64,000 nucleotides of DNA from Acidimicrobiia bacterium. Its GTDB lineage: Bacteria; Actinomycetota; Acidimicrobiia; Spongiisociales; UBA5794. This document shows, in pieces, positions 1 to 64,000 of the stretch. The notes beneath the pieces were generated by a model. That model searched no databases, was not told the origin of the DNA, and saw nothing but the letters and a program-made list of their open reading frames with translations. The DNA lies in NCBI GenBank assembly GCA_051002015.1, contig JBPCMS010000003.1, forward strand, positions 1,155 to 65,154. The letters run 5' to 3'. The translations under genes were made by a program, and so were the position numbers. How positions within the stretch are numbered: position 1 is the stretch's first letter; every line of letters begins with the position of its first letter.

Positions 1-267
1 AACCCCATGCTGGGCGAGGCGATGGAGGAGGTGGCCGAGGCGGCGGCGACCGGGAAGGTCGGCGTGGACGACCCGCTGCCCATGTTCACCCTCCGCCACG
101 TGCGGCTGACCAGCGAGCAGGCCAAGGCCTTCTCCGAGCGGCTCCACGATCTCACCGTCGAGTTCTCGGCATTGCCCCGCGGCGGCGACACCGTCTACGG
201 GTTGATCGCCGGTATCTACCCGACGGTCCGCCCCGCCTTGAGGGATCGGCCGGAGGAGGGTCGGTGA
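1..267 (+). CDS. 3' end of a gene that starts upstream of the window; hypothetical, possibly a small regulator. Its stop overlaps the start of the MFS gene.
   Basis: ORF 7..267 is open to the window edge. The GTG at 264 of the next gene overlaps its TGA stop (GTGA). Confidence 0.3.
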   Translation, partial: NPMLGEAMEEVAEAAATGKVGVDDPLPMFTLRHVRLTSEQAKAFSERLHDLTVEFSALPRGGDTVYGLIAGIYPTVRPALRDRPEEGR

Positions 268-1742
268 GCGACATCACCACCGAGCGTCCCGCCGCAGATC
301 CCAAGCCACGGCTGGGACCGCAGTACGCCAAGCTGTGGACCGCCAGCGTCGTCTCCAACCTCGGCGACGGCATCGGCTTCGTCGCCTACCCGTGGCTGGC
401 CAGCGCCATCACCCGCAACCCGCTGCTAATCGCCCTGATCGCCGTCGCCCAGCGGCTCCCCTGGCTGGTGTTCACGCTGCCCGCCGGGGTGATCACCGAC
501 CGGGTCGACCGGCGCAAGCTGATCGTGCTGATGGACGTCATCCGGGCCGGGCTGACCCTGGCGGTCGCCTTCGTGGTCCTCGCCGAGAACGACCTCCCCA
601 CCCCGGACCAGGTGGCGGCGGGCACCGCCGTCGCCACCGACGCCGTCCTCTACACGGTGCTGCTGCTGGCAACCCTGCTGCTCGGCTGCGCCGAGGTGCT
701 GCGGGACAACGCCGCCCAGACCATCCTTCCCGCCATCGTCGCCCCCGAGGCGCTGGAGAGCGCCAACGGGCGGATGTGGGGCGCCGAGATGGTGGCCAAC
801 AGCTTCGCCGGCCCCCCGCTGGGGAGTCTCCTCATAGGGGTGACGTTCGCCCTGCCCTTCTTCGTGGACGCCGGCAGCTTCGCCGTCGCCGCCGGGCTGG
901 TGTTCATGCTGTCCGGCGACTTCCGTACCCGTGGCCGGGAAACCGGGCAGAGGGTCAACTGGAAGACCGAGATCGGTGAGGGCTTCCGCTGGCTGTGGCG
1001 CCACCCCCTGCTCCGCCCGATGGCGATCATCCTCGGGTTCCTCAACGGGTTGGGGATGATCGCCTTCGCCACCCTGGTGCTGTTCGCCCAGGAGGTGCTG
1101 GAGGTCGACGCCTTCCTGTTCGCCGTGCTCGGTACCGGAGGAGCGATCGGCGGGGTGGTGGGGAGCTGGCTCGCTCCCGGGATCAGCCGCCGGCTGGGGA
1201 GCGGCGCCTCGCTGTACCTGACCCTGGTGGCGAGCGTGGTCACCTCGCTGGTCATCGGGATCACCTCGTCGTGGGTGGTCACCTGGGTGATGTTCATGGT
1301 GATGACGTTCGCCGCGGTGGTGTGGAACGTGATCACCGTCTCGTTGCGGCAGACGATCATCCCCGACCGGCTGCTGGGCCGGGTCAACTCGGTGTACCGG
1401 TTCTTCGGGTGGGGGATGATGCCTCTCGGCCTCGCCGCCGGCGGGCTGCTGGTGTGGTTCGGCGAGCAGGTCAGCGACCGGGTGTTCGCCCTGCGGCTGC
1501 CCTGGCTGGTCAGTGCCGCCGCCTACCTGGTGCTGTTCTTCTATGCGGTCCCCCGGCTGACCACCGAGAAGGTCGAATCGGCGCGAGCCGAGGGCATCGC
1601 CGCCAAGCGGGCCGAGGGCGGTTCCGAGCCGGGCGCCACCGAAGCCGAGGTGACGACCGGGGCCTTCAGCGAGACCGCGGTCGCCACCGCACCACCGCCG
1701 ATCGACCTGGATCGGCCCAGCCGTCTCGATGAGGAGGAATGA
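264..1742 (+). CDS. MFS transporter, enterobactin-exporter-like (12-TM)
   Basis: 492-aa ORF with repeated hydrophobic helices and MFS-type N-terminal motifs (GDGIGFVAYPWLA...RVDRRK). Confidence 0.8.
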   Translation: MSDITTERPAADPKPRLGPQYAKLWTASVVSNLGDGIGFVAYPWLASAITRNPLLIALIAVAQRLPWLVFTLPAGVITDRVDRRKLIVLMDVIRAGLTLAVAFVVLAENDLPTPDQVAAGTAVATDAVLYTVLLLATLLLGCAEVLRDNAAQTILPAIVAPEALESANGRMWGAEMVANSFAGPPLGSLLIGVTFALPFFVDAGSFAVAAGLVFMLSGDFRTRGRETGQRVNWKTEIGEGFRWLWRHPLLRPMAIILGFLNGLGMIAFATLVLFAQEVLEVDAFLFAVLGTGGAIGGVVGSWLAPGISRRLGSGASLYLTLVASVVTSLVIGITSSWVVTWVMFMVMTFAAVVWNVITVSLRQTIIPDRLLGRVNSVYRFFGWGMMPLGLAAGGLLVWFGEQVSDRVFALRLPWLVSAAAYLVLFFYAVPRLTTEKVESARAEGIAAKRAEGGSEPGATEAEVTTGAFSETAVATAPPPIDLDRPSRLDEEE

Positions 1743-1743
1743 C

Positions 1744-2163
1744 GTGGAACGGCGGATCAGCCTGGTGACGTTGGGGGTGTCCGATCTTGTCGTCTCCCGG
1801 GAGTTCTACCGGCGGCTGGGGTGGGAGCCGGTGCTCGACGTCGAGGAGACGGTGTTCTTCCAGCTCGGCCCGATGGTGCTGTCGTTGTGGAACCGCCGGT
1901 CGCTGGCCGAGGACGCCGGTGTGGTCGACCGCGGCGGCTGGGGAGGATTCGCCCTGGCCCAAAACGTGGGATCGGTGGCAGAGGTCGAAGCGGTGATCGC
2001 CGAGGCGACCGCCGCCGGGGCAACGATCACCCGACCGCCGGGTCCGACCACCTGGGGCGGCTATACCGGCATCTTCTGCGACCCGGACGGGCACCCGTGG
2101 GAGGTCGCCCACAACCCCGGCTTCAACCTGGGCGAGGACGGCTCGCTGACCATTCCCGTCTGA
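1744..2163 (+). CDS. VOC/glyoxalase-family protein
   Basis: LVTLGVSDLVVSREFYRRLGW...GHPWEV resembles a glyoxalase/bleomycin-resistance fold. A GAGGAGG sits 7 nt upstream of GTG 1744. ATG 1729 is an alternative start. Confidence 0.7.
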   Translation: MERRISLVTLGVSDLVVSREFYRRLGWEPVLDVEETVFFQLGPMVLSLWNRRSLAEDAGVVDRGGWGGFALAQNVGSVAEVEAVIAEATAAGATITRPPGPTTWGGYTGIFCDPDGHPWEVAHNPGFNLGEDGSLTIPV

Positions 2164-2212
2164 GCTTCGAGCGTTCGCCCGAGACGGCCTCCACCCGGAA
2201 CGCCTCGGCCGC

Positions 2213-3004
2213 TCAGCGGGCGCCGTTGGCCCGTTTGCGGAGGATGGCGATGGTGACTAGCCCGCCCAGGAGGGCGGCGCCGATGGTGGCGCCCGAGATC
2301 AGGGGGACGTTCTGGTGCAGCGGGGTGCGCAGGCTGACCGGGCGCTGGAACTCGAGGATGGGCCATTCCCGCTCCTCGGCGATGCGGCGTAGCTCCTTCT
2401 CCGGGTTGACCGCCACCGGGTGGCCGACCACCTCCATCATCGGGAGATCGGTGGTGCTGTCCGAGTAGGCGTAGGACCCTTCGAGATCCAGGTTCTGTCG
2501 CTCCGCCAGGGCTCTGATGGCATCCGCCTTGCCCGATCCCATGGCGTAGAACTCGAGCTCGGGGAGGAAGAACCCGGCGCTGTCGGTCTTGATGCGGGTG
2601 GCGATGATCTCGGTGACCCCGATGTGGCGGCCGATGGGGCGCACGATCTGCTCGGGGCTGGCCGACACCAGGAACACCCGGCGACCCTCGCGCTTGTGCT
2701 CGTCGATCAGGGTCAACGCCTCGGCGTAGACCAGCGGATCGGCGACGTCCTGGAGGGTCTCTTCGACCAGCTGCTCGATCTCGGCGCGGTGCCAGCCCTC
2801 GGTGAGTCGCAGCATCTGGTCGCGTACCCGTTCGAGCTGACCCTCGTCGGCGCCGAACAGCACGTAGAAGACCTGGGCGAAGCCGAACTTGGCCAGGGTC
2901 CGCCGTCCCACGAAGCCCGCCTTGTAGAACGGCTTGCCGAAGGCGAGGGTCGATGACTTGGCGATGACCGTCTTGTCGAGGTCGAAGAAGGCGGCTTGCT
3001 GCAT
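2213..3004 (-). CDS. HAD-IB family hydrolase (SerB-like phosphatase)
   Basis: N-terminal MQQAAFFDLDKTV (DxD motif), then ...GSGKADAIRALAE...YSDSTTDLPMMEVVGHPVAVNP. The longer ORF running to 3253 is an upstream extension. Confidence 0.75.
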   Translation of the reverse strand: MQQAAFFDLDKTVIAKSSTLAFGKPFYKAGFVGRRTLAKFGFAQVFYVLFGADEGQLERVRDQMLRLTEGWHRAEIEQLVEETLQDVADPLVYAEALTLIDEHKREGRRVFLVSASPEQIVRPIGRHIGVTEIIATRIKTDSAGFFLPELEFYAMGSGKADAIRALAERQNLDLEGSYAYSDSTTDLPMMEVVGHPVAVNPEKELRRIAEEREWPILEFQRPVSLRTPLHQNVPLISGATIGAALLGGLVTIAILRKRANGAR

Positions 3005-3137
3005 GGCGTCGCCAGTGTACGGCGCCGGGGTGACATGACTCCGTTCCGGGTCGGTCCATCCGGCACCCTTGAATCTGTCACACCCGCTCCCTACGTTGAT
3101 GGGAACTTCCCCGGACCGTCGACCGAGGGAGTGGATC

Positions 3138-3680
3138 ATGACCGTGCTCGGCATCTGGTGTCCCGACGACGCCGTGCTCGGCGCGGTCGCTCCGCTGGCG
3201 CTGGCGGCGTCTGCCGGCACCGCCCTGGTGGTCGATGTCGACCCCGAGGGCACCGACTACCGGCGGGCGGGGACGTTGGCGGCTCTGGTCCGGGACGGGC
3301 CCACCAGGCGCCAGCTGCACCCCACCCGGCGGGGGGTCGCCGTGCTCGCCAACGGTGGGATCACCGCAAGCGAGGCGGCCGAGGTCATCGACGCCCTCGT
3401 CGCCGGATGGCCCCGGGTGGTGCTGCGCCACCCACCGGGTCCAAGACCGGACGGTCCCCGGGTGGTGCCGGTCCATCCACTGGTACCAGGCCGTCCGGTC
3501 GACCCGTCCACCCCTGCCGTCTACCAGCGGGGGCCGTGGGCGGTCGATCTGCCCCCGCCGGCGGTGGTGCTGCCCCGGGCCGGGCCCGGTGCCGTCCGCT
3601 GCCTGCTCGAGGGGCGCCGCCCCGGTCCGTCGCGCTGGCTCCGCCACTGGAGACGGGTGTGGGAGCTTCCGTGGCCGTGA
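3138..3680 (+). CDS. TadZ/CpaE-like ParA/MinD-family protein with a degenerate Walker A (pseudo-ATPase), first gene of the tad operon
   Basis: MTVLGIWCPDDAVLGAVAPLALAASAGTALVVDVDPEG aligns to the ParA/MinD N-terminus (VIAV.S.KGGVGKTT.A.NLA.ALA..G..VLLVDADP.G), but KGGVGKT is replaced by CPDDAVLG. Its stop overlaps the tadA GTG. Confidence 0.45.
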   Translation: MTVLGIWCPDDAVLGAVAPLALAASAGTALVVDVDPEGTDYRRAGTLAALVRDGPTRRQLHPTRRGVAVLANGGITASEAAEVIDALVAGWPRVVLRHPPGPRPDGPRVVPVHPLVPGRPVDPSTPAVYQRGPWAVDLPPPAVVLPRAGPGAVRCLLEGRRPGPSRWLRHWRRVWELPWP

Positions 3681-4732
3681 TCGACCGCCTCGTGGAGCGG
3701 ATGCTGGCCGGTGACGTCCCGCTGGAGCGGGGTGCGGTCGAGGACGCCGTCCGGAACCTGCTCCCCGAGGAGGCGCCGCTGGCGCCGACCGGTGTCGCCG
3801 TCGAGGTGGCCGACGCCCTGGTGGGGCTTGGTGCGCTCGAGCCGCTGCTGTCCGATCCCTCGATCAGCGATGTCCTGGTCAACGCCGACGGATCGGTCTG
3901 GATCGAGCGTGCCGGGTCGCTGCTCCGCAGCCCGATCCGCTTCGCCCCGCCCGGGCAGGTCACCGCCGCCGTCGAACGGGTCATCGCCCCCCTGGGGCTT
4001 CGTCTCGACCGCTCCAGCCCGGCGGTCGATGCCCGGCTCCCGGACGGGTCTCGGCTCCACGCCATCATCCCCCCGGCATCGGTGGACGGCCCGGTGGTGG
4101 CCATCAGGCGGTTCACGGCGGCGGTGGTCGACCTCGACGGCCTGGTCGCCGCCGGCGGCGCCGACGACGAAGCCGCCGCCCTGCTCAGGGGGGCGGTGGC
4201 GGAGCGGCGCAACCTGCTGGTGTCGGGGGGAACCGGGTCGGGCAAGACCACCCTGCTCAACATCCTCGCCGGTGAGATCCCGGCCACCGAGCGAGTGGTG
4301 GTCATCGAGGATTCGGCCGAGCTCAAGGCGACCGGCCACATGGTCCGGCTGGAAGCGCGCCCGCCCAACGCCGAAGGGGCGGGCGAGATCACCCTGCGCA
4401 CGCTGGTCCGCCATGCCCTCAGGCTCCGTCCCGACCGCATCGTGGTCGGCGAGGTACGGGGGCCCGAGGCGCTCGACATGATCCAGGCGATCAACACCGG
4501 TCACGCCGGATCGATGTCGACCGTCCACGCCAACGGCCCCGACGAGGCGATGTGGCGGCTGGAGACGCTGGCGCTGTCGGGCCGGGGTGCGCTTGCCGCC
4601 GAGACCGTCAGACGCCAGCTGTGGAGCGCCCTCGATGTCGTCGTCCACCTCGACCGGTCCCGGGGGCGCAGGCGGGTGGCGGCGATCGCCGACGTCGGCG
4701 ACAAGGTTCTCCAGGTCAGGTGGTCGTCGTGA
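3671..4732 (+). CDS. tadA: Tad/Flp pilus assembly ATPase TadA/CpaF
   Basis: LVSGGTGSGKTTLLN (Walker A), VVIEDSAELK, RPDRIVVGEVRGPEA, INTGHAGSMSTVHAN. The CpaF-type N-terminal part is ...GALEPLLSDPSISDVLVNADGSVWIE. The start is GTG overlapping the upstream stop. Confidence 0.85.
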   Translation: MAVIDRLVERMLAGDVPLERGAVEDAVRNLLPEEAPLAPTGVAVEVADALVGLGALEPLLSDPSISDVLVNADGSVWIERAGSLLRSPIRFAPPGQVTAAVERVIAPLGLRLDRSSPAVDARLPDGSRLHAIIPPASVDGPVVAIRRFTAAVVDLDGLVAAGGADDEAAALLRGAVAERRNLLVSGGTGSGKTTLLNILAGEIPATERVVVIEDSAELKATGHMVRLEARPPNAEGAGEITLRTLVRHALRLRPDRIVVGEVRGPEALDMIQAINTGHAGSMSTVHANGPDEAMWRLETLALSGRGALAAETVRRQLWSALDVVVHLDRSRGRRRVAAIADVGDKVLQVRWSS

Positions 4733-5409
4733 CCGACCCGGTGCTCCACGCCGCCGCCGTCGCCGTCTGTCTTCTGGCCGGGGTGCCCTGGGTGGTTGCC
4801 GGCTCCATCGCCCTCGGTTCGCTGGGGCCCGAGGTCGGCCTGATGGCGGTGCTGGCGTTCCACCTGGCCCGCCGGCGGAGGGCACCCAACCGTGGCGGCG
4901 ACGAGGCGGTGGTGCTCGCCGCCCTGGGTGCCGAGCTGCGGCGGGGTGCCTCGGTGCGCACCGCCATCGAGCCGGCAGCGGCACGGTCGGCTCACCTCGA
5001 TCTGTCCGCCGCGGTCAGGCTCGCCGAGGCCGGCGCACCGGTGGAACGGGTGGCGGACGCCTTCGCCCGCGGCCTGCCACAAACCGGGCGGCTGGCGGGG
5101 CCTGCTTTGGTGGTGGCGGCGGCATCGGGCGGGCGCGCCTCAGCCGTGTTCGCCCGGCTCGCCGACAGGGCGTCGGCCCACCTCGAGGTCGAGGGCGAGC
5201 GCAGGGCCCTGACGGCGCAGGCCCGGCTGTCTGCCGTGGTGGTCGGTGCGATCCCGTGTGTCGTCCTCGGCTCGATGGCGCTCACCGGCCGGCTTTCCAG
5301 CCTGCTGGCGGCCGGGCCCTTCGGGGTGGTCGCCGTGATCGTCGGGTCGGTGCTGATGCTGACCGGGATGGCGGTGGTGGTGGCGCTGACGAGGAGGACG
5401 CTGAAGTGA
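4729..5409 (+). CDS. tadB: TadB-like pilus assembly membrane protein (T2SS-F family)
   Basis: Multi-TM protein directly coupled to tadA by GTGA, in the position and size of TadB. Confidence 0.7.
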   Translation: MTDPVLHAAAVAVCLLAGVPWVVAGSIALGSLGPEVGLMAVLAFHLARRRRAPNRGGDEAVVLAALGAELRRGASVRTAIEPAAARSAHLDLSAAVRLAEAGAPVERVADAFARGLPQTGRLAGPALVVAAASGGRASAVFARLADRASAHLEVEGERRALTAQARLSAVVVGAIPCVVLGSMALTGRLSSLLAAGPFGVVAVIVGSVLMLTGMAVVVALTRRTLK

Positions 5410-6017
5410 CCAACACGGCTCGGGTGGCGGCGGTGCTGATGTTGCTCGCATGGGCTCCTGCTCGTCTTCGCACCGCCCTGGCCCCCTTGGCGCCCGGGCT
5501 GTGGTCGCCACCGGCGGTGGTGGTCGCCGTCCTCATCCGGCCGCTGTGGCGTCTCCGTGAACGGCTGGCTCGGCGGCGGCGCGCCGCCTCCGATGCCGCC
5601 GAGCAGGGCGATCTGTTCGCCGAGCTGCTCGTCATCGGGCTCAGTGCCGGTTGGGGGTTCCCGCAGACCCTGGGCTGGGTTGCCCCCCGACTCGGGGAAC
5701 CGCTGCGGGGCGAGGTCGAGACCGTGGTACGGCGGATGCGCCACCACGGCGGGGCGGCGCTCGACGGTGCAGGCGGCAGCGCCGCCGATCTGTACCGGCT
5801 GGTGGCCAGGGCCCAGGCCACCGGGGCGCCCCTGGTCGAAGCCGTGGAGCGGTTCGCCGCCGACAGGACGTCGTCGCGCCGCCAGGAGACGTTGGCCGCG
5901 GCCCGGCGGCTCCCCGTCGTCCTGGTGTTCCCGCTGGCACTGTTGATCCTGCCCGGGTTCGTGCTGGTGACGGTGGCCCCGGCGCTGGTCGCCGCCCTGG
6001 AGAGGCTCGGGTCATGA
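5406..6017 (+). CDS. tadC: TadC-like pilus assembly membrane protein
   Basis: GTGA overlap with tadB. A TM N-terminus and C-terminal TM segments (PVVLVFPLALLILPGFVLVTVAP) are typical of TadC. Confidence 0.65.
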   Translation: MTNTARVAAVLMLLAWAPARLRTALAPLAPGLWSPPAVVVAVLIRPLWRLRERLARRRRAASDAAEQGDLFAELLVIGLSAGWGFPQTLGWVAPRLGEPLRGEVETVVRRMRHHGGAALDGAGGSAADLYRLVARAQATGAPLVEAVERFAADRTSSRRQETLAAARRLPVVLVFPLALLILPGFVLVTVAPALVAALERLGS

Positions 6018-6070
6018 CTTCCCCCCGAGGCCGGCCGGTCGCCGGCATTGTCAGAACGGAGGTGAGCATC

Positions 6071-6238
6071 ATGCTCGACCGAATCGGTAGGGAGCGCGGT
6101 CAGGCGACCGCCGAGTACGCCCTGGTCATCGTCGCCGCCGCCGCCATCGCCCTGGCGTTGATCCTGTGGGCGACGTCCACGGGGGCGCTGGAGAGCTTCT
6201 TCGACTCGGTGGTGGCCAAGGTGTCGTCGTACGTGTGA
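6071..6238 (+). CDS. flp: Flp family type IVb prepilin
   Basis: MLDRIGRERG/QATAEYALVIVAAAAIALALI carries the Flp G/XXXXEY processing motif followed by a hydrophobic helix. 55 aa. Confidence 0.7.
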   Translation: MLDRIGRERGQATAEYALVIVAAAAIALALILWATSTGALESFFDSVVAKVSSYV

Positions 6239-6600
6239 CCGCCCGGTCCGAGTCGGGGTCGGCGGTGGTCGAGTTCGCCCTGGTCGTCCCGGTGGTCCTC
6301 ATCGTGCTGCTGGGCGTGGTCGACGTGGCGCTGCTCGCCCGGTCCCAGCTCGAGGTGGTGGGGGCGGCACGTGAGGGGGCGCGCCAGGCCGCGGTCAGCC
6401 CGGATCCGGCCGATGCGGTGGCTGCGGTGCGCTCGGCGTTGGGAAGCAGGGGCGCCTTGGCGGCGGTGTCGGTAAGCCGCCCGTCCGTGGTGGGCGCCCC
6501 GGCCGAGGTCGTGGTGAGACTGGAGCACGCCCTCGGCTCGTGGTTCGGTGGGGTGGGGGTGCAGCTCACCGGGCGGGCGACGATGCGGGTCGAGCAATGA
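6235..6600 (+). CDS. tadE: TadE-like pseudopilin/pilus assembly protein
   Basis: ESGSAVVEFALVVPVVLIVLLGVVDVALLARSQLEVVGAAREGAR is a TadE N-terminal domain. GTGA overlap with flp. Confidence 0.65.
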   Translation: MTARSESGSAVVEFALVVPVVLIVLLGVVDVALLARSQLEVVGAAREGARQAAVSPDPADAVAAVRSALGSRGALAAVSVSRPSVVGAPAEVVVRLEHALGSWFGGVGVQLTGRATMRVEQ

Positions 6601-7049
6601 TCCGCCCGTGTGCCGTCGCCCGCCGCAGCCGACCGCCCCCCACCGGGCGGCACCGCACGGTCGAGCGGGGATCGGCCTCCGTGCTGATGGTGGCGGTGAC
6701 GGCCACGGCGATGCTGTTCGCCCTGCTGGTGGCCGATGTCGGGCTCTACCTGACCGGAAGAGCCAAGGCGGTGACGGCGGCGGATGCGGCGGCGCTGGCG
6801 GCCGCCCCGGTGACCTTCCACGGCTTCGGATCGTCCGGCTCGCCCGTCGACGAGGCGGCCCGGTTCGCCGCGCTGCACGGGATGGGGCTGGTGAGCTGCG
6901 TCTGCCCGGTCGACCACACCTGGCAACCGAGGACGGTGGTGGTGGTGGTCAGCGGATCCGTCGACCTCATCATGCTCGGCAGCCGCACGGTGTCGGCGTC
7001 CGCCGCCGCCGAGTTCGATCCAACCAGGATCGTGGCAGACGGGGGCTGA
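6597..7049 (+). CDS. TadE/TadG-like protein (Rv3655c-like)
   Basis: ATGA overlap with the previous gene. ASVLMVAVTATAMLFALLVADVGLYLTGRAKAVTAADAAALA is a TadE/G-like N-terminus. Confidence 0.55.
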   Translation: MIRPCAVARRSRPPPTGRHRTVERGSASVLMVAVTATAMLFALLVADVGLYLTGRAKAVTAADAAALAAAPVTFHGFGSSGSPVDEAARFAALHGMGLVSCVCPVDHTWQPRTVVVVVSGSVDLIMLGSRTVSASAAAEFDPTRIVADGG

Positions 7050-7071
7050 CCGGTGGTGGCATACTCGGCGG

Positions 7072-7722
7072 GTGCAGCTGACCCGCCTCGGCCACGCCGC
7101 CCTGCTCGTGGAGACACCGTCGGCCCGACTCCTCATCGACCCCGGCATCTACACCGAGGACTGGCACGAGGTGGTCGGACTGGACGCGGTGCTGGTGACC
7201 CACCAGCATCCCGATCACGTCGACGCGGCGAACCTCGCCGGGCTGCTCGCCGGCAACCGGTCCGCCCGGCTGGTGACCGAGGCCGCGGTGGCACCGCTCC
7301 TCGCCGAGCATGGATTGGATGCCGAGGTGGCGGCGCCGGGCGCGAACTTCGCCCTGGCCGCGGTCCGGGTGGATGTGGTGGGCGGCTTGCACGCCGTCAT
7401 CCACCAGAGGATTCCCCGGGTCGGCAACGTGGGCTACGTCGTCTCCGAACCGGATGGCCCCCGGCTGTTCCATCCCGGCGACGCCTACGACACCGTGCCC
7501 GCCGGGGTCGATGTCCTTGCTCTGCCGCTCGCCGCTCCCTGGGCCAGCGCCGCCGCCACCGCCGACTTCCTCACCGCGGTCGCTCCGGCCGAGGCCGTGC
7601 CGATTCACGATGGAGCCCTCAACGCCACCGGGTGGGAGCTCTACCTGCGTATCATCGGCGGCCTGGCCGATCCGACGATCACCCTTCATCACCTCGACCC
7701 GGCGGGCACCCTCGCCCTCTGA
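7072..7722 (+). CDS. MBL-fold metallo-hydrolase
   Basis: THQHPDHVD (HxHxDH) plus downstream His/Asp residues. GTG start. Confidence 0.75.
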   Translation: MQLTRLGHAALLVETPSARLLIDPGIYTEDWHEVVGLDAVLVTHQHPDHVDAANLAGLLAGNRSARLVTEAAVAPLLAEHGLDAEVAAPGANFALAAVRVDVVGGLHAVIHQRIPRVGNVGYVVSEPDGPRLFHPGDAYDTVPAGVDVLALPLAAPWASAAATADFLTAVAPAEAVPIHDGALNATGWELYLRIIGGLADPTITLHHLDPAGTLAL

Positions 7723-7738
7723 GGCGGCCGAAGACGAA

Positions 7739-8368
7739 TCAGCGGACGCCGGCGGGGCGGAACTGGATCGAGATACGGGGCCCGACCGGCTTGGCCGTCT
7801 TGGGGACGCAGTGGTCCCAGGTTCGCTGGCAGGACCCGCCCATCACCAGCAGGTCGCCGTCGCCCAACGAGAACCGCATCGTCCCGCCTCCTTCCCGGGG
7901 CCGCAGCAGCAGGGAACGGGGCGAGCCCACCGAGAGGATGGCCACCATCGTGTCGACGTCACGCCCCCGTCCGATGCGGTCGCCGTGCCAGGCCACCGAG
8001 TCGGCGCCGTCGCGGTACAGGCACAGCCCGGCAGATACGAACGGCTCGCCCAACTCCGCCGCGTAGTGCTCGCTCAGCATCGCCATGGCCTCCTCGAGCA
8101 CCGGATGGGGGAGCGCATCCCCCGACCCGTAGAAGCAGGTGAGGCGGGGCACGTCGACCACCCGGTCGTACATCTGGCGACGGTCGCCTCGCCACGGCGC
8201 CTCCCGGTGCAGCGCCTCGAACAGCAGGTCGGCCCCGCCCAGCCAGCCCGGGCGGTGGTCCACCCAGGCACCCCGGGTCAGCTCGGTACGAGCCAGTCCG
8301 ACCACCACCTCTCCCAACAGAGGCAGGTCGGCCGCCCCGAGCAGAGAGCCCTGCCATGCCGTCGCCAT
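7739..8368 (-). CDS. alkB: Alpha-ketoglutarate-dependent dioxygenase AlkB (oxidative DNA/RNA demethylase)
   Basis: ...WHGDRIGRG.D...IAILSVGSPRSLLLRPREGGGTMRFSLGDGDLLVMGGSCQRTWDHCVP... matches the AlkB 2OG-Fe(II) oxygenase core. Confidence 0.8.
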   Translation of the reverse strand: MATAWQGSLLGAADLPLLGEVVVGLARTELTRGAWVDHRPGWLGGADLLFEALHREAPWRGDRRQMYDRVVDVPRLTCFYGSGDALPHPVLEEAMAMLSEHYAAELGEPFVSAGLCLYRDGADSVAWHGDRIGRGRDVDTMVAILSVGSPRSLLLRPREGGGTMRFSLGDGDLLVMGGSCQRTWDHCVPKTAKPVGPRISIQFRPAGVR

Positions 8369-8436
8369 ACGCTCATCCTACCGCCCATCGAACACATGTT
8401 CTACCGCTGGTTTGACCCGGGCCTTGCCCGGGAGCC

Positions 8437-9354
8437 TCACGAGGCGCGGCGGAACCGCTCGTACCTCCGCTCCACGCCGACGGAGTCCGGGCGCCACTCG
8501 GGACGGGTGGGCACGACCAGCCGACGACCGTGCACGCCCTGGATCCCGTGCTGCAGCATCGGCCCGTCGACCTCCTCCAGGACGTCCCTGCGCACTTCGG
8601 CGACCAGCTCCGCGCCGGGGCGGACCCCCAGGATGTCGGCGTCGAAGGCGGCGTGGTGGATCTTGCACATGGCGAACCCGTTGGGGATCACCGGCTCGCC
8701 CCCGTCGCGGTCGGAGACGATGTGGGCGGCGTCGAGCAGCTCGGCGTGGCCCAGCGAGCACACCGTGCACCGGGTGCGGTAGGCCCGGAGCACGTTCGAC
8801 CGGAACAACGCCTGGTGGGCTCGCTGACGCACCAGCCGCAGGTAATGGTGGCGCTGGGTGATGTCGACCAGCTCGTGGGTGAGCCCGGCGACCACGGAGA
8901 CCAGCGGCAACAGGGCGACCTCGAACCGGAGCACCGCGGAGTCATCGCGGAGGATCACCGCCGCCGACGCCTGGTAGACACCCCCGGTGATCCCCTGCAG
9001 GTAGAGAAGCGTGGTCCCGCGGTGCATCACCTCGCGCAGCATTCGGTTGTCCCGATGGTCCGGATCCGTCCCCCGGTAGGCGTACGACAGGTAGCCGTCT
9101 GCGGTGATCTCGTCGAGGTAAGGGGCAGTTCGGTCAGGCCTCGGCGGCGTCGTCCTGATCGAGATCGGCAGGTCGAGCCGGGCCGGCTTGAAGATCCCCT
9201 GCTGGCTGACCAGGCGGATTCTCCAGCCGCCGAACACGAACCCGGAGCTGAGCTGATGCCAGGTGATCGGTACCTCGCCGTCGCCGGTCACCTCGGCGAC
9301 GTAGGCGATGGCGGCGGCACGAATCAGGTCGTCCGTGGAGCCGCTGCGGTCCAT
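8437..9354 (-). CDS. Putative modification-dependent restriction endonuclease (COG3440-type; C-terminal HNH nuclease with an N-terminal SRA/SAD-like domain)
   Basis: C-terminal CTVCSLGHAELLDAAHIVSDRDGGEPVIPNGFAMCKIHHAAFD is an HNH_2 motif. The true start (MDRSG..) is at 9354. The 584-aa ORF above it is an artefactual extension. Confidence 0.6.
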   Translation of the reverse strand: MDRSGSTDDLIRAAAIAYVAEVTGDGEVPITWHQLSSGFVFGGWRIRLVSQQGIFKPARLDLPISIRTTPPRPDRTAPYLDEITADGYLSYAYRGTDPDHRDNRMLREVMHRGTTLLYLQGITGGVYQASAAVILRDDSAVLRFEVALLPLVSVVAGLTHELVDITQRHHYLRLVRQRAHQALFRSNVLRAYRTRCTVCSLGHAELLDAAHIVSDRDGGEPVIPNGFAMCKIHHAAFDADILGVRPGAELVAEVRRDVLEEVDGPMLQHGIQGVHGRRLVVPTRPEWRPDSVGVERRYERFRRAS

Positions 9355-9407
9355 TCCCGGAATGTAGACACCGCCGCCTCCGTGGTGCCGACGACCGCGC
9401 CGGGCGG

Positions 9408-10652
9408 CTACCCGTTGCCGAGGACGCCATCGGCCAGGTCGGCGTACACCGCTTCGGCGCCGCTGCCGAGGAAGACCACCGAGGCGGCGCCAACCCAGCC
9501 CACCGAGCCGGGCAGCACCATGTTGGTGATGGCGTCCGGGTCGGCGACGTGGGCGGAGGCGGCGAAGGTGACCAGCGCCTCGGTATCGAGATCGGTGAAG
9601 CCGTGCCGGCTGTAGCTGGCCACCCACGCCGGCAGGTAGAGCAGCCCGCGGTCCTGCACCATGGTCAGCGCCGCCAGGATGATCCGGCCCTGGTTGACGG
9701 TCCGGTCGAAGTCTCCCTGGGGGAGCCCCTTCCGAATACGCCCCAGCCGGAGCGTGAGCTGCGGGTCCAGCACCTGCGGCCCCGCCGGGTAGTCGTCCCA
9801 GTTGTTGCCGCTGTGCATCGCGGTCGGCAGATCGATCTCGAGATCGCCGAAATCGGTCATCAGCCCCAGGAATCCCTCGAACCCGACGGCGACGTAGCCT
9901 TCCAGGTCGATCCCCGTGGTGTCCTCGAGTATCTCCATCATGCCCTCCGGCCCGCGCCCCGGCATGAGGTCGGTGAGCTTGCTGCCCTCGATCCAGCTGT
10001 CCCTGGGGAACCCGACCAGGGAACCGACCCCCCGTCTGGGGCGCAGGGCGAGGATGTGGATGCTGTCGGCGCGCAGGTTGAGCTGGTCCTCCCCGACCCG
10101 GGCGTCGGACCCGAGGACGAGCAGGTTGCGTTGGCCGCCCCGCCCCAGCCACGGCGGGAGCCCGTCCAGCATCGCCGCCACCAGCTCCCATCCCTCCTCC
10201 CCGCCGGCGGGATCGACGAAGACGAGGCGATCGCCGCCGGTGACGACCACGCCCACCCGGTCACCGTTCTCCAGCGTGGCGAGGGACGCCCGGCCCCGGA
10301 ACGTGCCGGGATCAACCATGTGACCGGCCACGTGCTCGGCGAGCCGGGGGCTCATCGCCGGCGGTTGGTTGGCCGGGTCGATGATGTGGTCGTAGAACTG
10401 CTCGGCCGCCCTCTTGAGCACCCGCGGGATGTCGCCCCGGATCGTCAGGGTCGATGGGGGCATGGTGGTGGTGGTCGTGGTGGTAGACGACGTGGTCGAC
10501 GACGTGGTCGAGGACGTGGACGTGGAGGAGGGGGCGGCGACCGCCATGGTGGTGGTGGTCGCCTCGATCGTGCCCCCGGACGAGCAGGCCCCGGTGATCA
10601 GGGCGACCACCAGGGCGACGAGGGCGTGCGGGAGCAACGGTCGTTTCGGCAC
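9408..10652 (-). CDS. LCP family (LytR-CpsA-Psr) cell-envelope phosphotransferase, lipoprotein
   Basis: Lipobox LITGACSS, a Ser/Thr-rich linker, and an LCP core (LNLRADSIHILALRPRRGVGSLVGFPRDSWIEGS...DLEGYVAVGFEGF). Confidence 0.8.
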   Translation of the reverse strand: MPKRPLLPHALVALVVALITGACSSGGTIEATTTTMAVAAPSSTSTSSTTSSTTSSTTTTTTTMPPSTLTIRGDIPRVLKRAAEQFYDHIIDPANQPPAMSPRLAEHVAGHMVDPGTFRGRASLATLENGDRVGVVVTGGDRLVFVDPAGGEEGWELVAAMLDGLPPWLGRGGQRNLLVLGSDARVGEDQLNLRADSIHILALRPRRGVGSLVGFPRDSWIEGSKLTDLMPGRGPEGMMEILEDTTGIDLEGYVAVGFEGFLGLMTDFGDLEIDLPTAMHSGNNWDDYPAGPQVLDPQLTLRLGRIRKGLPQGDFDRTVNQGRIILAALTMVQDRGLLYLPAWVASYSRHGFTDLDTEALVTFAASAHVADPDAITNMVLPGSVGWVGAASVVFLGSGAEAVYADLADGVLGNG

Positions 10653-10761
10653 GGTGCTCGGATGGTACCGACGAGGCGTTCCAATGCGAAGCGGTCGTCC
10701 TCGCGGGCGCCCGGGGCGGGCTCCCTACAATCCCGCCTCGCCGGGCCACGTCTGGAGTGTC

Positions 10762-12825
10762 ATGGATCCTGAGATCTGGGTGTACGCCGCCGTCGCCGCC
10801 GGGTTGGCCGCGCTCGCCCTCGCCTGGGTCTTCTCCCGCCAGGTGCTCGCCGCCAGCCCGGGCAACGAGCGGATGCAGGAGCTGATGGTGGCCATCCGCC
10901 AGGGGGCGATGACCTTTATCAGGCGCGAGTACTTGGCGGTGGCGGTGTTCGTGGCCATCCTCGCCGGGCTGATCTTCGCCGTGCTCGACTGGGGGCGCCC
11001 ATGGGGGGCCATCGCCTACGTCACCGGCGCCGTCCTGTCCGGGCTGGCCGGGCTGATCGGGATGCGGATGGCGACGGCGGCAAACGCCAGGACCACCGAG
11101 GCCGCCCGTCTGGGTGGGGTGGATCGAGCGTTCCCCATCGCCTTCAAGGGCGGCGCCGTGATGGGGTTCACCGTCGCCGGGCTCGCTCTGCTCGGACTGG
11201 CCGCCGCCTACTGGCTGTTCGTCATGGTGCTCGATGTCGACGATCCGTACAGCGTGCTCACCGCCCTCGGGTTGGGGGCGTCCTCGATCGCCCTGTTCTC
11301 CAGGGTCGGGGGCGGGATCTTCACCAAGGCGGCCGACATCGGCGCCGACCTGGTGGGCAAGGTGGAGGCGGGGATCCCCGAGGACGACCCGCGCAACCCG
11401 GCCGTGATCGCTGACAACGTCGGGGACAACGTCGGCGACGTCGCCGGGATGGGCGCCGACCTGTTCGAGTCGTACGTCGGGGCCATGGTCGCCCCCATCG
11501 CCTACGCCGGGTTCGCCTTCACCGGGGCTGCCTTCCTTCCCCAGCTCCTGCTGTACCCGCTGATGATCGCCGCCGTGGGGATGGCCGGCTCGATCATCGG
11601 CGCCCTGTTGGTCAGACCGCGCCGGCACAGCCTGGCGGCGGCCCTGCACGTGGGTACCTGGGTGGCGATGGGGGTGACGGTGGCCGGCGTCGCCCTCCTC
11701 ACCCCGATGCTGTTCGACGGCCTGCCGGGGGTCGACAACCCGTGGGGCCTGTTCCTGGCGGTGGCCACCGGCCTGGTGGTCGGCTACCTGATCGGCCGAA
11801 TCTCCGAGATCTTCACCAGCGACAACTACCGGGTGGTCAAGGAGGTCGCCCGCCAGGCGCAGACCGGGCCCGCCACCTTCGTCCTCGCCGGGATTTCCGA
11901 GGGGATGCGCTCCGCCGCCTACAGCGTGGTGGTGACGGCCATGGGGATGGTGGGGGCCCACGCCGCCGGTGAGCTCGCCATCGAAGGCGGCGGGATCTAC
12001 GGTATCGCCATCGCCGCCATCGGGGTGCTGGCGACGCTGGGGATCACCGTGTCGGTCGACGCTTACGGTCCGATCGCCGACAACGCAGGCGGGATCGCCG
12101 AGATGGCCAAGCTGCCCCCCGACGTCCGGGCGGCGACCGACGCCCTCGACTCGCTGGGCAACACCACGGCGGCGGTGGCAAAGGGGTTCGCCATCGGTTC
12201 GGCGGCGGTGACCTCGCTCGCCCTGTTCTTCGCCTTCCGCCAGGCGGTCGGGGTCGACAACCTGCCCACCATCGACCTGCTCGACATCGAGACCACCGTC
12301 GGCCTCTTCCTCGGCGCCATGTTCCCCTACCTGTTCGCTTCGATGGTGATCAAGGCGGTGGGTCGGGCCGCCAACCAGATGATCGACGAGGTGCGCCGCC
12401 AGTTCCGCGAGATCCCCGGGCTCCTCGCCGGCGAGCCGGGGATACACGCCGACCACACCAGAGCGATCGACATCTCGACCAAGGCGGCGCTCCGTGCGAT
12501 GTTCCTCCCCGGCGCCATGGCCATCGCCCTTCCCCTGGCCGTCGGGTTCGTCTCGGTCCAGGCGCTGGGCGGTCTGTTGGCCGGGGCACTGATCAGCGGG
12601 TTCCTGCTCGCCATATACATGGCCAACGCAGGCGGTGCCTGGGACAACGCCAAGAAGTTCGTCGAGGCGGGCGCCTACGGGGGCAAGGGCTCGGAATCCC
12701 ACAAGGCGGCGGTGGTGGGCGACACCATCGGCGATCCGTTCAAGGACACGGCCGGGCCGGCGATGAACATCGTGATCAAGGTGATGACCATCGTCAGCCT
12801 GATCTTCGCCTCGGCGTTTGTCTGA
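10762..12825 (+). CDS. hppA: K+-insensitive H+-translocating pyrophosphatase
   Basis: GGIFTKAADIGADLVGKVE, DNVGDNVGD, GDTIGDPFKDTAGP signatures. About 16 TM helices. Confidence 0.9.
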   Translation: MDPEIWVYAAVAAGLAALALAWVFSRQVLAASPGNERMQELMVAIRQGAMTFIRREYLAVAVFVAILAGLIFAVLDWGRPWGAIAYVTGAVLSGLAGLIGMRMATAANARTTEAARLGGVDRAFPIAFKGGAVMGFTVAGLALLGLAAAYWLFVMVLDVDDPYSVLTALGLGASSIALFSRVGGGIFTKAADIGADLVGKVEAGIPEDDPRNPAVIADNVGDNVGDVAGMGADLFESYVGAMVAPIAYAGFAFTGAAFLPQLLLYPLMIAAVGMAGSIIGALLVRPRRHSLAAALHVGTWVAMGVTVAGVALLTPMLFDGLPGVDNPWGLFLAVATGLVVGYLIGRISEIFTSDNYRVVKEVARQAQTGPATFVLAGISEGMRSAAYSVVVTAMGMVGAHAAGELAIEGGGIYGIAIAAIGVLATLGITVSVDAYGPIADNAGGIAEMAKLPPDVRAATDALDSLGNTTAAVAKGFAIGSAAVTSLALFFAFRQAVGVDNLPTIDLLDIETTVGLFLGAMFPYLFASMVIKAVGRAANQMIDEVRRQFREIPGLLAGEPGIHADHTRAIDISTKAALRAMFLPGAMAIALPLAVGFVSVQALGGLLAGALISGFLLAIYMANAGGAWDNAKKFVEAGAYGGKGSESHKAAVVGDTIGDPFKDTAGPAMNIVIKVMTIVSLIFASAFV

Positions 12826-12833
12826 GGGACCCG

Positions 12834-14066
12834 ATGGACGCTCGGATCATCCTGGTACGACACGGCGAGACCGGCGCCAACCTGGCCGGTGTCTGGCAGG
12901 GGGCGACCGACACCGCCCTCTCCGAACGGGGCGAGCTTCAGGTGCGGCGGCTCGGCGACCGCATCGCCGGTGACCCGCCCGACCTGGTGGTGGCCTCGGA
13001 CCTGGGTCGAGCCGTCACCACGGCGGCGGCGCTGGGTCTGCCGTTCGAGACCGATCCCCGGTGGCGCGAACCGGATGTGGGGGTGTGGGAGGGGATCTCG
13101 TTCACCGAGATCCGCCGCCACCACGCCGACGACCTCGCCGCTCTCGAACGGGGTGACGATGTCGCCATCGGGGGTGGCGAGCGGCTTTCGAGCGTCGCCG
13201 CCCGCACCCTCGAGGCCTTCGAGCACCTCGCCGCTCAGGTCGGGCCGGGGGGCACCGCCCTGGTGGTGAGTCACGGGGTGGCCCTCACCGCCCTGGTGGC
13301 CGAGCTGCTCGGGCTGGCCCGCCCGGCGCCGTTGCGGCTGATGAGCAACACCGGGGTGGCCACCGTCGCCATTGGCGACCGCGGTGTCCAGCTCTCGTCG
13401 TACAACGACACCGCTCACCTCGCAGACGACCCGCCACGGCGAGCGGGCGAGACGGACGTCGTGCTGATCCGCCACGGCGAGACGGCGGCGAACGTGGAGC
13501 AGCGCTGGCAGGGTCACGGCGACTGGCCCCTCAACGAGGTGGGCACCGCCCAGGCGGCCGGCGCCGCCGCCGGGGTTCCCCAGCTCGACGCCCTGTTCAC
13601 CTCGCCGCTGCTCCGGGCCCGTCACACCGCCGAGACCATCGGCGTCGCCCAGGGTCTGGAACCGCTGGTTGTCGACGACCTCAAGGAGATCGGGTTCGGT
13701 GAGTGGGAGAACCTCACCTCGGGTGAGATCGCCGCCGTCGCCCCCGACCTGTGGCACCGGCTGATGTCAGGCGAGGACATCGTCCGGGGCAGCACCGGCG
13801 AGACCTTCACCGGGGCCAGGGCACGGATGACGGCCGCCATCGACTCGATCGTCGCCGGGCAAGCCGAGCGGGTGGTCGGGGTGGTCAGCCACGGCACGGC
13901 GACCAGCGCATACGTCACCGGGCTGCTCGGGCTGAGCTACGCCGATCGTCCCCGGCTCCGCTCGCTGGGGAACACCGCTCTGGGGAGGATCGCCTTCACC
14001 GGGCGCGGGCCGATGGTGGTGACCTGGAACACCGGACGCCATCTGGATGGGGGCGGGCGCCGGTGA
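12834..14066 (+). CDS. Tandem-duplicated histidine phosphatase (phosphoglycerate-mutase-like) protein
   Basis: Two RHGE catalytic motifs: IILVRHGETGANL and VVLIRHGETAANV. Confidence 0.75.
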   Translation: MDARIILVRHGETGANLAGVWQGATDTALSERGELQVRRLGDRIAGDPPDLVVASDLGRAVTTAAALGLPFETDPRWREPDVGVWEGISFTEIRRHHADDLAALERGDDVAIGGGERLSSVAARTLEAFEHLAAQVGPGGTALVVSHGVALTALVAELLGLARPAPLRLMSNTGVATVAIGDRGVQLSSYNDTAHLADDPPRRAGETDVVLIRHGETAANVEQRWQGHGDWPLNEVGTAQAAGAAAGVPQLDALFTSPLLRARHTAETIGVAQGLEPLVVDDLKEIGFGEWENLTSGEIAAVAPDLWHRLMSGEDIVRGSTGETFTGARARMTAAIDSIVAGQAERVVGVVSHGTATSAYVTGLLGLSYADRPRLRSLGNTALGRIAFTGRGPMVVTWNTGRHLDGGGRR

Positions 14067-15142
14067 CCGAGGTGCCCCGGCTCGGGATCGTCACCAACGA
14101 CTTCCCCCCGAAGCGGGGCGGGATCCAGCAGTACCTCGGCAACCTGGTCGCCGCCTATCCGGGGGAGGTGGTGGTGCTCGCCCCCTCCGACGGTCCCGCC
14201 GACACCAGAGCGACGGTGATTCGCCACCGGAGCCGGTTCATATGGCCAACGCCCAAGATGACCGACTGGGTGGCCGCCGAGCTGGCGGACGCCGACGTCG
14301 ATGTCGTGCTGTTCGGGGCGCCGTGGCCGCTCCCGCTGATGACCGACCGGGTCAGGGCCCGGATCGACCGGCCGGTGGCGGTTATCGGGCACGGCGCCGA
14401 GGTGACCATGCCCGCCGCCGTTCCCGGGCTTGCCGCCGCGGTCCGAAGAGCCCTGACCGCCCCCGATCTCGTCTTCGCCGTCAGCCGGTTCACCGCGGGG
14501 CGCATCGAGCGGCTCACCGGGAGACCGGTTCATCACCTCGGCGCCGGGGTCGACATCGACAAGTTCACCCCGTCCCCGCCTGTCGAGCGTCCCCGGCCGG
14601 TGATCGGGTGCGTCAGCCGCTTCGTGCCCCGCAAGGGACAGCACCTCCTGCTCGACGCCGTCGCCGAGCTGGCCGGCGAGGGGCTCGATCTGGATGTCGT
14701 CCTCGCCGGCAGGGGCCGCACCGAGCGGTCACTGCGCACCCGGGCGACCCGGATCGGGGTCCCGGTCCGCTTCATCGTCGACGCCCCGTGGGACCAGCTC
14801 CCGTCGATCTACGCCTCGCTCGACGTGTTCGCCATGCCCTGCCGGTCCCGTTGGTTCGGGCTGGAGGTCGAGGGTCTGGGGCTGGTGTTCCTCGAGGCCG
14901 CCGCCTCGGGGCTCCCGGTGATCGCCGGGTCGTCCGGAGGGTCGCCGGAGACCGTCGTCGACGGCGAGACCGGGTACGTGGTCGACACCAACGACGAGCT
15001 GGTCGAGGCGCTGCGCACCCTGGCGGGCGACCCGGGGTTGCGTTCGAGGATGGGCGCCGCCGGGCGGGCCCGGATGGAGGCGGTGTGCACCTGGCGGGCG
15101 GTGGTCGACCGGTTGCTCGCCGCCTTCGGCGAGGTGCGCTGA
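14063..15142 (+). CDS. Glycosyltransferase family 4 (PimB-like mannosyltransferase)
   Basis: GT4 C-terminal domain: FVPRKGQHLLLDAV...GLVFLEAAASGLPVIAGSSGGSPETV. GTGA overlap with the upstream gene. Confidence 0.8.
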   Translation: MTEVPRLGIVTNDFPPKRGGIQQYLGNLVAAYPGEVVVLAPSDGPADTRATVIRHRSRFIWPTPKMTDWVAAELADADVDVVLFGAPWPLPLMTDRVRARIDRPVAVIGHGAEVTMPAAVPGLAAAVRRALTAPDLVFAVSRFTAGRIERLTGRPVHHLGAGVDIDKFTPSPPVERPRPVIGCVSRFVPRKGQHLLLDAVAELAGEGLDLDVVLAGRGRTERSLRTRATRIGVPVRFIVDAPWDQLPSIYASLDVFAMPCRSRWFGLEVEGLGLVFLEAAASGLPVIAGSSGGSPETVVDGETGYVVDTNDELVEALRTLAGDPGLRSRMGAAGRARMEAVCTWRAVVDRLLAAFGEVR

Positions 15143-15190
15143 GCACGGGGTGGCGGGGGAACGGGACCGGGCGTCTACCGTCTCGGCCTG

Positions 15191-15469
15191 ATGAGCCGTG
15201 CCCACACCTCCCCGACCCGAGCCTTCGCCGCCGCCGTGGCGCCGGTTGGCGCTGTCATCGACCTCACCGGCGACGAACCGTCCCGGTTCGAGCTCCCGCT
15301 GGTGATCATCGGGGGAGCGGTCGGTCTCGCTCTCGGCGCCGTCCTGAGGTTCCGTCGCCGGTCCCAACCGGGAGATGACCCGTGGAGTCCGTCGGGTGGG
15401 ACAGGGTTGACAGACCGGCCGGTGGTCGATCAACCTGTCGCAGCTCCCCCACCCGGACGGGTGTTCTGA
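15191..15469 (+). CDS. Hypothetical small membrane protein directly upstream of topA
   Basis: 92-aa ORF with one predicted TM segment (LPLVIIGGAVGLALGAVL). Its end abuts the topA start. Weak support. Confidence 0.3.
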   Translation: MSRAHTSPTRAFAAAVAPVGAVIDLTGDEPSRFELPLVIIGGAVGLALGAVLRFRRRSQPGDDPWSPSGGTGLTDRPVVDQPVAAPPPGRVF

Positions 15470-18099
15470 TGCCAAGCAAGCTCGTCATCGTCGAGTCGCC
15501 CGCCAAGGCCCGCACCATTGCCGGTTACCTCGGCAAGGGCTTTGTCGTGGAGTCGTCGATCGGGCATATCCGGGACCTCCCCGGCTCGGCATCCGACATC
15601 CCCGCCGCCTTCAAGGGTGAGCCGTGGGCCCGGCTCGGGGTCGACGTGGAGAACGACTTCAAGCCGCTCTACGTGGTTCCCGCCGACAAGAAGAAGCAGG
15701 TCACCAAGCTCAAGCAGCTCCTCAAGGACGCAGATGAGGTGTACCTCGCCACCGACGAGGACCGCGAGGGGGAGTCGATCGCCTGGCATCTGCTCGAGGT
15801 GCTCAACCCGAAGCAGCCGGTCCACCGCATGGTGTTCCACGAGATCACCCCCGGTGCCATCCACGAGGCGCTGGAGCATCCCCGCCAGCTCGACCGACGC
15901 CTGGTGGACGCCCAGGAGGCGCGGCGCATCCTCGACCGGCTCTACGGATACGAGGTGTCCCCGGTGCTGTGGCGCAAGGTGCGCCAGGGGCTCTCCGCCG
16001 GCCGGGTCCAGTCCCCCGCCACCAGGATCATCGTCGACCGGGAGCGGGAGCGGATGGCCTTCGTCAGCGCCTCGTACTGGGGGCTGACCGGGACCTTCAC
16101 CGTCGGGGACGACCCCACCTCCTTCGAGGCGGCGCTGGCCACCATCGACGGCGCGCGGGTGGCAACCGGTAAGGACTTCGCCGACGACGGGTCGGCCAAG
16201 ACCAGGAAGACGTCGCGGCTGGTGCTCGACGAGGCGGCCGCCACCGGGTTGGCCGACGGCCTCCGGGACGCGGACTTCACCGTCGCCTCGGTGGAGGCCA
16301 AGCCGTACACCAGACGGCCATACCCGCCGTTCCGCACCTCGACGCTGCAGCAGGAGGCGAACCGCAAGCTCCGCTTCGCCGCTCGCCGGGCGATGTCTGC
16401 GGCGCAGCGGCTCTACGAGGCCGGGTACATCACCTACATGCGCACCGACTCGATCACGCTGTCGACCTCCGCCATCGAGGCCGCCCGCAGCCTGGTCGCC
16501 GACCGCTACGGGCCGTCGTACCTCCCGGACAAGCCGCGGGTGTACACCAGCACCGTCAGGAACGCCCAGGAGGCGCACGAGGCCATCCGCCCCGCCGGCG
16601 ACCGTTTCACCGATCCCGACTCCGTGGCCGGGGCCGTTGGACCGGGTTCGGACGAGGCGAGGCTGTACGATCTGATCTGGAAGCGGACCGTGGCCTCGCA
16701 GATGAGGGACGCCAAGGGGGAGAGCATCGCCGCCCGGCTGGCGGCCACCACCGCCGACGGTCGCCGCATCGAGTTCGCCGCCTCGGGGCTGGCCATCACC
16801 TTCCCCGGGTTCCTCCGTGCCTACGTCGAGGGGCGGGACGACCCCAACGCCGCTCTCGACGACCAGGAACGGCCGCTCCCCCCGATGCGCACCGGCGACC
16901 CCGCCTCCGCCGTCGCCATCGCCGCCGAGGGCCACGAGACCAAGCCGCCCGTCCGCTACACCGAGGCCTCTCTGGTCAAGCGGCTCGAGGACCTCGGGAT
17001 CGGGCGGCCGTCGACTTACGCCTCGATCATCTCCACCATCCAGGACCGGGGCTACGTCTTCAAGAAGGGGACGGCCCTGGTCCCCACCTTCACCGCCTTT
17101 GCCACCGTCGGGCTGCTCGAGACCCACTTCGAGGACTTGGTCGACTACGCCTTCACCGCCCGCATGGAGGACGACCTCGACGACATCGCCGGCGGCGACA
17201 AGGAGGCGATCCCCTGGCTCAAGCGGTTCTACTTCGGCAACGGCCACAAGGGACTCCACGACCTGGTGCAGGGCAACCTCGACGCCATCGACCCCCGGCT
17301 GGTCAACGCCATCCCCATCGGTGTCGACGAGAACGGGGAGCCGGTGGTGGCCAGGGTGGGCCGGTACGGCCCCTACCTGAAGCGGGGAGACGACTCGGCC
17401 AGCATTCCCGAGGACCTGGCCCCGGACGAGCTGACCATCGAGCGTGCGGTCGAGCTGCTCTCGATGCCTTCAGGAGACCGGGAGCTGGGCCACGACCCCG
17501 ACACCGGCGAGGTGGTGACGCTCCGCCACGGGCGCTACGGCCCGTACGTCCAGCTCGGCGACGCCGATCCGGACGCCAAGCCGAAGCAGACCCCGAAGCG
17601 GTCGTCGCTTTTCAGGTCCATGGCGGCCGAGGCGCTGAGCCTCGACGAGGCCCTGATGCTGCTCCGCATCCCGAGGGTTGTCGGCGAGCACCCCGACGGG
17701 GGCGAGGTCACCGCCCTCAACGGCCGCTACGGCCCGTATCTCCAGTGGGGAAAGGAGACCCGCAGCCTGGAGACCGAGAATGAGCTGCTCACCATCACGC
17801 TGGAGGACGCCGTGGCCAAGCTGGCCGCCCCCAAGCAGCGGGGCCGCCGGACGGCCGCCTCGTTGCGCCAGCTCGGCGCCGCCCCGGACGGGAAGACCAT
17901 CCACGTCAGGGAGGGCAGGTTCGGACCGTACGTGACCGACGGCGAGATCAACGCATCGCTGCGGGTGGCGGACACGGTTGAGGGCATCACCCTGGAGCGC
18001 GCCGTAGAGCTGATCGAGGAGCGCAGGGCCAAGGGCCCGGCGGAACCGAGGACCGCGGCCAAGCCTCGGCGCAAGAAGCCGGCGAGCCGGAAGAAGTGA
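15469..18099 (+). CDS. topA: DNA topoisomerase I (actinobacterial type with repeated C-terminal domains and a basic tail)
   Basis: MPSKLVIVESPAKARTIAGYLG, TOPRIM EGESIAWHL. Basic Lys/Arg C-terminal tail. Confidence 0.92.
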   Translation: MPSKLVIVESPAKARTIAGYLGKGFVVESSIGHIRDLPGSASDIPAAFKGEPWARLGVDVENDFKPLYVVPADKKKQVTKLKQLLKDADEVYLATDEDREGESIAWHLLEVLNPKQPVHRMVFHEITPGAIHEALEHPRQLDRRLVDAQEARRILDRLYGYEVSPVLWRKVRQGLSAGRVQSPATRIIVDRERERMAFVSASYWGLTGTFTVGDDPTSFEAALATIDGARVATGKDFADDGSAKTRKTSRLVLDEAAATGLADGLRDADFTVASVEAKPYTRRPYPPFRTSTLQQEANRKLRFAARRAMSAAQRLYEAGYITYMRTDSITLSTSAIEAARSLVADRYGPSYLPDKPRVYTSTVRNAQEAHEAIRPAGDRFTDPDSVAGAVGPGSDEARLYDLIWKRTVASQMRDAKGESIAARLAATTADGRRIEFAASGLAITFPGFLRAYVEGRDDPNAALDDQERPLPPMRTGDPASAVAIAAEGHETKPPVRYTEASLVKRLEDLGIGRPSTYASIISTIQDRGYVFKKGTALVPTFTAFATVGLLETHFEDLVDYAFTARMEDDLDDIAGGDKEAIPWLKRFYFGNGHKGLHDLVQGNLDAIDPRLVNAIPIGVDENGEPVVARVGRYGPYLKRGDDSASIPEDLAPDELTIERAVELLSMPSGDRELGHDPDTGEVVTLRHGRYGPYVQLGDADPDAKPKQTPKRSSLFRSMAAEALSLDEALMLLRIPRVVGEHPDGGEVTALNGRYGPYLQWGKETRSLETENELLTITLEDAVAKLAAPKQRGRRTAASLRQLGAAPDGKTIHVREGRFGPYVTDGEINASLRVADTVEGITLERAVELIEERRAKGPAEPRTAAKPRRKKPASRKK

Positions 18100-18153
18100 C
18101 GTCCGGTGCCGCCGCGGAAACGCCTCCGCCGCGCCCGCTCCTAACCTGACCCG

Positions 18154-19548
18154 ATGACCGACCTCGCCCCGAGATCGGGTATCTCGATGATCAGGTCGGG
18201 ACTGTTCGCCCGCTTCTGGTGGGCCAGCCTGGTGTCCAGCACCGGCGACTGGATCACGATGTTCGCCACCATCGCCCTGGGCAACGCCATCGCCGGCGAG
18301 GTCGGGGTCCTGCTCGCCCTGCTGTCGAGGATCCTCCCCGGGCTCGTCTTCGGACCGGTGGTCGGGGTGCTCACCGACCGGTTCGACCGGCGCAAGCTGG
18401 TGGTGATCTCGGACATCGGCCGCGGTCTGCTGGTTCCCGCCCTGCTCTTCGCCACCACCCTGCCCATCCTGGTCGTGGTCAACTTCGGGCTGGAGATGCT
18501 GAGCCTGCTCGGCCAGGCTCCGCGCAACGCCATGATCCCCCGGCTGGTGGCGCCGGAGGGGCTGGTCGCCGCCAACAGCCTGAACCTCGGCTCGACCTTC
18601 GGGACCATCCCGGTTGGCGCCGGGCTCAGCTGGGCCCTCGGCTCTCTGCCCTCCTTCACCCTCGGTGGCCTGATCCCCGCCACCAACGCAGGGCTCACCT
18701 TCGCCTTCGCCTTCGACGCCCTCACCTTCTTCGCTTCTGCGGCCTTGATCTGGTCGCTTCCCGCCATCCGCTCCCGGGCCGCCGATCCCGACGTGGACGG
18801 GGTGAAGCGGAAGGCGTTCGACGAGTTCAAGGAGGGGATGAAGTTCTTCTGGGCCCGCAAGTCGGTGCGGCGGGTGATCGTGGGGATGACGGCGGCGCTG
18901 ATGGGCGGAGGTCTGATGATCGTGGTCGGTAGCCCCTTCGTCGATCGGGTGCTGGATGCCGACGCCACCGGGTTCTTCGCCATCCTCACCGTTGCGGGTC
19001 TCGGCGCCGGGCTGGCCATCGCCTGGATGACCCTGTACGAGACCAGGCTGGTCCGCCGCGACCTGGTCTTCTCCCTGTCGCTGATCGCATGCGGTGGCGG
19101 GCTCGTCGCCACCGCTTTCACCTCGACGGTGTTCGGGGCCGCCGCCTGGATGGGGGTGTTCGGGTTCGGAGCAGGGGCGGCGTACGTCATGGGGTTCACC
19201 CACATCCAGGAGCAGGTCGACGACGAGATGCGGGGCAGGGTGTTCGCCACCCTGTTCACCCTGATGCGGGTAGGCCTATTCGTGTCGATGGCGCTGGCCC
19301 CGTCGCTCGACCTCCTCCTCGACCGCAACGGGCTCGGTCTGCTCGCCGCCCCCAAGCGGGGGGTGTTGTTCGTCGGCGGGCTGCTCATCATCACCTCCGG
19401 GTCGGCCACGCTGTGGAGCCTGCGCGACTCCTTCGGCAAGCCCCGGTTCGGGTCGGAGGCCCGCGACATCCTGGCGGAGGCGGTCAAGGCCCGCCGCGGC
19501 TCCGGCGCCGGACCCGGTGAGGCGGCCGATGGCGAGGAGGAGGCGTGA
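18154..19548 (+). CDS. MFS transporter
   Basis: 12-TM protein with MFS motifs (GVLTDRFDRRKL). Confidence 0.8.
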   Translation: MTDLAPRSGISMIRSGLFARFWWASLVSSTGDWITMFATIALGNAIAGEVGVLLALLSRILPGLVFGPVVGVLTDRFDRRKLVVISDIGRGLLVPALLFATTLPILVVVNFGLEMLSLLGQAPRNAMIPRLVAPEGLVAANSLNLGSTFGTIPVGAGLSWALGSLPSFTLGGLIPATNAGLTFAFAFDALTFFASAALIWSLPAIRSRAADPDVDGVKRKAFDEFKEGMKFFWARKSVRRVIVGMTAALMGGGLMIVVGSPFVDRVLDADATGFFAILTVAGLGAGLAIAWMTLYETRLVRRDLVFSLSLIACGGGLVATAFTSTVFGAAAWMGVFGFGAGAAYVMGFTHIQEQVDDEMRGRVFATLFTLMRVGLFVSMALAPSLDLLLDRNGLGLLAAPKRGVLFVGGLLIITSGSATLWSLRDSFGKPRFGSEARDILAEAVKARRGSGAGPGEAADGEEEA

Positions 19549-20168
19549 CCGGGCACTACGCCGCCCTGGAGGGGATCGAGGGCGCAGGCAAGTCCACCGT
19601 CGCCGCCGGCGTCGCCTCGGTGCTCCAGTCCCGCGGCCATGCCGTGGTCCCGGTGCGCGAGCCCGGGGGGACCAGGACCGGGGAGCGGATCCGGCGGATC
19701 CTGCTCGAGCCCGGCGGCGAGTTGTCGCCGTGGTCGGAGGCCATGCTGTTCGCCGCCGCCCGCGCCCAGCTCGCCGAATCGGTGATCCGCCCCGCCCTGG
19801 CCGCAGGGTCGTGGGTGATCGGGGATCGGTCGGTGTACTCGTCGCTGGCATACCAGGGCGTGGGACGCGGCCTCGGGGTGGAGACGGTCAGGACGGTCAA
19901 CGCCGCAGGGCTGGCCGGGGTGTGGCCCGAGCTGGTGATCCTGCTCAGGGTCGATCCCGATGTGGGGCTGGAGCGTCAGGCGGTCTCCGACCGCATCGGC
20001 GGCGAGGGTATGGATCTGCAGCGGCGGGTGGCGGACGGATTCGACCTGCTTGCCGCCGCCGAGCCCGACCGTTTCCTCGTGGTCGATGCCGCCGCTCCGC
20101 TCGAGATGGTCGTCGATCACGTGGTCGCCGTGCTGGAGGAGTCGTGGACGACGTCTTCGCCGGTGTGA
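19545..20168 (+). CDS. tmk: dTMP (thymidylate) kinase
   Basis: ALEGIEGAGKST P-loop and REPGGT lid. Start overlaps the MFS stop. Confidence 0.85.
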   Translation: MTGHYAALEGIEGAGKSTVAAGVASVLQSRGHAVVPVREPGGTRTGERIRRILLEPGGELSPWSEAMLFAAARAQLAESVIRPALAAGSWVIGDRSVYSSLAYQGVGRGLGVETVRTVNAAGLAGVWPELVILLRVDPDVGLERQAVSDRIGGEGMDLQRRVADGFDLLAAAEPDRFLVVDAAAPLEMVVDHVVAVLEESWTTSSPV

Positions 20169-21190
20169 TCGGCCACGGGCCGGTGGTGGCCATGCTCCGC
20201 CAGGAACTGGCTCGCCCCGCCCAGGCATACCTGTTCGTCGGGCCTGCCGGGGTGGGCAAGGCCACGGTGGCAAGGCGGTTCGCCGCCGCCCTCCTCGCCG
20301 ACGACCCCGACGTCCGAGCCAGGGTCGTGGCCGGGAACCATCCCGATCTGGTGGTGGTCGAGCCCGAGGGAAAGGCATCGGTCACCGTCGATCAGGCCCG
20401 GCACACGGTGGCGCAGGCGAGCCTGGCGCCCATGGTCGCCGCCCGCAAGGTCTTCCTGTTCGAGGAGGGCGGGATGATGAACGACGAGGCGGCCAACACC
20501 CTGCTCAAGACCCTCGAGGAGCCGACGGCGTCGACCATCTTCATCATCGTGGTCGATGCGGGCGACGAGCTGCCCCTTACGATCGCAAGCCGCTGCCGGC
20601 CCGTGGTGTTCGGACGGGCGGCGGACACCGAGGTCATCGAGGGGCTGACCGCCGCCGGGGTCGACCCCGAGCAGGCGGAGCGGTCGGCCCTCATCGCCGG
20701 GGGGAGACCCGGTCTCGCTCTGACCATGGCCACCCGCCCCGAGGTCGCCGAGTACCGCCGGGTTTGGCTGTCGATCCCGGAGCGGCTGACCGGTGAGCCG
20801 GGTGACGCCTACCTGCTGGCCGACGAGGTGGAGCGGGCCACCAAGCCGCTGCTCACCGCGGTCACCGCGGCCTCGGCGGCGGCAGCGGACGAAGCCATGG
20901 GGAGACGGGGCGAGGAGCGGGCGGAGCGCCAGGCGAAGCGGGCGAGCGCCGCCCTGCACGTGTCCGGTCTCGAGATCCTGGCCGGGTTCTACCGGGACGT
21001 CGCCGCCGCCCAGCTCGGGGCCCCGGTGCGCAACCCGGACATCGAGGCCACATCGCTGACACTGCTCTCCCCGGCCGCCGCCGTCGCCGCCGCCGAGCGG
21101 GTGCTGGAGACCATCGAGGCGCTGGAGTCCAACCAACGTTCCACCCTCGCCTTCGCAAACCTGTTCTCCGATCTCGGTGCGCCCCGCTGA
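20144..21190 (+). CDS. holB: DNA polymerase III subunit delta' (HolB)
   Basis: AYLFVGPAGVGKAT, FLFEEGGMMNDEAANTLLKTLEEP, SRCR sensor-1-like. Start assigned to the GTG of VDDVFAGVIG by alignment with the HolB N-terminus. The exact start is uncertain. Confidence 0.7.
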   Translation: MDDVFAGVIGHGPVVAMLRQELARPAQAYLFVGPAGVGKATVARRFAAALLADDPDVRARVVAGNHPDLVVVEPEGKASVTVDQARHTVAQASLAPMVAARKVFLFEEGGMMNDEAANTLLKTLEEPTASTIFIIVVDAGDELPLTIASRCRPVVFGRAADTEVIEGLTAAGVDPEQAERSALIAGGRPGLALTMATRPEVAEYRRVWLSIPERLTGEPGDAYLLADEVERATKPLLTAVTAASAAAADEAMGRRGEERAERQAKRASAALHVSGLEILAGFYRDVAAAQLGAPVRNPDIEATSLTLLSPAAAVAAAERVLETIEALESNQRSTLAFANLFSDLGAPR

Positions 21191-21845
21191 CCGCCGCCCT
21201 CCCCCGGGCATGCGGGCATTCGTCGCCACGATCCGCCACCCGATCGGGTGGCAGGCCCGTCTGCTCTGGGACCTCGAGATCGTGGGAAGGGAGCACCTGC
21301 CGGCCGGCGCCCACGTGGTCGCCGCCAACCATCAGTCGTTGATCGACCCGGTGCTGGTGACGTTGGTGGAACGGGGCAACGTGCGTTATCTGGCAGCCGC
21401 CGAGCTGTTCGACAAGCACCCGCTGTTCGATCGGCTCATCTCGTTCTTCGGCGCCATACCCACCCACAAGGATCGGCCGGTGATCGCCGCCGTTCGCGCC
21501 GCCATGGCCGAGCTGGAGACGGGGCGTCCGATCGGGGTATTCCCCGAGGGGCGGAGGGTCACCCACTGGGGGGAGGAGCCGCCGCAGCGGGGGGCCGCCT
21601 GGCTGGCGCTCCATGCCGGGGTGCCGCTGGTGCCGGTCGCCATCGCCGGCGCAGACGGCACGCTCTCGCACCGCAATCCCCGGTTCAACCGGAGCACCGT
21701 CCGCATCTGGGTCCAGCCCGCCATCGACCCTAAGGCGTATCTCGACCACGCCGACCCGGTCGATGCCATCGGCAGGGCATGGGTGGCGTCCATCGGGGAG
21801 CGGCTCGACCCCTGGTCGGACCACCCGCTTGTTGGCGAGCTTTGA
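21177..21845 (+). CDS. Lysophospholipid (1-acyl-sn-glycerol-3-phosphate) acyltransferase, PlsC family
   Basis: HxxxxD motif ANHQSLIDP and the acceptor-pocket motif VFPEGRR. An alternative start lies 11 codons downstream. Confidence 0.75.
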   Translation: MRPADRRPPPGMRAFVATIRHPIGWQARLLWDLEIVGREHLPAGAHVVAANHQSLIDPVLVTLVERGNVRYLAAAELFDKHPLFDRLISFFGAIPTHKDRPVIAAVRAAMAELETGRPIGVFPEGRRVTHWGEEPPQRGAAWLALHAGVPLVPVAIAGADGTLSHRNPRFNRSTVRIWVQPAIDPKAYLDHADPVDAIGRAWVASIGERLDPWSDHPLVGEL

Positions 21846-21952
21846 GCGCCTCACACCGCCAGGCGATGTCACTCGCTCAAAGTTTGGGCTGCGGGTGAGC
21901 GAGGATGCCGGGTAGGGTCCGACGGGCACGGGAGGAGCGCCGGTTGCGGGTG

Positions 21953-22843
21953 ATGGTGAGCGGCTCGAGCGGTCTGCTGGGCACCGCCCTGCGCTCCCAC
22001 CTGGCCGCCACCGGTCACGGGGTGGTCCCGCTGGTGCGCCGCCCCGCAGGCGAAGGGGAGCGGCGCTGGGATCCGGACGGCGGCACCGTCGACCCGGCCG
22101 TGTTCGACGGGATCGACGCCGTGGTCAACCTCAACGGGGTCGGGATCGGCGACCGCCGCCTCACCCCGGGGAGGAAGCGGGCGATCCTCGAGAGCAGGGT
22201 CGGGACGACCACGCTGCTCGCCGCCGGTATGGCCGGTCGGCCGGAACGCCCTGCCGTGTTCGTGTCCCAATCGGCGATCGGCTACTACGGCGATGCGGGC
22301 GACGCCGTCCTCACCGAGTCCTCCCCACCGGGCACCGACTTCGTCGCCGACGTGGTGCGGCAGTGGGAGGAGGCGTCCCGACCGGCCGCCGCCGCCGGGG
22401 TGCGCACCGTCACCACCAGGACCGGGTTGGTGCTCACCGGGAAGGGCGGGCTGATGGGCAGGCTCCTCCTCCCGTTCCGGCTCGGGATCGGGGGCAGGCT
22501 CGGCTCGGGTGGGCAGTGGTGGTCGTGGGTCACCATCGACGACTGGGTGCGGGCGGTCTCCCACCTCCTGGCGAGTGATGTGGAGGGCCCGGTCAACGTG
22601 ACCGCACCGAAACCGGTCACCAACGCCGAGTTCACCGCGGCGCTGGGAAGGAAGCTGCACCGCCCGACTGCGATCCCGCTGCCGCGGTGGGCCCTGGGCG
22701 TCGTCCTCGGCTTCGAGCGGGCGGACTCGCTCGTCTTCAGCTCGGCCCGGGTGATCCCCGCCCGGCTGACCGCCGACGGCTTCGGGTTCACCCACCCCGA
22801 CATCGACACCGCCCTGGGCGCCGTCCTCAAGCGATTTTCTTAG
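21953..22843 (+). CDS. TIGR01777/YfcH-type epimerase-family protein (NAD-binding with C-terminal DUF1731)
   Basis: VSGSSGLLG Rossmann motif and C-terminal ...PLPRWALGVVLG...SARVIPARL typical of YfcH. Start taken at MVSGSSG. Confidence 0.75.
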   Translation: MVSGSSGLLGTALRSHLAATGHGVVPLVRRPAGEGERRWDPDGGTVDPAVFDGIDAVVNLNGVGIGDRRLTPGRKRAILESRVGTTTLLAAGMAGRPERPAVFVSQSAIGYYGDAGDAVLTESSPPGTDFVADVVRQWEEASRPAAAAGVRTVTTRTGLVLTGKGGLMGRLLLPFRLGIGGRLGSGGQWWSWVTIDDWVRAVSHLLASDVEGPVNVTAPKPVTNAEFTAALGRKLHRPTAIPLPRWALGVVLGFERADSLVFSSARVIPARLTADGFGFTHPDIDTALGAVLKRFS

Positions 22844-22950
22844 GACCCGTTCGCGTCACCTGTGACGCGTTCCGGTCCTAAGAAATCCTCGAACGACCTT
22901 CTTAGGATCGGAACGCGTCGTCTGTGACGCGTTCCGGTCCTAAGAAATGA
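22841..22950. repeat. Tandem pair of roughly 48-nt palindromic elements (long hairpins) in a convergent intergenic region. Probably a bidirectional terminator or REP-like element.
   Basis: Copy 2 (22902-22950): CTTAGGATCGGAACGCGTC-gtctgt-GACGCGTTCCGGTCCTAAG is a 19-bp stem with one mismatch. Copy 1 (22841-22888) shares the right arm GTGACGCGTTCCGGTCCTAAGAAAT but has an internally inverted left arm. Confidence 0.6.
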
Positions 22951-22955
22951 GCTCT

Positions 22956-23471
22956 TCAGACCGTCGACGCCCCGTCGATGGTCATGACCACCCCGGCGAG
23001 CACGGCGACGGCGCCGATCGACCGGATCAGCCAGGCGGTGACGGTGCTGGAGCCACCGTTCCTGGCCGCCCACCACCAGGTGGCGGCGGCGGCGGCGCCG
23101 ACACACAGGGCGGCGATCCACCAGCCGGCGTCTGCCCCGCCGGCGGTGGCGGCGAAGACCGGGCCCGGCCCCAGCCCGGCGATCACTCCGCCGGTGATGC
23201 CGTCGCCCTCGACCGGCCGGGGCGGCCGTCGCAGCAGGTGGGCGGAGCCGGTGGCGGCCACGACGACACCGGAGGCGGTGCGGAAGGTGGGGGCGGACAC
23301 CCCGAGCAGGTCGATCACCCGCTCGCCGAGCACGGCGAGCAGGATCCCGACCCCGGCGGCGATCCCGAGCCCGACCAGCCGGGGCCTGCTCGGCGTCCCC
23401 ATGACCCCGGCCGCCGCCGGGGGATTCCAGGCGGCGAGCACGGCGAGGACGGTGACGAGGGGCTGGTTCAC
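22956..23471 (-). CDS. MarC/UPF0056 family integral membrane protein
   Basis: Six TM segments. GTG start (VNQPLVTVLAVLAAW) overlaps the stop of the upstream gene (GTGA). Confidence 0.65.
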   Translation of the reverse strand: MNQPLVTVLAVLAAWNPPAAAGVMGTPSRPRLVGLGIAAGVGILLAVLGERVIDLLGVSAPTFRTASGVVVAATGSAHLLRRPPRPVEGDGITGGVIAGLGPGPVFAATAGGADAGWWIAALCVGAAAAATWWWAARNGGSSTVTAWLIRSIGAVAVLAGVVMTIDGASTV

Positions 23472-24640
23472 GGTGCGCTCCTCGCCATCAGGGCCGCCGT
23501 CCACAGCATGGCGGAGGCGGCGTGCTGCTGGTCGTCCATCCTGGTGATCCCGTCCCGGAACCAGGCCCCGGCCTCGGTCGGCCCCGCCGCGTCGCCGGTG
23601 GTCTGGGCGGCGGCGAGGCGGGCGGCACCGCACACCACCCGATCCGCCAGCGGGTCGGCCAGGTCGGCCAATCGGGGATCGACGGTGGCGAGCCGCTGCA
23701 GCATCGACGCCCCCTCGAGCACGGTCCCGAACCCGGCGCCGCGCGGCTCGGGGGGATGGGTGACGGTGCCGAACCCGCTCCGCTGCGAATCCCAACGGAT
23801 GCCCACCCCGAACTGGCCGGACAACGCACGGGCGTAAGCGATGTGGTGGTCCTCCAGACCCCAGTCGCCCATCGCCTCCAGCGAGTACGCCGCCCACTGG
23901 TCGGGCCATGGCCTGGGGGAGAGCCCCTCCACCTCGTCCCGGCGGGTGCTCAGATAGTCGAGGGTGCGCCACGCCACCCGGTCGAACCCCTCGCCGGGGA
24001 ACGTCTCGTGGAGCAGCGCCAACGCCCACAGCGCCTCGCCGGTTGCGTAGCGTGACCGGACCGCAGGATCGGGGGCCGCGGTGGCCCGGTCCCAGCCATC
24101 GAGCATCGACCCGTCCGCCAGCTGCTGGCCCGCCATGAACCGGCCCAGCTCGACGAGAAGACCGTCGTGGGTGATGTCGGCGGTGATGGCCCGCCGGTCG
24201 AGCAGCGACACCGCCAGCAGCGCCGCCGCCCCCAGCTTGAGGTCGGCACCGTCGTCACCCCAGGCGGAGGCGCCGTCTGCGGTTGCGACCACCCGGTCGA
24301 GCATCGAGCCGAGGGCGAGGTCGGCGGCGGCGAGGAGGCGGTCGGCGTCGGCAGGGTCGCCGTGGCGGGCCACCTGGTACAAAGACATGGTGGTGCCGGC
24401 GTGGCGAACCAGGTTGTAGCCGCCCGACCGGGCCCCGGTCGCCCGGTCGATCTCGTAGAGGAACGTCCCGTCGGAGCTCTGGTTCACCGCGATCCACTCG
24501 GCGGCGGCCCCCGCCGCGGCCAGCGCCCCGTCCGCGGCGAGCGGGGGGCACACCTCGGGGGCGGCCAGGGTGACCCGCAGCCCGGTGGCGACCAGCAGCC
24601 AGGTCAAGCCGAGGTTGATCGCCTTGCGCCGTTCGTTCAC
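23468..24640 (-). CDS. Membrane-anchored alpha/alpha-toroid repeat protein (prenyltransferase/squalene-cyclase-like repeats). Function unknown.
   Basis: Signal-anchor VNERRKAINLGLTWLLVATGL, then repeats with aromatic/Gly motifs (GGYNLVRHAGTTMSLYQ, GEALWALALLHE, QWAAYSLEAMGDWG, ASAMLWTAALM). Start is uncertain; the ORF extends to 24889. Confidence 0.45.
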   Translation of the reverse strand: MNERRKAINLGLTWLLVATGLRVTLAAPEVCPPLAADGALAAAGAAAEWIAVNQSSDGTFLYEIDRATGARSGGYNLVRHAGTTMSLYQVARHGDPADADRLLAAADLALGSMLDRVVATADGASAWGDDGADLKLGAAALLAVSLLDRRAITADITHDGLLVELGRFMAGQQLADGSMLDGWDRATAAPDPAVRSRYATGEALWALALLHETFPGEGFDRVAWRTLDYLSTRRDEVEGLSPRPWPDQWAAYSLEAMGDWGLEDHHIAYARALSGQFGVGIRWDSQRSGFGTVTHPPEPRGAGFGTVLEGASMLQRLATVDPRLADLADPLADRVVCGAARLAAAQTTGDAAGPTEAGAWFRDGITRMDDQQHAASAMLWTAALMARSAP

Positions 24641-24758
24641 GGCGGTGATCGTACCGGGGACCCTCCCGTCGCCACGGCTGGCGTCGGGCCCGGCCAGCTG
24701 ACCGCCGCGCCCGCAGCCGACGCTACCGTGCGACGCCGACAAGGGGGCAGGGACACCT

Positions 24759-25679
24759 ATGAGGGTCGTCATCACCGGCGGCGCCGGGTTCATCGGATCG
24801 AACCTGGCCGAGCGGCTGCTGGGCGAAGGGATGGAGGTCGTTGCGATCGACGACCTCTCCAACGGCGACGAGTGCAACCTCGACGGCATCGACGCCGAGC
24901 TGGTGATCGGGTCGATCCTCGACGCCGAGCTGCTCGATCATACCTTCGACGGCGCCGACTGCATCGTCCACTTCGCCGCCCGGGGATCGGTGCCCAAGTC
25001 GGTGGCCGACCCGGTCGCCACCCACGAGCGCAACAACACCGGGACCCTGGTGGTGTTGGAGGCGGTGCGCCGGGCCGGGGGCCCGCACACGGTGGTGGCC
25101 TCGTCGTCCAGCGTGTACGGAGCCGTGCCCGACCTGCCCAAGCACGAGGACCTCGCCACCAGGCCGATGAGCCCGTATGCGGTGAGCAAGCTGGCCACCG
25201 AGTGGTACGCCCTGGCCTACCAGCACTCGTACGGGCTGCCGTCGATGGTTTTCCGCTTCTTCAACGTGTACGGGCCCCGGCAGCCGGCGGGACACGCCTA
25301 TGCGGCGGTGATCCCGGCGTGGATATCGGCGGCGCTGGCCGGGGATCCCGTGGTGGTCTACGGCGACGGTCTCCAGTCGCGCGACTTCACCTACGTCGAT
25401 TCGGTGACCTCGGTGGTCAGCGACGCCATCACCCGGCGGGTGGTCGATCCCATCCCGGTCAACCTGGCCTTCGGGGGCGGCTCGACCCTGCTCGAGCTGG
25501 CCGGCATGCTCGCCGAGATCATCGGCGAGCCGGTCGAGGTGCAGCACGCCGAGAGCCGCCGGGGCGACATCCGCCACAGCTCGGCCGACCCGTCCCGGCT
25601 CCTCGCCCTGTTCCCCGACATCGCCCCGATCGGTCTCGACGAGGGGTTGGCCCGCACCGTCGACTGGTGGCGTCGCTGA
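24759..25679 (+). CDS. NAD-dependent epimerase/dehydratase (UDP-glucose 4-epimerase family)
   Basis: VVITGGAGFIGSNL, catalytic SPYAVSK (YxxxK), NVYGPRQ. Confidence 0.85.
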   Translation: MRVVITGGAGFIGSNLAERLLGEGMEVVAIDDLSNGDECNLDGIDAELVIGSILDAELLDHTFDGADCIVHFAARGSVPKSVADPVATHERNNTGTLVVLEAVRRAGGPHTVVASSSSVYGAVPDLPKHEDLATRPMSPYAVSKLATEWYALAYQHSYGLPSMVFRFFNVYGPRQPAGHAYAAVIPAWISAALAGDPVVVYGDGLQSRDFTYVDSVTSVVSDAITRRVVDPIPVNLAFGGGSTLLELAGMLAEIIGEPVEVQHAESRRGDIRHSSADPSRLLALFPDIAPIGLDEGLARTVDWWRR

Positions 25680-25761
25680 TCCGCCGGGCAGGGCTCCTCA
25701 TCCGCCTGGCAGGGCTCCTCATCCGCCCGGCAGGGCCGGGGCTACACTCGCCACCCTTCCG

Positions 25762-25834
25762 GCCGGAGTAGCTCAGTCGGCAGAGCGACGCACTCGTAAT
25801 GCGTAGGTCAGGGGTTCGATTCCCCTCTCCGGCT
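25762..25834 (+). tRNA. tRNA-Thr (anticodon CGT)
   Basis: Cloverleaf: acceptor GCCGGAG/CTCCGGC, D-arm GTAGCTCAGTCGGCAGAGC, anticodon loop CT-CGT-AA, T-arm AGGGGTTCGATTCCCCT. No CCA is encoded. Confidence 0.85.
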
Positions 25835-25851
25835 CCCTCAATGCCGCCGTT

Positions 25852-26454
25852 GTGCGGGGTCGAACGAACCGAGGAGCCCTCCTGGCAGACCGAGCCACCT
25901 TCGAGGAAGACGCCCTGCAGTTCGCTCCGCAGCTGTACACCGCGGCGATGCGCATGACCCGCAACCCCTCCGACGCCGAGGATGTCGTCCAGGAGACCTA
26001 CCTGCGCGCCTACCGGGCGTACGACACCTTCACCGCAGGGACCAACCTCAAGGCATGGCTGTACCGGATCCTCACCAACACCTACATCAACCGCTACCGG
26101 CAGGCCCAGCGCCGTCCCTCGGAGGTCGAACTTGGCGAGCTGCAAGACCTCTACCTCTATCGCAGGCTGGGCGAGGGCTCGGGAGCGTCGGTCAGCGCCG
26201 AGGACGAGGTGCTGGAGCGGCTGGTCGACACCGACATCCGCACCGCGCTGGAGGAGCTCCCCGAGCACTTTCGGCTCCCGGTGCTGCTCGCCGATGTCGA
26301 GGGCTTCCACTACAAGGAGATCGCCGAGATCATGGACATCCCCATCGGCACCGTGATGTCCCGGCTGCACCGGGGAAGAAAAGCGCTCCAGCAGAAGTTG
26401 TGGAAGGTGGCCGAGGAGCGGGGCATGGTCGATCCGAACGCGGGTTCACGATGA
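25852..26454 (+). CDS. sigH: ECF sigma factor, SigH/SigR-like
   Basis: Region 2 ([21 protein letters not shown]...WLYRILTN) and region 4 ([26 protein letters not shown]). A GTG start only 18 nt after the tRNA makes the start uncertain. Confidence 0.8.
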
Positions 26455-26696
26455 GTCAAGGATGCGGTCACGCCGTCGACTACCTGTACCAGTACATCGA
26501 CGATGAGCTGACCTGGTCGAGGCGGGTGCGGATACGGTGGCATCTTCAGCGGTGCCCGTCCTGCGTCGGGGCATACGGCTTCGAATCCCGTCTGAAAACC
26601 GTGATCCAACGCTGCGGCTGCGACGAACCCCCTCCGGAACTATATGACCGCCTCCGAACGTTGATACGTGAGGAGGCCGCCCGCGACAACCCCTGA
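26451..26696 (+). CDS. rshA: Zinc-binding anti-sigma factor (ZAS), RsrA/RshA-like
   Basis: ATGA overlap with the sigma gene. 81 aa with the ZAS motif H-x3-C-x2-C ([11 protein letters not shown]) plus upstream Cys/His residues. Confidence 0.75.
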
Positions 26697-26735
26697 GGTG
26701 AGAGACCAGGGTCGCGGGCCGAAAGCGAGGCGATC

Positions 26736-26930
26736 ATGGTGGACGACACGCTCAGGGGGCGCCGGATCTCACCGGCGACGCGACCGCCCAAGGCGGTTGC
26801 CGAGAACCGCACCTGCATCATCCCCGAATGCGATACCAGGCTGAGCCGCTACAACCGGCGTGAGTACTGCTACACCCACGCACCGACCAGGTTCCCCCGG
26901 CTGCGGGGGCGGGTGGTGACGGGGCGGTAG
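26736..26930 (+). CDS. Hypothetical small zinc-ribbon protein
   Basis: 64 aa with a C-x3-C...C-x2-H arrangement (CIIPECD...YCYTH). Confidence 0.35.
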   Translation: MVDDTLRGRRISPATRPPKAVAENRTCIIPECDTRLSRYNRREYCYTHAPTRFPRLRGRVVTGR

Positions 26931-26966
26931 CCGACGGACCGGCCGTCGTCTACATCGAGGACGGGT

Positions 26967-27284
26967 GTGCGGCGGCTAATGTTGCCCGCCGTGAACGATC
27001 CCGTCCGCCGCCTGCTGGCCGTGGCCCTCCTGCTGTTCGTCCTCGGGGTTCCGGCTGCGGCGATTGCCACCGAGGCAGAGACCGGGAGCACGACCACGAC
27101 CGCCGCCGACCCCGACGCAATCGTGCCCGCCGTCGAGGTGCCTGCGGTAGCCGAAGAGGCGGAAGAGCCGCCATGGACCACCAGGTTCCTCGCCCCGGCC
27201 ACGCTCGCCCTCGGTGTGCTCGGGGTGGTGGGAGCGGCCGCCTACTACGGCGTCAGGATCGTCGGCCGCTACCGGGTCGGCTGA
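26967..27284 (+). CDS. Hypothetical small secreted/membrane protein
   Basis: N-terminal signal-like helix, Thr/Glu-rich middle, C-terminal TM helix. Confidence 0.35.
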   Translation: MRRLMLPAVNDPVRRLLAVALLLFVLGVPAAAIATEAETGSTTTTAADPDAIVPAVEVPAVAEEAEEPPWTTRFLAPATLALGVLGVVGAAAYYGVRIVGRYRVG

Positions 27285-27356
27285 TTCACCAGCCTCGCCG
27301 ACCCGCCCACCGGGCGGTCGACGACGTTGCCCCGTCATCCACCTAGGTTTCTCCTC

Positions 27357-28400
27357 ATGGCCGATCGCACCAGCACCCTGTCATGGCCCCTGGTGGCCAG
27401 GGTGGCGGCCCGCGTCGGCGGTAGCTATCCGCTCGAGGGCACCTACCACGAGGGGCGGCTGGCCGATCAGGCGCCCGAGCTGGTCTCGCGCGCCACCGAG
27501 CTGGTCGCCGCCGACACCGGTCTTTCCACCCCGGGACAGCCCATGGTTTCCGTGGTGTCGAGGGCCGCCTGGGTCGAGGCCAACGTCGCCTCGATGTCGA
27601 TGCTGCTCGCCCCCGCCCAGAAGCGGCTCGGTGAGCAGCGGGGCATCGGATCCGCCCTGGCCGACCGCATCGTCGCTCTAGAGATGGGCACCGTGCTCGG
27701 TCTGCTCAGCCGCCGGGTCCTCGGCCAGTACGAGCTGGTGCTCCCCACCGCAGACGGGGGTGACGGCGACACCGTGATGCTGGTCGGATCCAACCTGCTC
27801 GCCCTCGAGCGCCAGCACGAGTTCCGCCCCGACGAGTTCCGCTTCTGGGTCGTCCTCCACGAATGCACCCACCGCGCCCAGTTCCTCGGTGTGCCCTGGC
27901 TGCGTGGCTACTTCCTGTCGCTGGTCGAGGAGCTGGTGGAGAGCGCCGTGCCCGAACCGGGGAGGCTGCAGCGGATCGCAGGTGAGCTGCGGGCGGCGGT
28001 AGCCTCGGGCGAGCCGATGATCGACGACACCGGGCTGTTCGGTCTGTTCGCCTCGGCCGAGCAGCGCCAGATCCTCGAGAAGGTGCAGGCCCTGATGTCG
28101 CTGCTCGAGGGGCACGGCCACGTGGTGATGGACCGCATCGGGGCCCGCGAGCTACTCACCCAACGCCGGATGTCGGCCGTGCTGAAGATGCGCCGGCAGG
28201 ATCCCCGGACCGCCCGCTTCATGCGGCTGGTCGGTCTGGAGATGAAGCTCAAACAGTACGAGACGGGCGCCGCCTTCATCGAGGCGGTCGACCGGCACGC
28301 CGGGTTCGCTGCCCTCGATCGGGCCTGGGAGGGAAAGGAGATGCTCCCCACCCTCGAGGAGATCGCCGAGCCGGTCCGCTGGCTGGAGCGGGTCGGGTAG
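27357..28400 (+). CDS. Zinc-dependent metalloprotease, DUF2342/TIGR03624-like, conserved upstream of tilS
   Basis: HExxH motif VVLHECTHRAQF. Position upstream of tilS-hpt-ftsH is conserved in actinobacteria. Confidence 0.7.
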   Translation: MADRTSTLSWPLVARVAARVGGSYPLEGTYHEGRLADQAPELVSRATELVAADTGLSTPGQPMVSVVSRAAWVEANVASMSMLLAPAQKRLGEQRGIGSALADRIVALEMGTVLGLLSRRVLGQYELVLPTADGGDGDTVMLVGSNLLALERQHEFRPDEFRFWVVLHECTHRAQFLGVPWLRGYFLSLVEELVESAVPEPGRLQRIAGELRAAVASGEPMIDDTGLFGLFASAEQRQILEKVQALMSLLEGHGHVVMDRIGARELLTQRRMSAVLKMRRQDPRTARFMRLVGLEMKLKQYETGAAFIEAVDRHAGFAALDRAWEGKEMLPTLEEIAEPVRWLERVG

Positions 28401-28412
28401 CACCGGGACGCA

Positions 28413-29666
28413 GTGGATCCCCTTTTCGCCGCTCACCTGATCCCGCCAGGCCCGGTGGTCGTGGCCCTGAGCGGTGGCCCCGACTCGGCGGTCGCCGCCT
28501 GGCTGGCCACCACCCGGTCGGACCAGGTGCGGGCGGTGTTCATCGACCACGGGTGGCCCGGTTCCGCCCGGATGGGGGAGGCGGCGGGAGCCGTTGCCCG
28601 CAAGCTCGGCATCCCCCTCGAGGTGGTGACGGTGGCGCCGACCACCTCTGAGACCGGGGCAAGGACGGTCCGGCTGGAGGCGCTGCAGCGGGCCGCGGGC
28701 GAGGCCGCGATCGTCACCGGGCACCACGCCGGCGATGTCGCCGAGACCGTCCTCGCCAACCTGTTGCGGGGCGCAGGCGCCACCGGGCTCTCCGGGATCC
28801 CGGCGTTGCGGGGCCCCTTCATCCGCCCCATGCTCGGCGTTCGGGCCGACGAGGTGCGGCGCACTGCGGTCGACCTCGGGCTGCCGTTCACCGACGACCC
28901 GGCCAACGCCGACCCGGCCCACCACCGCAACCGGATCAGGCACACCGTGCTCCCCGGGCTCGAAGCGGACGCCCCCGGCGCCGGGGCGGCCCTGGCCCGC
29001 TCCGCCGCGGTCCTCGCCGCCGACGACGCCATGCTCGACCGCCTCGCCGCCGAGATTCCGCTCCGCCGCCAGGGCACCGCGGTCCTGGTCCCGGCCGGGG
29101 CGCTGGCCACCGCCCCGCCGCCGGTGGCGGCCCGGATCGTGCGGAGGGCGCTGCGCATGGTCCATCCCCCGTACCCCGGATCGGCGGCAGACGTCGCCGC
29201 CGTGCTGGCGGCGGCGACCGGTCCCACGGCGCAGCTCTCCGGCGGGCTGCTCGCCTCGCGCCAGGGTGCATCGGTAGCCATCCACCCCGCCGGCACCGAG
29301 CGTCCGCCTCCCGCGGTGCCCCTCCCCGTCCCCGGCAGGGCGGTCCTCGCCGACCGGATGGTCACCGCCGACCGCATCGACCGTCCCCGGGTCGCACCGC
29401 TGGGGAAGGCGGTCGCCTGGTTCGACCCCGACCTGGACGATCTGGTCGTCGCCGGAGCGGTGGCAGGCGACCGCATCGACCTCGGCGGGCACACCAAGAA
29501 GGTGGCCGACGCCCTTGCCGAGACCGGGGTGGCCCGGAGGCTGCGTCCTGGTTGGCCGGTGGTGGCGGCGCATGGGAAGATTGCGTGGTTGGTGGGGGTC
29601 AGGGTGGCGGCGTGGGCCCGTCCGGATGCCGCTGCGGGCCATGTGATCGAACTGCGTTGGCGTTGA
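28413..29666 (+). CDS. tilS: tRNA(Ile)-lysidine synthetase
   Basis: PP-loop VVALSGGPDSAV. Conserved tilS-hpt-ftsH order. GTG start. Confidence 0.85.
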   Translation: MDPLFAAHLIPPGPVVVALSGGPDSAVAAWLATTRSDQVRAVFIDHGWPGSARMGEAAGAVARKLGIPLEVVTVAPTTSETGARTVRLEALQRAAGEAAIVTGHHAGDVAETVLANLLRGAGATGLSGIPALRGPFIRPMLGVRADEVRRTAVDLGLPFTDDPANADPAHHRNRIRHTVLPGLEADAPGAGAALARSAAVLAADDAMLDRLAAEIPLRRQGTAVLVPAGALATAPPPVAARIVRRALRMVHPPYPGSAADVAAVLAAATGPTAQLSGGLLASRQGASVAIHPAGTERPPPAVPLPVPGRAVLADRMVTADRIDRPRVAPLGKAVAWFDPDLDDLVVAGAVAGDRIDLGGHTKKVADALAETGVARRLRPGWPVVAAHGKIAWLVGVRVAAWARPDAAAGHVIELRWR

Positions 29667-29683
29667 GGCTGGAGGATCGCAGG

Positions 29684-30208
29684 ATGCTCGATGGCACGAT
29701 CAGGGTGATGATCTCGGCGGAGGAGATCGACGCCAAGTTGGCCGAGATGGGCCGGGCGATCACCGAGGACTACCAGGGCAAGGACCTGCTCATGGTCGGG
29801 GTCCTCAAGGGCGCTTTCATGGTCATGGCGGACCTGGCCCGGCACATCGAGCTTCCGGTCGAGTTCGACTTCATGGCGGTCTCGTCGTACGGCGCCTCCA
29901 CCAAGTCGTCCGGGGTGGTTCGCATCCTCAAGGACCTCGACACCGAGATCCAGGGGCGGCACCTGCTCATCGTCGAAGACATCATCGACTCGGGGCTCAC
30001 CCTGCGTTACCTGATGAAGAGCCTCAGGGTGCGCCAGCCGGCGTCGCTGGAGCTGGCGGCGCTGCTGGTCAAGGACGGTGTGAAGCGGCCCCCGACCGAC
30101 ATCAGGTACGAGGGCTTCCACATCCCGCCCGAGTTCGTGATCGGGTACGGGCTCGACTACGCCGAGAAGTACCGCAACCTGCCCTACGTCGGCGTGGTAG
30201 AGGGCTGA
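29684..30208 (+). CDS. hpt: Hypoxanthine-guanine phosphoribosyltransferase
   Basis: PRPP-binding LLIVEDIIDSGLTL and the conserved Hpt N-terminus. Confidence 0.9.
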   Translation: MLDGTIRVMISAEEIDAKLAEMGRAITEDYQGKDLLMVGVLKGAFMVMADLARHIELPVEFDFMAVSSYGASTKSSGVVRILKDLDTEIQGRHLLIVEDIIDSGLTLRYLMKSLRVRQPASLELAALLVKDGVKRPPTDIRYEGFHIPPEFVIGYGLDYAEKYRNLPYVGVVEG

Positions 30209-30308
30209 GCGCACCGTCGACCGCCCCGGTGGCGAGCCCCAGTCCGGGTAGGAGCGGCCATCTCGTAGACTGGCAGCCAGCAAATCCGTCCTCTGCCGAG
30301 GGAATCCG

Positions 30309-32276
30309 TTGAGCCGTAACGCACGCACCATCCTGGTCTACCTGTCCGTCGGCTTTCTCGTGCTGATGGGCGTCAACCTGTTCCTCGACGGGGGCACCAG
30401 ACCAACCGAGGTGTCGCTCGACGCCTTCATCAACCTGGTGGAGCAGGGCGACGTGGCCGAGGCCGTCATCCTGGAGAAGTCCGAGCAGGTGACCGGCACC
30501 CTGGCCGAGGGCGCCACCATGCCCGGCGGCGGCAGCGACTTCGTGGTCGGCTATCCCAACGAGTACGAGAACGACCTCACCCAGCTGCTCCTCGATGCCG
30601 GGGTCGACGTCACCTCCGACCCGGAGAACCCCTCGCTGCTGCAATGGTTCCTGGGGACGATCTTCCCCTATCTGCTCATCTTCGGCGTCTTCATCTTCAT
30701 CCTGATGCAGATGCAGGGGGGCGGGAACCGGGTGATGCAGTTCGGCAAGGCACGTACCAAGCAGGTCACCAAGGAGACCCCCAAGGCCACCTTCGCCGAC
30801 GTCGCCGGGGCGGAAGAGGCGGTCGAGGAGCTGGTGGAGATCAAGGAGTTCCTGGCCAACCCCGCCAAGTTCCGCGCCATGGGAGCCAAGATCCCCAAGG
30901 GCGTGCTCCTCTACGGCCCCCCCGGCACCGGCAAGACGCTGCTGGCCCGTGCCGTGGCCGGCGAGGCAGGGGTTCCGTTCTTCCCGATCTCCGGGTCCGA
31001 CTTCGTCGAGATGTTCGTCGGGGTCGGTGCCAGCCGGGTGCGTGACCTGTTCGAGCAGGCCAAGGCGCAGGCCCCCGCCATCGTCTTCATCGACGAGATC
31101 GACGCCGTCGGACGCCACCGTGGCGCCGGTCTCGGCGGCGGGCACGATGAGCGGGAGCAGACCCTCAACCAGCTTCTGGTCGAGCTCGACGGCTTCGACG
31201 TCAAGGTTGGGATCATCGTCATCGCCGCCACCAACCGACCGGACATCCTCGATCCCGCCCTGCTCCGCCCCGGCCGTTTCGACCGCCAGATCGTGGTCGA
31301 CCGGCCCGACCTCAGGGGCAGGGAGAAGATCCTGACCGTCCATGCCAAGGGCAAGCCGCTGGCCGAGGGGGTCGACCTGGGGGGGCTGGCCCGCCAGACC
31401 CCAGGCTTCACCGGTGCCGACCTGGCCAACCTGATCAACGAGGCGGCGATACTCGCCGCCCGGCGGGGTCGCACCGACATCGGCACCAGCGAGCTGGAGG
31501 AGGCGATCGACCGGGTGATGGCGGGTCCTGAGCGCCGCAGCCGCTTGATCACCGAGGCGGAGCGGGAGCTGACCGCCTACCACGAGGGCGGCCACGCCTT
31601 GGTGGGGCATGTGCTCCCCAACCTCGACCCGATCCACAAGGTCACCATCATCCCCAGGGGCAGGGCGGGCGGCTACACGCTGGCGCTCCCGATGGAGGAG
31701 AAGTACTTCAACCGCCGCTCCGAGCTGGTCGACCAGCTCGCCTACGCCCTGGGCGGGCGCACCGCCGAGGAGCTGGTGTTCGGCGACCCCAGCACCGGGG
31801 CCAACAACGACATCGAGAAGGCAACCAACCTCGCCCGCAAGATGGTGATGGAGTACGGCATGAGCGACAAGCTGGGCCCGCTCCGCTACGGCAAGCCCGA
31901 GGGCGAGGTCTTCCTGGGTCGCGACTACTCCCAACGCAACGACATCTCCAACGAGCTGGCCGCCGCCATCGACGAGGAGGTGCGCCGGCTGATCACCCAG
32001 GCCCACGACGAGGCCCGCGAGATCATCACCGCCCACCGCGACGCCCTCGACCGCATCGCCAAGGCGCTCCTGGAGAACGAGACCCTCGACGCCGCCGAGG
32101 TGGCGGTCATCTTCGGCGACATCCCCAAGTGGGAGCACGTCGGCAACGGCTCGCTGCGTATCCAGGCGCCCAGCCAACCGGTGGATGCCGGTGTCGAGGG
32201 GAGGGCGAGCGAGACCGTCGACGGCATGGTGGCCGCCCAGGCACCCCACGACGGTCCCCGGCCCCATCAGCCCTGA
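30309..32276 (+). CDS. ftsH: ATP-dependent zinc metalloprotease FtsH
   Basis: AAA Walker [12 protein letters not shown], and protease HEGGHA (HExxH). TTG/GTG-type start. Confidence 0.92.
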
Positions 32277-32355
32277 TCTCACCGCCGCGTCCTTCATCCC
32301 GGTCACCTGGCGGGTCCGCTCCACGACCTTGAGCACCGCCGACCACACCCTGGTG

Positions 32356-33162
32356 ATGGGGGTGCTCAACGTCACCCCCGATTCGTTCTCGGATGGGGGC
32401 CGCTTCGACGCCACCGACGCGACCGACGCCGCCGTTGCCGCCGGGCTGGACCTGTGGCGGCAGGGCGCCGACCTGGTGGATGTCGGGGGTGAGTCGACCA
32501 GGCCAGGCTCGGTCGGGGTGTCCGTCGGCGAGGAGACCGACCGGGTCATCCCCGTGGTCGCCGCCCTCGCCGCCCAAGGCGTGCTGGTCTCGGTCGACAC
32601 CTCCAAGCCGGAGGTTGCCGCCGCCGCCCTCGACGCCGGGGCCGAGGTCGTCAACGACATCACCGCCCTCGCCGACCCGGACATGGCTGCACTGTGCGCC
32701 GCCCGGGGTCCCGGGGTGGTGCTGATGCACATGCAGGGCACCCCGGAGACGATGCAGCTCGACCCCCGCTACCACGACGTGGTCGCCGAGGTGGAGCGAT
32801 ACCTGATCGACCGGGCCGCCGCCGCCGTCGCCGCCGGCGTCGATCCCGCCCGCATCTGCCTCGATCCGGGGATCGGGTTCGGCAAGCGGCTCGACCACAA
32901 CCTCGACCTGCTCTCGGGTGTGGCAACGCTGGCGGCCGCCGGATACCCGGTGCTGATCGGGGCCTCGCGCAAGGGGTTCCTGGGTGAGATCCTGGCCGCC
33001 GCCGGGCACGGTGCACCCGCCGACCGGAGAGACCCGGCCACCCACGCCACCACCGCCCTCGCCGTCGCCGCCGGCGCCGCCGTGGTGAGGGCCCACGACG
33101 TGGTCGGAACGCTTCAGGCGGCCCGGACCGCCGACGCTATCGTTCGTTCCCACGGACGCTGA
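32356..33162 (+). CDS. folP: Dihydropteroate synthase
   Basis: MGVLNVTPDSFSDGG...VDVGGESTRPG...DPGIGFGK. The start may be 9-18 codons upstream (TTG/GTG). Confidence 0.85.
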   Translation: MGVLNVTPDSFSDGGRFDATDATDAAVAAGLDLWRQGADLVDVGGESTRPGSVGVSVGEETDRVIPVVAALAAQGVLVSVDTSKPEVAAAALDAGAEVVNDITALADPDMAALCAARGPGVVLMHMQGTPETMQLDPRYHDVVAEVERYLIDRAAAAVAAGVDPARICLDPGIGFGKRLDHNLDLLSGVATLAAAGYPVLIGASRKGFLGEILAAAGHGAPADRRDPATHATTALAVAAGAAVVRAHDVVGTLQAARTADAIVRSHGR

Positions 33163-33171
33163 AGGGACCCG

Positions 33172-33645
33172 ATGGCTGGGCTCGAACCTAAGGGATTCAC
33201 CTGGGTGATAACCGGTCGTCTGGCGGTGTCCGAGCGGATCGGCGGCTACGGGTTCCAGCATCGCAGGGTGAGGCGTGAGGAGGAGGTGGTGTGGCTCCTC
33301 GCCGAGGGCGTCAACACCGTGTTCTCCCTGCTCCCCGGCAACCAGAACCAGGCGGCGTACGAGGGGGCCGGTCTCCGTTACTTCAACCACCCGGTCCCGC
33401 CCGACCTCGACCCGCACGATGCGCCCGGGATGTTCGCCGCCCTCGACGAGGCGCTGTCGCGCCGGGGCGCATGCGTGCTGGTCCACCGCGATCTGATCGA
33501 CGACACCGTGGTCGGGCTGCTCGGCGGCTACCTGGTGTACGCCGGGCTGGTAAAGGACCCGGTGATGGCCACCTCGATCATCCAGGAGATCACCGGCAGG
33601 CCGCTCGGCCCCGAGGGTCGCCGGCTGATCCCCGTTCCCGGTTGA
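33172..33645 (+). CDS. Dual-specificity/tyrosine-phosphatase-like protein lacking the CX5R catalytic loop (predicted pseudophosphatase), sitting where folB would be expected
   Basis: DSP-like layout [11 protein letters not shown]...[11 protein letters not shown]...YFNHPVPPD...[31 protein letters not shown] replaces HCxxGxxR. Confidence 0.45.
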
Positions 33646-34826
33646 CCGTCACCGTCGCCATCGGGCTCGGGTCCAACCTGGGCGACCGCCTCGGCCATCT
33701 TGCCGCCGCCGTCGCCGCCATCGGGACCTCGGTCGGGATGGTGGCGCGCCTGTCGTCGGTGTACGAGACGGCGCCCGTCGGCGGACCCGACCAGGACGAC
33801 TACCTCAACGCCGTTGCCGTGGTCGACACCGAGCTCGACCCCGACCAGACCCTCGACCGGCTGCTCGCCATCGAGCGGCAGATGGGCCGGGAGCGTCGGG
33901 AGCGGTGGGGCCCCCGGATCATCGACCTCGACCTGCTGCTGTACGGGGAGGCGACCATCGACCGGCCGGGGCTGACCATCCCCCACACCCGCATGACCGG
34001 TCGCCGCTTCGTGCTCGAGCCGCTGGCCGAGGTGTGGCCCCACCCGATCCTGCCCGACGGCACCGCCATCGCCGCCGCCCTCGATGCCGCCGCCGGCCAG
34101 GAGGTGCGGCGGCTGGGGACGCTCGACGGCCCGGCTCTCTATGGTGGGCCGGAGCAGGCGAGGAGGGCGATGGAAGACCCCGTTCCCCATACGATGCCGG
34201 ACAACGTGGTGGTGGTGGATCACCCGCTGGTGCAACACAAGCTGAGCCTGATGCGGCGCAAGGAGACCCCGACCGTCGAGTTCCGCATGCTGTTGCGGGA
34301 GATTTCGGCGCTGCTCGGCTACGAGGTCACCCGCGACCTGCCGCTGACCCTGGTGCCGATCGAGACCCCGATGGCGGCGATGGAGGCGCCGATGATCGAC
34401 GGTATCAAGCCGGTGATCGTCTCGATCCTGCGCGCCGGCGGCGGGATCCTCGAGGGCATGCTCGACGTGCTCCCCTCGGCCCGGGTGGGTCACATCGGGC
34501 TGTACCGGGACCACGACACGCTCCAGGCGGTCGAGTACTACTTCAAGATGCCGGACAGGGTCGAGGACCGGATGGTGATCGTGGTCGACCCGATGCTGGC
34601 CACCGGGCATTCGGCGGTGGCTGCCGTCGACCGTATCAAGACCCGCAACCCCAAGGAGATACGGTTCGTCTGCCTGCTCGCCGCCCCCGAGGGGATCGCC
34701 GAACTCCACCGCCTCCACCCGGATGTCGCCATCTGGACCGCAGCCATCGACAGCCACCTCAACGAGAAGGGCTACATCGTCCCCGGTCTCGGCGACGCCG
34801 GCGACCGCATCTTCGGGACCAAGTAG
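33642..34826 (+). CDS. folK: In-frame fusion of HPPK (FolK) with uracil phosphoribosyltransferase (Upp)
   Basis: N-terminal 160 aa are HPPK ([42 protein letters not shown]). After a roughly 45-aa linker come [17 protein letters not shown]...[11 protein letters not shown]...[17 protein letters not shown] (Upp). There is no stop codon between them. An AGGAGG sits 3 nt before the internal ATG (MEDPVPH). Confidence 0.7.
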
Positions 34827-34896
34827 GGGGTCGATGCCGGCCGCCTCCTACACTTCCGCCCCGGTCGGGTACCCGCCGGACGGAAACCGAGGTCGC

Positions 34897-35730
34897 ATGC
34901 GGATCGTCATCGTCGGGCCGGGTCGGGCAGGCCTGGCTCTCGCCATCGCCGCCGCCAGGGCCGGCCACCGCATCGTCGCCGTGGCCGGGCGCGACCTCGA
35001 CCACGCCTCCCCGGCCGCCGCTGCCCTCGGCGCCACCGCGCTCACCCTTGGCGACGCCATCCCCGGCAACGACCTGGTGGTGATCGCCACTCGCGACGAC
35101 GACATCGCCGCCGTCGCCGCCACCATGGCCGCATCGCCCGGGCTCATCACCGCCGCCGTCCACCTGTCGGGGCTGGCCCCGGTGGCGACCCTCGCCCCGC
35201 TCGCCGACCGGGGTGCCGCCACCGGGTCGATGCACCCCCTGCAGACCCTGCCCACGCCGGAGGCAGGCGCCGACCGGCTGGCCGGATCGTGGATGGCGGT
35301 CACCGCAGAGGAGCCGCTGGCGAGCACCCTCCGGGAGCTGGCCCGGTCGCTCGGCACCCATCCGTTCCCGCTGGCGGACGACGCCAAGCCGCTGTACCAC
35401 GCAGGCGCCGCCGCCGCCGCCAACTTCCCGCTCGCCTCCCTCACCATCGCCCACGACCTGTTCACCGCAGCCGGGGTGCCGGTGAAGGCGGCCCGGCCGC
35501 TGGTGGAGGCGGCCGTTGCCAACGCCTTCGAGATGGGGCCCCGGTCGGCCCTCACCGGACCGGTGGTGCGGGGCGACGCCGCCACCGTCTCCGCCCAGCT
35601 CGACGCCGTGGCCGCCGCCACCCCCGAGTGGCTCGACGGGTTCTCCGCCCAGGTGGCGCTGATCGCCAGGATCGCCGGGCGATGGGACGAGTTCGCCGAC
35701 GTGCTCGCCGTCGACCGGAGGGCGTCATGA
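34897..35730 (+). CDS. DUF2520/Rossmann-like oxidoreductase-family protein (Rv3603c-like)
   Basis: MRIVIVGPGRAGLALA NAD(P)-binding N-terminus. Conserved position upstream of panC. Confidence 0.7.
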   Translation: MRIVIVGPGRAGLALAIAAARAGHRIVAVAGRDLDHASPAAAALGATALTLGDAIPGNDLVVIATRDDDIAAVAATMAASPGLITAAVHLSGLAPVATLAPLADRGAATGSMHPLQTLPTPEAGADRLAGSWMAVTAEEPLASTLRELARSLGTHPFPLADDAKPLYHAGAAAAANFPLASLTIAHDLFTAAGVPVKAARPLVEAAVANAFEMGPRSALTGPVVRGDAATVSAQLDAVAAATPEWLDGFSAQVALIARIAGRWDEFADVLAVDRRAS

Positions 35731-36626
35731 GGGTCGCCCGCACCTTCGCCGAGGCCAGGGACGCCGGCGCATCCCCGGTGGGGCTGGTCGCCACCATGGG
35801 GTTCCTCCACGAGGGCCACCTGTCCCACGTCCATGCCGCCCGGGCCGCCGGCGACGGGACCGTGGTGATGAGCCTCTTCGTCAACCCGCTCCAGTTCGGT
35901 CCCAACGAGGACCTCGACCGCTATCCCAGGGACCTCGACCGCGACGCCGCCCTGGCCGAGTCCGCAGGTGTGGACGTGCTCTTCACCCCGTCCGTCGACG
36001 AGGTGTACCCCACCCCGCCGGACACGTTGGTCGAGGTGGGCGGCCCCGCCACCGCCCTCGAAGCCCGCTCCCGCCCCCGGCACTTTGCCGGCGTCGCCAC
36101 CGTGGTCACCAAGCTGTTCGCAGGGATCCGCCCCGATCGGGCCTACTTCGGGCGCAAGGATGCCCAGCAGCTCGCCGTGATCCGCCGCATGACCGCCGAC
36201 CTCTCCTTCCCCGTGGAGGTCGTCGGCGGCCCGATCATCCGCCACGCCGACGGCGTGGCGTTGTCGTCGCGCAACACCTTCCTGTCCGCCGGCGATCGGA
36301 TAGCCGCCACCGGGCTGTACCGCGGGCTGATGGCGGCGGCCGATGCGGTCGAGGCGGGGGAGCGGCACGGCTCCGCCCTGGAGGCGCTGGTCCGTGGGGC
36401 GTTGATGGCCAAGCCCGGGATCCATGTCGACTATGTGGAGCTGGCCTCGGCCGACCGGGTCGAGCGGCTGGTCGAGCTCGACCGCCCCGCCTTCCTCGCC
36501 GTCGCCGCCAGGGTTGGTGCGGTCCGGCTGATCGACAACATCCACCTCGACCCCGTCGACGGCGGGTTCGTCGCCGACCGGGGGACACGGCTGGTGGGGG
36601 CGTCGGTGATGGAGGTGGCGGGCTGA
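35727..36626 (+). CDS. panC: Pantoate--beta-alanine ligase
   Basis: HEGHLSHV (HIGH motif), FGRKDAQQL. ATGA overlap with the upstream gene. Confidence 0.9.
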   Translation: MRVARTFAEARDAGASPVGLVATMGFLHEGHLSHVHAARAAGDGTVVMSLFVNPLQFGPNEDLDRYPRDLDRDAALAESAGVDVLFTPSVDEVYPTPPDTLVEVGGPATALEARSRPRHFAGVATVVTKLFAGIRPDRAYFGRKDAQQLAVIRRMTADLSFPVEVVGGPIIRHADGVALSSRNTFLSAGDRIAATGLYRGLMAAADAVEAGERHGSALEALVRGALMAKPGIHVDYVELASADRVERLVELDRPAFLAVAARVGAVRLIDNIHLDPVDGGFVADRGTRLVGASVMEVAG

Positions 36627-37401
36627 TGCTGCTGGTGGTCGATGTGGGCAACAGCCAGACGGTGCTCGGTCTGTACGACGGGGAGCAGCTGGCGGCCCAC
36701 TGGCGGTTCACCACCGCCCGCAACCGCACCGAGGACGAGCTGCGCATGCTGTTCCGGGCGATGCTCGAGCTCGACGGGTTCTCCGAGAAGGACGTCACCG
36801 GGGTGGCGGTGTCGAGCGTGGTTCCTGCGGTGACGGCGGCGCTGCGGACGGCGGCGGCCGATCTCGCCCCCGAGGCGTTCGTGGTCGTCGAGCCGGGGGT
36901 GAAGACCGGGATGGCCATCCACATCGACAACCCGAGGGAGGTGGGCGCCGACCGGGTGGTGAACGCCGTCGCCGCCCGCCACCGCTACGGGGCGCCGGTG
37001 GTTTCGGTGGATTTCGGCACCTCGACCAACGTCGACGTGGTCGGTCCCGACGGCGACTACCTGGGCGGAGCCATCGCCCCCGGGCTGGCGATCTCGACCG
37101 ATGCGCTGATCTCGGGGACGGCGGCGTTGCGCAAGGTGGAGTTCGTGCCGCCCCGCTCGCCCATCGGGAAGGGGACGGTGGAGGCCATCCAGAGCGGTGC
37201 CCTGTACGGGCACGCCGGGCTGGTGGACGGGATCGTGGGCCGCATCGTCGCCGAGCTGGGCGGCGAGGTCACCGTGGTCGCCACCGGCGGGATGGCGTCG
37301 ACGATCGTGCCCCATTGCTCCACGGTGGGCATCGTCGACGAGTTCCTCACCCTCGACGGGCTACGCCTGGTGTACGACCTAAACCACGGGCCCGACGCCT
37401 C

Positions 37402-37405
<4 letters not shown>
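36626..37405 (+). CDS. coaX: Type III pantothenate kinase
   Basis: MLLVVDVGNSQTVLGLY and the Bvg-accessory-factor fold motifs. Start overlaps the panC stop. Confidence 0.9.
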
Positions 37406-38916
<1,511 letters not shown>

Positions 38917-38917
38917 C

Positions 38918-39336
38918 CTGGGAGCTTGCCGGTCAGGCAGGCTCTGCTCGGCAGCGGGTCAGCCCCCGCTAGTGTCGAGCACTGCTCGCTATTCTGGGAG
39001 AAGTGGACATCGCCGAAGCCATCTGGCAGCTCCGATCTGCATGGAGAATCGACCATGAGTGAGCCACACCCCGACGACCTGGACCTCTCTCTCGATGAAG
39101 CTCGCGCCCTGCTTGATCGGGCGGAGCCGGCCGAGATCGTCGCTCCGCACATCGCTTTCAGCTTCACGCCTACTACGGGCACCACCGGCTTCGTCCCGGT
39201 CCAGGGAACGGTTGCTACCGAAGTGCCCGCCACGGATCGCATCGTTGTGAGGGTCGACCCTTAGTTGGGTGCAGGTAATCAGCACGCTGACTCGGTGTCG
39301 TTCGTTGCTGTGGCCACCGGTGCTGCTGAGTCCGCC
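38918..39336. mobile_element. Lower-GC insert between the duplicated lysS 3' ends. Candidate remnant of an integrated element or a miniature insertion.
   Basis: Flanked by 22-bp direct repeats, which is att-core-like. Visibly lower GC than the neighbours. Contains one small ORF and a hairpin immediately after the lysS stop. Confidence 0.35.
39055..39264 (+). CDS. Hypothetical 69-aa protein encoded inside the insert
   Basis: ATG preceded by GGAGAA 8 nt upstream (MSEPHPDDLDLSLDEARALL...). No recognisable family. Confidence 0.3.
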   Translation: MSEPHPDDLDLSLDEARALLDRAEPAEIVAPHIAFSFTPTTGTTGFVPVQGTVATEVPATDRIVVRVDP

Positions 39337-39366
39337 GAGCCGGATACCGACTGACCGGGCGCCGGT

Positions 39367-41274
39367 CTACCGCGCCACCGGGGAGGTGACGGTCTCGAGC
39401 TCGAGGCGGAGGGCGATGGTGAGCGGCTCGAGCTGGGGCGAGCCGGTGTAGCGGCGCCCGTTGATGAAGAACGTCGGGGTGCCGGCGGCGCCGCTGTCGG
39501 ATGCGCTGGCGACGTCCCGGGCCACCCGGAGCGAGTGGCGCCGCTCGTCGAGATCGGAGACGAACCGCTCCACGTCGAGACCGAGCGCCTCGGCGTGGCC
39601 GATCAGGTCGTCCATGGCGAGATCGTCCTGGGCGGCGAACAGGGCGTCGTGCATCTCCCAGAAGCTGCCCTGGGCGGCTGCGGCCTCGGCCGCCTCTGCC
39701 GCCATCTCGGCGTGCTCATGCACCTCGACCAGGGGAAGGTGGCGGAAGACGAAGGCGAGGTCCCCGCCGAACCTTGTCTCCAGATCCTGGACAACGGGCT
39801 CGGCCCGCCCGCAGTACGGGCATTCGAAGTCGCCGTACTCCACCAGGGTGAGCGGGGCATCGACCGAACCGCGGATGTGATCGATCTCGGGATCGACCAC
39901 CTCGGCCAGGTCCCGGATCGGGGGCGCCAGCTTGCCCTCGCCCGCCGTTCGCACCTTCTCCGGGAGCCGCCTGATGACCCGGAACACCGACCAGGTGAGC
40001 ACCGAGGCGACGATCGATGCCGCCAGGATGCCCAGCTTGGCGTCCTCCAGCTCCACCCCGGTGAACGAGATGTCGGCGATGAGCAGCGAGACGGTGAACC
40101 CGATGCCGGCGACGGTGGCCGCCCCCGTCAGCGGTGCCCAGGGGACGGTGAGGGGGAAGCCGCCCATCCACGGGCGGGACACCAGCCAGGTGACCCCGAC
40201 GATCCCGATAGGTTTGCCCAGCACCAGCCCGGCGATGATCCCGAGCGTTATCGGGGAAGAAGCCGCCACCCTGATGGCCTCCGCATCCACCTTCACCCCG
40301 GCGTTGGCCAGGGCGAACAGGGGGACGATCACGTAGCTGGTCCACGGGTGGAACCGGTGCTGGGCCCGCTCGTTGGGCGAGATGGCGAGCTCCATGGTCC
40401 TGCCGGCGGAACGGGCGTAGGCGGGGGTGGGCTCCTCGCGGAACAGGCGCCAACCGGCGGCGGCGCGTTGCAGGTCGTGACGGCTGGGCGGGTAGGCGGT
40501 GGCCAGCACCCCGACGGCGACCCCGGCGATGGTGGCGTGGACACCGGAGAGGAGGGTGGCGATCCACACCCCGACCCCGACCAGGAAGTAGGGCAGCCCG
40601 CCCCGCACCCCTACCCGGGTGAGCAGCGCGATCACCCCGAACAGGACAACCGCCACCGCCAGCGCCGAGAGTGAAAGGTCGGAGGTGTAGGCGATGGCGA
40701 TGACGGTGAGGGCCACCACGTCGTCGATGATCACCAGGGTGAGCAGGAACGCCCGCACCCTGGGGGAGGCACCCCCGACCAGGGTGAGGATGCCGATGGC
40801 GAATGCGGTGTCGGTGCCCATCACGATGCCCCAGCCCCGCACCGAGGCCTCCCCGGCGTTGATGGCGAGATAGATCAGCGCCGGCACCGCCATTCCCCCG
40901 ATGGCGGCGAGCACCGGGGTGGCCACCCGGCGCCGCTCCCGCAGCTCGCCCATGTCGAACTCGCGGCGGATCTCGAGCCCGACCACGAAGAAGAACAGTG
41001 CCATGAGCCCGTCGTTGATCCAGTGGCGCAGGTCGAGCGACAGCTCCCTACCCCCGAACCGCACCGCCAGCTCGGTTTGCCAGAGGTCCTCGTAGGACGC
41101 CGCCCACGGGGAGTTGGCCCAGATCAGGGCGGTGACGGTGGCCAACAGCAGGATCACCGCCCCGGCGTTCTCGGTGCCGATGAACTCACGCAGCGGGACC
41201 ACCCAGCGGGTGACGGGCGTGGATGACTGGGTCGGTCCGGCCCGCTCCGCCGGGGCCGGGTTCCCGCTCAGCAT
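39367..41274 (-). CDS. nhaA: Na+/H+ antiporter NhaA fused to a C-terminal DsbA-like thioredoxin domain
   Basis: NhaA TM core (INDGLMALFFFVVGLEIRRE, GTDTAFAIGIL). C-terminal DsbA domain with CPYC (EYGDFECPYCGRAEP...GTPTFFINGRRY). True start is MLSGNPAP at 41274. Confidence 0.85.
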   Translation of the reverse strand: MLSGNPAPAERAGPTQSSTPVTRWVVPLREFIGTENAGAVILLLATVTALIWANSPWAASYEDLWQTELAVRFGGRELSLDLRHWINDGLMALFFFVVGLEIRREFDMGELRERRRVATPVLAAIGGMAVPALIYLAINAGEASVRGWGIVMGTDTAFAIGILTLVGGASPRVRAFLLTLVIIDDVVALTVIAIAYTSDLSLSALAVAVVLFGVIALLTRVGVRGGLPYFLVGVGVWIATLLSGVHATIAGVAVGVLATAYPPSRHDLQRAAAGWRLFREEPTPAYARSAGRTMELAISPNERAQHRFHPWTSYVIVPLFALANAGVKVDAEAIRVAASSPITLGIIAGLVLGKPIGIVGVTWLVSRPWMGGFPLTVPWAPLTGAATVAGIGFTVSLLIADISFTGVELEDAKLGILAASIVASVLTWSVFRVIRRLPEKVRTAGEGKLAPPIRDLAEVVDPEIDHIRGSVDAPLTLVEYGDFECPYCGRAEPVVQDLETRFGGDLAFVFRHLPLVEVHEHAEMAAEAAEAAAAQGSFWEMHDALFAAQDDLAMDDLIGHAEALGLDVERFVSDLDERRHSLRVARDVASASDSGAAGTPTFFINGRRYTGSPQLEPLTIALRLELETVTSPVAR

Positions 41275-41500
41275 CGGATGCCGTCCCCGACATGGCGGCG
41301 CGTCGTTGTCGGGGGCGCAACCCGGCCGCTCGGCGGTTCGGGTAGCCGGGCACGGCCGGGTTGCGGTCGGCGGAGCATCGGCGATGATTGTACGGGCCGT
41401 CTCCGGCCCACCGTCGCCCGACCAGAATCGCGCCATACCCCCCGCGCCGAGTAGCCTCACGTGAAATCCTTCCGTCTGGAAGCCCAAGGGGGAGATCGAG

Positions 41501-42196
41501 ATGCGTGCACCCAGGTTCCTCGTGTTGCTGGCGCTGATGCTGGTGCTGGCCGCCTGCGGTGGCGGGGACGACGGTTCGGACACAACGACGGGCGATACGT
41601 CGGCCGCCGGGACGGACACCACGGTTGGCGGGACTGACACCACCACCACCGCCACCTCACCAGACGACGCAGATCAACCGGTGGTGTCGTCGCTCGACGA
41701 CATACCCCAGGAGTGCGTGGACGCCTTCGTCGACTATCTGCGGGCCATCGAGCCGACGGTCGAGGGAATCGACTTCGACACCGCCACGTCAAACGACCTC
41801 GACCAGCTCTTCACCGACCTCGAGCCCATCGAGGAGGAGTTCGATGCCAGCACCCTCGATCTCGCCTGCCCGGACCTCGACGACGATGTGGACGTCTTCC
41901 CCGCACTGATCGAGATCGCCTCGCGTGAGGCACCCGGCACCGTCGGCTTCCTCGAGGTCATCGCCAGCTTGGTCGGTGCCGCCGGTGGCGCCGCGGTCGA
42001 GGCGAGCGGCGACTGCGAGACCGACATCGCCGCCGTCCAGGCCTACGTCGACCAAGGGGGAACGATGGGCGATCTGCCCATGGCCGATTTCGCCCCCCTG
42101 CTCGCCCTGCTCACCTCGCTGTCGACCGTGTGCTCGGCCGAGCGGTCCGCCGAGTTCTTCAGCCAGGACGACGTGACCGCCTTCATGTCGGAGTAG
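41501..42196 (+). CDS. Acidic lipoprotein, hypothetical
   Basis: Lipobox LAAC|GGG, a very acidic Asp/Glu/Thr-rich body, and a GGGGGAG Shine-Dalgarno. Confidence 0.6.
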   Translation: MRAPRFLVLLALMLVLAACGGGDDGSDTTTGDTSAAGTDTTVGGTDTTTTATSPDDADQPVVSSLDDIPQECVDAFVDYLRAIEPTVEGIDFDTATSNDLDQLFTDLEPIEEEFDASTLDLACPDLDDDVDVFPALIEIASREAPGTVGFLEVIASLVGAAGGAAVEASGDCETDIAAVQAYVDQGGTMGDLPMADFAPLLALLTSLSTVCSAERSAEFFSQDDVTAFMSE

Positions 42197-42210
42197 GCAG
42201 CCGCTGCGGG

Positions 42211-43224
42211 TCACACCTCAACGGTGATCCGCACCGGCCCGGTGCTGGCCCCGACCACCAGGTCGGGGGCGAAGATCTGGGTGGGGATGGTGGCGTCGGC
42301 CGTGGGGGGTGCGGCGAACAGGGTCGACGCCGCCGTGGCGAGCTGCTCGATCGGCTGGCGGACCGTGGTCAGCGGCGGGTCGGTCATCGTCGCCAGGGCG
42401 GTGCCGTCGAAGCCGACCACGGAGACGTCACCGGGCACGGTGGCCCCCCAGCTTCGCACCGCCCTGACCGCACCGAGCGCCATCAGGTCGCTGGCGGCGA
42501 CGATCCCGGTGACCCCTGCCTCGAGCAGCCTGGCCGTACCCGCCTGGCCGCCCTCGACGGTGAACAGGGTCTCGGACAGCAGCTCGTCGGGCGCCTCCAG
42601 GTCGTGGGCCCGCATCGTCCGGCGCCAGCCTTCGGCGAAGTCGACCGCGGTGGTGTAGCGGAGCGGGCCCACCAGGCAGCCGATGTGGCGATGGCCCAGG
42701 GTGACCAGATGGCGGCTACCGAGGGCGGCTCCGGCGGCGATGTCGACCGAGACCGACGGCACCGGGGCCGGGGGTGTGACCGCGTTGACCAGCACCACCC
42801 GCATCCCCCGCTCCACCAGGGCGATGTACGGCTCGTATCCGATCCCGACCCCGGCGTAGCGGCCGTTGACGATGACCGCCCCGGCGGCCCGGCTCTGCAG
42901 GAGATGGTCGAGGTAGTCCTGCTCGTTGATGGTCTCGGCGGTCGACGGGCAGATCACCGACACGTAGTCGTGGCGGGCCAGCTTGGCCTCGATCGACTGG
43001 GCCAGGGTGGCGAAGATGGGGTTGTCGAGCTCGGGGGTGAGGATCCCCACCAGCCCGGTGTGATGGGGACGGCTGGGGACATCGGCGTACCCGACGTCGC
43101 TGAGGGCGTCGAGCACCAACCGCCTGGTCGGCTCGGCCACACCGGGCTTGCCGTTGATCACCCGGCTCACCGTCGCCTCGCTGACCCCTGCGATGCGGGC
43201 GATGTCGCTGAGCCTGGGTCGCAT
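42211..43224 (-). CDS. LacI-family transcriptional regulator (likely repressor of the divergent maltodextrin-type ABC/GH13 operon)
   Basis: HTH LSDIARIAGVSEATVSRVINGKPGV plus a periplasmic-binding-fold sugar sensor domain. Confidence 0.85.
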   Translation of the reverse strand: MRPRLSDIARIAGVSEATVSRVINGKPGVAEPTRRLVLDALSDVGYADVPSRPHHTGLVGILTPELDNPIFATLAQSIEAKLARHDYVSVICPSTAETINEQDYLDHLLQSRAAGAVIVNGRYAGVGIGYEPYIALVERGMRVVLVNAVTPPAPVPSVSVDIAAGAALGSRHLVTLGHRHIGCLVGPLRYTTAVDFAEGWRRTMRAHDLEAPDELLSETLFTVEGGQAGTARLLEAGVTGIVAASDLMALGAVRAVRSWGATVPGDVSVVGFDGTALATMTDPPLTTVRQPIEQLATAASTLFAAPPTADATIPTQIFAPDLVVGASTGPVRITVEV

Positions 43225-43269
43225 GCCGCTCTCCGGGGATCCGATCACCGCATGATGACGTACCGGGCC

Positions 43270-43330
43270 CGACGTTGCAAGATGTTTGACAACTTGCAGA
43301 AAGCCACTGGAAACTTGCAGGGGCGTGTGG
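43270..43330. promoter_or_regulatory. Candidate LacI operator/promoter region carrying three CTTGCAG/TTGCAAG motifs and a TTGACA hexamer
   Basis: GTTGCAAGATGTTTGACAACTTGCAGAAAGCCACTGGAAACTTGCAGGGG lies between the divergent lacI-type gene and the malE-like gene. Confidence 0.3.
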
Positions 43331-43390
43331 TTCAATGGGCCCGCCGCTCCCTGGGGGCGGTCACATCTGAGATACCGAGGAGGGTTATCC

Positions 43391-44698
43391 ATGAACCGCC
43401 TGCACTTGAGGCTCTTCGCCCTGGTGTTCGCCCTGGTGATGGTCGTTGCCGCCTGTGGCGGCGGCGACGACGAGCCGGAGGGCACCACCGCAGCACCCGA
43501 GGCCAGCACCACCACCGCACCCGAGGCCACCACGACCACCGCGGCCGCCGCCACCACGACGGTTGCCGCCCTCGCCCCGCTGACGATATGGGCGGACGAC
43601 AAGTTCGGCCCGATCATCGAGGAGGTCGCCGCCCCGTTCACCACCGAGACCGGCGTCCCCATCGAGGTCACCGTGATCGACTTCGAAGACATGCGAGAGC
43701 AGATCGTCACCCAGGCCCCCGCCGGCCAGGGGCCCGACATCTTCATCGGCGCCCACGACTGGGTGGGTGAGATGGTTGCCAACGGCATCGCCGCCCCCAT
43801 CGACCTGGGCGACAAGGCAGCCAACCTGACCGAGCCCAGCCTCAACGCCCTCACCGTCGAGGGCACGCTCTACGCCCTGCCCTACGCCGCCGAGAACGTG
43901 ACCCTGTACTACAACACCGAGCTGGTCCCGACGCCGCCGGCGTCCGTCGAAGAGCTGACCGCCATCTGTGACCAGCTTGGTGATGACATCGAGAACTGCT
44001 GGGGCATCACGGGCGGGGGCGCCGCCGGAGATGCGTACCACAACTATGCCTTCGTCTCCGCACAGGGCGGCTACATCTTCGGCTACACACCCGAGACCGG
44101 GTTCGACGTCGCCGACGTCGGTCTCGACTCCGAGGGCGCCATCGCCGGCGTCGAGGCGCTGGCCACCCTGGTGGCGGACGGCTACATCGCCCCGCTCGAC
44201 GACGATACCGCCAAGCAGCTCTTCATCGACGGGACCGAGCCGTTCTACCTGTCCGGCCCGTGGCAGATCAACTCGCTCAACGAGTCAGGGATGCCGTGGA
44301 GCGCCGCTCCGCTGCCCACCCTCGACGGCAACGTGATGGCACCGTTCATCGGGGTGCGCGGCTTCTACATCAGCGAGTTCGGCTCCAACCCGGCGATCGC
44401 CCAGGAGTTCCTCCTCAACTTCATCGCCACCGACGAGACAATGGTGGCACTGCACGAAGCCGATCCGCGCGGCCCCACCTGGCTCCCAGTGCTCGAGGCC
44501 ATCGGCGACGATCCGGTGTTCTCCGCCTTCGGCGCCTCCGGTGCCAGCGGCCAGTTCATGCCCAACGTGCCCGAGATGGGTGCGGTGTGGGGCCCGCTCG
44601 GTGACCAGCTCCTGGCCATCCGCCAGGGGAGCACGGACGCCACCACGGCGATGACCCAGGCCGCCGAGCAGGTCCGCACCGCCGTCGCCGGCGGCTGA
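43391..44698 (+). CDS. Sugar ABC transporter substrate-binding lipoprotein (MalE-like, maltose/maltodextrin family)
   Basis: Lipobox VAACGGG, SBP_bac_1-like body. GAGGAGGG Shine-Dalgarno. Confidence 0.85.
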   Translation: MNRLHLRLFALVFALVMVVAACGGGDDEPEGTTAAPEASTTTAPEATTTTAAAATTTVAALAPLTIWADDKFGPIIEEVAAPFTTETGVPIEVTVIDFEDMREQIVTQAPAGQGPDIFIGAHDWVGEMVANGIAAPIDLGDKAANLTEPSLNALTVEGTLYALPYAAENVTLYYNTELVPTPPASVEELTAICDQLGDDIENCWGITGGGAAGDAYHNYAFVSAQGGYIFGYTPETGFDVADVGLDSEGAIAGVEALATLVADGYIAPLDDDTAKQLFIDGTEPFYLSGPWQINSLNESGMPWSAAPLPTLDGNVMAPFIGVRGFYISEFGSNPAIAQEFLLNFIATDETMVALHEADPRGPTWLPVLEAIGDDPVFSAFGASGASGQFMPNVPEMGAVWGPLGDQLLAIRQGSTDATTAMTQAAEQVRTAVAGG

Positions 44699-44802
44699 GC
44701 GGAACCGGCGGACGCACCCATGGGACGGGGGGAGGGCACGAGGCTCTCCCCCCGTTTCGGCGTCGGTTGCCGTCAGGGACTCCTGGGTAGGATCGCCGCG
44801 CC

Positions 44803-46449
44803 ATGACCGTTCTGCGGGAACGACCACCGGCCACCTCGGTCAGGCAGCGCGCCCAGTACGGGCGCGGCTGGTGGATCAGGATGGGCATGCTCGCCATGCT
44901 CGACGCCATCGCGGTGTGGGCAGCCACCGTGCTCATCGCCGACGGTGCCTGGCTGTTCCTCGCCGGGCTGGTCATCGGCACCCTCTTCGTCAACTGGGTC
45001 TACCTGTGGCCCGGCACCAGGGCGCTGCGCTGGATCACCCCCGGCCTGGTCCTGATGCTGGTGTTCCTGATCGTCCCCATCATCTACACCTTCTACATCT
45101 CGTTCACCAACTGGGCGACGGGCAACGTCCTGCAGAAGCCACAGGCGATCACCATCATCGAGAGCCGCTCCTTCGTCGACCCCGACGCCCCCGGCGAGCT
45201 CTTCACCCTCCACGTCTACCAGGACGGCGACGAACTCCGGCTGCTGCTGGTCGGCGCCGGGGGCGAGCTGATCTTCGGTGAGCCGCGGCTGCGCGGCGAG
45301 GAACCGCTGGAGGACGCCATCCAGGATCCGGTCGAGCTCGGGACCACGGACGAAGACGGCGACGGCGTGCCCGAGCAGATCGGACCGTACCGGCTGCTCT
45401 CCCGGCCCCAGGTGTTCGCCCTGGCCAACACCCTCGCCTTCGACCAGCTGGTCATCGACAGCGACTCGGGACAGATCCAGATCCTCGGCCTCTCCCAGGG
45501 GCGGGTGGTCCAGGCCACCCAGCGGTTCCGCTACGACCCCGCCACCGACACCATGCGCGACGAGGTGGCCGAGCAGGACTGCCGGCCGGGGGACACGGTC
45601 GGCACCAAGGGCAACTTCGTCTGCGAGGACGGCATCGAGCTCAACCCGGGATGGGTGGAGACGGTCGGTCTCGCCAACTACCGCAACGTCCTGGCCAACC
45701 AATCGATCCGGGCCGCCTTCCTCGGGGTGTTCACCTGGAACCTGGTCTTCGCCTTCGTCTCGGTGGCGTCCACGTTCGCCCTCGGGCTGGGGCTGGCCAT
45801 CACCATGCAGCACGAGCGGCTGCGGGGCCGCACCCTGTACCGGTCGATCTTCATCCTTCCCTACGCCGTTCCCGCCTTCCTCAGCATCCTCATCTGGCAG
45901 GGTCTCTTCAACGCCCAGTTCGGTCAGATCAACAACCTGCTGGGTGCGGTCGGCGTCGGCGCCATCTCCTGGCTGTCCGACCCGATGTGGGCGAGGACGG
46001 CGGTGCTGCTGGTCAACCTCTGGCTCGGGTTCCCCTACATGTACCTGATCTGCACCGGCGCCCTCCAAGCCATCCCCACCGATCTGATCGAGGCGGCGAG
46101 GGTCGACGGGGCCGGGCCCCTCCGGGTGTTCCGCAACATCACCTTCCCGCTGCTGATGGTGTCGCTGGCCCCGCTGCTCATCGGGTCGTTCGCCTTCAAC
46201 TTCAACAACTTCGTGCTGATCTACCTGCTCACCACGGGTGGGCCGCCCATCCTCGACGCCGCCGTCCCCGTGGGCTCCACCGACATCCTGATCACCTTCA
46301 CCTTCGACCTGGCGGTCGCCTCCGGTCAGGGCAACCGGTTCGCCCTCGGCGCCGCCATCACCGTGTTCATCTTCTTCTTCGTGATGATCATCTCGTCGAT
46401 CAGCTTCCGTTACACCAAGCGGCTGGAGAGCATCTATGGCAGCCTCTGA
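44803..46449 (+). CDS. Sugar ABC transporter permease (MalF-like, with a large extracytoplasmic loop)
   Basis: EAA-like motif ...AARVDGAGPLRVFRNITFPLL. 8 TM helices with a long loop after TM2. Confidence 0.85.
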   Translation: MTVLRERPPATSVRQRAQYGRGWWIRMGMLAMLDAIAVWAATVLIADGAWLFLAGLVIGTLFVNWVYLWPGTRALRWITPGLVLMLVFLIVPIIYTFYISFTNWATGNVLQKPQAITIIESRSFVDPDAPGELFTLHVYQDGDELRLLLVGAGGELIFGEPRLRGEEPLEDAIQDPVELGTTDEDGDGVPEQIGPYRLLSRPQVFALANTLAFDQLVIDSDSGQIQILGLSQGRVVQATQRFRYDPATDTMRDEVAEQDCRPGDTVGTKGNFVCEDGIELNPGWVETVGLANYRNVLANQSIRAAFLGVFTWNLVFAFVSVASTFALGLGLAITMQHERLRGRTLYRSIFILPYAVPAFLSILIWQGLFNAQFGQINNLLGAVGVGAISWLSDPMWARTAVLLVNLWLGFPYMYLICTGALQAIPTDLIEAARVDGAGPLRVFRNITFPLLMVSLAPLLIGSFAFNFNNFVLIYLLTTGGPPILDAAVPVGSTDILITFTFDLAVASGQGNRFALGAAITVFIFFFVMIISSISFRYTKRLESIYGSL

Positions 46450-47371
46450 GACACCGGCCCGGCGAGGGCTGTTGGGGAGGGGCCGGGCACCCAACCCGGT
46501 GTACGCCCCGATGTCGTTCCAGAAGTGGTGGCGCACCCTTGGCTGGCGCCACCTGGTGCTGCTGGTGGCGGTGCTGTTCTCGCTGTACCCGCTGGCGTGG
46601 ATGGTGTCGGCGTCGATCAACCCCATAGACACCCTGTCGGGCGCCCGGCTCATCCCCCAGGGGGCGTCCTTCGAGAACTACGGTCAGATCCTCGAGAACC
46701 CTCCCGGGTCGCCCTTCATGACCTGGCTGGCCACCTCATGGAAGATCTCGCTGGTGGTTGCGCTGACCAATGTCCTGCTCGGCGCCATGTCTGCGTACGC
46801 CTTCAGCCGCTTCCGGTTCACCGGCCGCAGGCTGGGGCTGCTGTCGATGCTCCTCGTCCAGGTGTTCCCGCAGTTCCTCGCCTTCGTGGCGATCTTCCTG
46901 ATCCTCGACCAGCTCGGCGTCGTGGTCCCCGCCATCGGGCTCGACACCCACCTCGGGCTGATCCTGGTGTATCTGGGTGGCGCCATCGGGTTCAACACCT
47001 TCCTGATCAAGGGCTTCATGGACTCGGTGCCGATCTCGCTCGACGAGTCGGCCCGGGTCGACGGGGCCACCCCGACCCAGATCTTCTGGCGGATCATCTT
47101 GCCGCTGGTCCGTCCCGCCCTCGCCGTGATCGGGGTGATCGCCTTCGTCACCGCCTTCTCCGAGTTCGTGCTGGCCCGCACCCTGCTCACCACGGTGGAC
47201 AACCTCACCTACGCCGTCGGGCTGCAGACCTTCACCCTGTCCGAGTACGCCTCGCGCTGGGGCCAGCTCGCCGCCGGGGCGGTGATCGGGTCGCTGCCCA
47301 TCGTGGTGACCTTCCTCGTGTTCCAGCGGGCGATCGTCAGCGGGCTCACCCAGGGCGCCGTCAAGGGCTGA
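46436..47371 (+). CDS. Sugar ABC transporter permease (MalG-like)
   Basis: EAA motif DESARVDGATPTQIFWRIILPL. Overlaps the upstream permease. Confidence 0.85.
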   Translation: MAASETPARRGLLGRGRAPNPVYAPMSFQKWWRTLGWRHLVLLVAVLFSLYPLAWMVSASINPIDTLSGARLIPQGASFENYGQILENPPGSPFMTWLATSWKISLVVALTNVLLGAMSAYAFSRFRFTGRRLGLLSMLLVQVFPQFLAFVAIFLILDQLGVVVPAIGLDTHLGLILVYLGGAIGFNTFLIKGFMDSVPISLDESARVDGATPTQIFWRIILPLVRPALAVIGVIAFVTAFSEFVLARTLLTTVDNLTYAVGLQTFTLSEYASRWGQLAAGAVIGSLPIVVTFLVFQRAIVSGLTQGAVKG

Positions 47372-47374
47372 GCC

Positions 47375-49258
47375 GTGCCGTCGACGACCGTCGCTCCCGA
47401 GCCTGCCCGGCGCCGCCTCGCCTCCGATTTCCAGGTGTACGGCACCGGCAGCGTCCGTCCCCACCGGGTGCGGTTCGACCCCGCCGACCCGGGCTTCCTG
47501 GCCCGCCTTCCCGACGGGCGGCTCACCTTCCGGGTCCTCGGGCCCGGCAACGTCGCCGAGGCGATGGTGGTGGCACGGGTGGACGATCCCGACCAGGTGA
47601 TCGGGTACCCGCTCACCCTGCTCGGGGCGGCGGGAGCCGTTTCGCTGTGGGAGACGACCATCGAGCCGCCCGCCCCGTTCTTCGGGTGCTCGATCGCCCT
47701 CAGGCTGGCCGACGGCTCCGCCGTGTATCTGGCCCCGACCGGCATCGCCAGCGGGATCGAGCGACTCGACCGCTTCCCCGTTGCGGTCGCCGACGTGCCG
47801 TGCCACGAAGCTCCCGCGTGGGCGGCGGGAGCGGTGATCTATCAGATCTTCCCCGACCGGTTCGCCAACGGGGACCAGGGCAACGACCCGGCCGACGTGG
47901 CGCCGTGGGGGTCCGAGCCCACCAGGCGCGGGTTCATGGGCGGCGACCTGGCAGGGATCACCGCCAACGCCGACTACCTCGAAGCTCTCGGCGTAGACGT
48001 GGTGTACCTGACCCCGATCTTCGCTTCCCCGTCGAACCACCGCTACGACACCGTCGATTACCTGTCCGTCGACCCGATGCTCGGCGATGACCAGGCGCTC
48101 GGTGCGCTGGTGGCCGAGCTGCACCGCCGCTCGATCCGGGTGCTGCTCGACGTGTCGCTCAACCACGTACACCCCCGCTTCGCCGGGTTCGCCGACCTGA
48201 TCGCCTCCGGCGAGGGGTCGGCGCACCACGGCTGGTTCGCCGTCTCCGACTGGCCGGTGCGGGTCGAGTACCGCCCCGGGCTGATCGAGCCCGGCGACTT
48301 CTGGGACGAGCATCTGGAGCGGATCAGGGACGAGGCGGGGGTCCCGGTGGTCGCCGTCGAAGGCGAGGGACCCGTGGTCCGCACCACATACGAGGCCTGG
48401 TACGGGGTGCCCACCATGCCGAGGGTCGACCTGCAGCACCCGGGGGCGCGCCGGTTCATGCTCGATGTCGTCACCCATTGGGTGGAGCGGTTCGACATCG
48501 ACGGGTGGCGGATGGACGTGGTCCGCTACATCGACCACGACTTCTGGGTCGAGGCCAGACGGGAGCTGCGGGCGGTCAAGCCGGACGCCTACCTGCTGGC
48601 CGAGGTGATGGGCGATGCGAGCCGGTGGCTGGCGGGCGACGAGTTCGACGCCACCATGAGCTACACCTTCCGCGATCTGTGCGTCGATTTCTTCGCCAAG
48701 GGGACCATCGACGCCGCCACCATGCTGGAGGGATTCCTGGAGATGACGGCGATGTACTCGCCCGCGGTCACCGCCATGAGCCACAACCTCATCGGAAGCC
48801 ACGACATGCCCCGGTTTCTCACCGAGTCGGGGGGCGACCTCGACCGCTTGATGCTGGCCACCCTGTTCCAGCTAACCGTCCCCGGCGCTCCCGGGCTGTA
48901 CTACGGGGACGAGGTGGCCATGGCGGGCGGGCCCGATCCCGCCAACCGCGGCGGCTTCCCCTGGGAGCGGGCGGACGGCCCGCACGTTCGGCGGGTGCGC
49001 TCGCTGCTCGGGGTGCGCCGGGAGCGGCCATCGCTGCGCACCGGGTGGTGGCGGCTGCTCGCCCACGACGGCGATGCGTTCGCCTACGAGCGGGTCAAAG
49101 GCGAGGAGCGCACCGTCGTCGCCTTCAACCTGGCCACGGACGAGGCCAGGCTGCCCGTCGGCGGCGCCGGTCCCGTGCTGTGGGCGTACGGCAGGGTCAG
49201 GCCGCTGCGCCGCTCGCTCCGGCTCGGCCCCCGCACCGGGGCGGTCCTCACTGGCTGA
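47375..49258 (+). CDS. GH13 family glycoside hydrolase (alpha-glucosidase/maltodextrin-glucosidase-like)
   Basis: GH13 regions: VLLDVSLNHV, GWRMDVVRY, LAEVMGD, IGSHDMPR. Confidence 0.85.
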   Translation: MPSTTVAPEPARRRLASDFQVYGTGSVRPHRVRFDPADPGFLARLPDGRLTFRVLGPGNVAEAMVVARVDDPDQVIGYPLTLLGAAGAVSLWETTIEPPAPFFGCSIALRLADGSAVYLAPTGIASGIERLDRFPVAVADVPCHEAPAWAAGAVIYQIFPDRFANGDQGNDPADVAPWGSEPTRRGFMGGDLAGITANADYLEALGVDVVYLTPIFASPSNHRYDTVDYLSVDPMLGDDQALGALVAELHRRSIRVLLDVSLNHVHPRFAGFADLIASGEGSAHHGWFAVSDWPVRVEYRPGLIEPGDFWDEHLERIRDEAGVPVVAVEGEGPVVRTTYEAWYGVPTMPRVDLQHPGARRFMLDVVTHWVERFDIDGWRMDVVRYIDHDFWVEARRELRAVKPDAYLLAEVMGDASRWLAGDEFDATMSYTFRDLCVDFFAKGTIDAATMLEGFLEMTAMYSPAVTAMSHNLIGSHDMPRFLTESGGDLDRLMLATLFQLTVPGAPGLYYGDEVAMAGGPDPANRGGFPWERADGPHVRRVRSLLGVRRERPSLRTGWWRLLAHDGDAFAYERVKGEERTVVAFNLATDEARLPVGGAGPVLWAYGRVRPLRRSLRLGPRTGAVLTG

Positions 49259-49309
49259 CCGGGCGCCCCATCCACCCGGACGGCCGTCGCCGACGCCTAC
49301 CAGCACGGC

Positions 49310-50734
49310 TCAGGCGGTGAGCCCGTCTCCCGGTGCCCCGGCCGGCTCCCAGGCGTCACCGATGGACCCGGCGATCCGCACCGGGGACCCCGACTGCTCG
49401 GCGACGGCGAAGCAGGCGATGCGCCGGTCCCCGTTGGACCAGGCGACGGGCCCGGTCACCGTGACGTACGTCCCCAGGGTCGCCCCGTCGACCTCCTGCG
49501 CCGAGGCGGCCGCCTCGAGCAGAGGCTCGCATGCGGAGAGGGGGTCGCCCAGGTTCCTGCCCGGCCAGGTGGCGGCGTTCGACGTCAACTCGCCCAGGTA
49601 CTCGAAGTCGTGCGGATATTCGCAGTCGACCCGGTCCTCGCGCACCGTCCAGGCATGGCAGTCGCCCGCCACCCGCTCCACCGCCATGGCCACGCCTTCG
49701 CCCCGGAACGACCGGTTCACCAGGGTGGGCTCGGCCTCCCTGGTCACGGTGGCGACACAGGCGGTGTAGCGGTCGCCCCGCTCCCATTCGAGGGCATCGG
49801 GCATGTAGTGGACCAGCTCGAGAGAGCTGTCGAACGGGGTGCCCCCCACCAGCTCGGCGAACCCCGCCTCGCATGCCTCGGACGTCCCGGCGTACACCTC
49901 GTCCGGTTCCGGCATCGATCCACCCGGGTCGTCGCCGAAGGCGGCGCCGTCGGCGGCCAGGACCTCCCACTGGTGCGGTTGGTCACAGGGCACCACCACC
50001 TCCTCGCCGTACGGCGAGTAGGGGAGGCCCAACCCGTCGGCGGTGGCGATGGCGATGCAGTCCCCGGCGGTCCACAGGTACTCGTCTGCGTTGAAGGCCC
50101 CCAACGCCGCCATCCGGGACCGGGCCAGGTCCCTGGGGCCTCCGGTGAGCAGGATGTGGGTGTGGTTTGCCCACAGGTACCACCAGGCGTCTTCGAGCTC
50201 GATCTCGAGGAGATCGACGCCGTTTTCCTCGATCGGGACCGGGGCCGTGTCCTCGCCGGCGATCAGATCGGCCATGGCCCGAGGCAGGGTCGGGTCGCCG
50301 CGAAGCTCGGAGTACGGGTAGATCGACGCCACCAGCACCCGCTGGTCACCGGTGGCGAGGTGGTCCCACACCAACGACTGGATCACCGGGTTGATCCCCG
50401 CCAGCCGGAATTCGAGGACGGCGAGAAGCTCGGATTCCTCCCCGATGGCCCGGAGATCGCCCAAAGGGGCGTCGAGCGCGGCGCCGGCGATCTCGACCGG
50501 GTCGGGAGCCTGCGGTGGCTCCAGCACCGGCCCGGGCAGGGTGGTCGTGGTGGTGCCGCGGTCGGGGGCGGTGGTGTCGACCGGCGGTGCCGTCGACGGC
50601 GGAGCCGTGACCGCGGGGACGGGCTGCGCCCGCACCGACGGGTCTGCGGTCTTGGTGGCGGGGGCGCTGCACGCCGTCACCGCCAACGACAGGGCGAGGA
50701 CGGCGATCCCCGCCGGGCGACGGATCCGACTCAC
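49310..50734 (-). CDS. Cys-rich lipoprotein of unknown function
   Basis: Lipobox LAVTAC|S, a Pro/Thr-rich linker, and a C-terminal domain with paired cysteines. Start overlaps the stop of the polyprenyl synthase (ATGA). Confidence 0.6.
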   Translation of the reverse strand: MSRIRRPAGIAVLALSLAVTACSAPATKTADPSVRAQPVPAVTAPPSTAPPVDTTAPDRGTTTTTLPGPVLEPPQAPDPVEIAGAALDAPLGDLRAIGEESELLAVLEFRLAGINPVIQSLVWDHLATGDQRVLVASIYPYSELRGDPTLPRAMADLIAGEDTAPVPIEENGVDLLEIELEDAWWYLWANHTHILLTGGPRDLARSRMAALGAFNADEYLWTAGDCIAIATADGLGLPYSPYGEEVVVPCDQPHQWEVLAADGAAFGDDPGGSMPEPDEVYAGTSEACEAGFAELVGGTPFDSSLELVHYMPDALEWERGDRYTACVATVTREAEPTLVNRSFRGEGVAMAVERVAGDCHAWTVREDRVDCEYPHDFEYLGELTSNAATWPGRNLGDPLSACEPLLEAAASAQEVDGATLGTYVTVTGPVAWSNGDRRIACFAVAEQSGSPVRIAGSIGDAWEPAGAPGDGLTA

Positions 50735-51726
50735 CGCCGTCGTGCCGCCTCGACCCGGTCGAGCAGGTATCGGTCGAGGTTGGCGAACACGTCGACCAGT
50801 GAGCCCGAGGCGACCCTGGCGATGGCCTTCTCGGCGACCATGGCCCGATCCACCGCCTCGTCGAGCACCCGGTCGACGGACCCGCCGGAGCGGACGATGT
50901 CGAGCAGCCTGGTCACGGTTGAAGGGTCGGGCCTACCGTCGGCGAGCGCGGCCCGGATCTCGGCGCCGTCGGGACCGCCGGCGGCGTAGAGCACCGGCAG
51001 GGTGTGGGTGCCCTCGAGCATGTCCGACCCTGCGGGCTTGCCCAGGAACGTCTCGTCGGCCACCAGGTCGAGGACGTCGTCGGTCATCTGGAACACCAGC
51101 CCCATCTCCCAGCCCCACTCCGAGATCGCATCGACGTGGGCGGGATCGGCCCCCCCGGTCATCGCCCCCAGCCGGGCCGAGGTACGGATCAGGCTGGCGG
51201 TCTTGCCGCCGATCACCTCGTAGTACTGGTCGGGCCCGTGGTCGATGCTGTCCCTGAGCCGGAGCTCGAGCGCCTGGCCCTCGACCAGGTTGGCGTATGT
51301 CCTGGCGATCAACGACACCGCTTCCTCGCCCAGCGGAGCGGCCACCTCGGAGGCCCTGGCCAGCAGGAAGTCCCCGGCCAGGATGGCGACGGTGTTGGTC
51401 CAGTTGGCGTTGACCGAGACGGCGCCGCGCCTGGTGCTGGCCTCGTCGATGACGTCGTCGTGGTAGAGCGACCCGAGATGGACCAGCTCGACCGCCACTC
51501 CGGCCTCCACCGGCTCGTCACCGGGGTTGGGGCCCAGCTCGGCGGCGACCTGGGCCAGCAACGGCCGGTAGCGCTTGCCCCCGGCCTGGAGCCCGTGCTG
51601 GGCGACCTCGGTGAGGAACGGGGTCGACGCCACGGTCACCTGGCGGAGACGGTCCTCGACCACGGCGAGCCTGTCCCAAACCCGCGGGATGTCGACCAGG
51701 TCGGTGAAGAGCGGCAGATCCATCAC
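50731..51726 (-). CDS. Polyprenyl diphosphate synthase (trans-isoprenyl diphosphate synthase, GGPPS/IdsA-like)
   Basis: FARM LVHLGSLYHDDVIDEASTRRG and SARM VFQMTDDVLD. Confidence 0.85.
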   Translation of the reverse strand: MMDLPLFTDLVDIPRVWDRLAVVEDRLRQVTVASTPFLTEVAQHGLQAGGKRYRPLLAQVAAELGPNPGDEPVEAGVAVELVHLGSLYHDDVIDEASTRRGAVSVNANWTNTVAILAGDFLLARASEVAAPLGEEAVSLIARTYANLVEGQALELRLRDSIDHGPDQYYEVIGGKTASLIRTSARLGAMTGGADPAHVDAISEWGWEMGLVFQMTDDVLDLVADETFLGKPAGSDMLEGTHTLPVLYAAGGPDGAEIRAALADGRPDPSTVTRLLDIVRSGGSVDRVLDEAVDRAMVAEKAIARVASGSLVDVFANLDRYLLDRVEAARRR

Positions 51727-51859
51727 CGGAAGCCTAGAGGCCGAGCCATCCCCACGAGATCGGCGGTCGGGAGCTCGGGGTGGACAGGAATGCGCCCCCC
51801 GTGCCCGGCGTTGAGGTATCGGGCGGGGTCGTGCCGGATCGGGTCACCAGGCGCTCCCG

Positions 51860-51886
51860 GCGTTGACGCCACCCGGAGCTATACTC
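51860..51886 (+). promoter_or_regulatory. Candidate clpC promoter (TTGACG ... TATACT) with an overlapping ClgR-like CGC-N5-GCG element
   Basis: GGCGCTCCCGGCGTTGACGCCACCCGGAGCTATACT lies about 55 nt upstream of the clpC GTG. The spacer is non-canonical at 11 nt, so confidence is low. Confidence 0.25.
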
Positions 51887-51940
51887 CGTGAGGCGCACGG
51901 GGACACCCCCGGAGCGCCATGTTTGTAGAGGTGGTAGCGA

Positions 51941-54448
<2,508 letters not shown>

Positions 54449-54484
54449 GCGGGACCGGGCGCGGCCAAACCGACCGCGGCGAGG

Positions 54485-55354
54485 TCACTCGGCGAAGACC
54501 CCGAAGAACCGTACCTCGGCAAGCGCCAACTCGTCGAACGCCGGGCTGTCGCCCACCGGCTCGCCCGGGTAGGTGGTCAGCACCCGCACGGTCAACCGGG
54601 TGGTCCGCAGCGTGTCGAGCGTGATGCGGTGCGGGTCCGAGCTGTCGGGGAGGGTGAAGGTGAGCTGCAACTCGAGATCGTCGACGGTGACCTCAATGTC
54701 CTTGATCCGGTAGTTCTGCCGGAACGGGTTGCGCTGCTGGATGTTGGTGAACTCCATCTCGGACAGGGCGACCGGTTGGGCGAACACGAAGGTGAGCTGG
54801 GCGTCGACACCGCGGGCCGACTGGTCGTTCCAATAGGTGGAGACGTCACCGTCGATCAGGCGTGCGGCCTCGTAGCCTTCGAGATGGGAGCTGGCATCGA
54901 CAGAGGCGGGGGCGATGGCGACCTGCTCGACCGGGTCCTCGATCGCCGCCGTGGTGGAGACGTTGTCCTCGGGTGTGGCCGTCCCGTTCCCGCCACCCCA
55001 CAGGTTCATGAACAGGGCGATGAGGGCAACGAGGAGGACCACACCGCCGAGGACGCCGAGGGCCCGGCCACCGGGGGTCGACCGTGACATCGGCGGCGCC
55101 GCCACCGGGAGGGGCCCTTTTCCCAGCCGGGCGCCGCATTCCTCGCAGTGGCGATTGTGGGCCGGGTTGGGTGCTCCGCACGACTGGCAGCGCACCGTCG
55201 GCACATTCGCCTCCGGGGTGTACTGCTCGACCCGCGGTGGAGCCGTGTACAGGGAAGGGTCGGTCCGGGACACACTCGGCTCGTCCTCGAGCTCGAACGG
55301 CTCGAAGAGGTCGTCGTCGAACGGGTTGTCGGTGTTCTTGGCCACGAATTCCAC
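54485..55354 (-). CDS. Zinc-ribbon, single-TM, discoidin (F5/8 type C)-like domain membrane protein
   Basis: CQSCGAPNPAHNRHCEECGA, TM LGVLGGVVLLVALIALFM, then ...AARLIDGDVSTYWNDQS..LTFVF.., a carbohydrate-binding-like beta-sandwich. Confidence 0.6.
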   Translation of the reverse strand: MEFVAKNTDNPFDDDLFEPFELEDEPSVSRTDPSLYTAPPRVEQYTPEANVPTVRCQSCGAPNPAHNRHCEECGARLGKGPLPVAAPPMSRSTPGGRALGVLGGVVLLVALIALFMNLWGGGNGTATPEDNVSTTAAIEDPVEQVAIAPASVDASSHLEGYEAARLIDGDVSTYWNDQSARGVDAQLTFVFAQPVALSEMEFTNIQQRNPFRQNYRIKDIEVTVDDLELQLTFTLPDSSDPHRITLDTLRTTRLTVRVLTTYPGEPVGDSPAFDELALAEVRFFGVFAE

Positions 55355-55602
55355 GACTGATCGCTGCCCTCGGGTGAGGGCAGCCGGGGGCTATTGTGCC
55401 ACGGATGCTGCTGATCGCAGGTGTTCGCCAGGCCGAGCCCTGGTCCCTCCCCAACATCATCGGCGCCGCCACACTGCTGGTGGCGTTCATCGTCTGTCTC
55501 ATCTGGCTGATCAGGCGCTATCTCGACGGCTGAGCCGTCACCACCCGCCCCCGCATCCCCTCTCGGTTTCTTGTCACACCCTCGCCGTACGGTGTCGGGG
55601 CG

Positions 55603-55716
55603 ATGAAGGAGGCAGCAACGACCGAGCAGACCGTCAGGATGATCCTGGTAGACGACACTTACAGGGTCATCGCCGGCACCAAGCGGTTCCTCGCCGAGAA
55701 GCCGCACCTGCCGTGA
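55603..55716 (+). CDS. Candidate 37-aa small ORF translationally coupled (GTGA) to radA
   Basis: ATGAAGGAGG context. MKEAATTEQTVRMILVDDTYRVIAGTKRFLAEKPHLP. Lower-GC codons. Not in the ORF track because of its size. Confidence 0.25.
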   Translation: MKEAATTEQTVRMILVDDTYRVIAGTKRFLAEKPHLP

Positions 55717-57035
55717 CCCAGCCGTCGACCTACCACTGCCTGGAATGCGGCTACGCCACGGCGAGGTGGATGGGGTTCTGCCCCCAGTGCCGCGCCCAAT
55801 CGAGCATGGTCGAGGGGCTCCGACCGGTGGCGTCGGCGGCCGTCCCGGTGCCCATCGCCGATCTCGGTGAGGCGGGGCGACCCGCCCGGGCGCCGAGCGG
55901 CATGGCCGAGGTCGATCGCGTTCTGGGCGGCGGCCTCGTTGCGGGGAGCATCGTGCTCGTTGGCGGCGAGCCGGGAGTGGGCAAGTCGACGCTGCTTCTC
56001 CAGATGGCGGCGGCGATGAGCAGCACGGGGCGGGTGCTCTATGTCACCGGCGAGGAGAGCGCCGCCCAGATCGGGGACCGGGCGGAGCGGCTGGGTATCA
56101 CCGGTGGCGGCCTCGAGGTTCTCGCCGAGACCGAGGTGGTCCCGGTGGAGCGCTGCGTCGAGATGGGCGGGTACCGCATGGTCGTGGTCGACTCGATGCA
56201 GACCATGCGGGTCGACGACACCGCCGGCACCCCGGGCGGGGTCACCCAGGTGCGGGAGGTGGGGGCGCGCCTCACCGCTCTGGCCCGAAGGGCCGGTGTC
56301 CCCGTGGTGCTGGTGGGCCATGTCACCAAGGACGGATCGCTGGCCGGGCCCAAGGTGGTCGAGCACCTGGTCGACGCCGTCCTCTACCTCGAGGGAGACC
56401 CCGATCGGGGGGTGCGCTACCTGCGCGGGTTGAAGAATCGCTATGGCTCGGTGGCCCAGGTGGGGGTGTTCGAGATGACCGGCGACGGCCTGGTCGAGGT
56501 CTCCGACCCCTCAGGGCTGTTCGTCGGCGACGCCATCGGGCTGGTGCCGGGAACGGTGGTGTTCCCCGCCCTGTGTGGCCGGCGCACGCTGCTGGTCGAG
56601 GTTCAGGCGCTCGTTGTCCCGACCGGCTCACCCCAGCCCCGCCGCAGCGTCACCGGTGTGCCGGCCGGCCGGGTCCACCAGCTCCTCGCCGTGCTCCACC
56701 GCCATGCCTCGCTCGACTGCCGGTCGTGCGACGTGTTCGTCAGCGTGGTCGGCGGGCTGGTCATCGATGAGCCCGCCGCCGACCTGGCGGTGGCCCTCGC
56801 CATCGCCTCGTCACGGCTGGAGAAGCCTCTGGGCCCGGTGGGGGCGATGGGCGAGGTCGGACTGGCGGGCGAGGTCAGGGCGGTGGGGGGCGCCGCCGAC
56901 CGCAGGGCGGAGCTGGCCCGCTTCGGCTTCGAACGGATGATCTCCGGCGGGGGCAGGCGGCTCGTCGCCGAGGCGCTGCTCGAAGCGGGTCTCCGGCCCG
57001 ACCGTCCCCGCCGTCTCCATTCGGCGGGGGGGTGA
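55713..57035 (+). CDS. radA: DNA repair protein RadA
   Basis: C4 zinc finger YHCLECGYATARWMGFCPQC, Walker A GGEPGVGKSTLLLQ, KNRYG motif, Lon-like C-terminal domain. Confidence 0.88.
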   Translation: MTQPSTYHCLECGYATARWMGFCPQCRAQSSMVEGLRPVASAAVPVPIADLGEAGRPARAPSGMAEVDRVLGGGLVAGSIVLVGGEPGVGKSTLLLQMAAAMSSTGRVLYVTGEESAAQIGDRAERLGITGGGLEVLAETEVVPVERCVEMGGYRMVVVDSMQTMRVDDTAGTPGGVTQVREVGARLTALARRAGVPVVLVGHVTKDGSLAGPKVVEHLVDAVLYLEGDPDRGVRYLRGLKNRYGSVAQVGVFEMTGDGLVEVSDPSGLFVGDAIGLVPGTVVFPALCGRRTLLVEVQALVVPTGSPQPRRSVTGVPAGRVHQLLAVLHRHASLDCRSCDVFVSVVGGLVIDEPAADLAVALAIASSRLEKPLGPVGAMGEVGLAGEVRAVGGAADRRAELARFGFERMISGGGRRLVAEALLEAGLRPDRPRRLHSAGG

Positions 57036-57097
57036 TCACGGCGGGCCGGTGAGGTCGTTCGGCGTCGGCGACAGGCGGCTAGTAGCCTCACGACAGG

Positions 57098-58159
57098 ATG
57101 ATGTCTGGGGCCGTTGGATTTCTCGAGGTTCTCGAACAGTTCGCGCCTGGCACCAAGCTGCGTGACGCCGCCGAGCTGATCCTCCGCCAGGAGACGGGGG
57201 CCCTGCTGGTCTTCGGCTCGGCGCCGGAGGTCGACGCGGTGTGCAGCGGCGGGTTCGAGCTGCGCAACGCCGAGTTCACCGCCCAGAGGATCGCCGAGTT
57301 GGCCAAGATGGACGGCGGCATCGTCGTCTCCGCGGATGCCTCGCTGATCATGAGGGCAAACGTCCAGTTCATCCCGGACCCCGCCATTGAAACCAGCGAG
57401 ACCGGCACCCGGTTCCGCACCGCCGAGCGGCTGGCCAAGCAGCTCGGAGTCCCGGTTCTGGCGGTCAGCGAGGAACGGCGAGCGGTCGCCGTCGTTTTCA
57501 CCGGGGACAACCACTTTGCCCTGCGCAACCCCAACGAGCTTCTCGCCGAGGGGAATCAGAACCTGGTCGCCTTGGAGCGTCTTCGGCGCCAGCTGGCTGA
57601 CGCCGAGGACAGGCTCATCCGGCTCGAGGTCGACGACGGGGTGACGGTGCGCGATGTTGCCCTGCTGCTGGCTCGGGCCGCCCTGGTACGACGAATGGGG
57701 GCGCAGATCCGGCGGATCGTGGTCGAGCTCGGCGGTACCGGCGACCTGATTTCGATCCAGGCGTCCGATCTCGGCGAGGGGGTCGACAACGTGCTCGAGC
57801 TGGTCAGCGACGATTACGCCGACCGGCCAATGAAGCCGGGCGAGGCCAGTGATCGACTCCGCAACGTCCCGGACGAGTCTCTGAAGGATCTCGCCGTCGT
57901 CGCCGAGGCTCTCGGGCTGGGCAACCTCGATCAGGCGGTCCGCCCCCGTGGCGGCCGGGCGCTGGAACGGGTATCCCGGCTTCCCGACAACGTCAAGAAC
58001 TCGCTGCTGAACCACTTCGGGACCCTGCAGAAGCTCCTCCACGCCTCGGCCAGCGAACTCGCCGAGGTCGAGGGCGTGGGGCGGACCAGGGCCAACCAGC
58101 TGCGGGGCCATCTCGACCGGCTGCTCCAGCACGGCACACCGTTCGGGCTGGTTGACTGA
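57098..58159 (+). CDS. disA: DNA integrity scanning protein DisA (diadenylate cyclase)
   Basis: DAC domain (GALLVFG...DGGIVVSAD...RFRTAERLAKQ), a linker, and a C-terminal HhH (SASELAEVEGVGRTRANQL). Confidence 0.88.
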   Translation: MMSGAVGFLEVLEQFAPGTKLRDAAELILRQETGALLVFGSAPEVDAVCSGGFELRNAEFTAQRIAELAKMDGGIVVSADASLIMRANVQFIPDPAIETSETGTRFRTAERLAKQLGVPVLAVSEERRAVAVVFTGDNHFALRNPNELLAEGNQNLVALERLRRQLADAEDRLIRLEVDDGVTVRDVALLLARAALVRRMGAQIRRIVVELGGTGDLISIQASDLGEGVDNVLELVSDDYADRPMKPGEASDRLRNVPDESLKDLAVVAEALGLGNLDQAVRPRGGRALERVSRLPDNVKNSLLNHFGTLQKLLHASASELAEVEGVGRTRANQLRGHLDRLLQHGTPFGLVD

Positions 58160-58265
58160 CCTGCAGCGGGGGCAAGGCCGGCGGCGAAGCCAGCGGTGGC
58201 GGTCCGGGCCGAACGCGCCGTTGGGTACAATGCCCCCTCCGATCCTGTCCCCAGAAGGTTGACTC

Positions 58266-59396
58266 GTGGCCGACAAGCAGAGCAGCGACGCGGCCAAGGC
58301 GGCTGCCAAGACGACCACAGCGAAGCCCACCGCCAAGGCGGGCTCGAAGCCATCGACTGCGGCGTCGTCCAAGAAGGCCACGACCAGCAAGGCGGCATCC
58401 GCCACGAAGCCTGCAGCCAAGACCACGGCGGCGAAGTCTGCCGCGGGCAAGTCCTCTGCTGCGGCGAAGTCGGCGGCGGCCAAGCCCTCGGCGGCGGCCA
58501 CGCCTTCGGCGGCGGCCAAGCCCGTGGCGGCGAGGCCCTCGGCGGCCAAGCCTTCGGCGGCGGCCAAGCCTTCGGCGGCGGCGGGCAAGTCCTCTGCGGC
58601 GAAGTCGGCGGCGGCGAGGCCCTCGGCGGCGGCGGCGGGCAAGCCCTCGGCGGCGGGCAAGCCCTCGTCTGCGGCGGCCAAGCCCTCGGCGGCGGCCAAG
58701 CCCTCGGCGCCGGTCACGACCTCGGCCGCCAAGAAGCCCGCAGCGACCAAGGCCGGCACTCCCGAGAAGGCGACTCCTGCCAAGGATTCTGCCGAGAAGA
58801 AGGCGACCCCCAGGAAGGCGGCTGTGGCCAAGGACGTTCCTGCCGCCGAACCTCCGGCCCCGGCCGCGGCCAAGGCGAACGCCAAGAAGCCCTCCCCCTT
58901 CGTCGTCGGGGACAAGGTGGTGTACCCACATCACGGCGCCGCCACCATCATTCGGGTCGAGCAGGTCGACATGGGCAATGGGCGCGAGCCCTATTTCGTG
59001 CTCGAGGTGGTCGCCGACCAACTCATCGTCTGGGTGCCGGTCGAGGGCGCCCTCGATCTCGGGGTGCGGCCGGTGATCTCGACCAACGTCGCCCGCAAGG
59101 TGTTCGCCACCTTCCGTGACGAGCCCCAGGAGGCGGGGGCGAACTGGTCGCGCTGGTACAAGCTGCTCACCGAGAAGATAAACAGTGGCGATATATTCCA
59201 AGTCGCCGAGGTGGTACGCGACCTCACCTACGCCCAGCAGATCAAGGGGATCTCCCCCGCCCTGAAGCGGATGCTGGCCAAGGCCCGGCTCATCATCGTC
59301 AGCGAGCTCCGGTTCGCCCTCAAGGTCGACGAGGAGGATGCGATCCGCCGGCTCGACCGCGCCCTCCCCAGGGTCGACGAGCCGATCGAGCTCTGA
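58266..59396 (+). CDS. carD: CarD/CdnL-family RNAP-binding transcription factor with a roughly 210-aa N-terminal Ala/Lys/Pro-rich histone-H1-like extension
   Basis: C-terminal 160 aa match CarD (FVVGDKVVYPHHGAATI...NWSRWYK...VAEVVRDL...KRMLAKAR). The N-terminus is AAKPSAAAKPSAAAGK-type repeats. Confidence 0.8.
   Translation: MADKQSSDAAKAAAKTTTAKPTAKAGSKPSTAASSKKATTSKAASATKPAAKTTAAKSAAGKSSAAAKSAAAKPSAAATPSAAAKPVAARPSAAKPSAAAKPSAAAGKSSAAKSAAARPSAAAAGKPSAAGKPSSAAAKPSAAAKPSAPVTTSAAKKPAATKAGTPEKATPAKDSAEKKATPRKAAVAKDVPAAEPPAPAAAKANAKKPSPFVVGDKVVYPHHGAATIIRVEQVDMGNGREPYFVLEVVADQLIVWVPVEGALDLGVRPVISTNVARKVFATFRDEPQEAGANWSRWYKLLTEKINSGDIFQVAEVVRDLTYAQQIKGISPALKRMLAKARLIIVSELRFALKVDEEDAIRRLDRALPRVDEPIEL
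58290..58900. repeat. Imperfect tandem nucleotide repeats (GCC/GCG-AAG-CCC-TCG-GCG units) encoding the AKP-rich tail of CarD
   Basis: Repeated strings such as gccaagccctcggcggcggcc and gccaagccttcggcggcggcc are visible across 58430-58720. Confidence 0.5.
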
Positions 59397-59407
59397 TCGG
59401 CAACCCC

Positions 59408-59887
59408 GTGCGCATCGGCTCCGGTGTCGACGCCCACCGCTTCACGCCATCCGGAGGTGTGACCGTCGCCGGTGTGCTGGTCGATCGGACCAGGGGCGTG
59501 GCCGCCACCTCCGACGGTGATGTGGTCGCCCACGCCGTCATCGATGCCGTGCTCGGCGCCGCCGCCCTCGGCGACCTCGGCGACCACTTCCCGTCCTCCG
59601 ACCCCCGCTGGTACAAGGCCGACTCATTGGTGATGCTGGAGCATGCGGTGGGCCTGGTCGCCGACCACGGGTTCGCCGTGTCCTCCGTCGACGTCACCGT
59701 GCTCGCCGAGACGGTGCGGGTGGCCGACCACCGCCCGGAGATGCGAGCCAACCTCGCCGCCAGGCTCGGGGTCGAGGTGGGGGCGGTCTCGGTGAAGGCG
59801 ACCACCATGGACGGGCTCGGCTGGCTGGGGGCCGACGAGGGGATCGCCGCCACCGCCGTGTGTGTGATCGCCCCGATCGCCGGCTGA
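59408..59887 (+). CDS. ispF: 2-C-methyl-D-erythritol 2,4-cyclodiphosphate synthase
   Basis: MRIGSGVDAHRF...DGDVVAHAVIDAVLGAAALGDLGDHFPSSDPRWY. GTG start. Confidence 0.9.
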   Translation: MRIGSGVDAHRFTPSGGVTVAGVLVDRTRGVAATSDGDVVAHAVIDAVLGAAALGDLGDHFPSSDPRWYKADSLVMLEHAVGLVADHGFAVSSVDVTVLAETVRVADHRPEMRANLAARLGVEVGAVSVKATTMDGLGWLGADEGIAATAVCVIAPIAG

Positions 59888-59908
59888 TCGACTGCACACT
59901 CCGGGGGT

Positions 59909-60634
59909 CTACCCGGCCAGCACCTCGTGAGCGGCGGCCGGATCGTTGGTGATGATCCCGTCGATCCCGGCGGCGGCGAGGCTCCGCATCAGCTCCGCGT
60001 CGTCGACCGTCCAGGCGACCACGGCGATCTGCTCCCGGTGGGCGGCCGCGATGACGGCGACGGCCTGCTCACGCAGCGACGAGTGATGGGGGAGCACCCA
60101 CCGGTGCCCCTCGGTGGCGGCGAGGGCGATCGCCACCTCGACCGGCTCGAAGACCTCCACCAGCAACCCCGTGGCGACCGCCGGGCGATGGGCCCGCACC
60201 GCGGCGACGGCGCCGGGATCGAACGACGTGACCACCGTTCGATCGTGCAACCGGTGCCGGTCGACCCAGGCCGCCACCCGCTCCGCCATCCCCTGGTCCG
60301 GGTCGTGATCCGGCTCGCCCGGATCGCTCTTCACCTCGATATCGAGTAGCAGGTCGCCGGTGACGTCGAGCGCCTCGTCGAGCGTCGGGATCCACGTGGC
60401 GTCCCGCCGCAGTTCCTCGAGACGCATCTGCACGATCGGCCCCAGACCGGCCACCTCGGAATCGTGATGGATCACCAGCACGTCATCTGCGGTGCGGCGC
60501 ACATCGAGCTCGATCCCGTCGGCGTTGTGGACGACGGCCAGCCTGAAGGCGGCCAGGGTGTTCTCCCGAGCCGAGGCCGACGCTCCCCGATGGGCGAGGA
60601 TGAGCGGGTGCGGGCCGGGCATGCTGGCGACCAT
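59909..60634 (-). CDS. Glycerophosphodiester phosphodiesterase (GDPD family)
   Basis: ILAHRGASA...ENTLAAF...GIELDVRRTADDVLVIHHD are the catalytic His/Glu/Asp motifs. The long ORF beyond 60634 is an extension. Confidence 0.8.
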   Translation of the reverse strand: MVASMPGPHPLILAHRGASASARENTLAAFRLAVVHNADGIELDVRRTADDVLVIHHDSEVAGLGPIVQMRLEELRRDATWIPTLDEALDVTGDLLLDIEVKSDPGEPDHDPDQGMAERVAAWVDRHRLHDRTVVTSFDPGAVAAVRAHRPAVATGLLVEVFEPVEVAIALAATEGHRWVLPHHSSLREQAVAVIAAAHREQIAVVAWTVDDAELMRSLAAAGIDGIITNDPAAAHEVLAG

Positions 60635-60682
60635 ACCCCACCCCGTCGGTCGCCTCCGGGGTGGGTCGGTACCATGCCGGGA

Positions 60683-62086
60683 ATGGACGTCTTCAACACT
60701 CTTGGCCGCCGCACCCAGACGTTCGAGCCGCTCGAACCGGGACGGGTGGGCATCTACGTGTGTGGGCCCACCGTCCAGTCCCGCCCCCACGTCGGTCACG
60801 GCAGGGCGGCGGTGGCCTTCGATGTCGTCCGCCGCTACCTGGCCTGGTCCGGGTACGACGTCACCTACGTTCAGAACGTGACCGACATCGAGGACAAGAT
60901 CATCGCCGCCGCCGCCGACGAGGGGGTCGATCCTCAGGTGCTGGCCAAGCGCAACGCCGAGACGTTTGCCGCCGCCTACCTCGGGCTCGGGGTGGGGCCG
61001 CCGGATCTCGAACCGGCCGCAACCGATCACATCCCCGAGATGATCGAGCTCATCGAGACGCTGATCGCCGGGGGCCACGCCTATTCGGCAGGGGGCGACG
61101 TCTACTACGCGGTGCGCAGCTTCGACGGGTACGGCAAGCTTTCCGGGCGCCAGATCGACGACCTCATCTCCGGGGCCAGGATCGAGCCCGGCGAGCACAA
61201 GCGGGACCCGCTCGACTTCGCCCTGTGGAAAGCGGCCAAGCCGGGCGAACCGACCTGGGACTCGCCGTGGGGCCCCGGCCGACCGGGGTGGCATATCGAG
61301 TGCTCGGCGATGGCCCGCCGCTATCTCGGCGACACCTTCGACATCCACGCCGGGGGCAACGATCTCGTCTTCCCGCATCACGAGAACGAGATCGCCCAGT
61401 CCGAGGCGGCCACCGGCAAGCCGTTCGCCCGCTACTGGCTTCACAACGGGATGGTCGATCTCTCCGGCGAGAAGATGGCCAAGTCGACCGGCCATGTCGT
61501 CGACCTGATCGAGGCGCTGGGCACCTATCCGCCCCAGGCGGTGCGCCTGTTCTACCTGCGCACTCACTACCGCAAGCCGCTCGACTTCACCGCCGAGGCG
61601 CTGGAGGACGCGGTCGCTTCCCTGGAGCGGCTGTGGGCCTTCCGGCGCCGGGCGGGCGATCCGGTCGGCAGGCTCGCCGACCCGGCAACCATCGCCGCCT
61701 TCCGAGCGGCGATGGACGGCGACTTCGACACCGCCGGCGGTCTCGCCGTGCTCTTCGATGCGGTGCGGACCGGCAATCGGCTGCTCGATGCCCATGAGGA
61801 CCCCTCGGCCCTGGCGGCGGCGTACGACGAGCTGGTCGAGCTACTCGGGCTGGCCGAGCCGGGGAGCTCGGTCGACGACATCGCCGAGGCTCTCGGTGCC
61901 CTCGGCTCCCGGTTCGGGGGTGCGGGCGACTCCCCATTGGATCTGGTCGAAGGCTTGGTGGCCACCAGGACCGTGGCCAGGGAACAGCGAGACTGGCCCA
62001 CCGCCGATGCGGTGCGAGACGCCCTGGCCGACCTCGGGATCGTGGTCGAGGACACCGCCGACGGCTCTCGATGGCACAGACGCTGA
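60683..62086 (+). CDS. cysS: Cysteine--tRNA ligase
   Basis: CGPTVQSRPHVGHGR (HIGH), KMAKSTG (KMSKS), and Cys-binding WHIECS. ATG 60674 is an alternative start. Confidence 0.9.
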   Translation: MDVFNTLGRRTQTFEPLEPGRVGIYVCGPTVQSRPHVGHGRAAVAFDVVRRYLAWSGYDVTYVQNVTDIEDKIIAAAADEGVDPQVLAKRNAETFAAAYLGLGVGPPDLEPAATDHIPEMIELIETLIAGGHAYSAGGDVYYAVRSFDGYGKLSGRQIDDLISGARIEPGEHKRDPLDFALWKAAKPGEPTWDSPWGPGRPGWHIECSAMARRYLGDTFDIHAGGNDLVFPHHENEIAQSEAATGKPFARYWLHNGMVDLSGEKMAKSTGHVVDLIEALGTYPPQAVRLFYLRTHYRKPLDFTAEALEDAVASLERLWAFRRRAGDPVGRLADPATIAAFRAAMDGDFDTAGGLAVLFDAVRTGNRLLDAHEDPSALAAAYDELVELLGLAEPGSSVDDIAEALGALGSRFGGAGDSPLDLVEGLVATRTVAREQRDWPTADAVRDALADLGIVVEDTADGSRWHRR

Positions 62087-62233
62087 GCTGAGAGGCTGGC
62101 CCGATGGCGGAGACTCGGTGGTCGGGGCTGCGGCCACAACCGCGGTGTGATGACCGTCGGGCGAGGATCCGAGGGCAACAACGCCACAGCGAGCATCCGG
62201 CGCTCGCCCGGCGATGACCGGCGAGGCCAGCGG

Positions 62234-62974
62234 ATGAACGGCGACGGGTACGGCGCCGATGTCGAAGGCTTCCACGCCGTCACCGAGGCGGTCGCCGTCG
62301 GGCGGGTCCGGCGGCTCACGGTGGAGAGCGCCCGCCTGCGCCACGATGACTACCAGCGGCTGGTCGCCGCCGCCGAGGCTGGAGGCGCCGCCATCACCAG
62401 GGTGGAGGACACCCGCCCCCTCGCCGCCACCGGGGCGCCCCAAGGGGTGGTTGCCGCCTGCCGGCCGCTCGCCTACCTCGATCTCGACGAAGCCGTCGGT
62501 CTCGCCGACCCCGCCGTTGTGCTCGTCCTCGACCACCTGCAGGACCCGCGCAACGTCGGGGCGCTGGCCCGCTCCGCCCGGGCCACCGGGGTTCCGGTGA
62601 TGGCGGTCCCGGGGCGCCGCTCGGCTCCGATCGGCGCCACCGCCTTCAAGGCCGCCGCCGGAGCGCTCGAACATGTCGCCGTCGCCCAGGTGGGATCGGT
62701 CGCCGACGCCCTGGTGCGGCTGCGTAGCGCCGGCGTCTGGCTGGTCGGGCTCGACGGCGCCGCCGAACGGTCGATCCTCGGGCTCGACCTGCTCACCGAG
62801 CCCGTCGCCATCGTGCTCGGCGCCGAGGGCGAGGGGATCTCCCGGCTGGTTGCCGACCGGCTCGACGTGGTCGCCCGCATCCCGATGCAACCGGGGGTGG
62901 AGAGCCTCAACGCGTCGGTGGCAGGGGCCATCGCCATGTTCGAGATGGCCCGGATCCGCGGCTGGATAAGCTGA
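62234..62974 (+). CDS. rlmB: 23S rRNA (guanosine-2'-O)-methyltransferase RlmB (SpoU/TrmH family)
   Basis: L30e-like N-terminus (EGFHAVTEAVAVGRV) and SpoU motifs (LVLDHLQDPRNVGALARSA...GVESLNASVAGAIAMFE). Confidence 0.8.
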   Translation: MNGDGYGADVEGFHAVTEAVAVGRVRRLTVESARLRHDDYQRLVAAAEAGGAAITRVEDTRPLAATGAPQGVVAACRPLAYLDLDEAVGLADPAVVLVLDHLQDPRNVGALARSARATGVPVMAVPGRRSAPIGATAFKAAAGALEHVAVAQVGSVADALVRLRSAGVWLVGLDGAAERSILGLDLLTEPVAIVLGAEGEGISRLVADRLDVVARIPMQPGVESLNASVAGAIAMFEMARIRGWIS

Positions 62975-62984
62975 CCACGCGTCT

Positions 62985-63028
62985 GCTGGCGTAGCTCAGT
63001 TGGTCAGAGCAGCTGATTTGTAATCAGA
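62985..63028 (+). pseudogene. 5' fragment of a tRNA-Thr(UGU) gene (acceptor 5' strand, D-arm, anticodon arm only). The 3' half is absent.
   Basis: GCTGGCG-TA-GCTCAGTTGGTCAGAGC-A-GCTGA-TTTGTAA-TCAGA, then no T-arm (GGTTCGA) and no matching acceptor 3' strand anywhere downstream. Confidence 0.5.
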
Positions 63029-63060
63029 CACACCCCGATAACAGGGTCAGGGCCGGACCC

Positions 63061-63114
63061 GTTGCAACCATTGACGATCCGCCCGAAACCCTTGCAACCG
63101 TTGACGATCCGCCC
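63061..63114 (+). repeat. Two tandem 24-nt direct repeats (GTTGCAACCATTGACGATCCGCCC / CTTGCAACCGTTGACGATCCGCCC, 30-nt period) immediately after the truncated tRNA
   Basis: Read directly; 22/24 identical. Candidate recombinase arm-type or regulator binding sites. Confidence 0.6.
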
Positions 63115-63325
63115 CCGCCAAGTCTCTCCCTAGCTTTCACCCGGTTTCATGGCTTCTGTCTCGGCTCGCGTCCCGCGCGCGTCCCGCGGGGGCACGGCGG
63201 CTCGGTGTGGTGTACTCTCACCGCCGGGATAGCCCTCGGGGTAGCTCCTCGAAGGCGACAAGGCGGGAGACCTGTCCCCGCCTTCCCGGCACACCAAGAC
63301 AGGGCACCAACAGGAGGTGCCGCCG

Positions 63326-63517
63326 ATGACCACCGCACACCAGCAAGACCGCGAAACCCAAGAGCAGCGAGCCGCACTCGCTCTCAACGAGCTCGGCGCC
63401 GCCGTCGACGCCATCCACGCCGCCTGCGACTTGCTTGGCGTGACCCCGGCCGGGCTCGGCTTGGAACGAGCCCTGGAGGACTTGGCGGCGGTGCTCGCTG
63501 TCGCCTACCGGCGGTAA
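63326..63517 (+). CDS. Hypothetical small helical protein (63 aa)
   Basis: AGGAGG Shine-Dalgarno 7 nt before the ATG (MTTAHQQDRETQEQRAALALNELGAAV...). GTG 63317 is an alternative start. Confidence 0.4.
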   Translation: MTTAHQQDRETQEQRAALALNELGAAVDAIHAACDLLGVTPAGLGLERALEDLAAVLAVAYRR

Positions 63518-63575
63518 ACGGGCCCTACCCACCCGCGCAAGAATCGCGGGTGTGAATTGCGGCCGCTGCCGGCTG

Positions 63576-64000
63576 TCACACCTCGTAGACCTTCATTACT
63601 TCGTCGCCGTAGTGGTTGATGACCTTGACTGCGATGCGGTTGGTGTCGGGCTTGGGGAAGGGGCGGCTGGTGGTGGAGTAGAGGGTGGCCCAGGCGTCCT
63701 CGTCGATGTCTGCTCTGAGGGTCTTCTGGAGGCGTTCGTAGGGCTGGTCGCCGCCGGTGAAGTAGGCGTGGCGAACGAAGAAGCTCTCCTGGTTGTACTC
63801 GGTGTCGATGAACCAGCAGGCGATGTCATCCGTCGAGTTGGAGCGGACCTCACCGGTGGTGGGGTCGTAGACGTCGACGCCGCGCAGCTCCACGACCAGC
63901 TCGCCACCCTCGTCCTTGACGGTGACGTCGGGTTCCCCGAAGACCGTGAACAGGTTGCCGGCGCCGGTCTTCTTCAACAGGTCGTCACCCATCATCAGGT
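63576..64000 (-). CDS. C-terminal part of a DNA methyltransferase (Type III Mod-like); the gene continues beyond the window end
   Basis: The ORF is open to the window edge. C-terminal ...WFIDTEYNQESFFVRHAYFTGG...RIAVKVINHYGDEVMKVYEV resembles the conserved C-terminal domain of Mod-type N6-adenine methyltransferases. GC is about 60% against about 72% for the backbone. Confidence 0.45.
   Translation of the reverse strand, partial: LMMGDDLLKKTGAGNLFTVFGEPDVTVKDEGGELVVELRGVDVYDPTTGEVRSNSTDDIACWFIDTEYNQESFFVRHAYFTGGDQPYERLQKTLRADIDEDAWATLYSTTSRPFPKPDTNRIAVKVINHYGDEVMKVYEV

Follow-up and report, generated by a model that had tools for sequence, protein, structure and literature searches.

An in-frame fusion of folK and upp specific to a lineage of uncultured soil Acidimicrobiia, with probable remains of upp expression signals in the linker

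Introduction

Fusions are common in the folate pathway (PMC1971073). In FolB-FolK of S. pneumoniae (SulD, 2cg8), in HPPK-DHPS (Francisella 4pzv and 3mcm, and 7mpy, a 'folate synthesis bifunctional protein') and in yeast FOL1 (2bmb), a canonical HPPK is joined to a second enzyme, and this partner acts at a neighbouring step within the folate pathway. In HPPK-DHPS, HPPK is the N-terminal and the partner the C-terminal domain. Fusions are also found for Upp (UPRT), an oligomeric, GTP-activated enzyme that makes UMP from uracil and PRPP: in RpiB-Upp, LMW-PTP-Upp and uracil permease-Upp, a complete C-terminal Upp follows another complete domain. For the RpiB and permease partners, a connection with uracil or PRPP metabolism is evident, and in Bacillus rpiB and the LMW-PTP gene are located near upp. 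A different kind of precedent is provided by infB, clpB and cheA of E. coli, each of which gives rise to two in-frame products via an internal start; an in-frame Shine-Dalgarno sequence and start codon lie inside the longer ORF, and the short product, an isoform, corresponds to the C-terminal part. Here we analyse a gene of uncultured soil Acidimicrobiia in which folK, encoding HPPK, the enzyme that transfers pyrophosphate from ATP to 6-hydroxymethyl-7,8-dihydropterin, continues in frame into upp.

Results

The window, that is, the whole stretch of 64 kb that was analysed, contains on its plus strand a frame with no stop codon between a TTG at 33642 and a TAG at 34824-34826. The folK::upp ORF (33642-34826, +) comprises 394 codons plus the TAG and encodes 394 aa, and its fused orthologues measure 389-394 aa. 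The earlier note had described a single 394-aa ORF, and so it is: the frame stays open from TTG to TAG and both domains are complete. Ribosomes on folK must, as was also claimed, run into upp, there being no stop in the frame, and folK translation is predicted directly from the sequence to yield an HPPK-Upp protein of ~42 kDa. The TTG start overlaps the TGA stop of the preceding gene X (TTGA), an arrangement through which folK starts are probably coupled to the gene X stop. Because the G+C content is 70.6%, the open linker by itself is unremarkable (by our own estimate from approximate base frequencies, an open stretch of 28 codons has a chance of ~0.7 per sequence); the significance of the open frame comes from its conservation across relatives, not from the frame in the window alone.

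Fifteen clusters of proteins (90% identity; P0001-P0015), 65-99% identical, carry both PF01288 and PF14681, and we read the DNA of ten distinct fused genes, all of them intact, in JGI, NCBI, ENA and Logan assemblies of Illumina and long-read data. The ORF is fused and intact in L001 (a 3.25-Mb MAG chromosome), L081/L082, L084-L088, L092/L093, L172 and L173, and in L094, which represents a third, more divergent lineage, the C-terminus of HPPK is in frame with Upp. The fused sequences are related, with dS between subclades of ~0.65-1.2, and the counts do not represent independent events. Orthologous fusions in relatives, which the earlier note proposed to look for, are thus plentiful, and homologous genomes do not always have separate genes: some relatives do, yet an entire clade has the fusion. 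The ten intact fused loci have the gene order tilS-hpt-ftsH-folP-X-folK::upp-DUF2520-panC in common. DHPS is encoded by a separate gene (32185-33162, profile match), and neither folE nor folB was found in the surrounding cluster. A second candidate fusion in the window, coaX-lysS, has an open frame (36610-38916), but was rejected for lack of a Pan_kinase match.

The HPPK (FolK) domain occupies residues 1-160 (33642-34121, +), as delimited by profiles, structure alignment, AF2 pLDDT and dN/dS. PF01288 matches residues 7-133 (E-value 6e-40; 136.7 bits against a cut-off of 25.7; profile positions 2-116 of 116), and TIGR01498 scores 139.9 bits against a cut-off of 54.1. The domain ends at ~155-160: the alignment with E. 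coli HPPK reaches residue 155 of 158, the NF010692 match extends to 158, and pLDDT is high as far as ~160. By sequence, the domain matches 2cg8, 4pzv/3mcm, 7mpy and 2bmb. The motifs YLNA, RWGPR, DLD and PH...R.F, which we take to serve pterin binding, loop 3, Mg2+ and ATP, respectively, are all retained in comparison with the E. coli and Y. pestis HPPK structures and are invariant in 11 fused sequences.

The Upp domain (34203-34826, +), delimited by profiles, structure alignment and dN/dS, comprises residues 188-394 and the stop codon. PF14681 covers residues 191-393 (E-value 7.5e-74; profile positions 1-206 of 206), TIGR01091 scores 271.5 bits against a cut-off of 208.35 (profile positions 2-207 of 207) and NF001097 289.6 bits against 114. 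The domain aligns end to end with the UPRT of B. caldolyticus (1i5e, residues 4-209 of 209); the PRPP-binding VDPMLATG and the C-terminal uracil-binding segment are identical to it or conservatively changed, and are invariant in the fused clade. In the fused genes, dN/dS ranges from 0.17 to 0.56 in the HPPK domain and from 0.04 to 0.18 in the Upp domain. Since the catalytic motifs are kept and both domains are under purifying selection, both activities are to be expected. An AF2 model of the fusion (11-sequence alignment; mean pLDDT of 55.9) is confident in the HPPK half only, the Upp half being low. Outside Acidimicrobiia, the closest Upp matches are from Rhizobiales, with 60-71% identity; any transfer of Upp from there would predate the fusion, because unfused Acidimicrobiia have the same type of Upp.

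As in HPPK-DHPS, HPPK is N-terminal and its partner C-terminal, and as in the other Upp fusions, a complete Upp follows a complete domain. The partner, however, is not an enzyme of the folate pathway: a profile search of the 394-aa protein gave no match to FolB or Pterin_bind, which sets it apart from the folate-pathway bifunctional proteins, and Upp shares no intermediate with HPPK. Neither does HPPK have a link to uracil or PRPP metabolism of the kind that is obvious for RpiB and the permease. The suggestion that the architecture is not a standard one is borne out. HPPK-UPRT is absent among the solved structures compared by sequence, our literature search on HPPK with UPRT or on a folK-upp fusion returned nothing relevant, and there is no fused representative among those at 50% identity, the fused family having seemingly been absorbed into plain Upp clusters at that level. 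With respect to the literature and structures searched, the HPPK-UPRT domain architecture is new.

As HPPK reaches ~155-160, the linker consists of residues 161-187 (34122-34202, +), which is ~27 aa instead of the ~45 aa given previously. It is predicted by AF2 to be disordered and is variable, and the region of residues 141-187 evolves nearly neutrally as protein (dN/dS 0.56-1.5). Within it, three elements are conserved as nucleotides. The first, TATGGTG (34140-34146, +), which encodes Tyr167-Gly168, is a -10-like hexamer (TANNNT) followed by G. Its general form, TATSGTG, is invariant among the fused loci other than L094, with G or R as the second residue. It holds the sole TAT among the nine Tyr codons of the gene, and its second codon ends in T, as do ~5% of codons in the fused genes. 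TATSGTG occurs once in the 64-kb window, both strands considered, and the composite junction motif is found in 3.19 Mb of DNA, again on both strands, only at this junction (15/15 fused loci). The hexamer stands at a suitable distance before the ribosome-binding site and is conserved beyond coding, as a SigA -10 sequence would be. TANNNT is the preferred form of the SigA -10 element in mycobacteria, in whose promoters an evident -35 is often absent (PMC6448022). Scanning 33000-35200 with an E. coli-type consensus revealed no sigma-70 promoter, a -35 match and with it any -35/-10 pair being absent, and no terminator, and because of this outcome the -10 proposal is based on the conservation of TANNNT. 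Since Tyr167 does not vary at the amino-acid level either, conservation of TAT may partly reflect a role at the protein level; such a role would leave the choice of TAT over TAC and the conserved SGT unexplained.

The second element is the Shine-Dalgarno-like GAGGAGG (34160-34166, +; core GGAG, 34162-34165), encoding Arg174-Arg175 via the rare AGG. In the fused genes, GGAG is unchanged while the residues that it encodes differ (RR, GR, RS or GS), and AGR codons, ~9% of the Arg codons, are mostly at this site. The third element is an in-frame ATG (34170-34172, +; Met177, MEDPVPH), the probable start of a free Upp of 218 aa; every fused gene other than L094 has GGAG-N4-ATG or GGAG-N4-GTG at the homologous position. 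Hence both elements that the earlier note had pointed out, the AGGAGG at 34161-34166 and the in-frame ATG at 34170, are there, at a GGAG-to-ATG spacing of 4 nt, which is short. A second internal ATG (34194-34196, +; Met185) is without a Shine-Dalgarno sequence and occurs only in the closest relatives of the window. Among the fused loci, the distance from the -10-like hexamer to GGAG is 16, 19 or 22 nt and that from Gln to Tyr 14, 17 or 18 codons. At least four independent length changes have taken place upstream of the internal start, all by multiples of 3 nt, for which we estimate a chance of (1/3)^4, or ~0.01, if the frame were not constrained. L094 is fused and has neither the TATSGTG nor the GGAG motif, indicating that the motifs are not universal. 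A structured RNA element coupling the two parts was also considered and was dropped on the outcome of RNAalifold, which across the linker and the 5' end of upp found no meaningful conserved helix (-1.4 kcal/mol).

In two relatives, folK and upp are separate genes in the same neighbourhood. In L089, folK ends with a TAG stop and is followed by a spacer of 120-140 nt and then upp, whereas in L090 and L091 folK and upp are set apart by a gene for an aldehyde dehydrogenase, which is encoded on the other strand. That relatives have the two genes separate but in one neighbourhood implies that the fusion joined genes which were already neighbours. The upp start of L090 reads TAGGAT-18 nt-GGAG-ACAG-ATG CCA GAG GTC, and its MPEV matches an internal MPEV of L001. 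The non-coding spacer of L089 holds TATCGTG (chance ~0.004, our own estimate from a shuffle expectation); the alignment of the spacer with the fused linker is not colinear, and homology of this TATCGTG is argued from its rarity, not from the alignment. A neighbour-joining tree of FolP, X, HPPK and Upp (802 columns) is nearly a star, with bootstrap values of 28-68% for the placement of L089 and L090, and does not separate a single origin of the fusion from several or from later fissions.

Stand-alone FolK proteins of other Acidimicrobiia have 186-197 aa and are 56-68% identical to the fused protein across the HPPK domain; at the loci looked at, L090 and L091, they are encoded in the same folP-X-folK neighbourhood. 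A hydrophobic, transmembrane-like helix follows the HPPK domain in 105 of the 120 closest stand-alone HPPKs. The stand-alone proteins of Acidimicrobiia thus mostly end in such a helix, whereas the fused clade is without it and has Upp in its place.

Discussion

The fusion is a lineage-specific feature of uncultured soil Acidimicrobiia, neither a sequencing error nor a new pathway. We consider it most probable (roughly 0.7) that a real fusion has retained the old upp signals in its linker, and that both the fusion and free Upp are made. The ancestral folK would have encoded an HPPK, probably with a short, membrane-anchor-like C-terminal tail, and would have stood just upstream of an upp that had a promoter and a ribosome-binding site to itself. 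The tail and the stop codon of folK may then have been lost by deletion or rearrangement, so that the last HPPK strand would have run on in frame into the sequence preceding upp. Accordingly, what is now the linker was most likely once the promoter and 5'UTR of upp, together with the old 5' end of the gene, and is now also translated; we read it in this way because it is nearly neutral as protein, keeps nucleotide motifs and matches the start of an unfused upp. Ribosomes coming from folK would read through this region, as a flexible linker of ~27 aa, into upp. In addition, since TATGGT (34140-34145), GGAG (34162-34165) and ATG (34170) are conserved as nucleotides, we infer that Upp is most likely also made alone, as a protein of ~23 kDa, via an internal transcript and/or internal initiation. 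That Upp may be made separately had been raised before and is strongly reinforced by the conserved GGAG-N4-RTG, which matches the upp start of the unfused L090. A conserved in-frame Shine-Dalgarno sequence and start codon inside the ORF are what characterize genes with two products, and by analogy with infB, clpB and cheA the short product would be the C-terminal part; here, however, it would be a complete separate enzyme instead of an isoform, and the internal signals, including a promoter-like -10 box, would be the remains of a once independent gene.

A rather unlikely alternative is that the gene encodes an obligate bifunctional enzyme, with the 42-kDa HPPK-Upp as its only product and TATSGTG and GGAG-ATG as relics or as, for example, a means of translational pausing for the folding of HPPK. 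It is consistent with the preservation of the frame through at least four in-frame indels, with the persistence of the fusion in L094 in the absence of both motifs, with the short GGAG-ATG spacing and the failure to find a -35 box, and with the fact that the conserved elements are rare codons (TAT, GGT/CGT and AGG/AGA) clustered exactly between the domains. Relics, however, should decay over a subclade dS of ~0.65-1.2 in a linker with dN/dS of ~1, and pausing would tolerate any rare codon, whereas here exact hexamers are kept while amino acids change. Moreover, the same elements occur in the non-coding DNA upstream of the unfused upp of L089 and L090.

As for the benefit of the retained fusion, it most likely serves co-expression or tethering, and HPPK may have had its membrane anchor swapped for an oligomeric partner. 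A stronger version, in which the junction is of dual use, linking the domains and also acting as a working promoter, 5'UTR and ribosome-binding site, while HPPK is tethered on Upp oligomers that serve as a soluble scaffold in place of the membrane anchor, is offered tentatively, as a possibility well short of probable. If it were true, the fusion would be a functional swap of a localisation device and not a neutral accident.

We consider it unlikely that substrates are channelled between the folate-synthesis and pyrimidine-salvage pathways. The broader proposal of an adaptive physical coupling of the two pathways, with active sites that cooperate or regulate one another, for instance by balancing the supply of UMP for thymidylate against that of folate, appears improbable to us. 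The fusion does persist in at least three subclades with its frame kept, and a loose metabolic link exists through dTMP synthesis, a folate cofactor being required to make dTMP from nucleotides that derive from uracil. Against this, the HPPK and UPRT reactions have no substrate or product in common, the linker is variable and predicted to be disordered, Upp retains expression signals of its own, and separate genes suffice in close relatives. Upp is, furthermore, fused elsewhere to unrelated upstream neighbours, suggesting fusion by adjacency. The physical coupling of pathways advanced in the earlier note therefore finds no support: neighbouring genes have fused and the Upp signals have been kept. 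More generally, the locus cautions that a 'Rosetta-stone' fusion is no proof of a functional link between pathways.

Finally, there is next to no likelihood that errors of sequencing or assembly (a lost stop or an indel) created the open frame and that folK and upp are really separate. The window does derive from an assembly of metagenome type, 28 open codons are not improbable at 70% G+C and some related assemblies show split genes (L002 and L083/P0016, the latter with 257 aa). Against this, ten distinct fused genes at 65-99% identity come from independent samples, assemblers and technologies, every difference in linker length is in frame, and the split versions, which we rejected as true split genes and regard as indel artefacts, sit in loci where several other genes (the adjacent ftsH, folP, DUF2520 or lysS) are broken too.

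Public annotation of the fused genes is uneven. The 394-aa product is called either 'hypothetical' or 'uracil phosphoribosyltransferase', in contrast to calls of Upp with 210 or 218 aa; the latter originate from gene callers that begin Upp at Met177, whereas the 210-aa Upp, starting at the ATG of Met185, is the NCBI annotation of one MAG. As a result of this unevenness, pathway reconstructions for soil Acidimicrobiia may miss folK. The locus also offers a natural example of the fusion of neighbouring genes, in which the fused and unfused states are both extant and what are probably the old promoter, ribosome-binding site and start can be seen in the linker.

Gene X (33172-33645, +; 157 aa), which lies outside the fusion protein, is located between folP and folK wherever the stretch was read intact. 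It has no match in Pfam or NCBIfam and more than 1400 homologs. Its AF2 model (pLDDT 82) gives VHZ/DUSP23 as the best Foldseek matches and is without the catalytic Cys, pointing to a predicted dual-specificity-phosphatase-like fold. The occurrence of a conserved phosphatase-fold protein in the position of folB, together with HPPKs that have membrane-anchor-like tails, may be relevant to the pterin branch and its long-standing 'missing gene' problem.

Identity and spread of the fused gene

The folK::upp ORF (33642-34826, + strand, 394 codons ending in TAG) starts with a TTG that shares bases with the TGA of the preceding 157-aa gene X (TTGA overlap). As the earlier note had claimed, it is a single stop-free frame, and both of its domains are complete by HMM: HPPK/FolK in the N-terminal half (Pfam PF01288 at residues 7-133; 139.9 bits against NCBIfam TIGR01498, cut-off 54.1) and Upp in the C-terminal half (PF14681 at residues 191-393; 271.5 against TIGR01091, cut-off 208.35, and 289.6 against NF001097, cut-off 114). 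Motifs of the characterised enzymes are kept in both halves (YLNA, RWGPR, DLD and PH..R.F in HPPK; VDPMLATG and a second, 14-residue motif in Upp), and no second HPPK or Upp was found elsewhere in the 64-kb window. Because the HPPK half aligns with E. coli HPPK through residue 155 of 158 and the AF2 model of the fusion is confident to ~residue 160, the linker spans ~27 residues (161-187); the previously proposed length of ~45 aa was too long, as HPPK extends to ~155-160.

Orthologous fusions were recovered from related taxa. Among 5.8 billion proteins searched, 15 clusters (P0001-P0015; JGI, NCBI, ENA and Logan assemblies) carry both Pfam domains at 65-99% identity; the members complete at both termini are 389-394 aa long. 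Ten distinct fused genes, read as DNA from short-read and long-read assemblies (the window, L092/L093, L085, L001, L088, L081/L082, L086, L087, L084, L172 and L173), are all intact, with no internal stop; that of L001 sits on a 3.25-Mb Acidimicrobiia MAG chromosome. A divergent fragment, L094 (63% identity), has a longer linker and likewise carries the HPPK C-terminus in frame with Upp. The gene order tilS-hpt-ftsH-folP-X-folK::upp-(79-aa ORF, one subclade)-DUF2520-panC-coaX-lysS is constant. Judged from these assemblies, the fusion is not an artefact, and the folK::upp observation is confirmed at the sequence level. L002 and L083/P0016 look split, but neither was accepted as a real fission: ftsH, folP, DUF2520 or lysS is fragmented there too, the mark of indel-rich assemblies.

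Known HPPK fusions (2cg8, 4pzv, 3mcm, 2bmb, 7mpy) have FolB or DHPS as partner, whereas here the partner is Upp. A comparative-genomics survey of the folate pathway mentions FolB-FolK and FolK duplications and no Upp partner (PMC1971073), and our literature search found no paper naming HPPK and Upp together. Annotation of the near-identical cluster P0001 is inconsistent, with 394-aa 'hypothetical protein' entries (CAN5512998.1), 218-aa products called from Met177 and a 210-aa 'uracil phosphoribosyltransferase' called by NCBI from Met185 (MGI8821747.1); genomes carrying a short Upp call may leave folK unannotated.

A translated linker with putative regulatory signals

Pairwise Nei-Gojobori estimates of dN/dS among the fused genes are 0.04-0.18 for the Upp domain, 0.17-0.56 for the HPPK domain and 0.56-1.5 for residues 141-187. 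The linker is nearly unconstrained as protein. Its nucleotides, however, include two conserved elements, the chief new finding of the analysis. The first is the AGGAGG (34161-34166) preceding an internal ATG (34170, Met177) that had been pointed out earlier; a second internal ATG lies at 34194 (Met185). In every fused gene examined, L094 apart, GGAG is followed after 4 nt by an in-frame ATG or GTG, 8-16 codons ahead of the Upp DHPL motif. GGAG is constant although the residues it encodes vary (Arg-Arg, Gly-Arg, Arg-Ser or Gly-Ser), and it is read through AGG or AGA, which make up only ~9% of Arg codons in the fused genes and mostly fall at this very site. In the unfused L090, GGAG-ACAG-ATG CCA GAG GTC (MPEV...) is the actual upp start, and the internal Met of L001 also begins MPEV. 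The invariant GGAG-N4-RTG and its match to the L090 start make it likely that Upp is also produced separately, as the earlier note suggested.

The second element, a TATSGTG heptamer located 16, 19 or 22 nt 5' of GGAG and translated as Tyr plus Gly or Arg, is invariant in the fused genes (L094 apart). The window gene uses TAT for only one of its nine Tyr codons, the one in this heptamer; the following codon ends in T, as do only ~5% of codons in fused genes, and the residue after Tyr varies while SGT stays fixed. The 64-kb window, both strands counted, has a single TATSGTG, and across 3.19 Mb of fetched DNA the composite TATSGT-N14-24-GGAG-N4-RTG turned up nowhere but at this junction, at 15 of 15 fused loci. 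TATSGT conforms to TANNNT, the -10 form that mycobacterial SigA prefers; no clear -35 is seen in those bacteria (PMC6448022). Unfused relatives have comparable boxes: TAGGAT lies 18 nt ahead of the GGAG of L090, and TATCGTG lies within the non-coding folK-upp spacer of L089 (estimated chance ~0.004 from shuffle expectation). In our reading, the linker would be the former upp promoter and 5'UTR, selected as such while being translated.

The linker of L094 (positions 150-190; Ga0307505_10094220) has neither TATSGTG nor GGAG; a short unit is repeated in tandem within it (TACTGGA TACTGGA TACTGGA TACCGGA). A TACTAT hexamer 7 nt ahead of an in-frame GTG could there give a leaderless internal transcript.

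Origin of the fusion and its products

In L089, folK (182 aa, TAG stop) is separated from upp by a 120-140-nt spacer holding two more in-frame stops, and the Upp is 81% identical to that of the window; in L090 and L091 (72% Upp identity), an opposite-strand aldehyde dehydrogenase gene lies between folK (197 aa) and upp. The separate genes in the same neighbourhood indicate that the fusion came from neighbouring genes. It may have arisen once or several times, and secondary fission in L089 is another possible reading, as the neighbour-joining tree of FolP, X, HPPK and Upp is near-star, with bootstrap values of 28-68% for placing the unfused taxa. Outside the Acidimicrobiia clade, most of the nearest Upp sequences belong to Rhizobiales and other Alphaproteobacteria, at 60-71% identity (L003-L080, L095-L171), and this type of Upp may have been acquired horizontally long ago.

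Ribosomes translating folK meet no stop before 34824, so that an HPPK-linker-Upp protein of ~42 kDa is encoded. At this G+C content, a stop-free linker is weak evidence of selection. In fused genes 14, 17 or 18 codons separate an invariant Gln from the Tyr, and 16, 19 or 22 nt separate the -10-like box from GGAG; the indels 5' of the internal start, at least four of them independent, are thus all multiples of three (estimated chance without frame constraint ~0.01). This favours selection that keeps read-through open or, at the least, selection against a tail that enters upp out of frame. No conserved RNA structure was found across the junction. Conservation suggests that free Upp (218 aa) would also be made, via an internal transcript and/or initiation at 34170, and, because Upp is oligomeric, tethered and free forms could co-assemble. 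The physical coupling of the two pathways envisaged earlier is not supported, nor is any catalytic coupling: the HPPK and Upp reactions have no intermediate in common, the linker varies, and relatives manage with the genes apart. Upp fusions to RpiB, an LMW phosphatase or a uracil permease occur in other lineages, in what looks like fusion by adjacency. We regard folK::upp as a putative bifunctional fusion that joins two canonical enzymes; the partner is unusual, and the putative internal promoter and RBS are well preserved. The gene neatly illustrates fusion, with precursor states still visible and a putative dual-use linker, and is not a new kind of system.

HPPK tails, gene X and the neighbourhood

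The stand-alone HPPKs that come closest in the database all show 56-68% identity over the HPPK domain; they are mostly 186-197 aa long and, where the source is named, labelled as Acidimicrobiia or Actinobacteria MAGs. A hydrophobic, transmembrane-like C-terminal helix of ~20 residues (for example ...GALVFLTVAALVLTMWWLLDAVLK) is present in 105 of the 120 closest (P0401-P0520, mostly 187-190 aa; see also the L090 folK, 2781-3374) and is absent from the fused proteins. This pattern suggests tail-anchored HPPK in this class; in the fused clade, Upp stands where other HPPKs have a membrane-anchor-like tail. These HPPKs and gene X may merit more attention than the fusion itself.

Gene X (33172-33645, +) lies between folP and folK, its start and stop both overlapping the adjoining genes; it recurs in L001 (5531-6004), L084 (905-1378), L085 (1776-2249), L086 (4774-5247), L087 (5526-5999), L088 (2708-3181), L089 (4201-4677) and L090 (2303-2776). 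It has no Pfam or NCBIfam match, and its >1400 homologs at ~70% identity are all annotated 'hypothetical'. The predicted fold is that of a dual-specificity phosphatase (AF2 pLDDT 82; Foldseek TM ~0.7 to VHZ/DUSP23, Tk-PTP and RNA 5'-phosphatase), and the family has no invariant Cys, with H-R-D-L-I-D-D-T in place of HCX5R. The usual actinobacterial cluster is ftsH-folE-folP-folB-folK, so that X occupies the folB slot. Here ftsH is directly followed by folP (30252-33162), with no folE between them, and folB is absent from the cluster; tblastn with FolB queries (E. coli, M. tuberculosis) and a FolE query (E. coli) gave no match within the 64-kb window. X may be a candidate to fill a 'missing' step of the pterin branch, gaps of the folQ or folB type being listed in PMC1971073.

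One subclade has a conserved ORF of 78-79 aa, without a Pfam match, in the gap that separates folK::upp from the DUF2520 gene (L081 7270-7509, L084 2617-2856, L086 6609-6848, L087 7264-7500, L172 1687-1926 and L173 2974-3213). The window does not have this ORF, its upp stop and DUF2520 start (34898) being only ~70 nt apart. In L088, four minus-strand genes (4449-9361), including one for a 644-aa AAA_16/NACHT-like STAND-type ATPase, occupy the same gap, marking it as an insertion site in an otherwise fixed cluster. Another fusion of the neighbourhood joins an NhaA-type Na+/H+ antiporter domain to a C-terminal DsbA/thioredoxin domain in one long ORF (39367-41673, - strand; also L085 7984-9418 and L083 11135-12774).

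Follow-up and report, generated by a model that had tools for sequence, protein, structure and literature searches.

A predicted disordered, basic N-terminal tail on the housekeeping CarD of an uncultured Acidimicrobiia clade: a probable DNA tether

CarD/CdnL is an essential global regulator that has been studied almost only as a tail-less protein of about 160 aa recruited by RNA polymerase (RNAP). CdnL is described as a standalone protein of 160-200 aa that is recruited via RNAP and not by direct DNA binding (PMC4374960). A Trp residue of CarD acts as a wedge in the minor groove (PMC4593161). The CarD proteins of myxobacteria combine an RNAP-binding CarD/CdnL-like module with a disordered basic domain, which is HMGA-like in Myxococcus xanthus and histone H1-like in Anaeromyxobacter. 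As the earlier note on this DNA had stated, this domain is located at the C-terminus (PMC4374960), where AT-hooks (RGRP) follow an acidic stretch. Myxobacterial CarD acts together with CarG and ECF sigma factors, and a separate essential CdnL coexists with it. The basic domain of M. xanthus CarD binds DNA, raises activity and can be swapped for other basic disordered domains (PMC4374960, with Garcia-Heras 2009 cited there).

A second group of reference systems comprises the actinobacterial lysine repeats. Repeats of the form K1-2(A/T/N)3-5 enable Streptomyces TopA to bind DNA, and DNA-binding proteins of actinobacteria are enriched in them, with FtsK, HupS, Ku and HrdB named as carriers (PMC5714199). 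CarD does not occur in the main text of that paper. Lysine repeats of the PAKKA type were experimentally tied to DNA binding (PMC3553676). No published description of a CarD/CdnL with an N-terminal tail was found in literature searches.

The DNA stretch analysed here, referred to as the window, comprised 64,000 nucleotides and encoded a CarD of 376 aa with a GTG start (Table 1). The earlier note had described a CarD preceded by a basic Ala/Lys/Pro-rich tail in one ORF, and this architecture was recovered, with the tail at aa 1-211 and the complete CarD core at aa 212-367. The protein ended 12 residues past the CarD_C match. Residues 3-158 of Mycobacterium tuberculosis (Mtb) CarD aligned end-to-end with the core (E=3e-32), and the core was closest to actinobacterial CarD. 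Beta strands were predicted for the RNAP-interaction domain (RID), and AlphaFold2 pLDDT of the core was above 90. The top Foldseek matches, 8hvr_H and 6edt_M, were the CarD chains of RNAP open complexes, with a target-normalised TM-score of 0.85. Identity to the Mtb and Streptomyces CarD chains was about 46% in the Foldseek alignments, and the fold agreed. Trp294, at the position of the wedge Trp, was invariant across 56 homologues. A scan of the full protein against NCBIfam returned no family at E<=0.01, and an exact-sequence look-up of the 376-aa protein in one protein-cluster collection gave no entry.

The locus order radA-disA-carD-ispF-cysS placed the gene in a conserved position. The carD neighbourhood of M. 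tuberculosis has the same radA-disA-carD-isp-cysS order. The start of ispF lay 11 nt past the carD stop, and co-transcription of the two genes is possible. This carD is the CdnL-type, housekeeping gene of an uncultured member of the Acidimicrobiia. As for other CdnL-type CarD, the core is predicted to bind the RNAP beta1 lobe and to stabilise the open complex.

Table 1. Features of the carD locus, with positions in the window.
Feature	Position	Strand	Basis or remark
disA, upstream neighbour, synteny marker	57098..58159	+	Pfam DAC and DisA-linker
-10-like hexamer TACAAT	58226..58231	+	34 nt before carD start; from comparative alignment
Putative Shine-Dalgarno-like AGAAGG	58253..58258	+	7 nt before GTG; position only
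carD CDS including tail	58266..59396	+	three independent assemblies gave the same 376-aa gene call
Basic N-terminal tail (aa 1-211), predicted disordered, rich in Ala, Lys, Ser, Pro and Thr, net charge +32	58266..58898	+	composition
Tandem DNA repeats, imperfect and in frame, mainly with 18- and 15-nt units	58416..58726	+	TRF; encode (A/S)AAK(P/S)S-type hexapeptides
CarD RNAP-interaction domain (Tudor-like RID), aa 212-270	58899..59075	+	PF02559 CarD_TRCF_RID, 36.4 bits (cutoff 23)
CarD C-terminal helical domain, aa 278-364	59097..59357	+	PF21095 CarD_C, 88.4 bits (cutoff 23.1), E=3e-25
Trp294 codon, equivalent of minor-groove wedge Trp (Mtb W85, Tth W86)	59145..59147	+	alignment NWSRWYK vs NWSRRYK
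ispF, downstream neighbour, synteny marker	59408..59887	+	Pfam YgbB, E=2e-53

Compared with the CdnL-type CarD of Mtb (Rv3583c) and Streptomyces (PDB 4KBM, 6EDT, 8HVR chain H), the RID, the C-terminal domain and the wedge Trp were the same, whereas about 210 disordered basic residues preceded the RID. The canonical length of about 160 aa given in the earlier note was borne out by these tail-less chains, with 162 aa for Mtb and 160 aa for Streptomyces. The 376-aa protein with its 211-aa basic tail thus departs from the published description of CdnL, but not from the domain definition.

Residues 1-207 comprised 81 Ala, 35 Lys, 28 Ser, 23 Pro and 17 Thr. Only seven acidic residues were present, in scattered positions, and no bulky hydrophobic residue followed Met1. 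The tail had a pI of 10.8, a net charge of +0.15 per residue and 17% Lys, and it was predicted as pure coil (AlphaFold2 pLDDT about 50, no secondary structure). No other comparable basic repeat segment was present in the six frames of the 64-kb window. The tail-encoding DNA was tandemly repetitive, as the earlier note had stated, though the arrays were imperfect. TRF reported periods of 18 (14.3 copies, 73% match), 66 and 84, and the start-to-start spacings of 15, 18, 21, 24, 30, 33 and 36 nt were all multiples of 3. The true repeat block covered about aa 51-154, and the flanking tail segments were alike in composition and unrepeated. An Rfam scan of positions 57900-59600 at E<=1 returned only two sub-threshold chance matches, so the repeats match no known RNA element.

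The earlier note had called the tail H1-like. This held for composition, since the tail shares an Ala/Lys/Pro-rich, disordered and basic character with the C-terminal domain of histone H1 and with chlamydial HC2 (PF07382), a likeness that does not amount to homology. It did not hold at the level of domain matches. Searched on its own against Pfam at E<=10, the tail matched no family, HC2 included, and the Lys content was only 17%. Neither an AT-hook (RGRP) nor an SPKK motif occurred in the tail. When the HC2 profile was run on relatives, P0063 passed the gathering cutoff of 40 with 44 bits and P0013 failed with 28 bits. NCBI annotates one relative as 'histone H1-like repetitive region-containing protein'. 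The spacing of Lys and Arg in the tail had its mode at 5 and peaked at 4-6 residues. Four units followed the strict K1-2(A/T/N)3-5 pattern, and 23 were found with Ser, Pro, Gly or Val spacers and Arg allowed. In GC-rich actinobacteria, the C-terminal domain of Streptomyces TopA, HupS/HupB, M. smegmatis Ku and HrdB carry low-complexity repeats of the form K-(small residues)3-5, for which a role in mediating or modulating DNA binding was shown (PMC5714199; PMC3553676). These studied tails are mostly C-terminal, whereas the tail in the window is N-terminal, has Ser/Pro-heavy spacers and is poorer in lysine. Judged by its sequence, the tail appears a closer fit to the actinobacterial lysine repeats than to H1. 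In contrast to myxobacterial CarD, it stands at the N-terminus, has no AT-hook or acidic block and belongs to a syntenic housekeeping carD. The tail and the myxobacterial basic domain are independent acquisitions.

The tail was widespread among relatives. All of the 120 best homologues carried an N-terminal tail of at least 45 aa. Its length was 45-189 aa in the 110 of them that were measured, and four of the 10 others were much longer forms with tandem CarD cores, an arrangement present in some relatives. The clade count covered 43 loci (42 genome loci and the window) with a core identity of at least 56%. The tail was present in 35 of the 43 loci, four reached the end of the locus in sequence that was still AKP-rich, and four were without a tail, which gave 35 of 39 evaluable loci. 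The earlier note had regarded an N-terminal tail as an unusual domain order; with these counts, it is instead the common form in the clade. The N-terminal tail is the normal state of CarD in this uncultured Acidimicrobiia clade and not peculiar to this genome. The exceptions were L034, L037 and L039, which lacked the tail, and L042 (AT-rich Actinomarina), which had only a 17-aa stub; the tail is therefore dispensable in some backgrounds. In relative L001, a MAG assembly, the tail was broken by a frameshift inside the repeats, probably a sequencing error. The tails of relatives were classic PAKKA-type lysine repeats with a K+R fraction of 0.30-0.38, and the 17% Lys of the window tail was about half of their level. 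C-terminal AKP/Lys tails were present in 12 loci of other actinobacterial lineages. Among 121 family representatives, six were N-basic and five C-basic. Most other extensions among these representatives were apparent mis-called starts or read-through into ispD and not basic tails. A neighbour-joining tree, used qualitatively only, showed two major clades.

Tail evolution was followed by comparison with relative L085, which was about 95% identical. Its tail was 40 codons longer, and the repeat block comprised 402 nt compared with 282 nt in the window, with every gap a multiple of 3. The earlier note had expected the copy number to vary by strain, and it did so by in-frame indels. Net charge per residue was 0.152 and 0.151 in the two strains despite the 40 additional residues. 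Seven synonymous changes and one non-synonymous change separated the cores, whereas the 5' unique part of the tail held one synonymous and six non-synonymous changes. On this comparison, the tail changes quickly in both sequence and length as 15/18-nt units are gained and lost in frame, whereas its charge density is kept, and selection may act on tail composition rather than on sequence.

The combined reading, in which a housekeeping CarD core is joined to a disordered polycationic tail of about 210 residues that acts as a DNA tether, is considered rather likely. By analogy, the tail is probably a non-specific DNA tether for CarD. It would bind DNA (or nucleic acid) non-specifically via its regularly spaced lysines. 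CarD would thereby have an affinity of its own for the nucleoid and promoter-flanking DNA and would not rely solely on piggy-backing on RNAP. The local concentration and residence time of CarD at open complexes would be raised, and the core would act there by the usual Trp-wedge mechanism. Myxobacterial CarD, with its basic disordered C-terminal domain, and actinobacterial TopA, HupB/HupS and Ku, with their lysine repeats, may follow the same logic, which would have been reached here independently and at the opposite end of the protein. Several observations speak against a tether. The charge density of the window tail is about half of that of the tails of relatives and of H1/HupB-type tails. 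The AT-hook, the SPKK motif and an HC2 match are absent, only four repeats follow the strict lysine-repeat pattern, and some clade members have no tail.

A functional, disordered tail that is not primarily a DNA tether is unlikely, but it is the most probable of the alternatives. The tail could be an entropic spacer or a solubility bristle, bind RNA or polyphosphate, take part in a condensate, or serve for lysine modification (acetylation, pupylation) or regulated proteolysis of CarD. Mycobacterial CarD levels are under proteolytic control, and Caulobacter CdnL is reportedly regulated by ClpXP. Such roles agree with the low charge density and high Ala/Ser content of the window tail, with its prediction as pure coil, with an unconstrained sequence of kept length and composition, and with the clade members that lack it. 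They account less well for the positive net charge per residue kept between strains. The PAKKA-type lysine repeats of the relatives also belong to a motif class experimentally tied to DNA binding (PMC5714199; PMC3553676). Finally, CarD is a transcription factor that works close to DNA, and for the convergent attachment of tails at one or the other of its termini, DNA contact is the simplest explanation. DNA tethering remains the preferred reading.

The extent of the reading frame was supported by several lines of evidence. An in-frame TGA at 58260 lay two codons before the GTG start, and the frame was open exactly from the first start codon past this stop. ATG, GTG and TTG were absent within 25 codons upstream of the CarD core, as in about half of the relatives. 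GC3 of the tailed frame was 0.874, similar to adjacent genes. Of 25 related loci, 22 had a TACA[AC]T hexamer that ended 9-34 nt 5' of the tail start codon, compared with 0.28 expected from shuffles. The remaining three loci had TAAAGT, TAGAAT or TAGACT instead, 27-29 nt upstream. A generic scan for sigma-70 two-hexamer promoters and terminators in positions 57900-59600 gave no match, and no -35 element was identified upstream of carD. The N-terminal motif M/V-A-[DET]-K-[KQ] was common to the window tail and those of relatives. The 1131-nt carD DNA was identical in GCA_965610425.1 and two Logan run assemblies. Because of the upstream stop, the lack of a start near the core, the conserved -10-like TACAAT and the identical DNA in three assemblies, the tail is taken to be translated, and tail and core are predicted to be transcribed and translated as one protein. 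A separate upstream ORF for the repeats, which the earlier note had considered, was not found; the frame was continuous and differed from L085 by in-frame indels only.

Translation from an internal start, for instance GTG 58824 (aa 187), would make the long ORF an annotation artefact and the repeats an untranslated leader or unrelated sequence. An SD-like AGGAAGG is located 5 nt before this GTG, the tail of L001 is frameshifted, and spurious long ORFs are typical of high-GC DNA. In this region, the ORFs at 56603-58915 (-, 770 aa, antisense), 57993-59201 (-, 402 aa) and 58196-59119 (+, 307 aa) were rejected as high-GC artefacts because they were antisense to or out of frame with the Pfam-supported disA and carD. 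An internal start is nevertheless very improbable. Besides the frame opening at the first start past the stop and the purely in-frame indels of L085, the N-terminal peptide motif and the -10-like hexamer were kept in 22 of 25 loci, and the in-frame tail recurred across 35 loci and across 120 proteins. The position of GTG 58824 was not conserved, many relatives had no start codon within 25 codons of the core, and tail-less relatives began at a distinct ATG (MAQTASKY...) that was preceded by a stop. For annotation, this means that the long carD ORF is the correct gene model and is not to be cut back to the canonical start. Assembly error or collapse in a MAG contig, where repeats are error-prone, over a true canonical carD of about 160 aa can practically be dismissed, since the gene was identical in three separately assembled records, a related strain from two JGI metagenomes, Ga0136619 and Ga0136622, showed the same architecture, and this architecture was clade-wide.

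With the tailed forms, CarD joins the actinobacterial DNA-transaction proteins with lysine repeats, and the myxobacterial solution of a CarD with a basic disordered domain recurs in an independent phylum, here at the opposite terminus. As a tentative and at present doubtful generalisation, CarD may have been turned repeatedly from an RNAP-piggybacking into an intrinsically DNA-bound protein in several uncultured actinobacterial lineages, via a fast-evolving polycationic tail. This tail would be N-terminal in this Acidimicrobiia clade and C-terminal elsewhere, with two tandem cores in some relatives. Through contacts with DNA of the upstream promoter or the nucleoid, it would shift which promoters depend on CarD. 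The natural set of N-terminal, C-terminal and tandem-core forms, together with the length variants between strains, provides a test of how tethering affects CarD kinetics and promoter selectivity. If true, CarD of this kind would correspond, in bacteria, to an activator anchored on DNA by a histone-tail-like element, and differences in repeat number from strain to strain could tune it.

Both CarD domains were placed by Pfam within the C-terminal 165 residues of the 376-aa protein, behind a 211-residue tail. Residues 212-367 aligned end to end with residues 3-158 of M. tuberculosis CarD in a PDB sequence search (E=3e-32). The wedge tryptophan was kept, at the tryptophan of Mtb NWSRRYK, which is the minor-groove wedge W85 in Mtb and W86 in Thermus (PMC4593161). 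Residues 212-370 were predicted by AlphaFold2 with pLDDT >90 as a beta-rich domain followed by five helices, and the top Foldseek matches were the CarD chains of the RNAP open complexes 8hvr_H and 6edt_M (target-normalised TM-score 0.85). All sequence-defined features of the CarD/CdnL family were found, and the protein is assigned to the family on these grounds. The gene adjoins disA and ispF, with radA further upstream and cysS further downstream. This radA-disA-carD-ispF-cysS setting is that of the essential mycobacterial carD; since the locus is of this type, the gene was regarded as the presumptive housekeeping orthologue.

Features of the carD locus and related CarD forms
Feature	Position or members	Strand	Details
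Gene upstream of radA	up to ~55354	-	289 aa; L081 1-89
radA, mechanical ORF	54915-57035	+	706 aa
Antisense ORF	56603-58915	-	770 aa; no gene
disA	57098-58159		adjoins carD 5'
-10-like hexamer TACAAT	58226-58231		34 nt upstream of GTG
In-frame TGA	58260		two codons 5' of carD GTG
carD ORF	58266-59396	+	376 aa, GTG start
Imperfect tandem DNA array	58416-58726		TRF period 18, 14.3 copies, 73% match; also periods 66 and 84
CarD_TRCF_RID	aa 212-270		Pfam
CarD_C	aa 278-364		Pfam
ispF	59408-59887		adjoins carD 3'
Tandem CarD	L086 4001-5920		ENA ERZ23495796 scaffold_817
C-tailed CarD loci	L043, L049, L050, L055, L056, L058, L060, L061, L062, L064, L068, L072		CarD 3' ends, MAGs
C-tailed CarD proteins	P0134, P0154, P0162, P0209, P0270
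Tandem-core CarD proteins	P0021, P0032, P0037, P0052		639-657 aa

Several details of the neighbourhood were recorded. ispD is absent between carD and ispF (59397-59407), and ispF begins 11 nt after the stop codon of carD. In the relative L086 ispD lies between these two genes; a tblastn search of the whole 64-kb window with the L086 IspD was negative. Mycobacteria also have ispD between carD and ispF. Gene callers in three assemblies start radA at 55713 (440 aa) and call two very small ORFs (42 and 37 aa) directly upstream. The protein encoded upstream of radA matched Pfam NADase_transloc (PF25302), and a weak match to this family also adjoins disA in L086. The antisense ORF through disA and the carD tail was rejected as a high-GC shadow ORF; it reads the repeats as acidic AEGLAA units and could mislead gene callers.

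The tail (aa 1-211) consists of 39% Ala, 17% Lys, 14% Ser, 11% Pro and 8% Thr. Seven of its residues are acidic, and none after Met1 is a bulky hydrophobic one. Its pI is 10.8, its net charge +0.15 per residue, and AF2 predicted coil with pLDDT of ~50. The repeat array encodes (A/S)AAK(P/S)S-type units, and all its start-to-start spacings are multiples of three. The outer parts of the tail (its first ~50 and last ~55 residues) are similar in composition but free of repeats. Lysine spacing is regular, with a mode of 5 residues. Among the other ORFs in all six frames of the 64-kb window, no comparable segment was present. Pfam gave no HC2 (PF07382) match for the tail, and the 'histone H1-like' of the earlier note is here a compositional label.

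That note had also held the N-terminal position of the tail to be unusual, a view that did not survive comparison with relatives, since in this clade the tail is the common form. An N-terminal extension was present in 120/120 best homologues from a database of 5.8 billion proteins. Across the 110 homologues with a placeable core motif, it measured 45-189 aa (median 104) and preceded a core of constant length (164-166 aa); four of the remaining ten were tandem-core forms of 639-657 aa. Precomputed PF07382 tags are attached to many of the homologues, and NCBI calls one of them a 'histone H1-like repetitive region-containing protein'. The clade set comprised 43 loci including the window, from GTDB species-representative genomes with a core at least 56% identical to the query, labelled as uncultured Acidimicrobiia, Acidimicrobiaceae or Actinomycetota and in one case Acidobacteriota. 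An N-terminal tail was found in 35/43 loci, and four ran off the locus edge while still Ala/Lys/Pro (AKP)-rich. The other four were without a tail: L034, L037 and L039 were tail-less, and L042, a Candidatus Actinomarina locus with 32% GC, retained a Lys/Thr stub of ~17 aa (MATKTKKTTDKYK...). The stub is in keeping with a published proposal that links long lysine/alanine repeats to GC-rich genomes. Apart from its sister strain, the window protein has the longest tail seen on a single core.

CarDs of ~50% identity from other Acidimicrobiia and Actinomycetes had a canonical N-terminal start, and 12 of them carried an AKP/Lys-rich C-terminal tail of 27-119 aa; basic tails have therefore joined CarD at either end in different lineages. 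Exhaustive HMMER searching of 1.84 billion cluster representatives gave 3815 matching proteins at E<=0.001, and among the 121 near-full-length best matches six had basic N-terminal and five basic C-terminal tails. Most other 'extensions' among these 121 resembled mis-called starts or read-through. In the tandem CarDs (L086 and the proteins P0021, P0032, P0037 and P0052), an AKP/Lys tail of ~290 aa precedes the first core, and a basic linker of ~30 aa joins that core to the second; the two cores are 70% identical to each other, both with the wedge Trp. The gene holds the equivalent syntenic position (disA, carD-carD, ispD, ispF, cysS). The protein P0123 (371 aa) resembles a tail-less tandem form.

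Strain-level variation in copy number, as the earlier note had expected, was borne out by L085 (JGI Ga0136619_10001048), a locus with flanks ~95% identical to the window and a CarD of 416 aa; L084 (Ga0136622) is a partial copy of the same strain's locus. The repeat block spans 402 nt in L085 vs 282 nt in the window, and the length difference is made up of six gaps of 15, 18, 6, 33, 15 and 33 nt, all in frame. Seven synonymous and one non-synonymous changes separate the cores, vs one synonymous and six non-synonymous in the non-repeated 5' part of the tail. Net charge per residue was 0.152 in the window and 0.151 in L085 despite 40 extra residues. Since sequence and length drift while charge per residue stays nearly equal, the tail is constrained in composition and charge rather than in sequence or length, as is typical of a functional disordered region.

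In the family, the RNAP-interaction domain attaches to the beta1 lobe of RNAP, and the C-terminal domain touches promoter DNA at -14 to -10; bubble collapse is prevented by the Trp wedge (PMC4593161). CdnL itself is without intrinsic DNA binding and is presumably recruited by RNAP (PMC4374960). The tail may bind DNA electrostatically and non-specifically, and would then tether CarD both to the nucleoid and to DNA flanking promoters. We consider a DNA tether moderately probable, because lysine spacing is regular, like that of actinobacterial lysine repeats (K1-2(A/T/N)3-5), charge density is conserved between strains and tails were gained convergently at either terminus. Another lysine-repeat case is provided by the PAKKA repeats of M. 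smegmatis Ku (PMC3553676). Seven PDB entries (9e7v_M and others) contain a chain named as an N-terminal SMT3 (SUMO)-CarD fusion, two of which (9e87 and 9e88) are titled M. tuberculosis RNA polymerase complexes, suggesting that the CarD N-terminus tolerates a bulky appendage. Counting against a tether, the window tail is comparatively weakly charged (17% Lys vs K+R of 0.30-0.38 in relatives) and lacks an AT-hook or SPKK motif, and a few clade members manage without a tail. Another disordered-region role, as a spacer or in condensates, RNA binding, modification or turnover, was judged possible and distinctly less likely than the tether.

Mis-annotation or assembly artefact, taken jointly, is very improbable: several independent lines of sequence evidence agree that the tail belongs to the CarD protein, and the earlier proposal of a single ORF was upheld by the open frame, the conserved N-terminus and -10-like hexamer and the in-frame indels relative to L085. 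The first start codon past a stop is exactly where the frame opens, and the in-frame GC3 of 0.874 is similar to that of neighbouring genes. No ATG, GTG or TTG occurs within 25 codons upstream of the core in the window CarD, nor in about half of its relatives; in tail-less relatives an unambiguous ATG (MAQTASKY...) closely follows a stop. Relatives share the conserved N-terminus M/V-A-D/E/T-K-K/Q... with the window CarD. In 22/25 related loci, the end of a TACA[AC]T lies 9-34 nt before the start codon of the tail, where shuffles expect 0.28, and the other three have TAAAGT, TAGAAT or TAGACT at the equivalent position. From this conservation, the putative promoter lies in front of the tail and not of the core. 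Three records assembled separately (NCBI GCA_965610425.1 and two Logan run assemblies) contain the identical 1131-nt gene. In L001, the closest GTDB-representative relative (core identity 85%), a +1/-1 frameshift within the repeats (~2530-2750) breaks the tail and leaves a 217-aa ORF; as these repeats belong to a MAG, an error of sequencing or assembly is the probable cause.

The window protein does not belong to the myxobacterial CarD type. Its tail is at the opposite terminus, the AT-hook and acidic block of that type are absent, and its core is closest to actinobacterial CarD. Common to both is, in a general sense only, an RNAP-binding module plus a basic disordered domain. CdnL proteins are described as standalone, 160-200 aa long, and the HMGA domain as existing only in CarD-containing myxobacteria (PMC4374960). 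A 2010 survey, in its available passages, gives actinobacterial lengths of 137-301 aa and leaves the longer forms without comment (PMC2919716). No account of an N-tailed CarD was found in the searchable literature, where absence is not proof, and tailed CarD-type proteins are already auto-annotated in databases. The tailed CarD is of moderate interest for transcription specialists and not surprising, since lysine repeats decorate many DNA-transaction proteins in the phylum.

Follow-up and report, generated by a model that had tools for sequence, protein, structure and literature searches.

A 5' fragment of tRNA-Thr(UGU) at the edge of integrated mobile DNA in Acidimicrobiia, and its possible origin in short-core integration

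What leaves the front part of a tRNA gene, and nothing of its back part, at the place where the conserved backbone of an Acidimicrobiia chromosome ends? The question arises in the window, by which we mean the whole stretch of 64,000 nucleotides analysed here, just after rlmB (62234 to 62974, forward strand), the final backbone gene, which encodes a SpoU-family rRNA 2'-O-methyltransferase (Pfam SpoU_methylase, E 2.2e-35; SpoU_sub_bind, E 2.3e-09). Comparing the window with other loci and contigs, which carry L-numbers below, we found that the gene order ispF, GDPD, cysS, rlmB is the same in the window, L001 and L077. L001 differs from the window by 21 SNPs in 10.7 kb, indicating an independent strain or sample, and the RlmB of the window has its top match at 78% in the GTDB species set, which does not contain the window's genome; an exact look-up of this RlmB gave no match. 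A preliminary description of the window had taken the end of the backbone for the probable att junction of a genomic island at a tRNA and had proposed a check of synteny with relatives. In more distant Acidimicrobiia (14 other loci), an intact tRNA-Thr(UGU) gene indeed lies 11 to 40 nt 3' of rlmB. The proposed edge is supported by this intact tRNA, by a junction that is shared while the DNA beyond it varies, and by the edge of an element in L077; the same sequence with ordinary genes downstream is not what the relatives show.

The fragment occupies 62985 to 63027 on the forward strand and consists of the first 43 nt of the tRNA-Thr(UGU) gene, comprising the acceptor 5' strand, the D arm and the anticodon arm (tRNA positions 1 to 42; anticodon TGT at 63019 to 63021), with the T arm and the 3' acceptor strand missing. 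BLAST against the intact tRNA-Thr(UGU) of L008 aligns 62985 to 63027 only (42/43, E 1.6e-17), and alignments with the tRNAs of 15 or more relatives all stop at 63027, in the penultimate base pair of the anticodon stem and within 1 nt of the stem boundary. The base that follows, number 43, is A and not C as in the native tRNA. Thus, the tRNA is not regenerated at this junction, where identity to the native gene ends at tRNA position 42. The piece had been described as 44 nt long and without a T arm; it is real and the arm is absent, but its length is 43 nt. A complete tRNA at 62985 is ruled out by three results. ARAGORN finds no tRNA there and reports tRNA-Thr(CGT) at 25761 to 25837 as the sole tRNA of the window. 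The Rfam tRNA model, which the acceptor 5' strand, D arm and anticodon arm fit well, aligns 62985 to 63043 with the T arm absent and at 27.9 bits, below the gathering score of 29. Finally, 62985 to 63060 folds like shuffled sequence (z 0.08). The 3' half of tRNA-Thr(UGU) has no copy in the whole window, with up to 3 mismatches allowed. Judged from these alignments, the fragment is a real remnant of the chromosomal tRNA-Thr(UGU) gene, orthologous to the intact gene of the relatives.

The end of identity also gives the right limit of a predicted common core, TTGTAATCAG (63018 to 63027, forward strand), made up of the anticodon loop and the 3' strand of the anticodon stem. Its left limit is predicted from L005 and L006, whose 3' partial copies begin at tRNA positions 33/34, and from the crossover points of these relatives the core would be about 10 nt long. 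Element-side sequence starts no later than 63028, and the core can be no longer than the 16-nt anticodon arm. Beside the tRNA fragment lies a 165-nt arm, here called X (63028 to 63192, forward strand), which ends in a GC-rich hairpin. It contains two tandem direct repeats of 30 nt each (63053 to 63082 and 63083 to 63112, forward strand; 87% identical), and the pair starts about 25 nt from the core on this visible side. The tandem pair had been recognised in the preliminary description, with units given as 24 nt rather than 30. The repeats are kept in L077 and L114, and junctions of other types in this element family have repeat pairs of their own at the equivalent place (GGAACYCTTACAGGRCAAG twice in L078/L083 and AGGTGACCAAC twice in L097/L114). 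They are candidate arm-type sites, putatively bound by an integrase. A metagenome scan with the repeat motif gave 13 matches, 12 of them chance occurrences inside unrelated genes and one (L114) the same junction, and GenBank phages contain no DNA match for 63028 to 63575. We also considered homology between X and the island arms of L005 and L006, which have the motif GAAACCCTTG in common by eye, and rejected it, as the two show no significant similarity in either orientation (z at most 2.6).

The join of tRNA positions 1 to 42 to X recurs in four other contigs (L001, L077, L082 and L114). These represent at least four samples and different assemblers, and their source populations are about 96 to 97% identical in cysS/rlmB. 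X is 90.4% identical between the window and L077/L114, compared with 92.7% at rlmB third codon positions, and so it diverges at a roughly neutral rate. Past the hairpin that closes X, the related contigs diverge: near-conspecific contigs have the truncated tRNA in common, followed by differing mobile-element DNA, with three different sequences after X. On these comparisons, the junction is an old, vertically inherited scar and not a fresh insertion. The two closest genomes, L005 and L006, have islands at the same tRNA whose 3' partial copies start within the anticodon loop, and in the closest complete genome the acceptor strand of the rebuilt tRNA at the locus is interrupted by a 4-nt insertion.

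To the right of X, the window carries a module of a structured RNA and a small ORF. The RNA (63222 to 63304, forward strand) lies in the leader of the ORF and resembles the Rfam int-alpA RNA (RF02996; 34.5 bits, E 4.4e-05, under the gathering score of 35.8); its copy in L077 gives no RF02996 match at E<=1. It has an MFE of -42.2 kcal/mol (z -3.76 against shuffles), and its Y-shaped fold is kept in four diverged copies with three pairs changed on both sides, the five sequences in all being few for a firm covariation test. Like int-alpA, it combines a three-way fold and two inner hairpins with a mobile element and an adjoining small gene. Unlike int-alpA, it scores just under the threshold, lies in the integrated state at the integrase-distal edge and not between int and alpA, and stands upstream of an ORF whose product is not an AlpA/HTH_17 protein. 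This ORF (63326 to 63517, forward strand; 63 aa) had been singled out for its strong Shine-Dalgarno sequence, and AGGAGG is found at 63311 to 63316. It has relatives of 63 to 87% identity, an N-terminal part of about 40 aa that is invariant in eight cluster representatives (the window's own included), and no match to any family of Pfam, NCBIfam, PADLOC or PHROGs. In every case it stands where host genes give way to element genes, as a conserved edge gene of the element family; the sole contig with the exact 63-aa protein stops 283 nt past the window (window-equivalent 64283). Folding places a GC-rich hairpin (CACCCGCG...CGCGGGTG; 63530 to 63552) between the ORF and the convergent gene that follows. 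The hairpin is possibly a bidirectional terminator, and it is not among the results of a T-tract terminator scan.

In L077, the RNA and ORF module sits at the edge of an 8.6-kb element that encodes a tyrosine integrase (392 aa), an HTH_17 excisionase, an AAA_25 primase/helicase, an HK97-type capsid and a WhiB-like regulator, and that has a variable slot after the edge module. Variable cargo slots are a feature of PICI and capsid-forming PICI phage satellites. The L077 element is like these satellites in its slot, its small size and the gene set just named, with an excisionase of the AlpA/HTH_17 type and only one major capsid gene. It is unlike them in being known from its genes alone, with no relatives in IMG/VR or GenBank phages, and the window itself has only the shared edge module and a methyltransferase. 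In IMG/VR, neither the L077 integrase nor the repeat motif gave a match, a capsid scan returned relatives of 50% identity or less only, and a scan with the tRNA 3' half returned tRNA matches only; none of the capsid or tRNA matches contains the RNA and ORF module.

The L077 element does not reveal which element made the Thr junction, because its integrase falls in a clade specific for tRNA-Pro(GGG) and has its relatives in canonical tRNA-Pro elements, its arm sites (GGTGACCAAC) are not present in X, and the far end of the element is a tRNA-Pro(GGG) 3' fragment, seen in three JGI contigs. The far end was examined as the missing half of tRNA-Thr and rejected in view of this identity, and the 84-nt "tRNA-Arg(acg)" that ARAGORN calls there is a false positive built on the tRNA-Pro fragment. 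As read from its flanks, a Thr 5' half on one side and a Pro 3' half on the other, L077 has clearly undergone a later rearrangement. No tRNA-Thr occurs in L001, L077 (including the complete 8.6-kb element), L082 or L114, and no integrase within the window. Members of the element family are found in both orientations to the target tRNA (L078 at tRNA-Leu versus L086 at tRNA-Arg), and contigs L078 to L082 and L096 all end at the same point inside one gene.

The last feature of the window is, as first described, a Mod-like DNA methyltransferase gene on the opposite strand, here of type III-like affiliation. Its C-terminal part lies in the window (63576 to 64000, reverse strand; stop codon 63576 to 63578), and the gene runs out of it. 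The closest public contig, 99.8% identical to the window, gave 283 extra bases, and with these the gene matches PADLOC MTase_III at E 3.9e-76 over positions 736 to 982 of 983. There are 7659 homologues, many named adenine-specific DNA methyltransferase; GenBank phages have no protein match for the methyltransferase tail. The window ORF is 53 to 67% identical to Mod genes of type III-like restriction-modification (R-M) operons. Full-length plasmid relatives measure 912 to 987 aa, and a BPTD_3080-family or type III Res gene precedes Mod in 5/5 annotated ones. The lengths of 253/387 aa that recur among the homologues were rejected as a sign of a stand-alone protein family; in L002 at least, the frame upstream of homologue P0001 is open into the methyltransferase domain and reads ...GRRWITIDTSR, which we take to be the C-terminal end of that domain. 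One stand-alone methyltransferase homologue, of 351 aa, exists in L116.

By analogy with the plasmid relatives, the window gene most likely closes a res-mod (type III-like) R-M operon that extends beyond the window and would include a Res gene. It is like the operons of a BPTD_3080-family endonuclease and a Mod of about 950 aa in matching the C-terminal 247 positions of MTase_III; it is unlike them in that the window and the public contig end before the catalytic domain and the Res gene. The cargo, for which a possibly novel defense system had been suggested, is thus probably an ordinary type III-like R-M system, given the MTase_III match and the Res genes beside the plasmid relatives. The GC shift noted earlier is real in bulk, with 0.624 at 63576 to 64000 (the 0.16th percentile among windows of the backbone, whose mean is 0.707), but it is weak as a sign of foreign origin because GC3 in this stretch is host-like (0.908, with 0.903 in rlmB). 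The drop reflects amino-acid composition and not foreign codon usage.

How, then, was the tRNA gene broken? On balance, we favor the view that the fragment is an attL-type junction produced by anticodon-loop recombination with a short core, that the tRNA was not rebuilt, and that the right side was later turned over. A tyrosine-type integrase would have recombined the tRNA gene, at its anticodon loop, with a site on the element, and only the core of about 10 bp would have been common to both sites. With so short a core, the element side would bring no copy of the tRNA 3' half, and the gene would therefore not be rebuilt. Positions 62985 to 63027 would then be the remainder of the chromosomal tRNA-Thr(UGU) at the attL of an integrative element, X would be the arm of that element with its pair of 30-nt arm-type sites, and the far arm would carry TTGCAACCRTTGACGATCC sites ahead of TTGTAATCAG. 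The junction would have persisted as an inherited scar in an Acidimicrobiia species group, and the DNA to the right of X would turn over by recombination among small satellite-like elements with integrase, excisionase, primase/helicase and capsid. In the window, this variable DNA would be the int-alpA-like RNA and the 63-aa ORF, followed by the convergent Mod methyltransferase. In this account, recombination by a short core, the function of the repeats, the Res gene and a further tRNA-Thr(UGU) elsewhere are inferred.

Short-core integration of this kind has a published precedent in the tRNA-dependent lysogeny of the actinobacteriophages Fionnbharth, LeBron and Gaia, in which the core is 8 to 17 bp and flanked by pairs of arm-type sites, and in which attL has no rebuilt tRNA (Guerrero-Bustamante & Hatfull 2024; PMC10865867). 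A 5' fragment had been called unusual; it is not the canonical form, but it matches this precedent. The likeness extends to a host phylum of Actinomycetota, an attB that overlaps a tRNA gene, and an attL that keeps the tRNA 5' part beside a short predicted core and, on the visible side, a pair of arm-type-like repeats. The window differs in that its junction is seen with neither integrase nor attR nor attP and that L077 has no element-borne cognate tRNA; moreover, the neighboring DNA looks like small satellite-like elements and not a full prophage, and the junction is fixed across a species group and is not that of a fresh lysogen. Crossover in the anticodon loop is itself familiar from tRNA islands such as those of P22 and HP1. 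Canonical tRNA islands (Islander, PMC4383910) share with the window a tRNA target at a conserved locus and an anticodon-loop crossover, and the closest relatives, L005 and L006, have the canonical form at the same tRNA. However, the canonical form has a rebuilt tRNA and a 3' fragment at the far end, whereas the window has a 5' fragment and no rebuilt gene.

A real though lesser possibility is that canonical integration did rebuild the tRNA and that later deletion or illegitimate recombination took away its 3' half together with the integrase and some of the element. The region is certainly mosaic, with its three sequences after X in near-conspecific contigs, its mismatched flanks in L077 (Thr 5' versus Pro 3'), the acceptor-strand insertion in the rebuilt tRNA of the closest complete genome and a junction that adjoins no integrase, all of which would suit such secondary damage. 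However, the break all but coincides with the boundary of the anticodon stem (within 1 nt), and the region where crossover took place in relatives is about 10 nt away, so that a random deletion is not expected to fall there (a probability of about 3/76, by rough estimate), and the repeat pair has the spacing expected for arm sites beside a core. We consider it quite unlikely that recombination restored the 5' side or took place in the wrong orientation; in the 5'-restoring case, the integrase-side arm of the element would bring the 5' half of the tRNA, an intact tRNA-Thr would stand at the far end, and the 5' fragment would be the displaced copy. Such an event is conceivable from the nearly palindromic anticodon arm (CTGA-TTTGTAA-TCAG), whose stem arms are identical both ways and whose loop, TTTGTAA, matches its own reverse complement at 4/7 positions, and from the varying orientations of the family at tRNA-Leu and tRNA-Arg, but we found no such case in the literature consulted on tRNA integration, and the dissimilarity of X to the relatives' island arms holds in either orientation.

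The two remaining alternatives place the cause outside integration. A chimeric contig joined at a repeated element is very improbable: although the element family is repeated in metagenomes, several of its contigs (L078 to L082 and L096) break at one point and the public contig ends just past the window, the same join of tRNA fragment and X is present in the window and four contigs of different samples and assemblers, and collapse over a tRNA repeat would yield an intact tRNA, not a 5' fragment. We give hardly any credence to a functional unusual or split tRNA, whose 5' half would be completed downstream or in trans. A T-arm-like hairpin, GGGTC-AGGGCCG-GACCC, does lie at 63044 to 63060, but its loop lacks the T-loop consensus, there is no acceptor 3' strand, and the ARAGORN, Rfam and folding results given above speak against a tRNA.

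By itself, the window is an ordinary mobile-DNA boundary with an ordinary restriction-modification gene, and its junction is of a type already known, in a host group of little-studied bacteria. If the short-core reading is right, non-rebuilding integration, described in 2024, would reach beyond cultured actinobacteriophages into uncultured Acidimicrobiia and possibly also into small satellite-like elements, and a junction of this kind could persist as a stable chromosomal scar beside a hot spot of defense cargo. Island finders that seek 3' fragments only ignore 5' tRNA fragments, so that such islands would be missed or mis-bounded. It is also conceivable, if unlikely, that the island carries the organism's only working tRNA-Thr(UGU), or that the flanks of L077 are the trace of an exchange between two tRNA loci of the chromosome, brought about by an integrase or by the elements themselves. 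If the island does carry the only working gene, loss of the R-M-bearing DNA would kill the cell, and this would be a tRNA "addiction" that serves a satellite-like island instead of a phage and that has become fixed in a whole species group.

At the right end of the window, high-GC DNA of an uncultured Acidimicrobiia bacterium, the forward-strand rlmB gene (Pfam SpoU_methylase; end 62974) is followed from 62985 by a 5' fragment of a tRNA-Thr gene with anticodon TGT (GCTGGCGTAGCTCAGTTGGTCAGAGCAGCTGATTTGTAATCAG, forward strand), which comprises the acceptor 5' strand, the D arm, and the anticodon arm. The last 10.7 kb of the window match the end of the NCBI MAG contig CBFDJU010000099.1 at 99.8% identity (21 mismatches), and that contig terminates 283 nt past the window. 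ARAGORN called no tRNA at the fragment, the Rfam tRNA model scored only 27.9 bits against a threshold of 29 and found no T arm, and the folding of 62985-63060 is no stronger than that of shuffled sequence; no copy of the 3' half lies elsewhere within the window. Among 72 loci collected by an RlmB protein scan with one genome per species, 14 from Acidimicrobiia carry an intact tRNA-Thr(UGU) 11 to 40 nt 3' of rlmB. The fragment agrees with these intact genes at 42 of 43 positions or marginally fewer, and all alignments stop at 63027, the fourth base of the anticodon stem 3' strand, after which the window has A and the tRNA has C. The fragment is thus what is left of a tRNA gene intact in relatives. 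The preliminary description of a 5' tRNA-Thr piece holds except for the length, which is 43 nt rather than 44.

In the two closest genomes (RlmB 76 to 78% identical), islands of about 7.1 and 3.3 kb occupy the same tRNA-Thr, both with a tRNA 3' partial copy at the far end that starts at tRNA positions 33/34. In the closest complete genome (L005, OY970227.1; 10752-11140), the rlmB-adjacent tRNA-Thr has a 4-nt insertion (TCAC) in its 3' acceptor strand, and this copy is not recognized as a tRNA. About 300 nt of very AT-rich DNA follow it in a genome of 70% GC, and a tRNA 3' fragment lies at 17896-17937. Judging from these loci, the tRNA-Thr(UGU) after rlmB is a recombination hot spot with crossover in the anticodon loop.

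The junction itself, tRNA positions 1-42 joined to a 165-nt arm that we call X (63028-63192), is found in L001, the public contig nearly identical to the window end, and in the related contigs L077, L082, and L114, all from several soil metagenomes; cysS and rlmB of the junction-sharing contigs are 96 to 97% identical to those of the window, and no tRNA-Thr gene was found in any locus with this junction. The identity of X, 90.4%, is close to the 92.7% at rlmB third codon positions, so X behaves like neutrally drifting, vertically inherited DNA, and the Thr junction is shared and old. Directly after X the contigs part. The window and L077 continue into a module of a structured RNA and a 63-aa ORF, only 80% identical between the two, and L114 has a pair of AGGTGACCAAC sites followed by unrelated sequence. 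X closes on its right with a GC-rich hairpin that contains a tandem GCGTCCCGCG motif (63170-63192, forward strand); as three related contigs diverge exactly after this hairpin, it may itself be a recombination site.

The RNA of the module folds strongly and lies near the Rfam int-alpA family (63222-63304, forward strand; 34.5 bits against a threshold of 35.8; z -3.76), which in the searchable literature is mentioned for E. coli only. It is Y-shaped, its fold is preserved by four diverged copies in other contigs, and it occupies the leader of the 63-aa ORF (63326-63517, forward strand), the small ORF with a good Shine-Dalgarno sequence noted earlier. The 63-aa protein has seven further cluster representatives, and its gene stands at the border of host and element genes wherever the context is readable. 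The module abuts a tRNA-Leu(CAA) 3' fragment on the opposite strand in contigs L078-L081, an intact tRNA-Arg(CCT) in L086-L091, and a non-tRNA stem-loop, GCGGA-CAGCGAA-TCCGT, in L083 (9700-9760). Its stem is identical to that of the tRNA-Leu anticodon arm of L078, the arm repeats are likewise 14 nt away, and it looks like a secondary attachment site. Each of the three contexts has its own direct-repeat pair between core and module, the pattern expected for arm-type integrase sites, which supports the same reading of the tandem direct repeats in the window (63053-63112, forward strand; two of 30 nt, previously given as 24) as candidate arm-type sites. The gene past the 63-aa ORF varies between copies (a 129-aa ORF with a capsid gene, an ECF sigma factor, small ORFs, or a methyltransferase), so this position looks like a cargo slot. 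Together, the hot-spot tRNA, the shared junction, and the variable element DNA support the original proposal that the window ends at the probable edge of an integrated mobile island.

L077 carries a complete 8.6-kb element encoding the 129-aa protein, an HK97-type major capsid protein, a WhiB-like protein, an AAA_25 primase/helicase, an HTH_17 excisionase, and a tyrosine integrase, a gene set that resembles a phage satellite. Its flanks are mismatched: a tRNA-Thr 5' fragment (4532-4574) on one side and a tRNA-Pro(GGG) 3' fragment (13146-13229) on the other, the latter starting in the anticodon loop at the integrase end and leading into HSP20 and EVE genes, an arrangement reproduced in three JGI contigs. 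Integrases 69 to 70% identical to that of L077 occur in canonical tRNA-Pro(GGG) elements, whose integrase-distal end holds an intact tRNA-Pro and whose two arms both carry GGTGACCAAC sites. Because its relatives belong to such elements and X has no GGTGACCAAC sites, the L077 integrase is ruled out as the maker of the Thr junction. Either L077 arose by recombination between elements residing at two tRNA loci, or its assembly path crossed a repeat; in several contigs the break falls at a single point inside one and the same gene. Six contigs from different samples (L078-L082 and L096) all end inside the same 181-aa element gene, at the edge of a segment whose proteins are 100% identical between copies at different tRNA loci.

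In mycobacteriophages and related actinobacteriophages, integration through cores of 8 to 17 bp has been shown experimentally; attL holds no rebuilt tRNA, the core is flanked by paired arm-type sites, and a cognate tRNA carried by the phage keeps the lysogen alive (PMC10865867). The window fits this tRNA-dependent lysogeny in its probable short core, unrebuilt attL tRNA, and paired candidate arm-type sites. Recombination in the anticodon loop via a short core would thus leave the tRNA-Thr 3' half unrebuilt, and we lean toward this reading of the Thr junction. Canonical integration with a later deletion is possible but distinctly less probable; the window break lies about 10 nt from the crossover region used in relatives, which points to site-specific recombination rather than random deletion. 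An event that restored the 5' side or ran in the wrong orientation, at an anticodon arm that is nearly palindromic, is improbable, and an artifact or a functional tRNA at this position is very unlikely. For the oddity of a 5' fragment there is a known explanation, in agreement with that half of the evidence which can be seen.

Beyond a hairpin that follows the 63-aa ORF, the reverse strand encodes a methyltransferase tail (63576-64000) matching the C-terminal quarter of the PADLOC type III methyltransferase profile (E 3.9e-76), in agreement with the Mod-like C-terminal part first described. The GC drop invoked as a sign of foreign origin is real in bulk (0.624, 0.16th percentile among backbone windows) but carries little weight, as GC3 is 0.908, the same as in rlmB; the low GC reflects amino-acid composition and not foreign codon usage. 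Homologues of the tail number in the thousands. One of them in L116 (10001-11056), a stand-alone protein of 351 aa that covers the C-terminal region only, is encoded in a housekeeping neighborhood, with TfoX_N and LepA genes on its two sides, and could be either a leftover or an independent domain protein. Other copies of the family have as neighbors a Prim-Pol/AAA_25 gene and an integrase fragment along with DarTG (L004) or a weak KwaA-like gene (L002), consistent with mobile defense cargo. In five of five annotated plasmid relatives (53 to 67% identical), the gene for the 912- to 987-aa methyltransferase closes an operon whose first gene encodes an endonuclease of about 930 to 1040 aa. Four of these endonucleases carry the annotation BPTD_3080 family, and the fifth is labeled a type III restriction-modification R/helicase subunit.

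By established decoding rules, CGU and GGU isoacceptors cannot read ACA codons, so whichever reading holds, a working tRNA-Thr(UGU) must exist elsewhere in the organism. From the operon order of the plasmid relatives, a Res gene is expected just beyond the window, and the cargo would belong to a familiar type of restriction-modification system rather than represent a novel defense.
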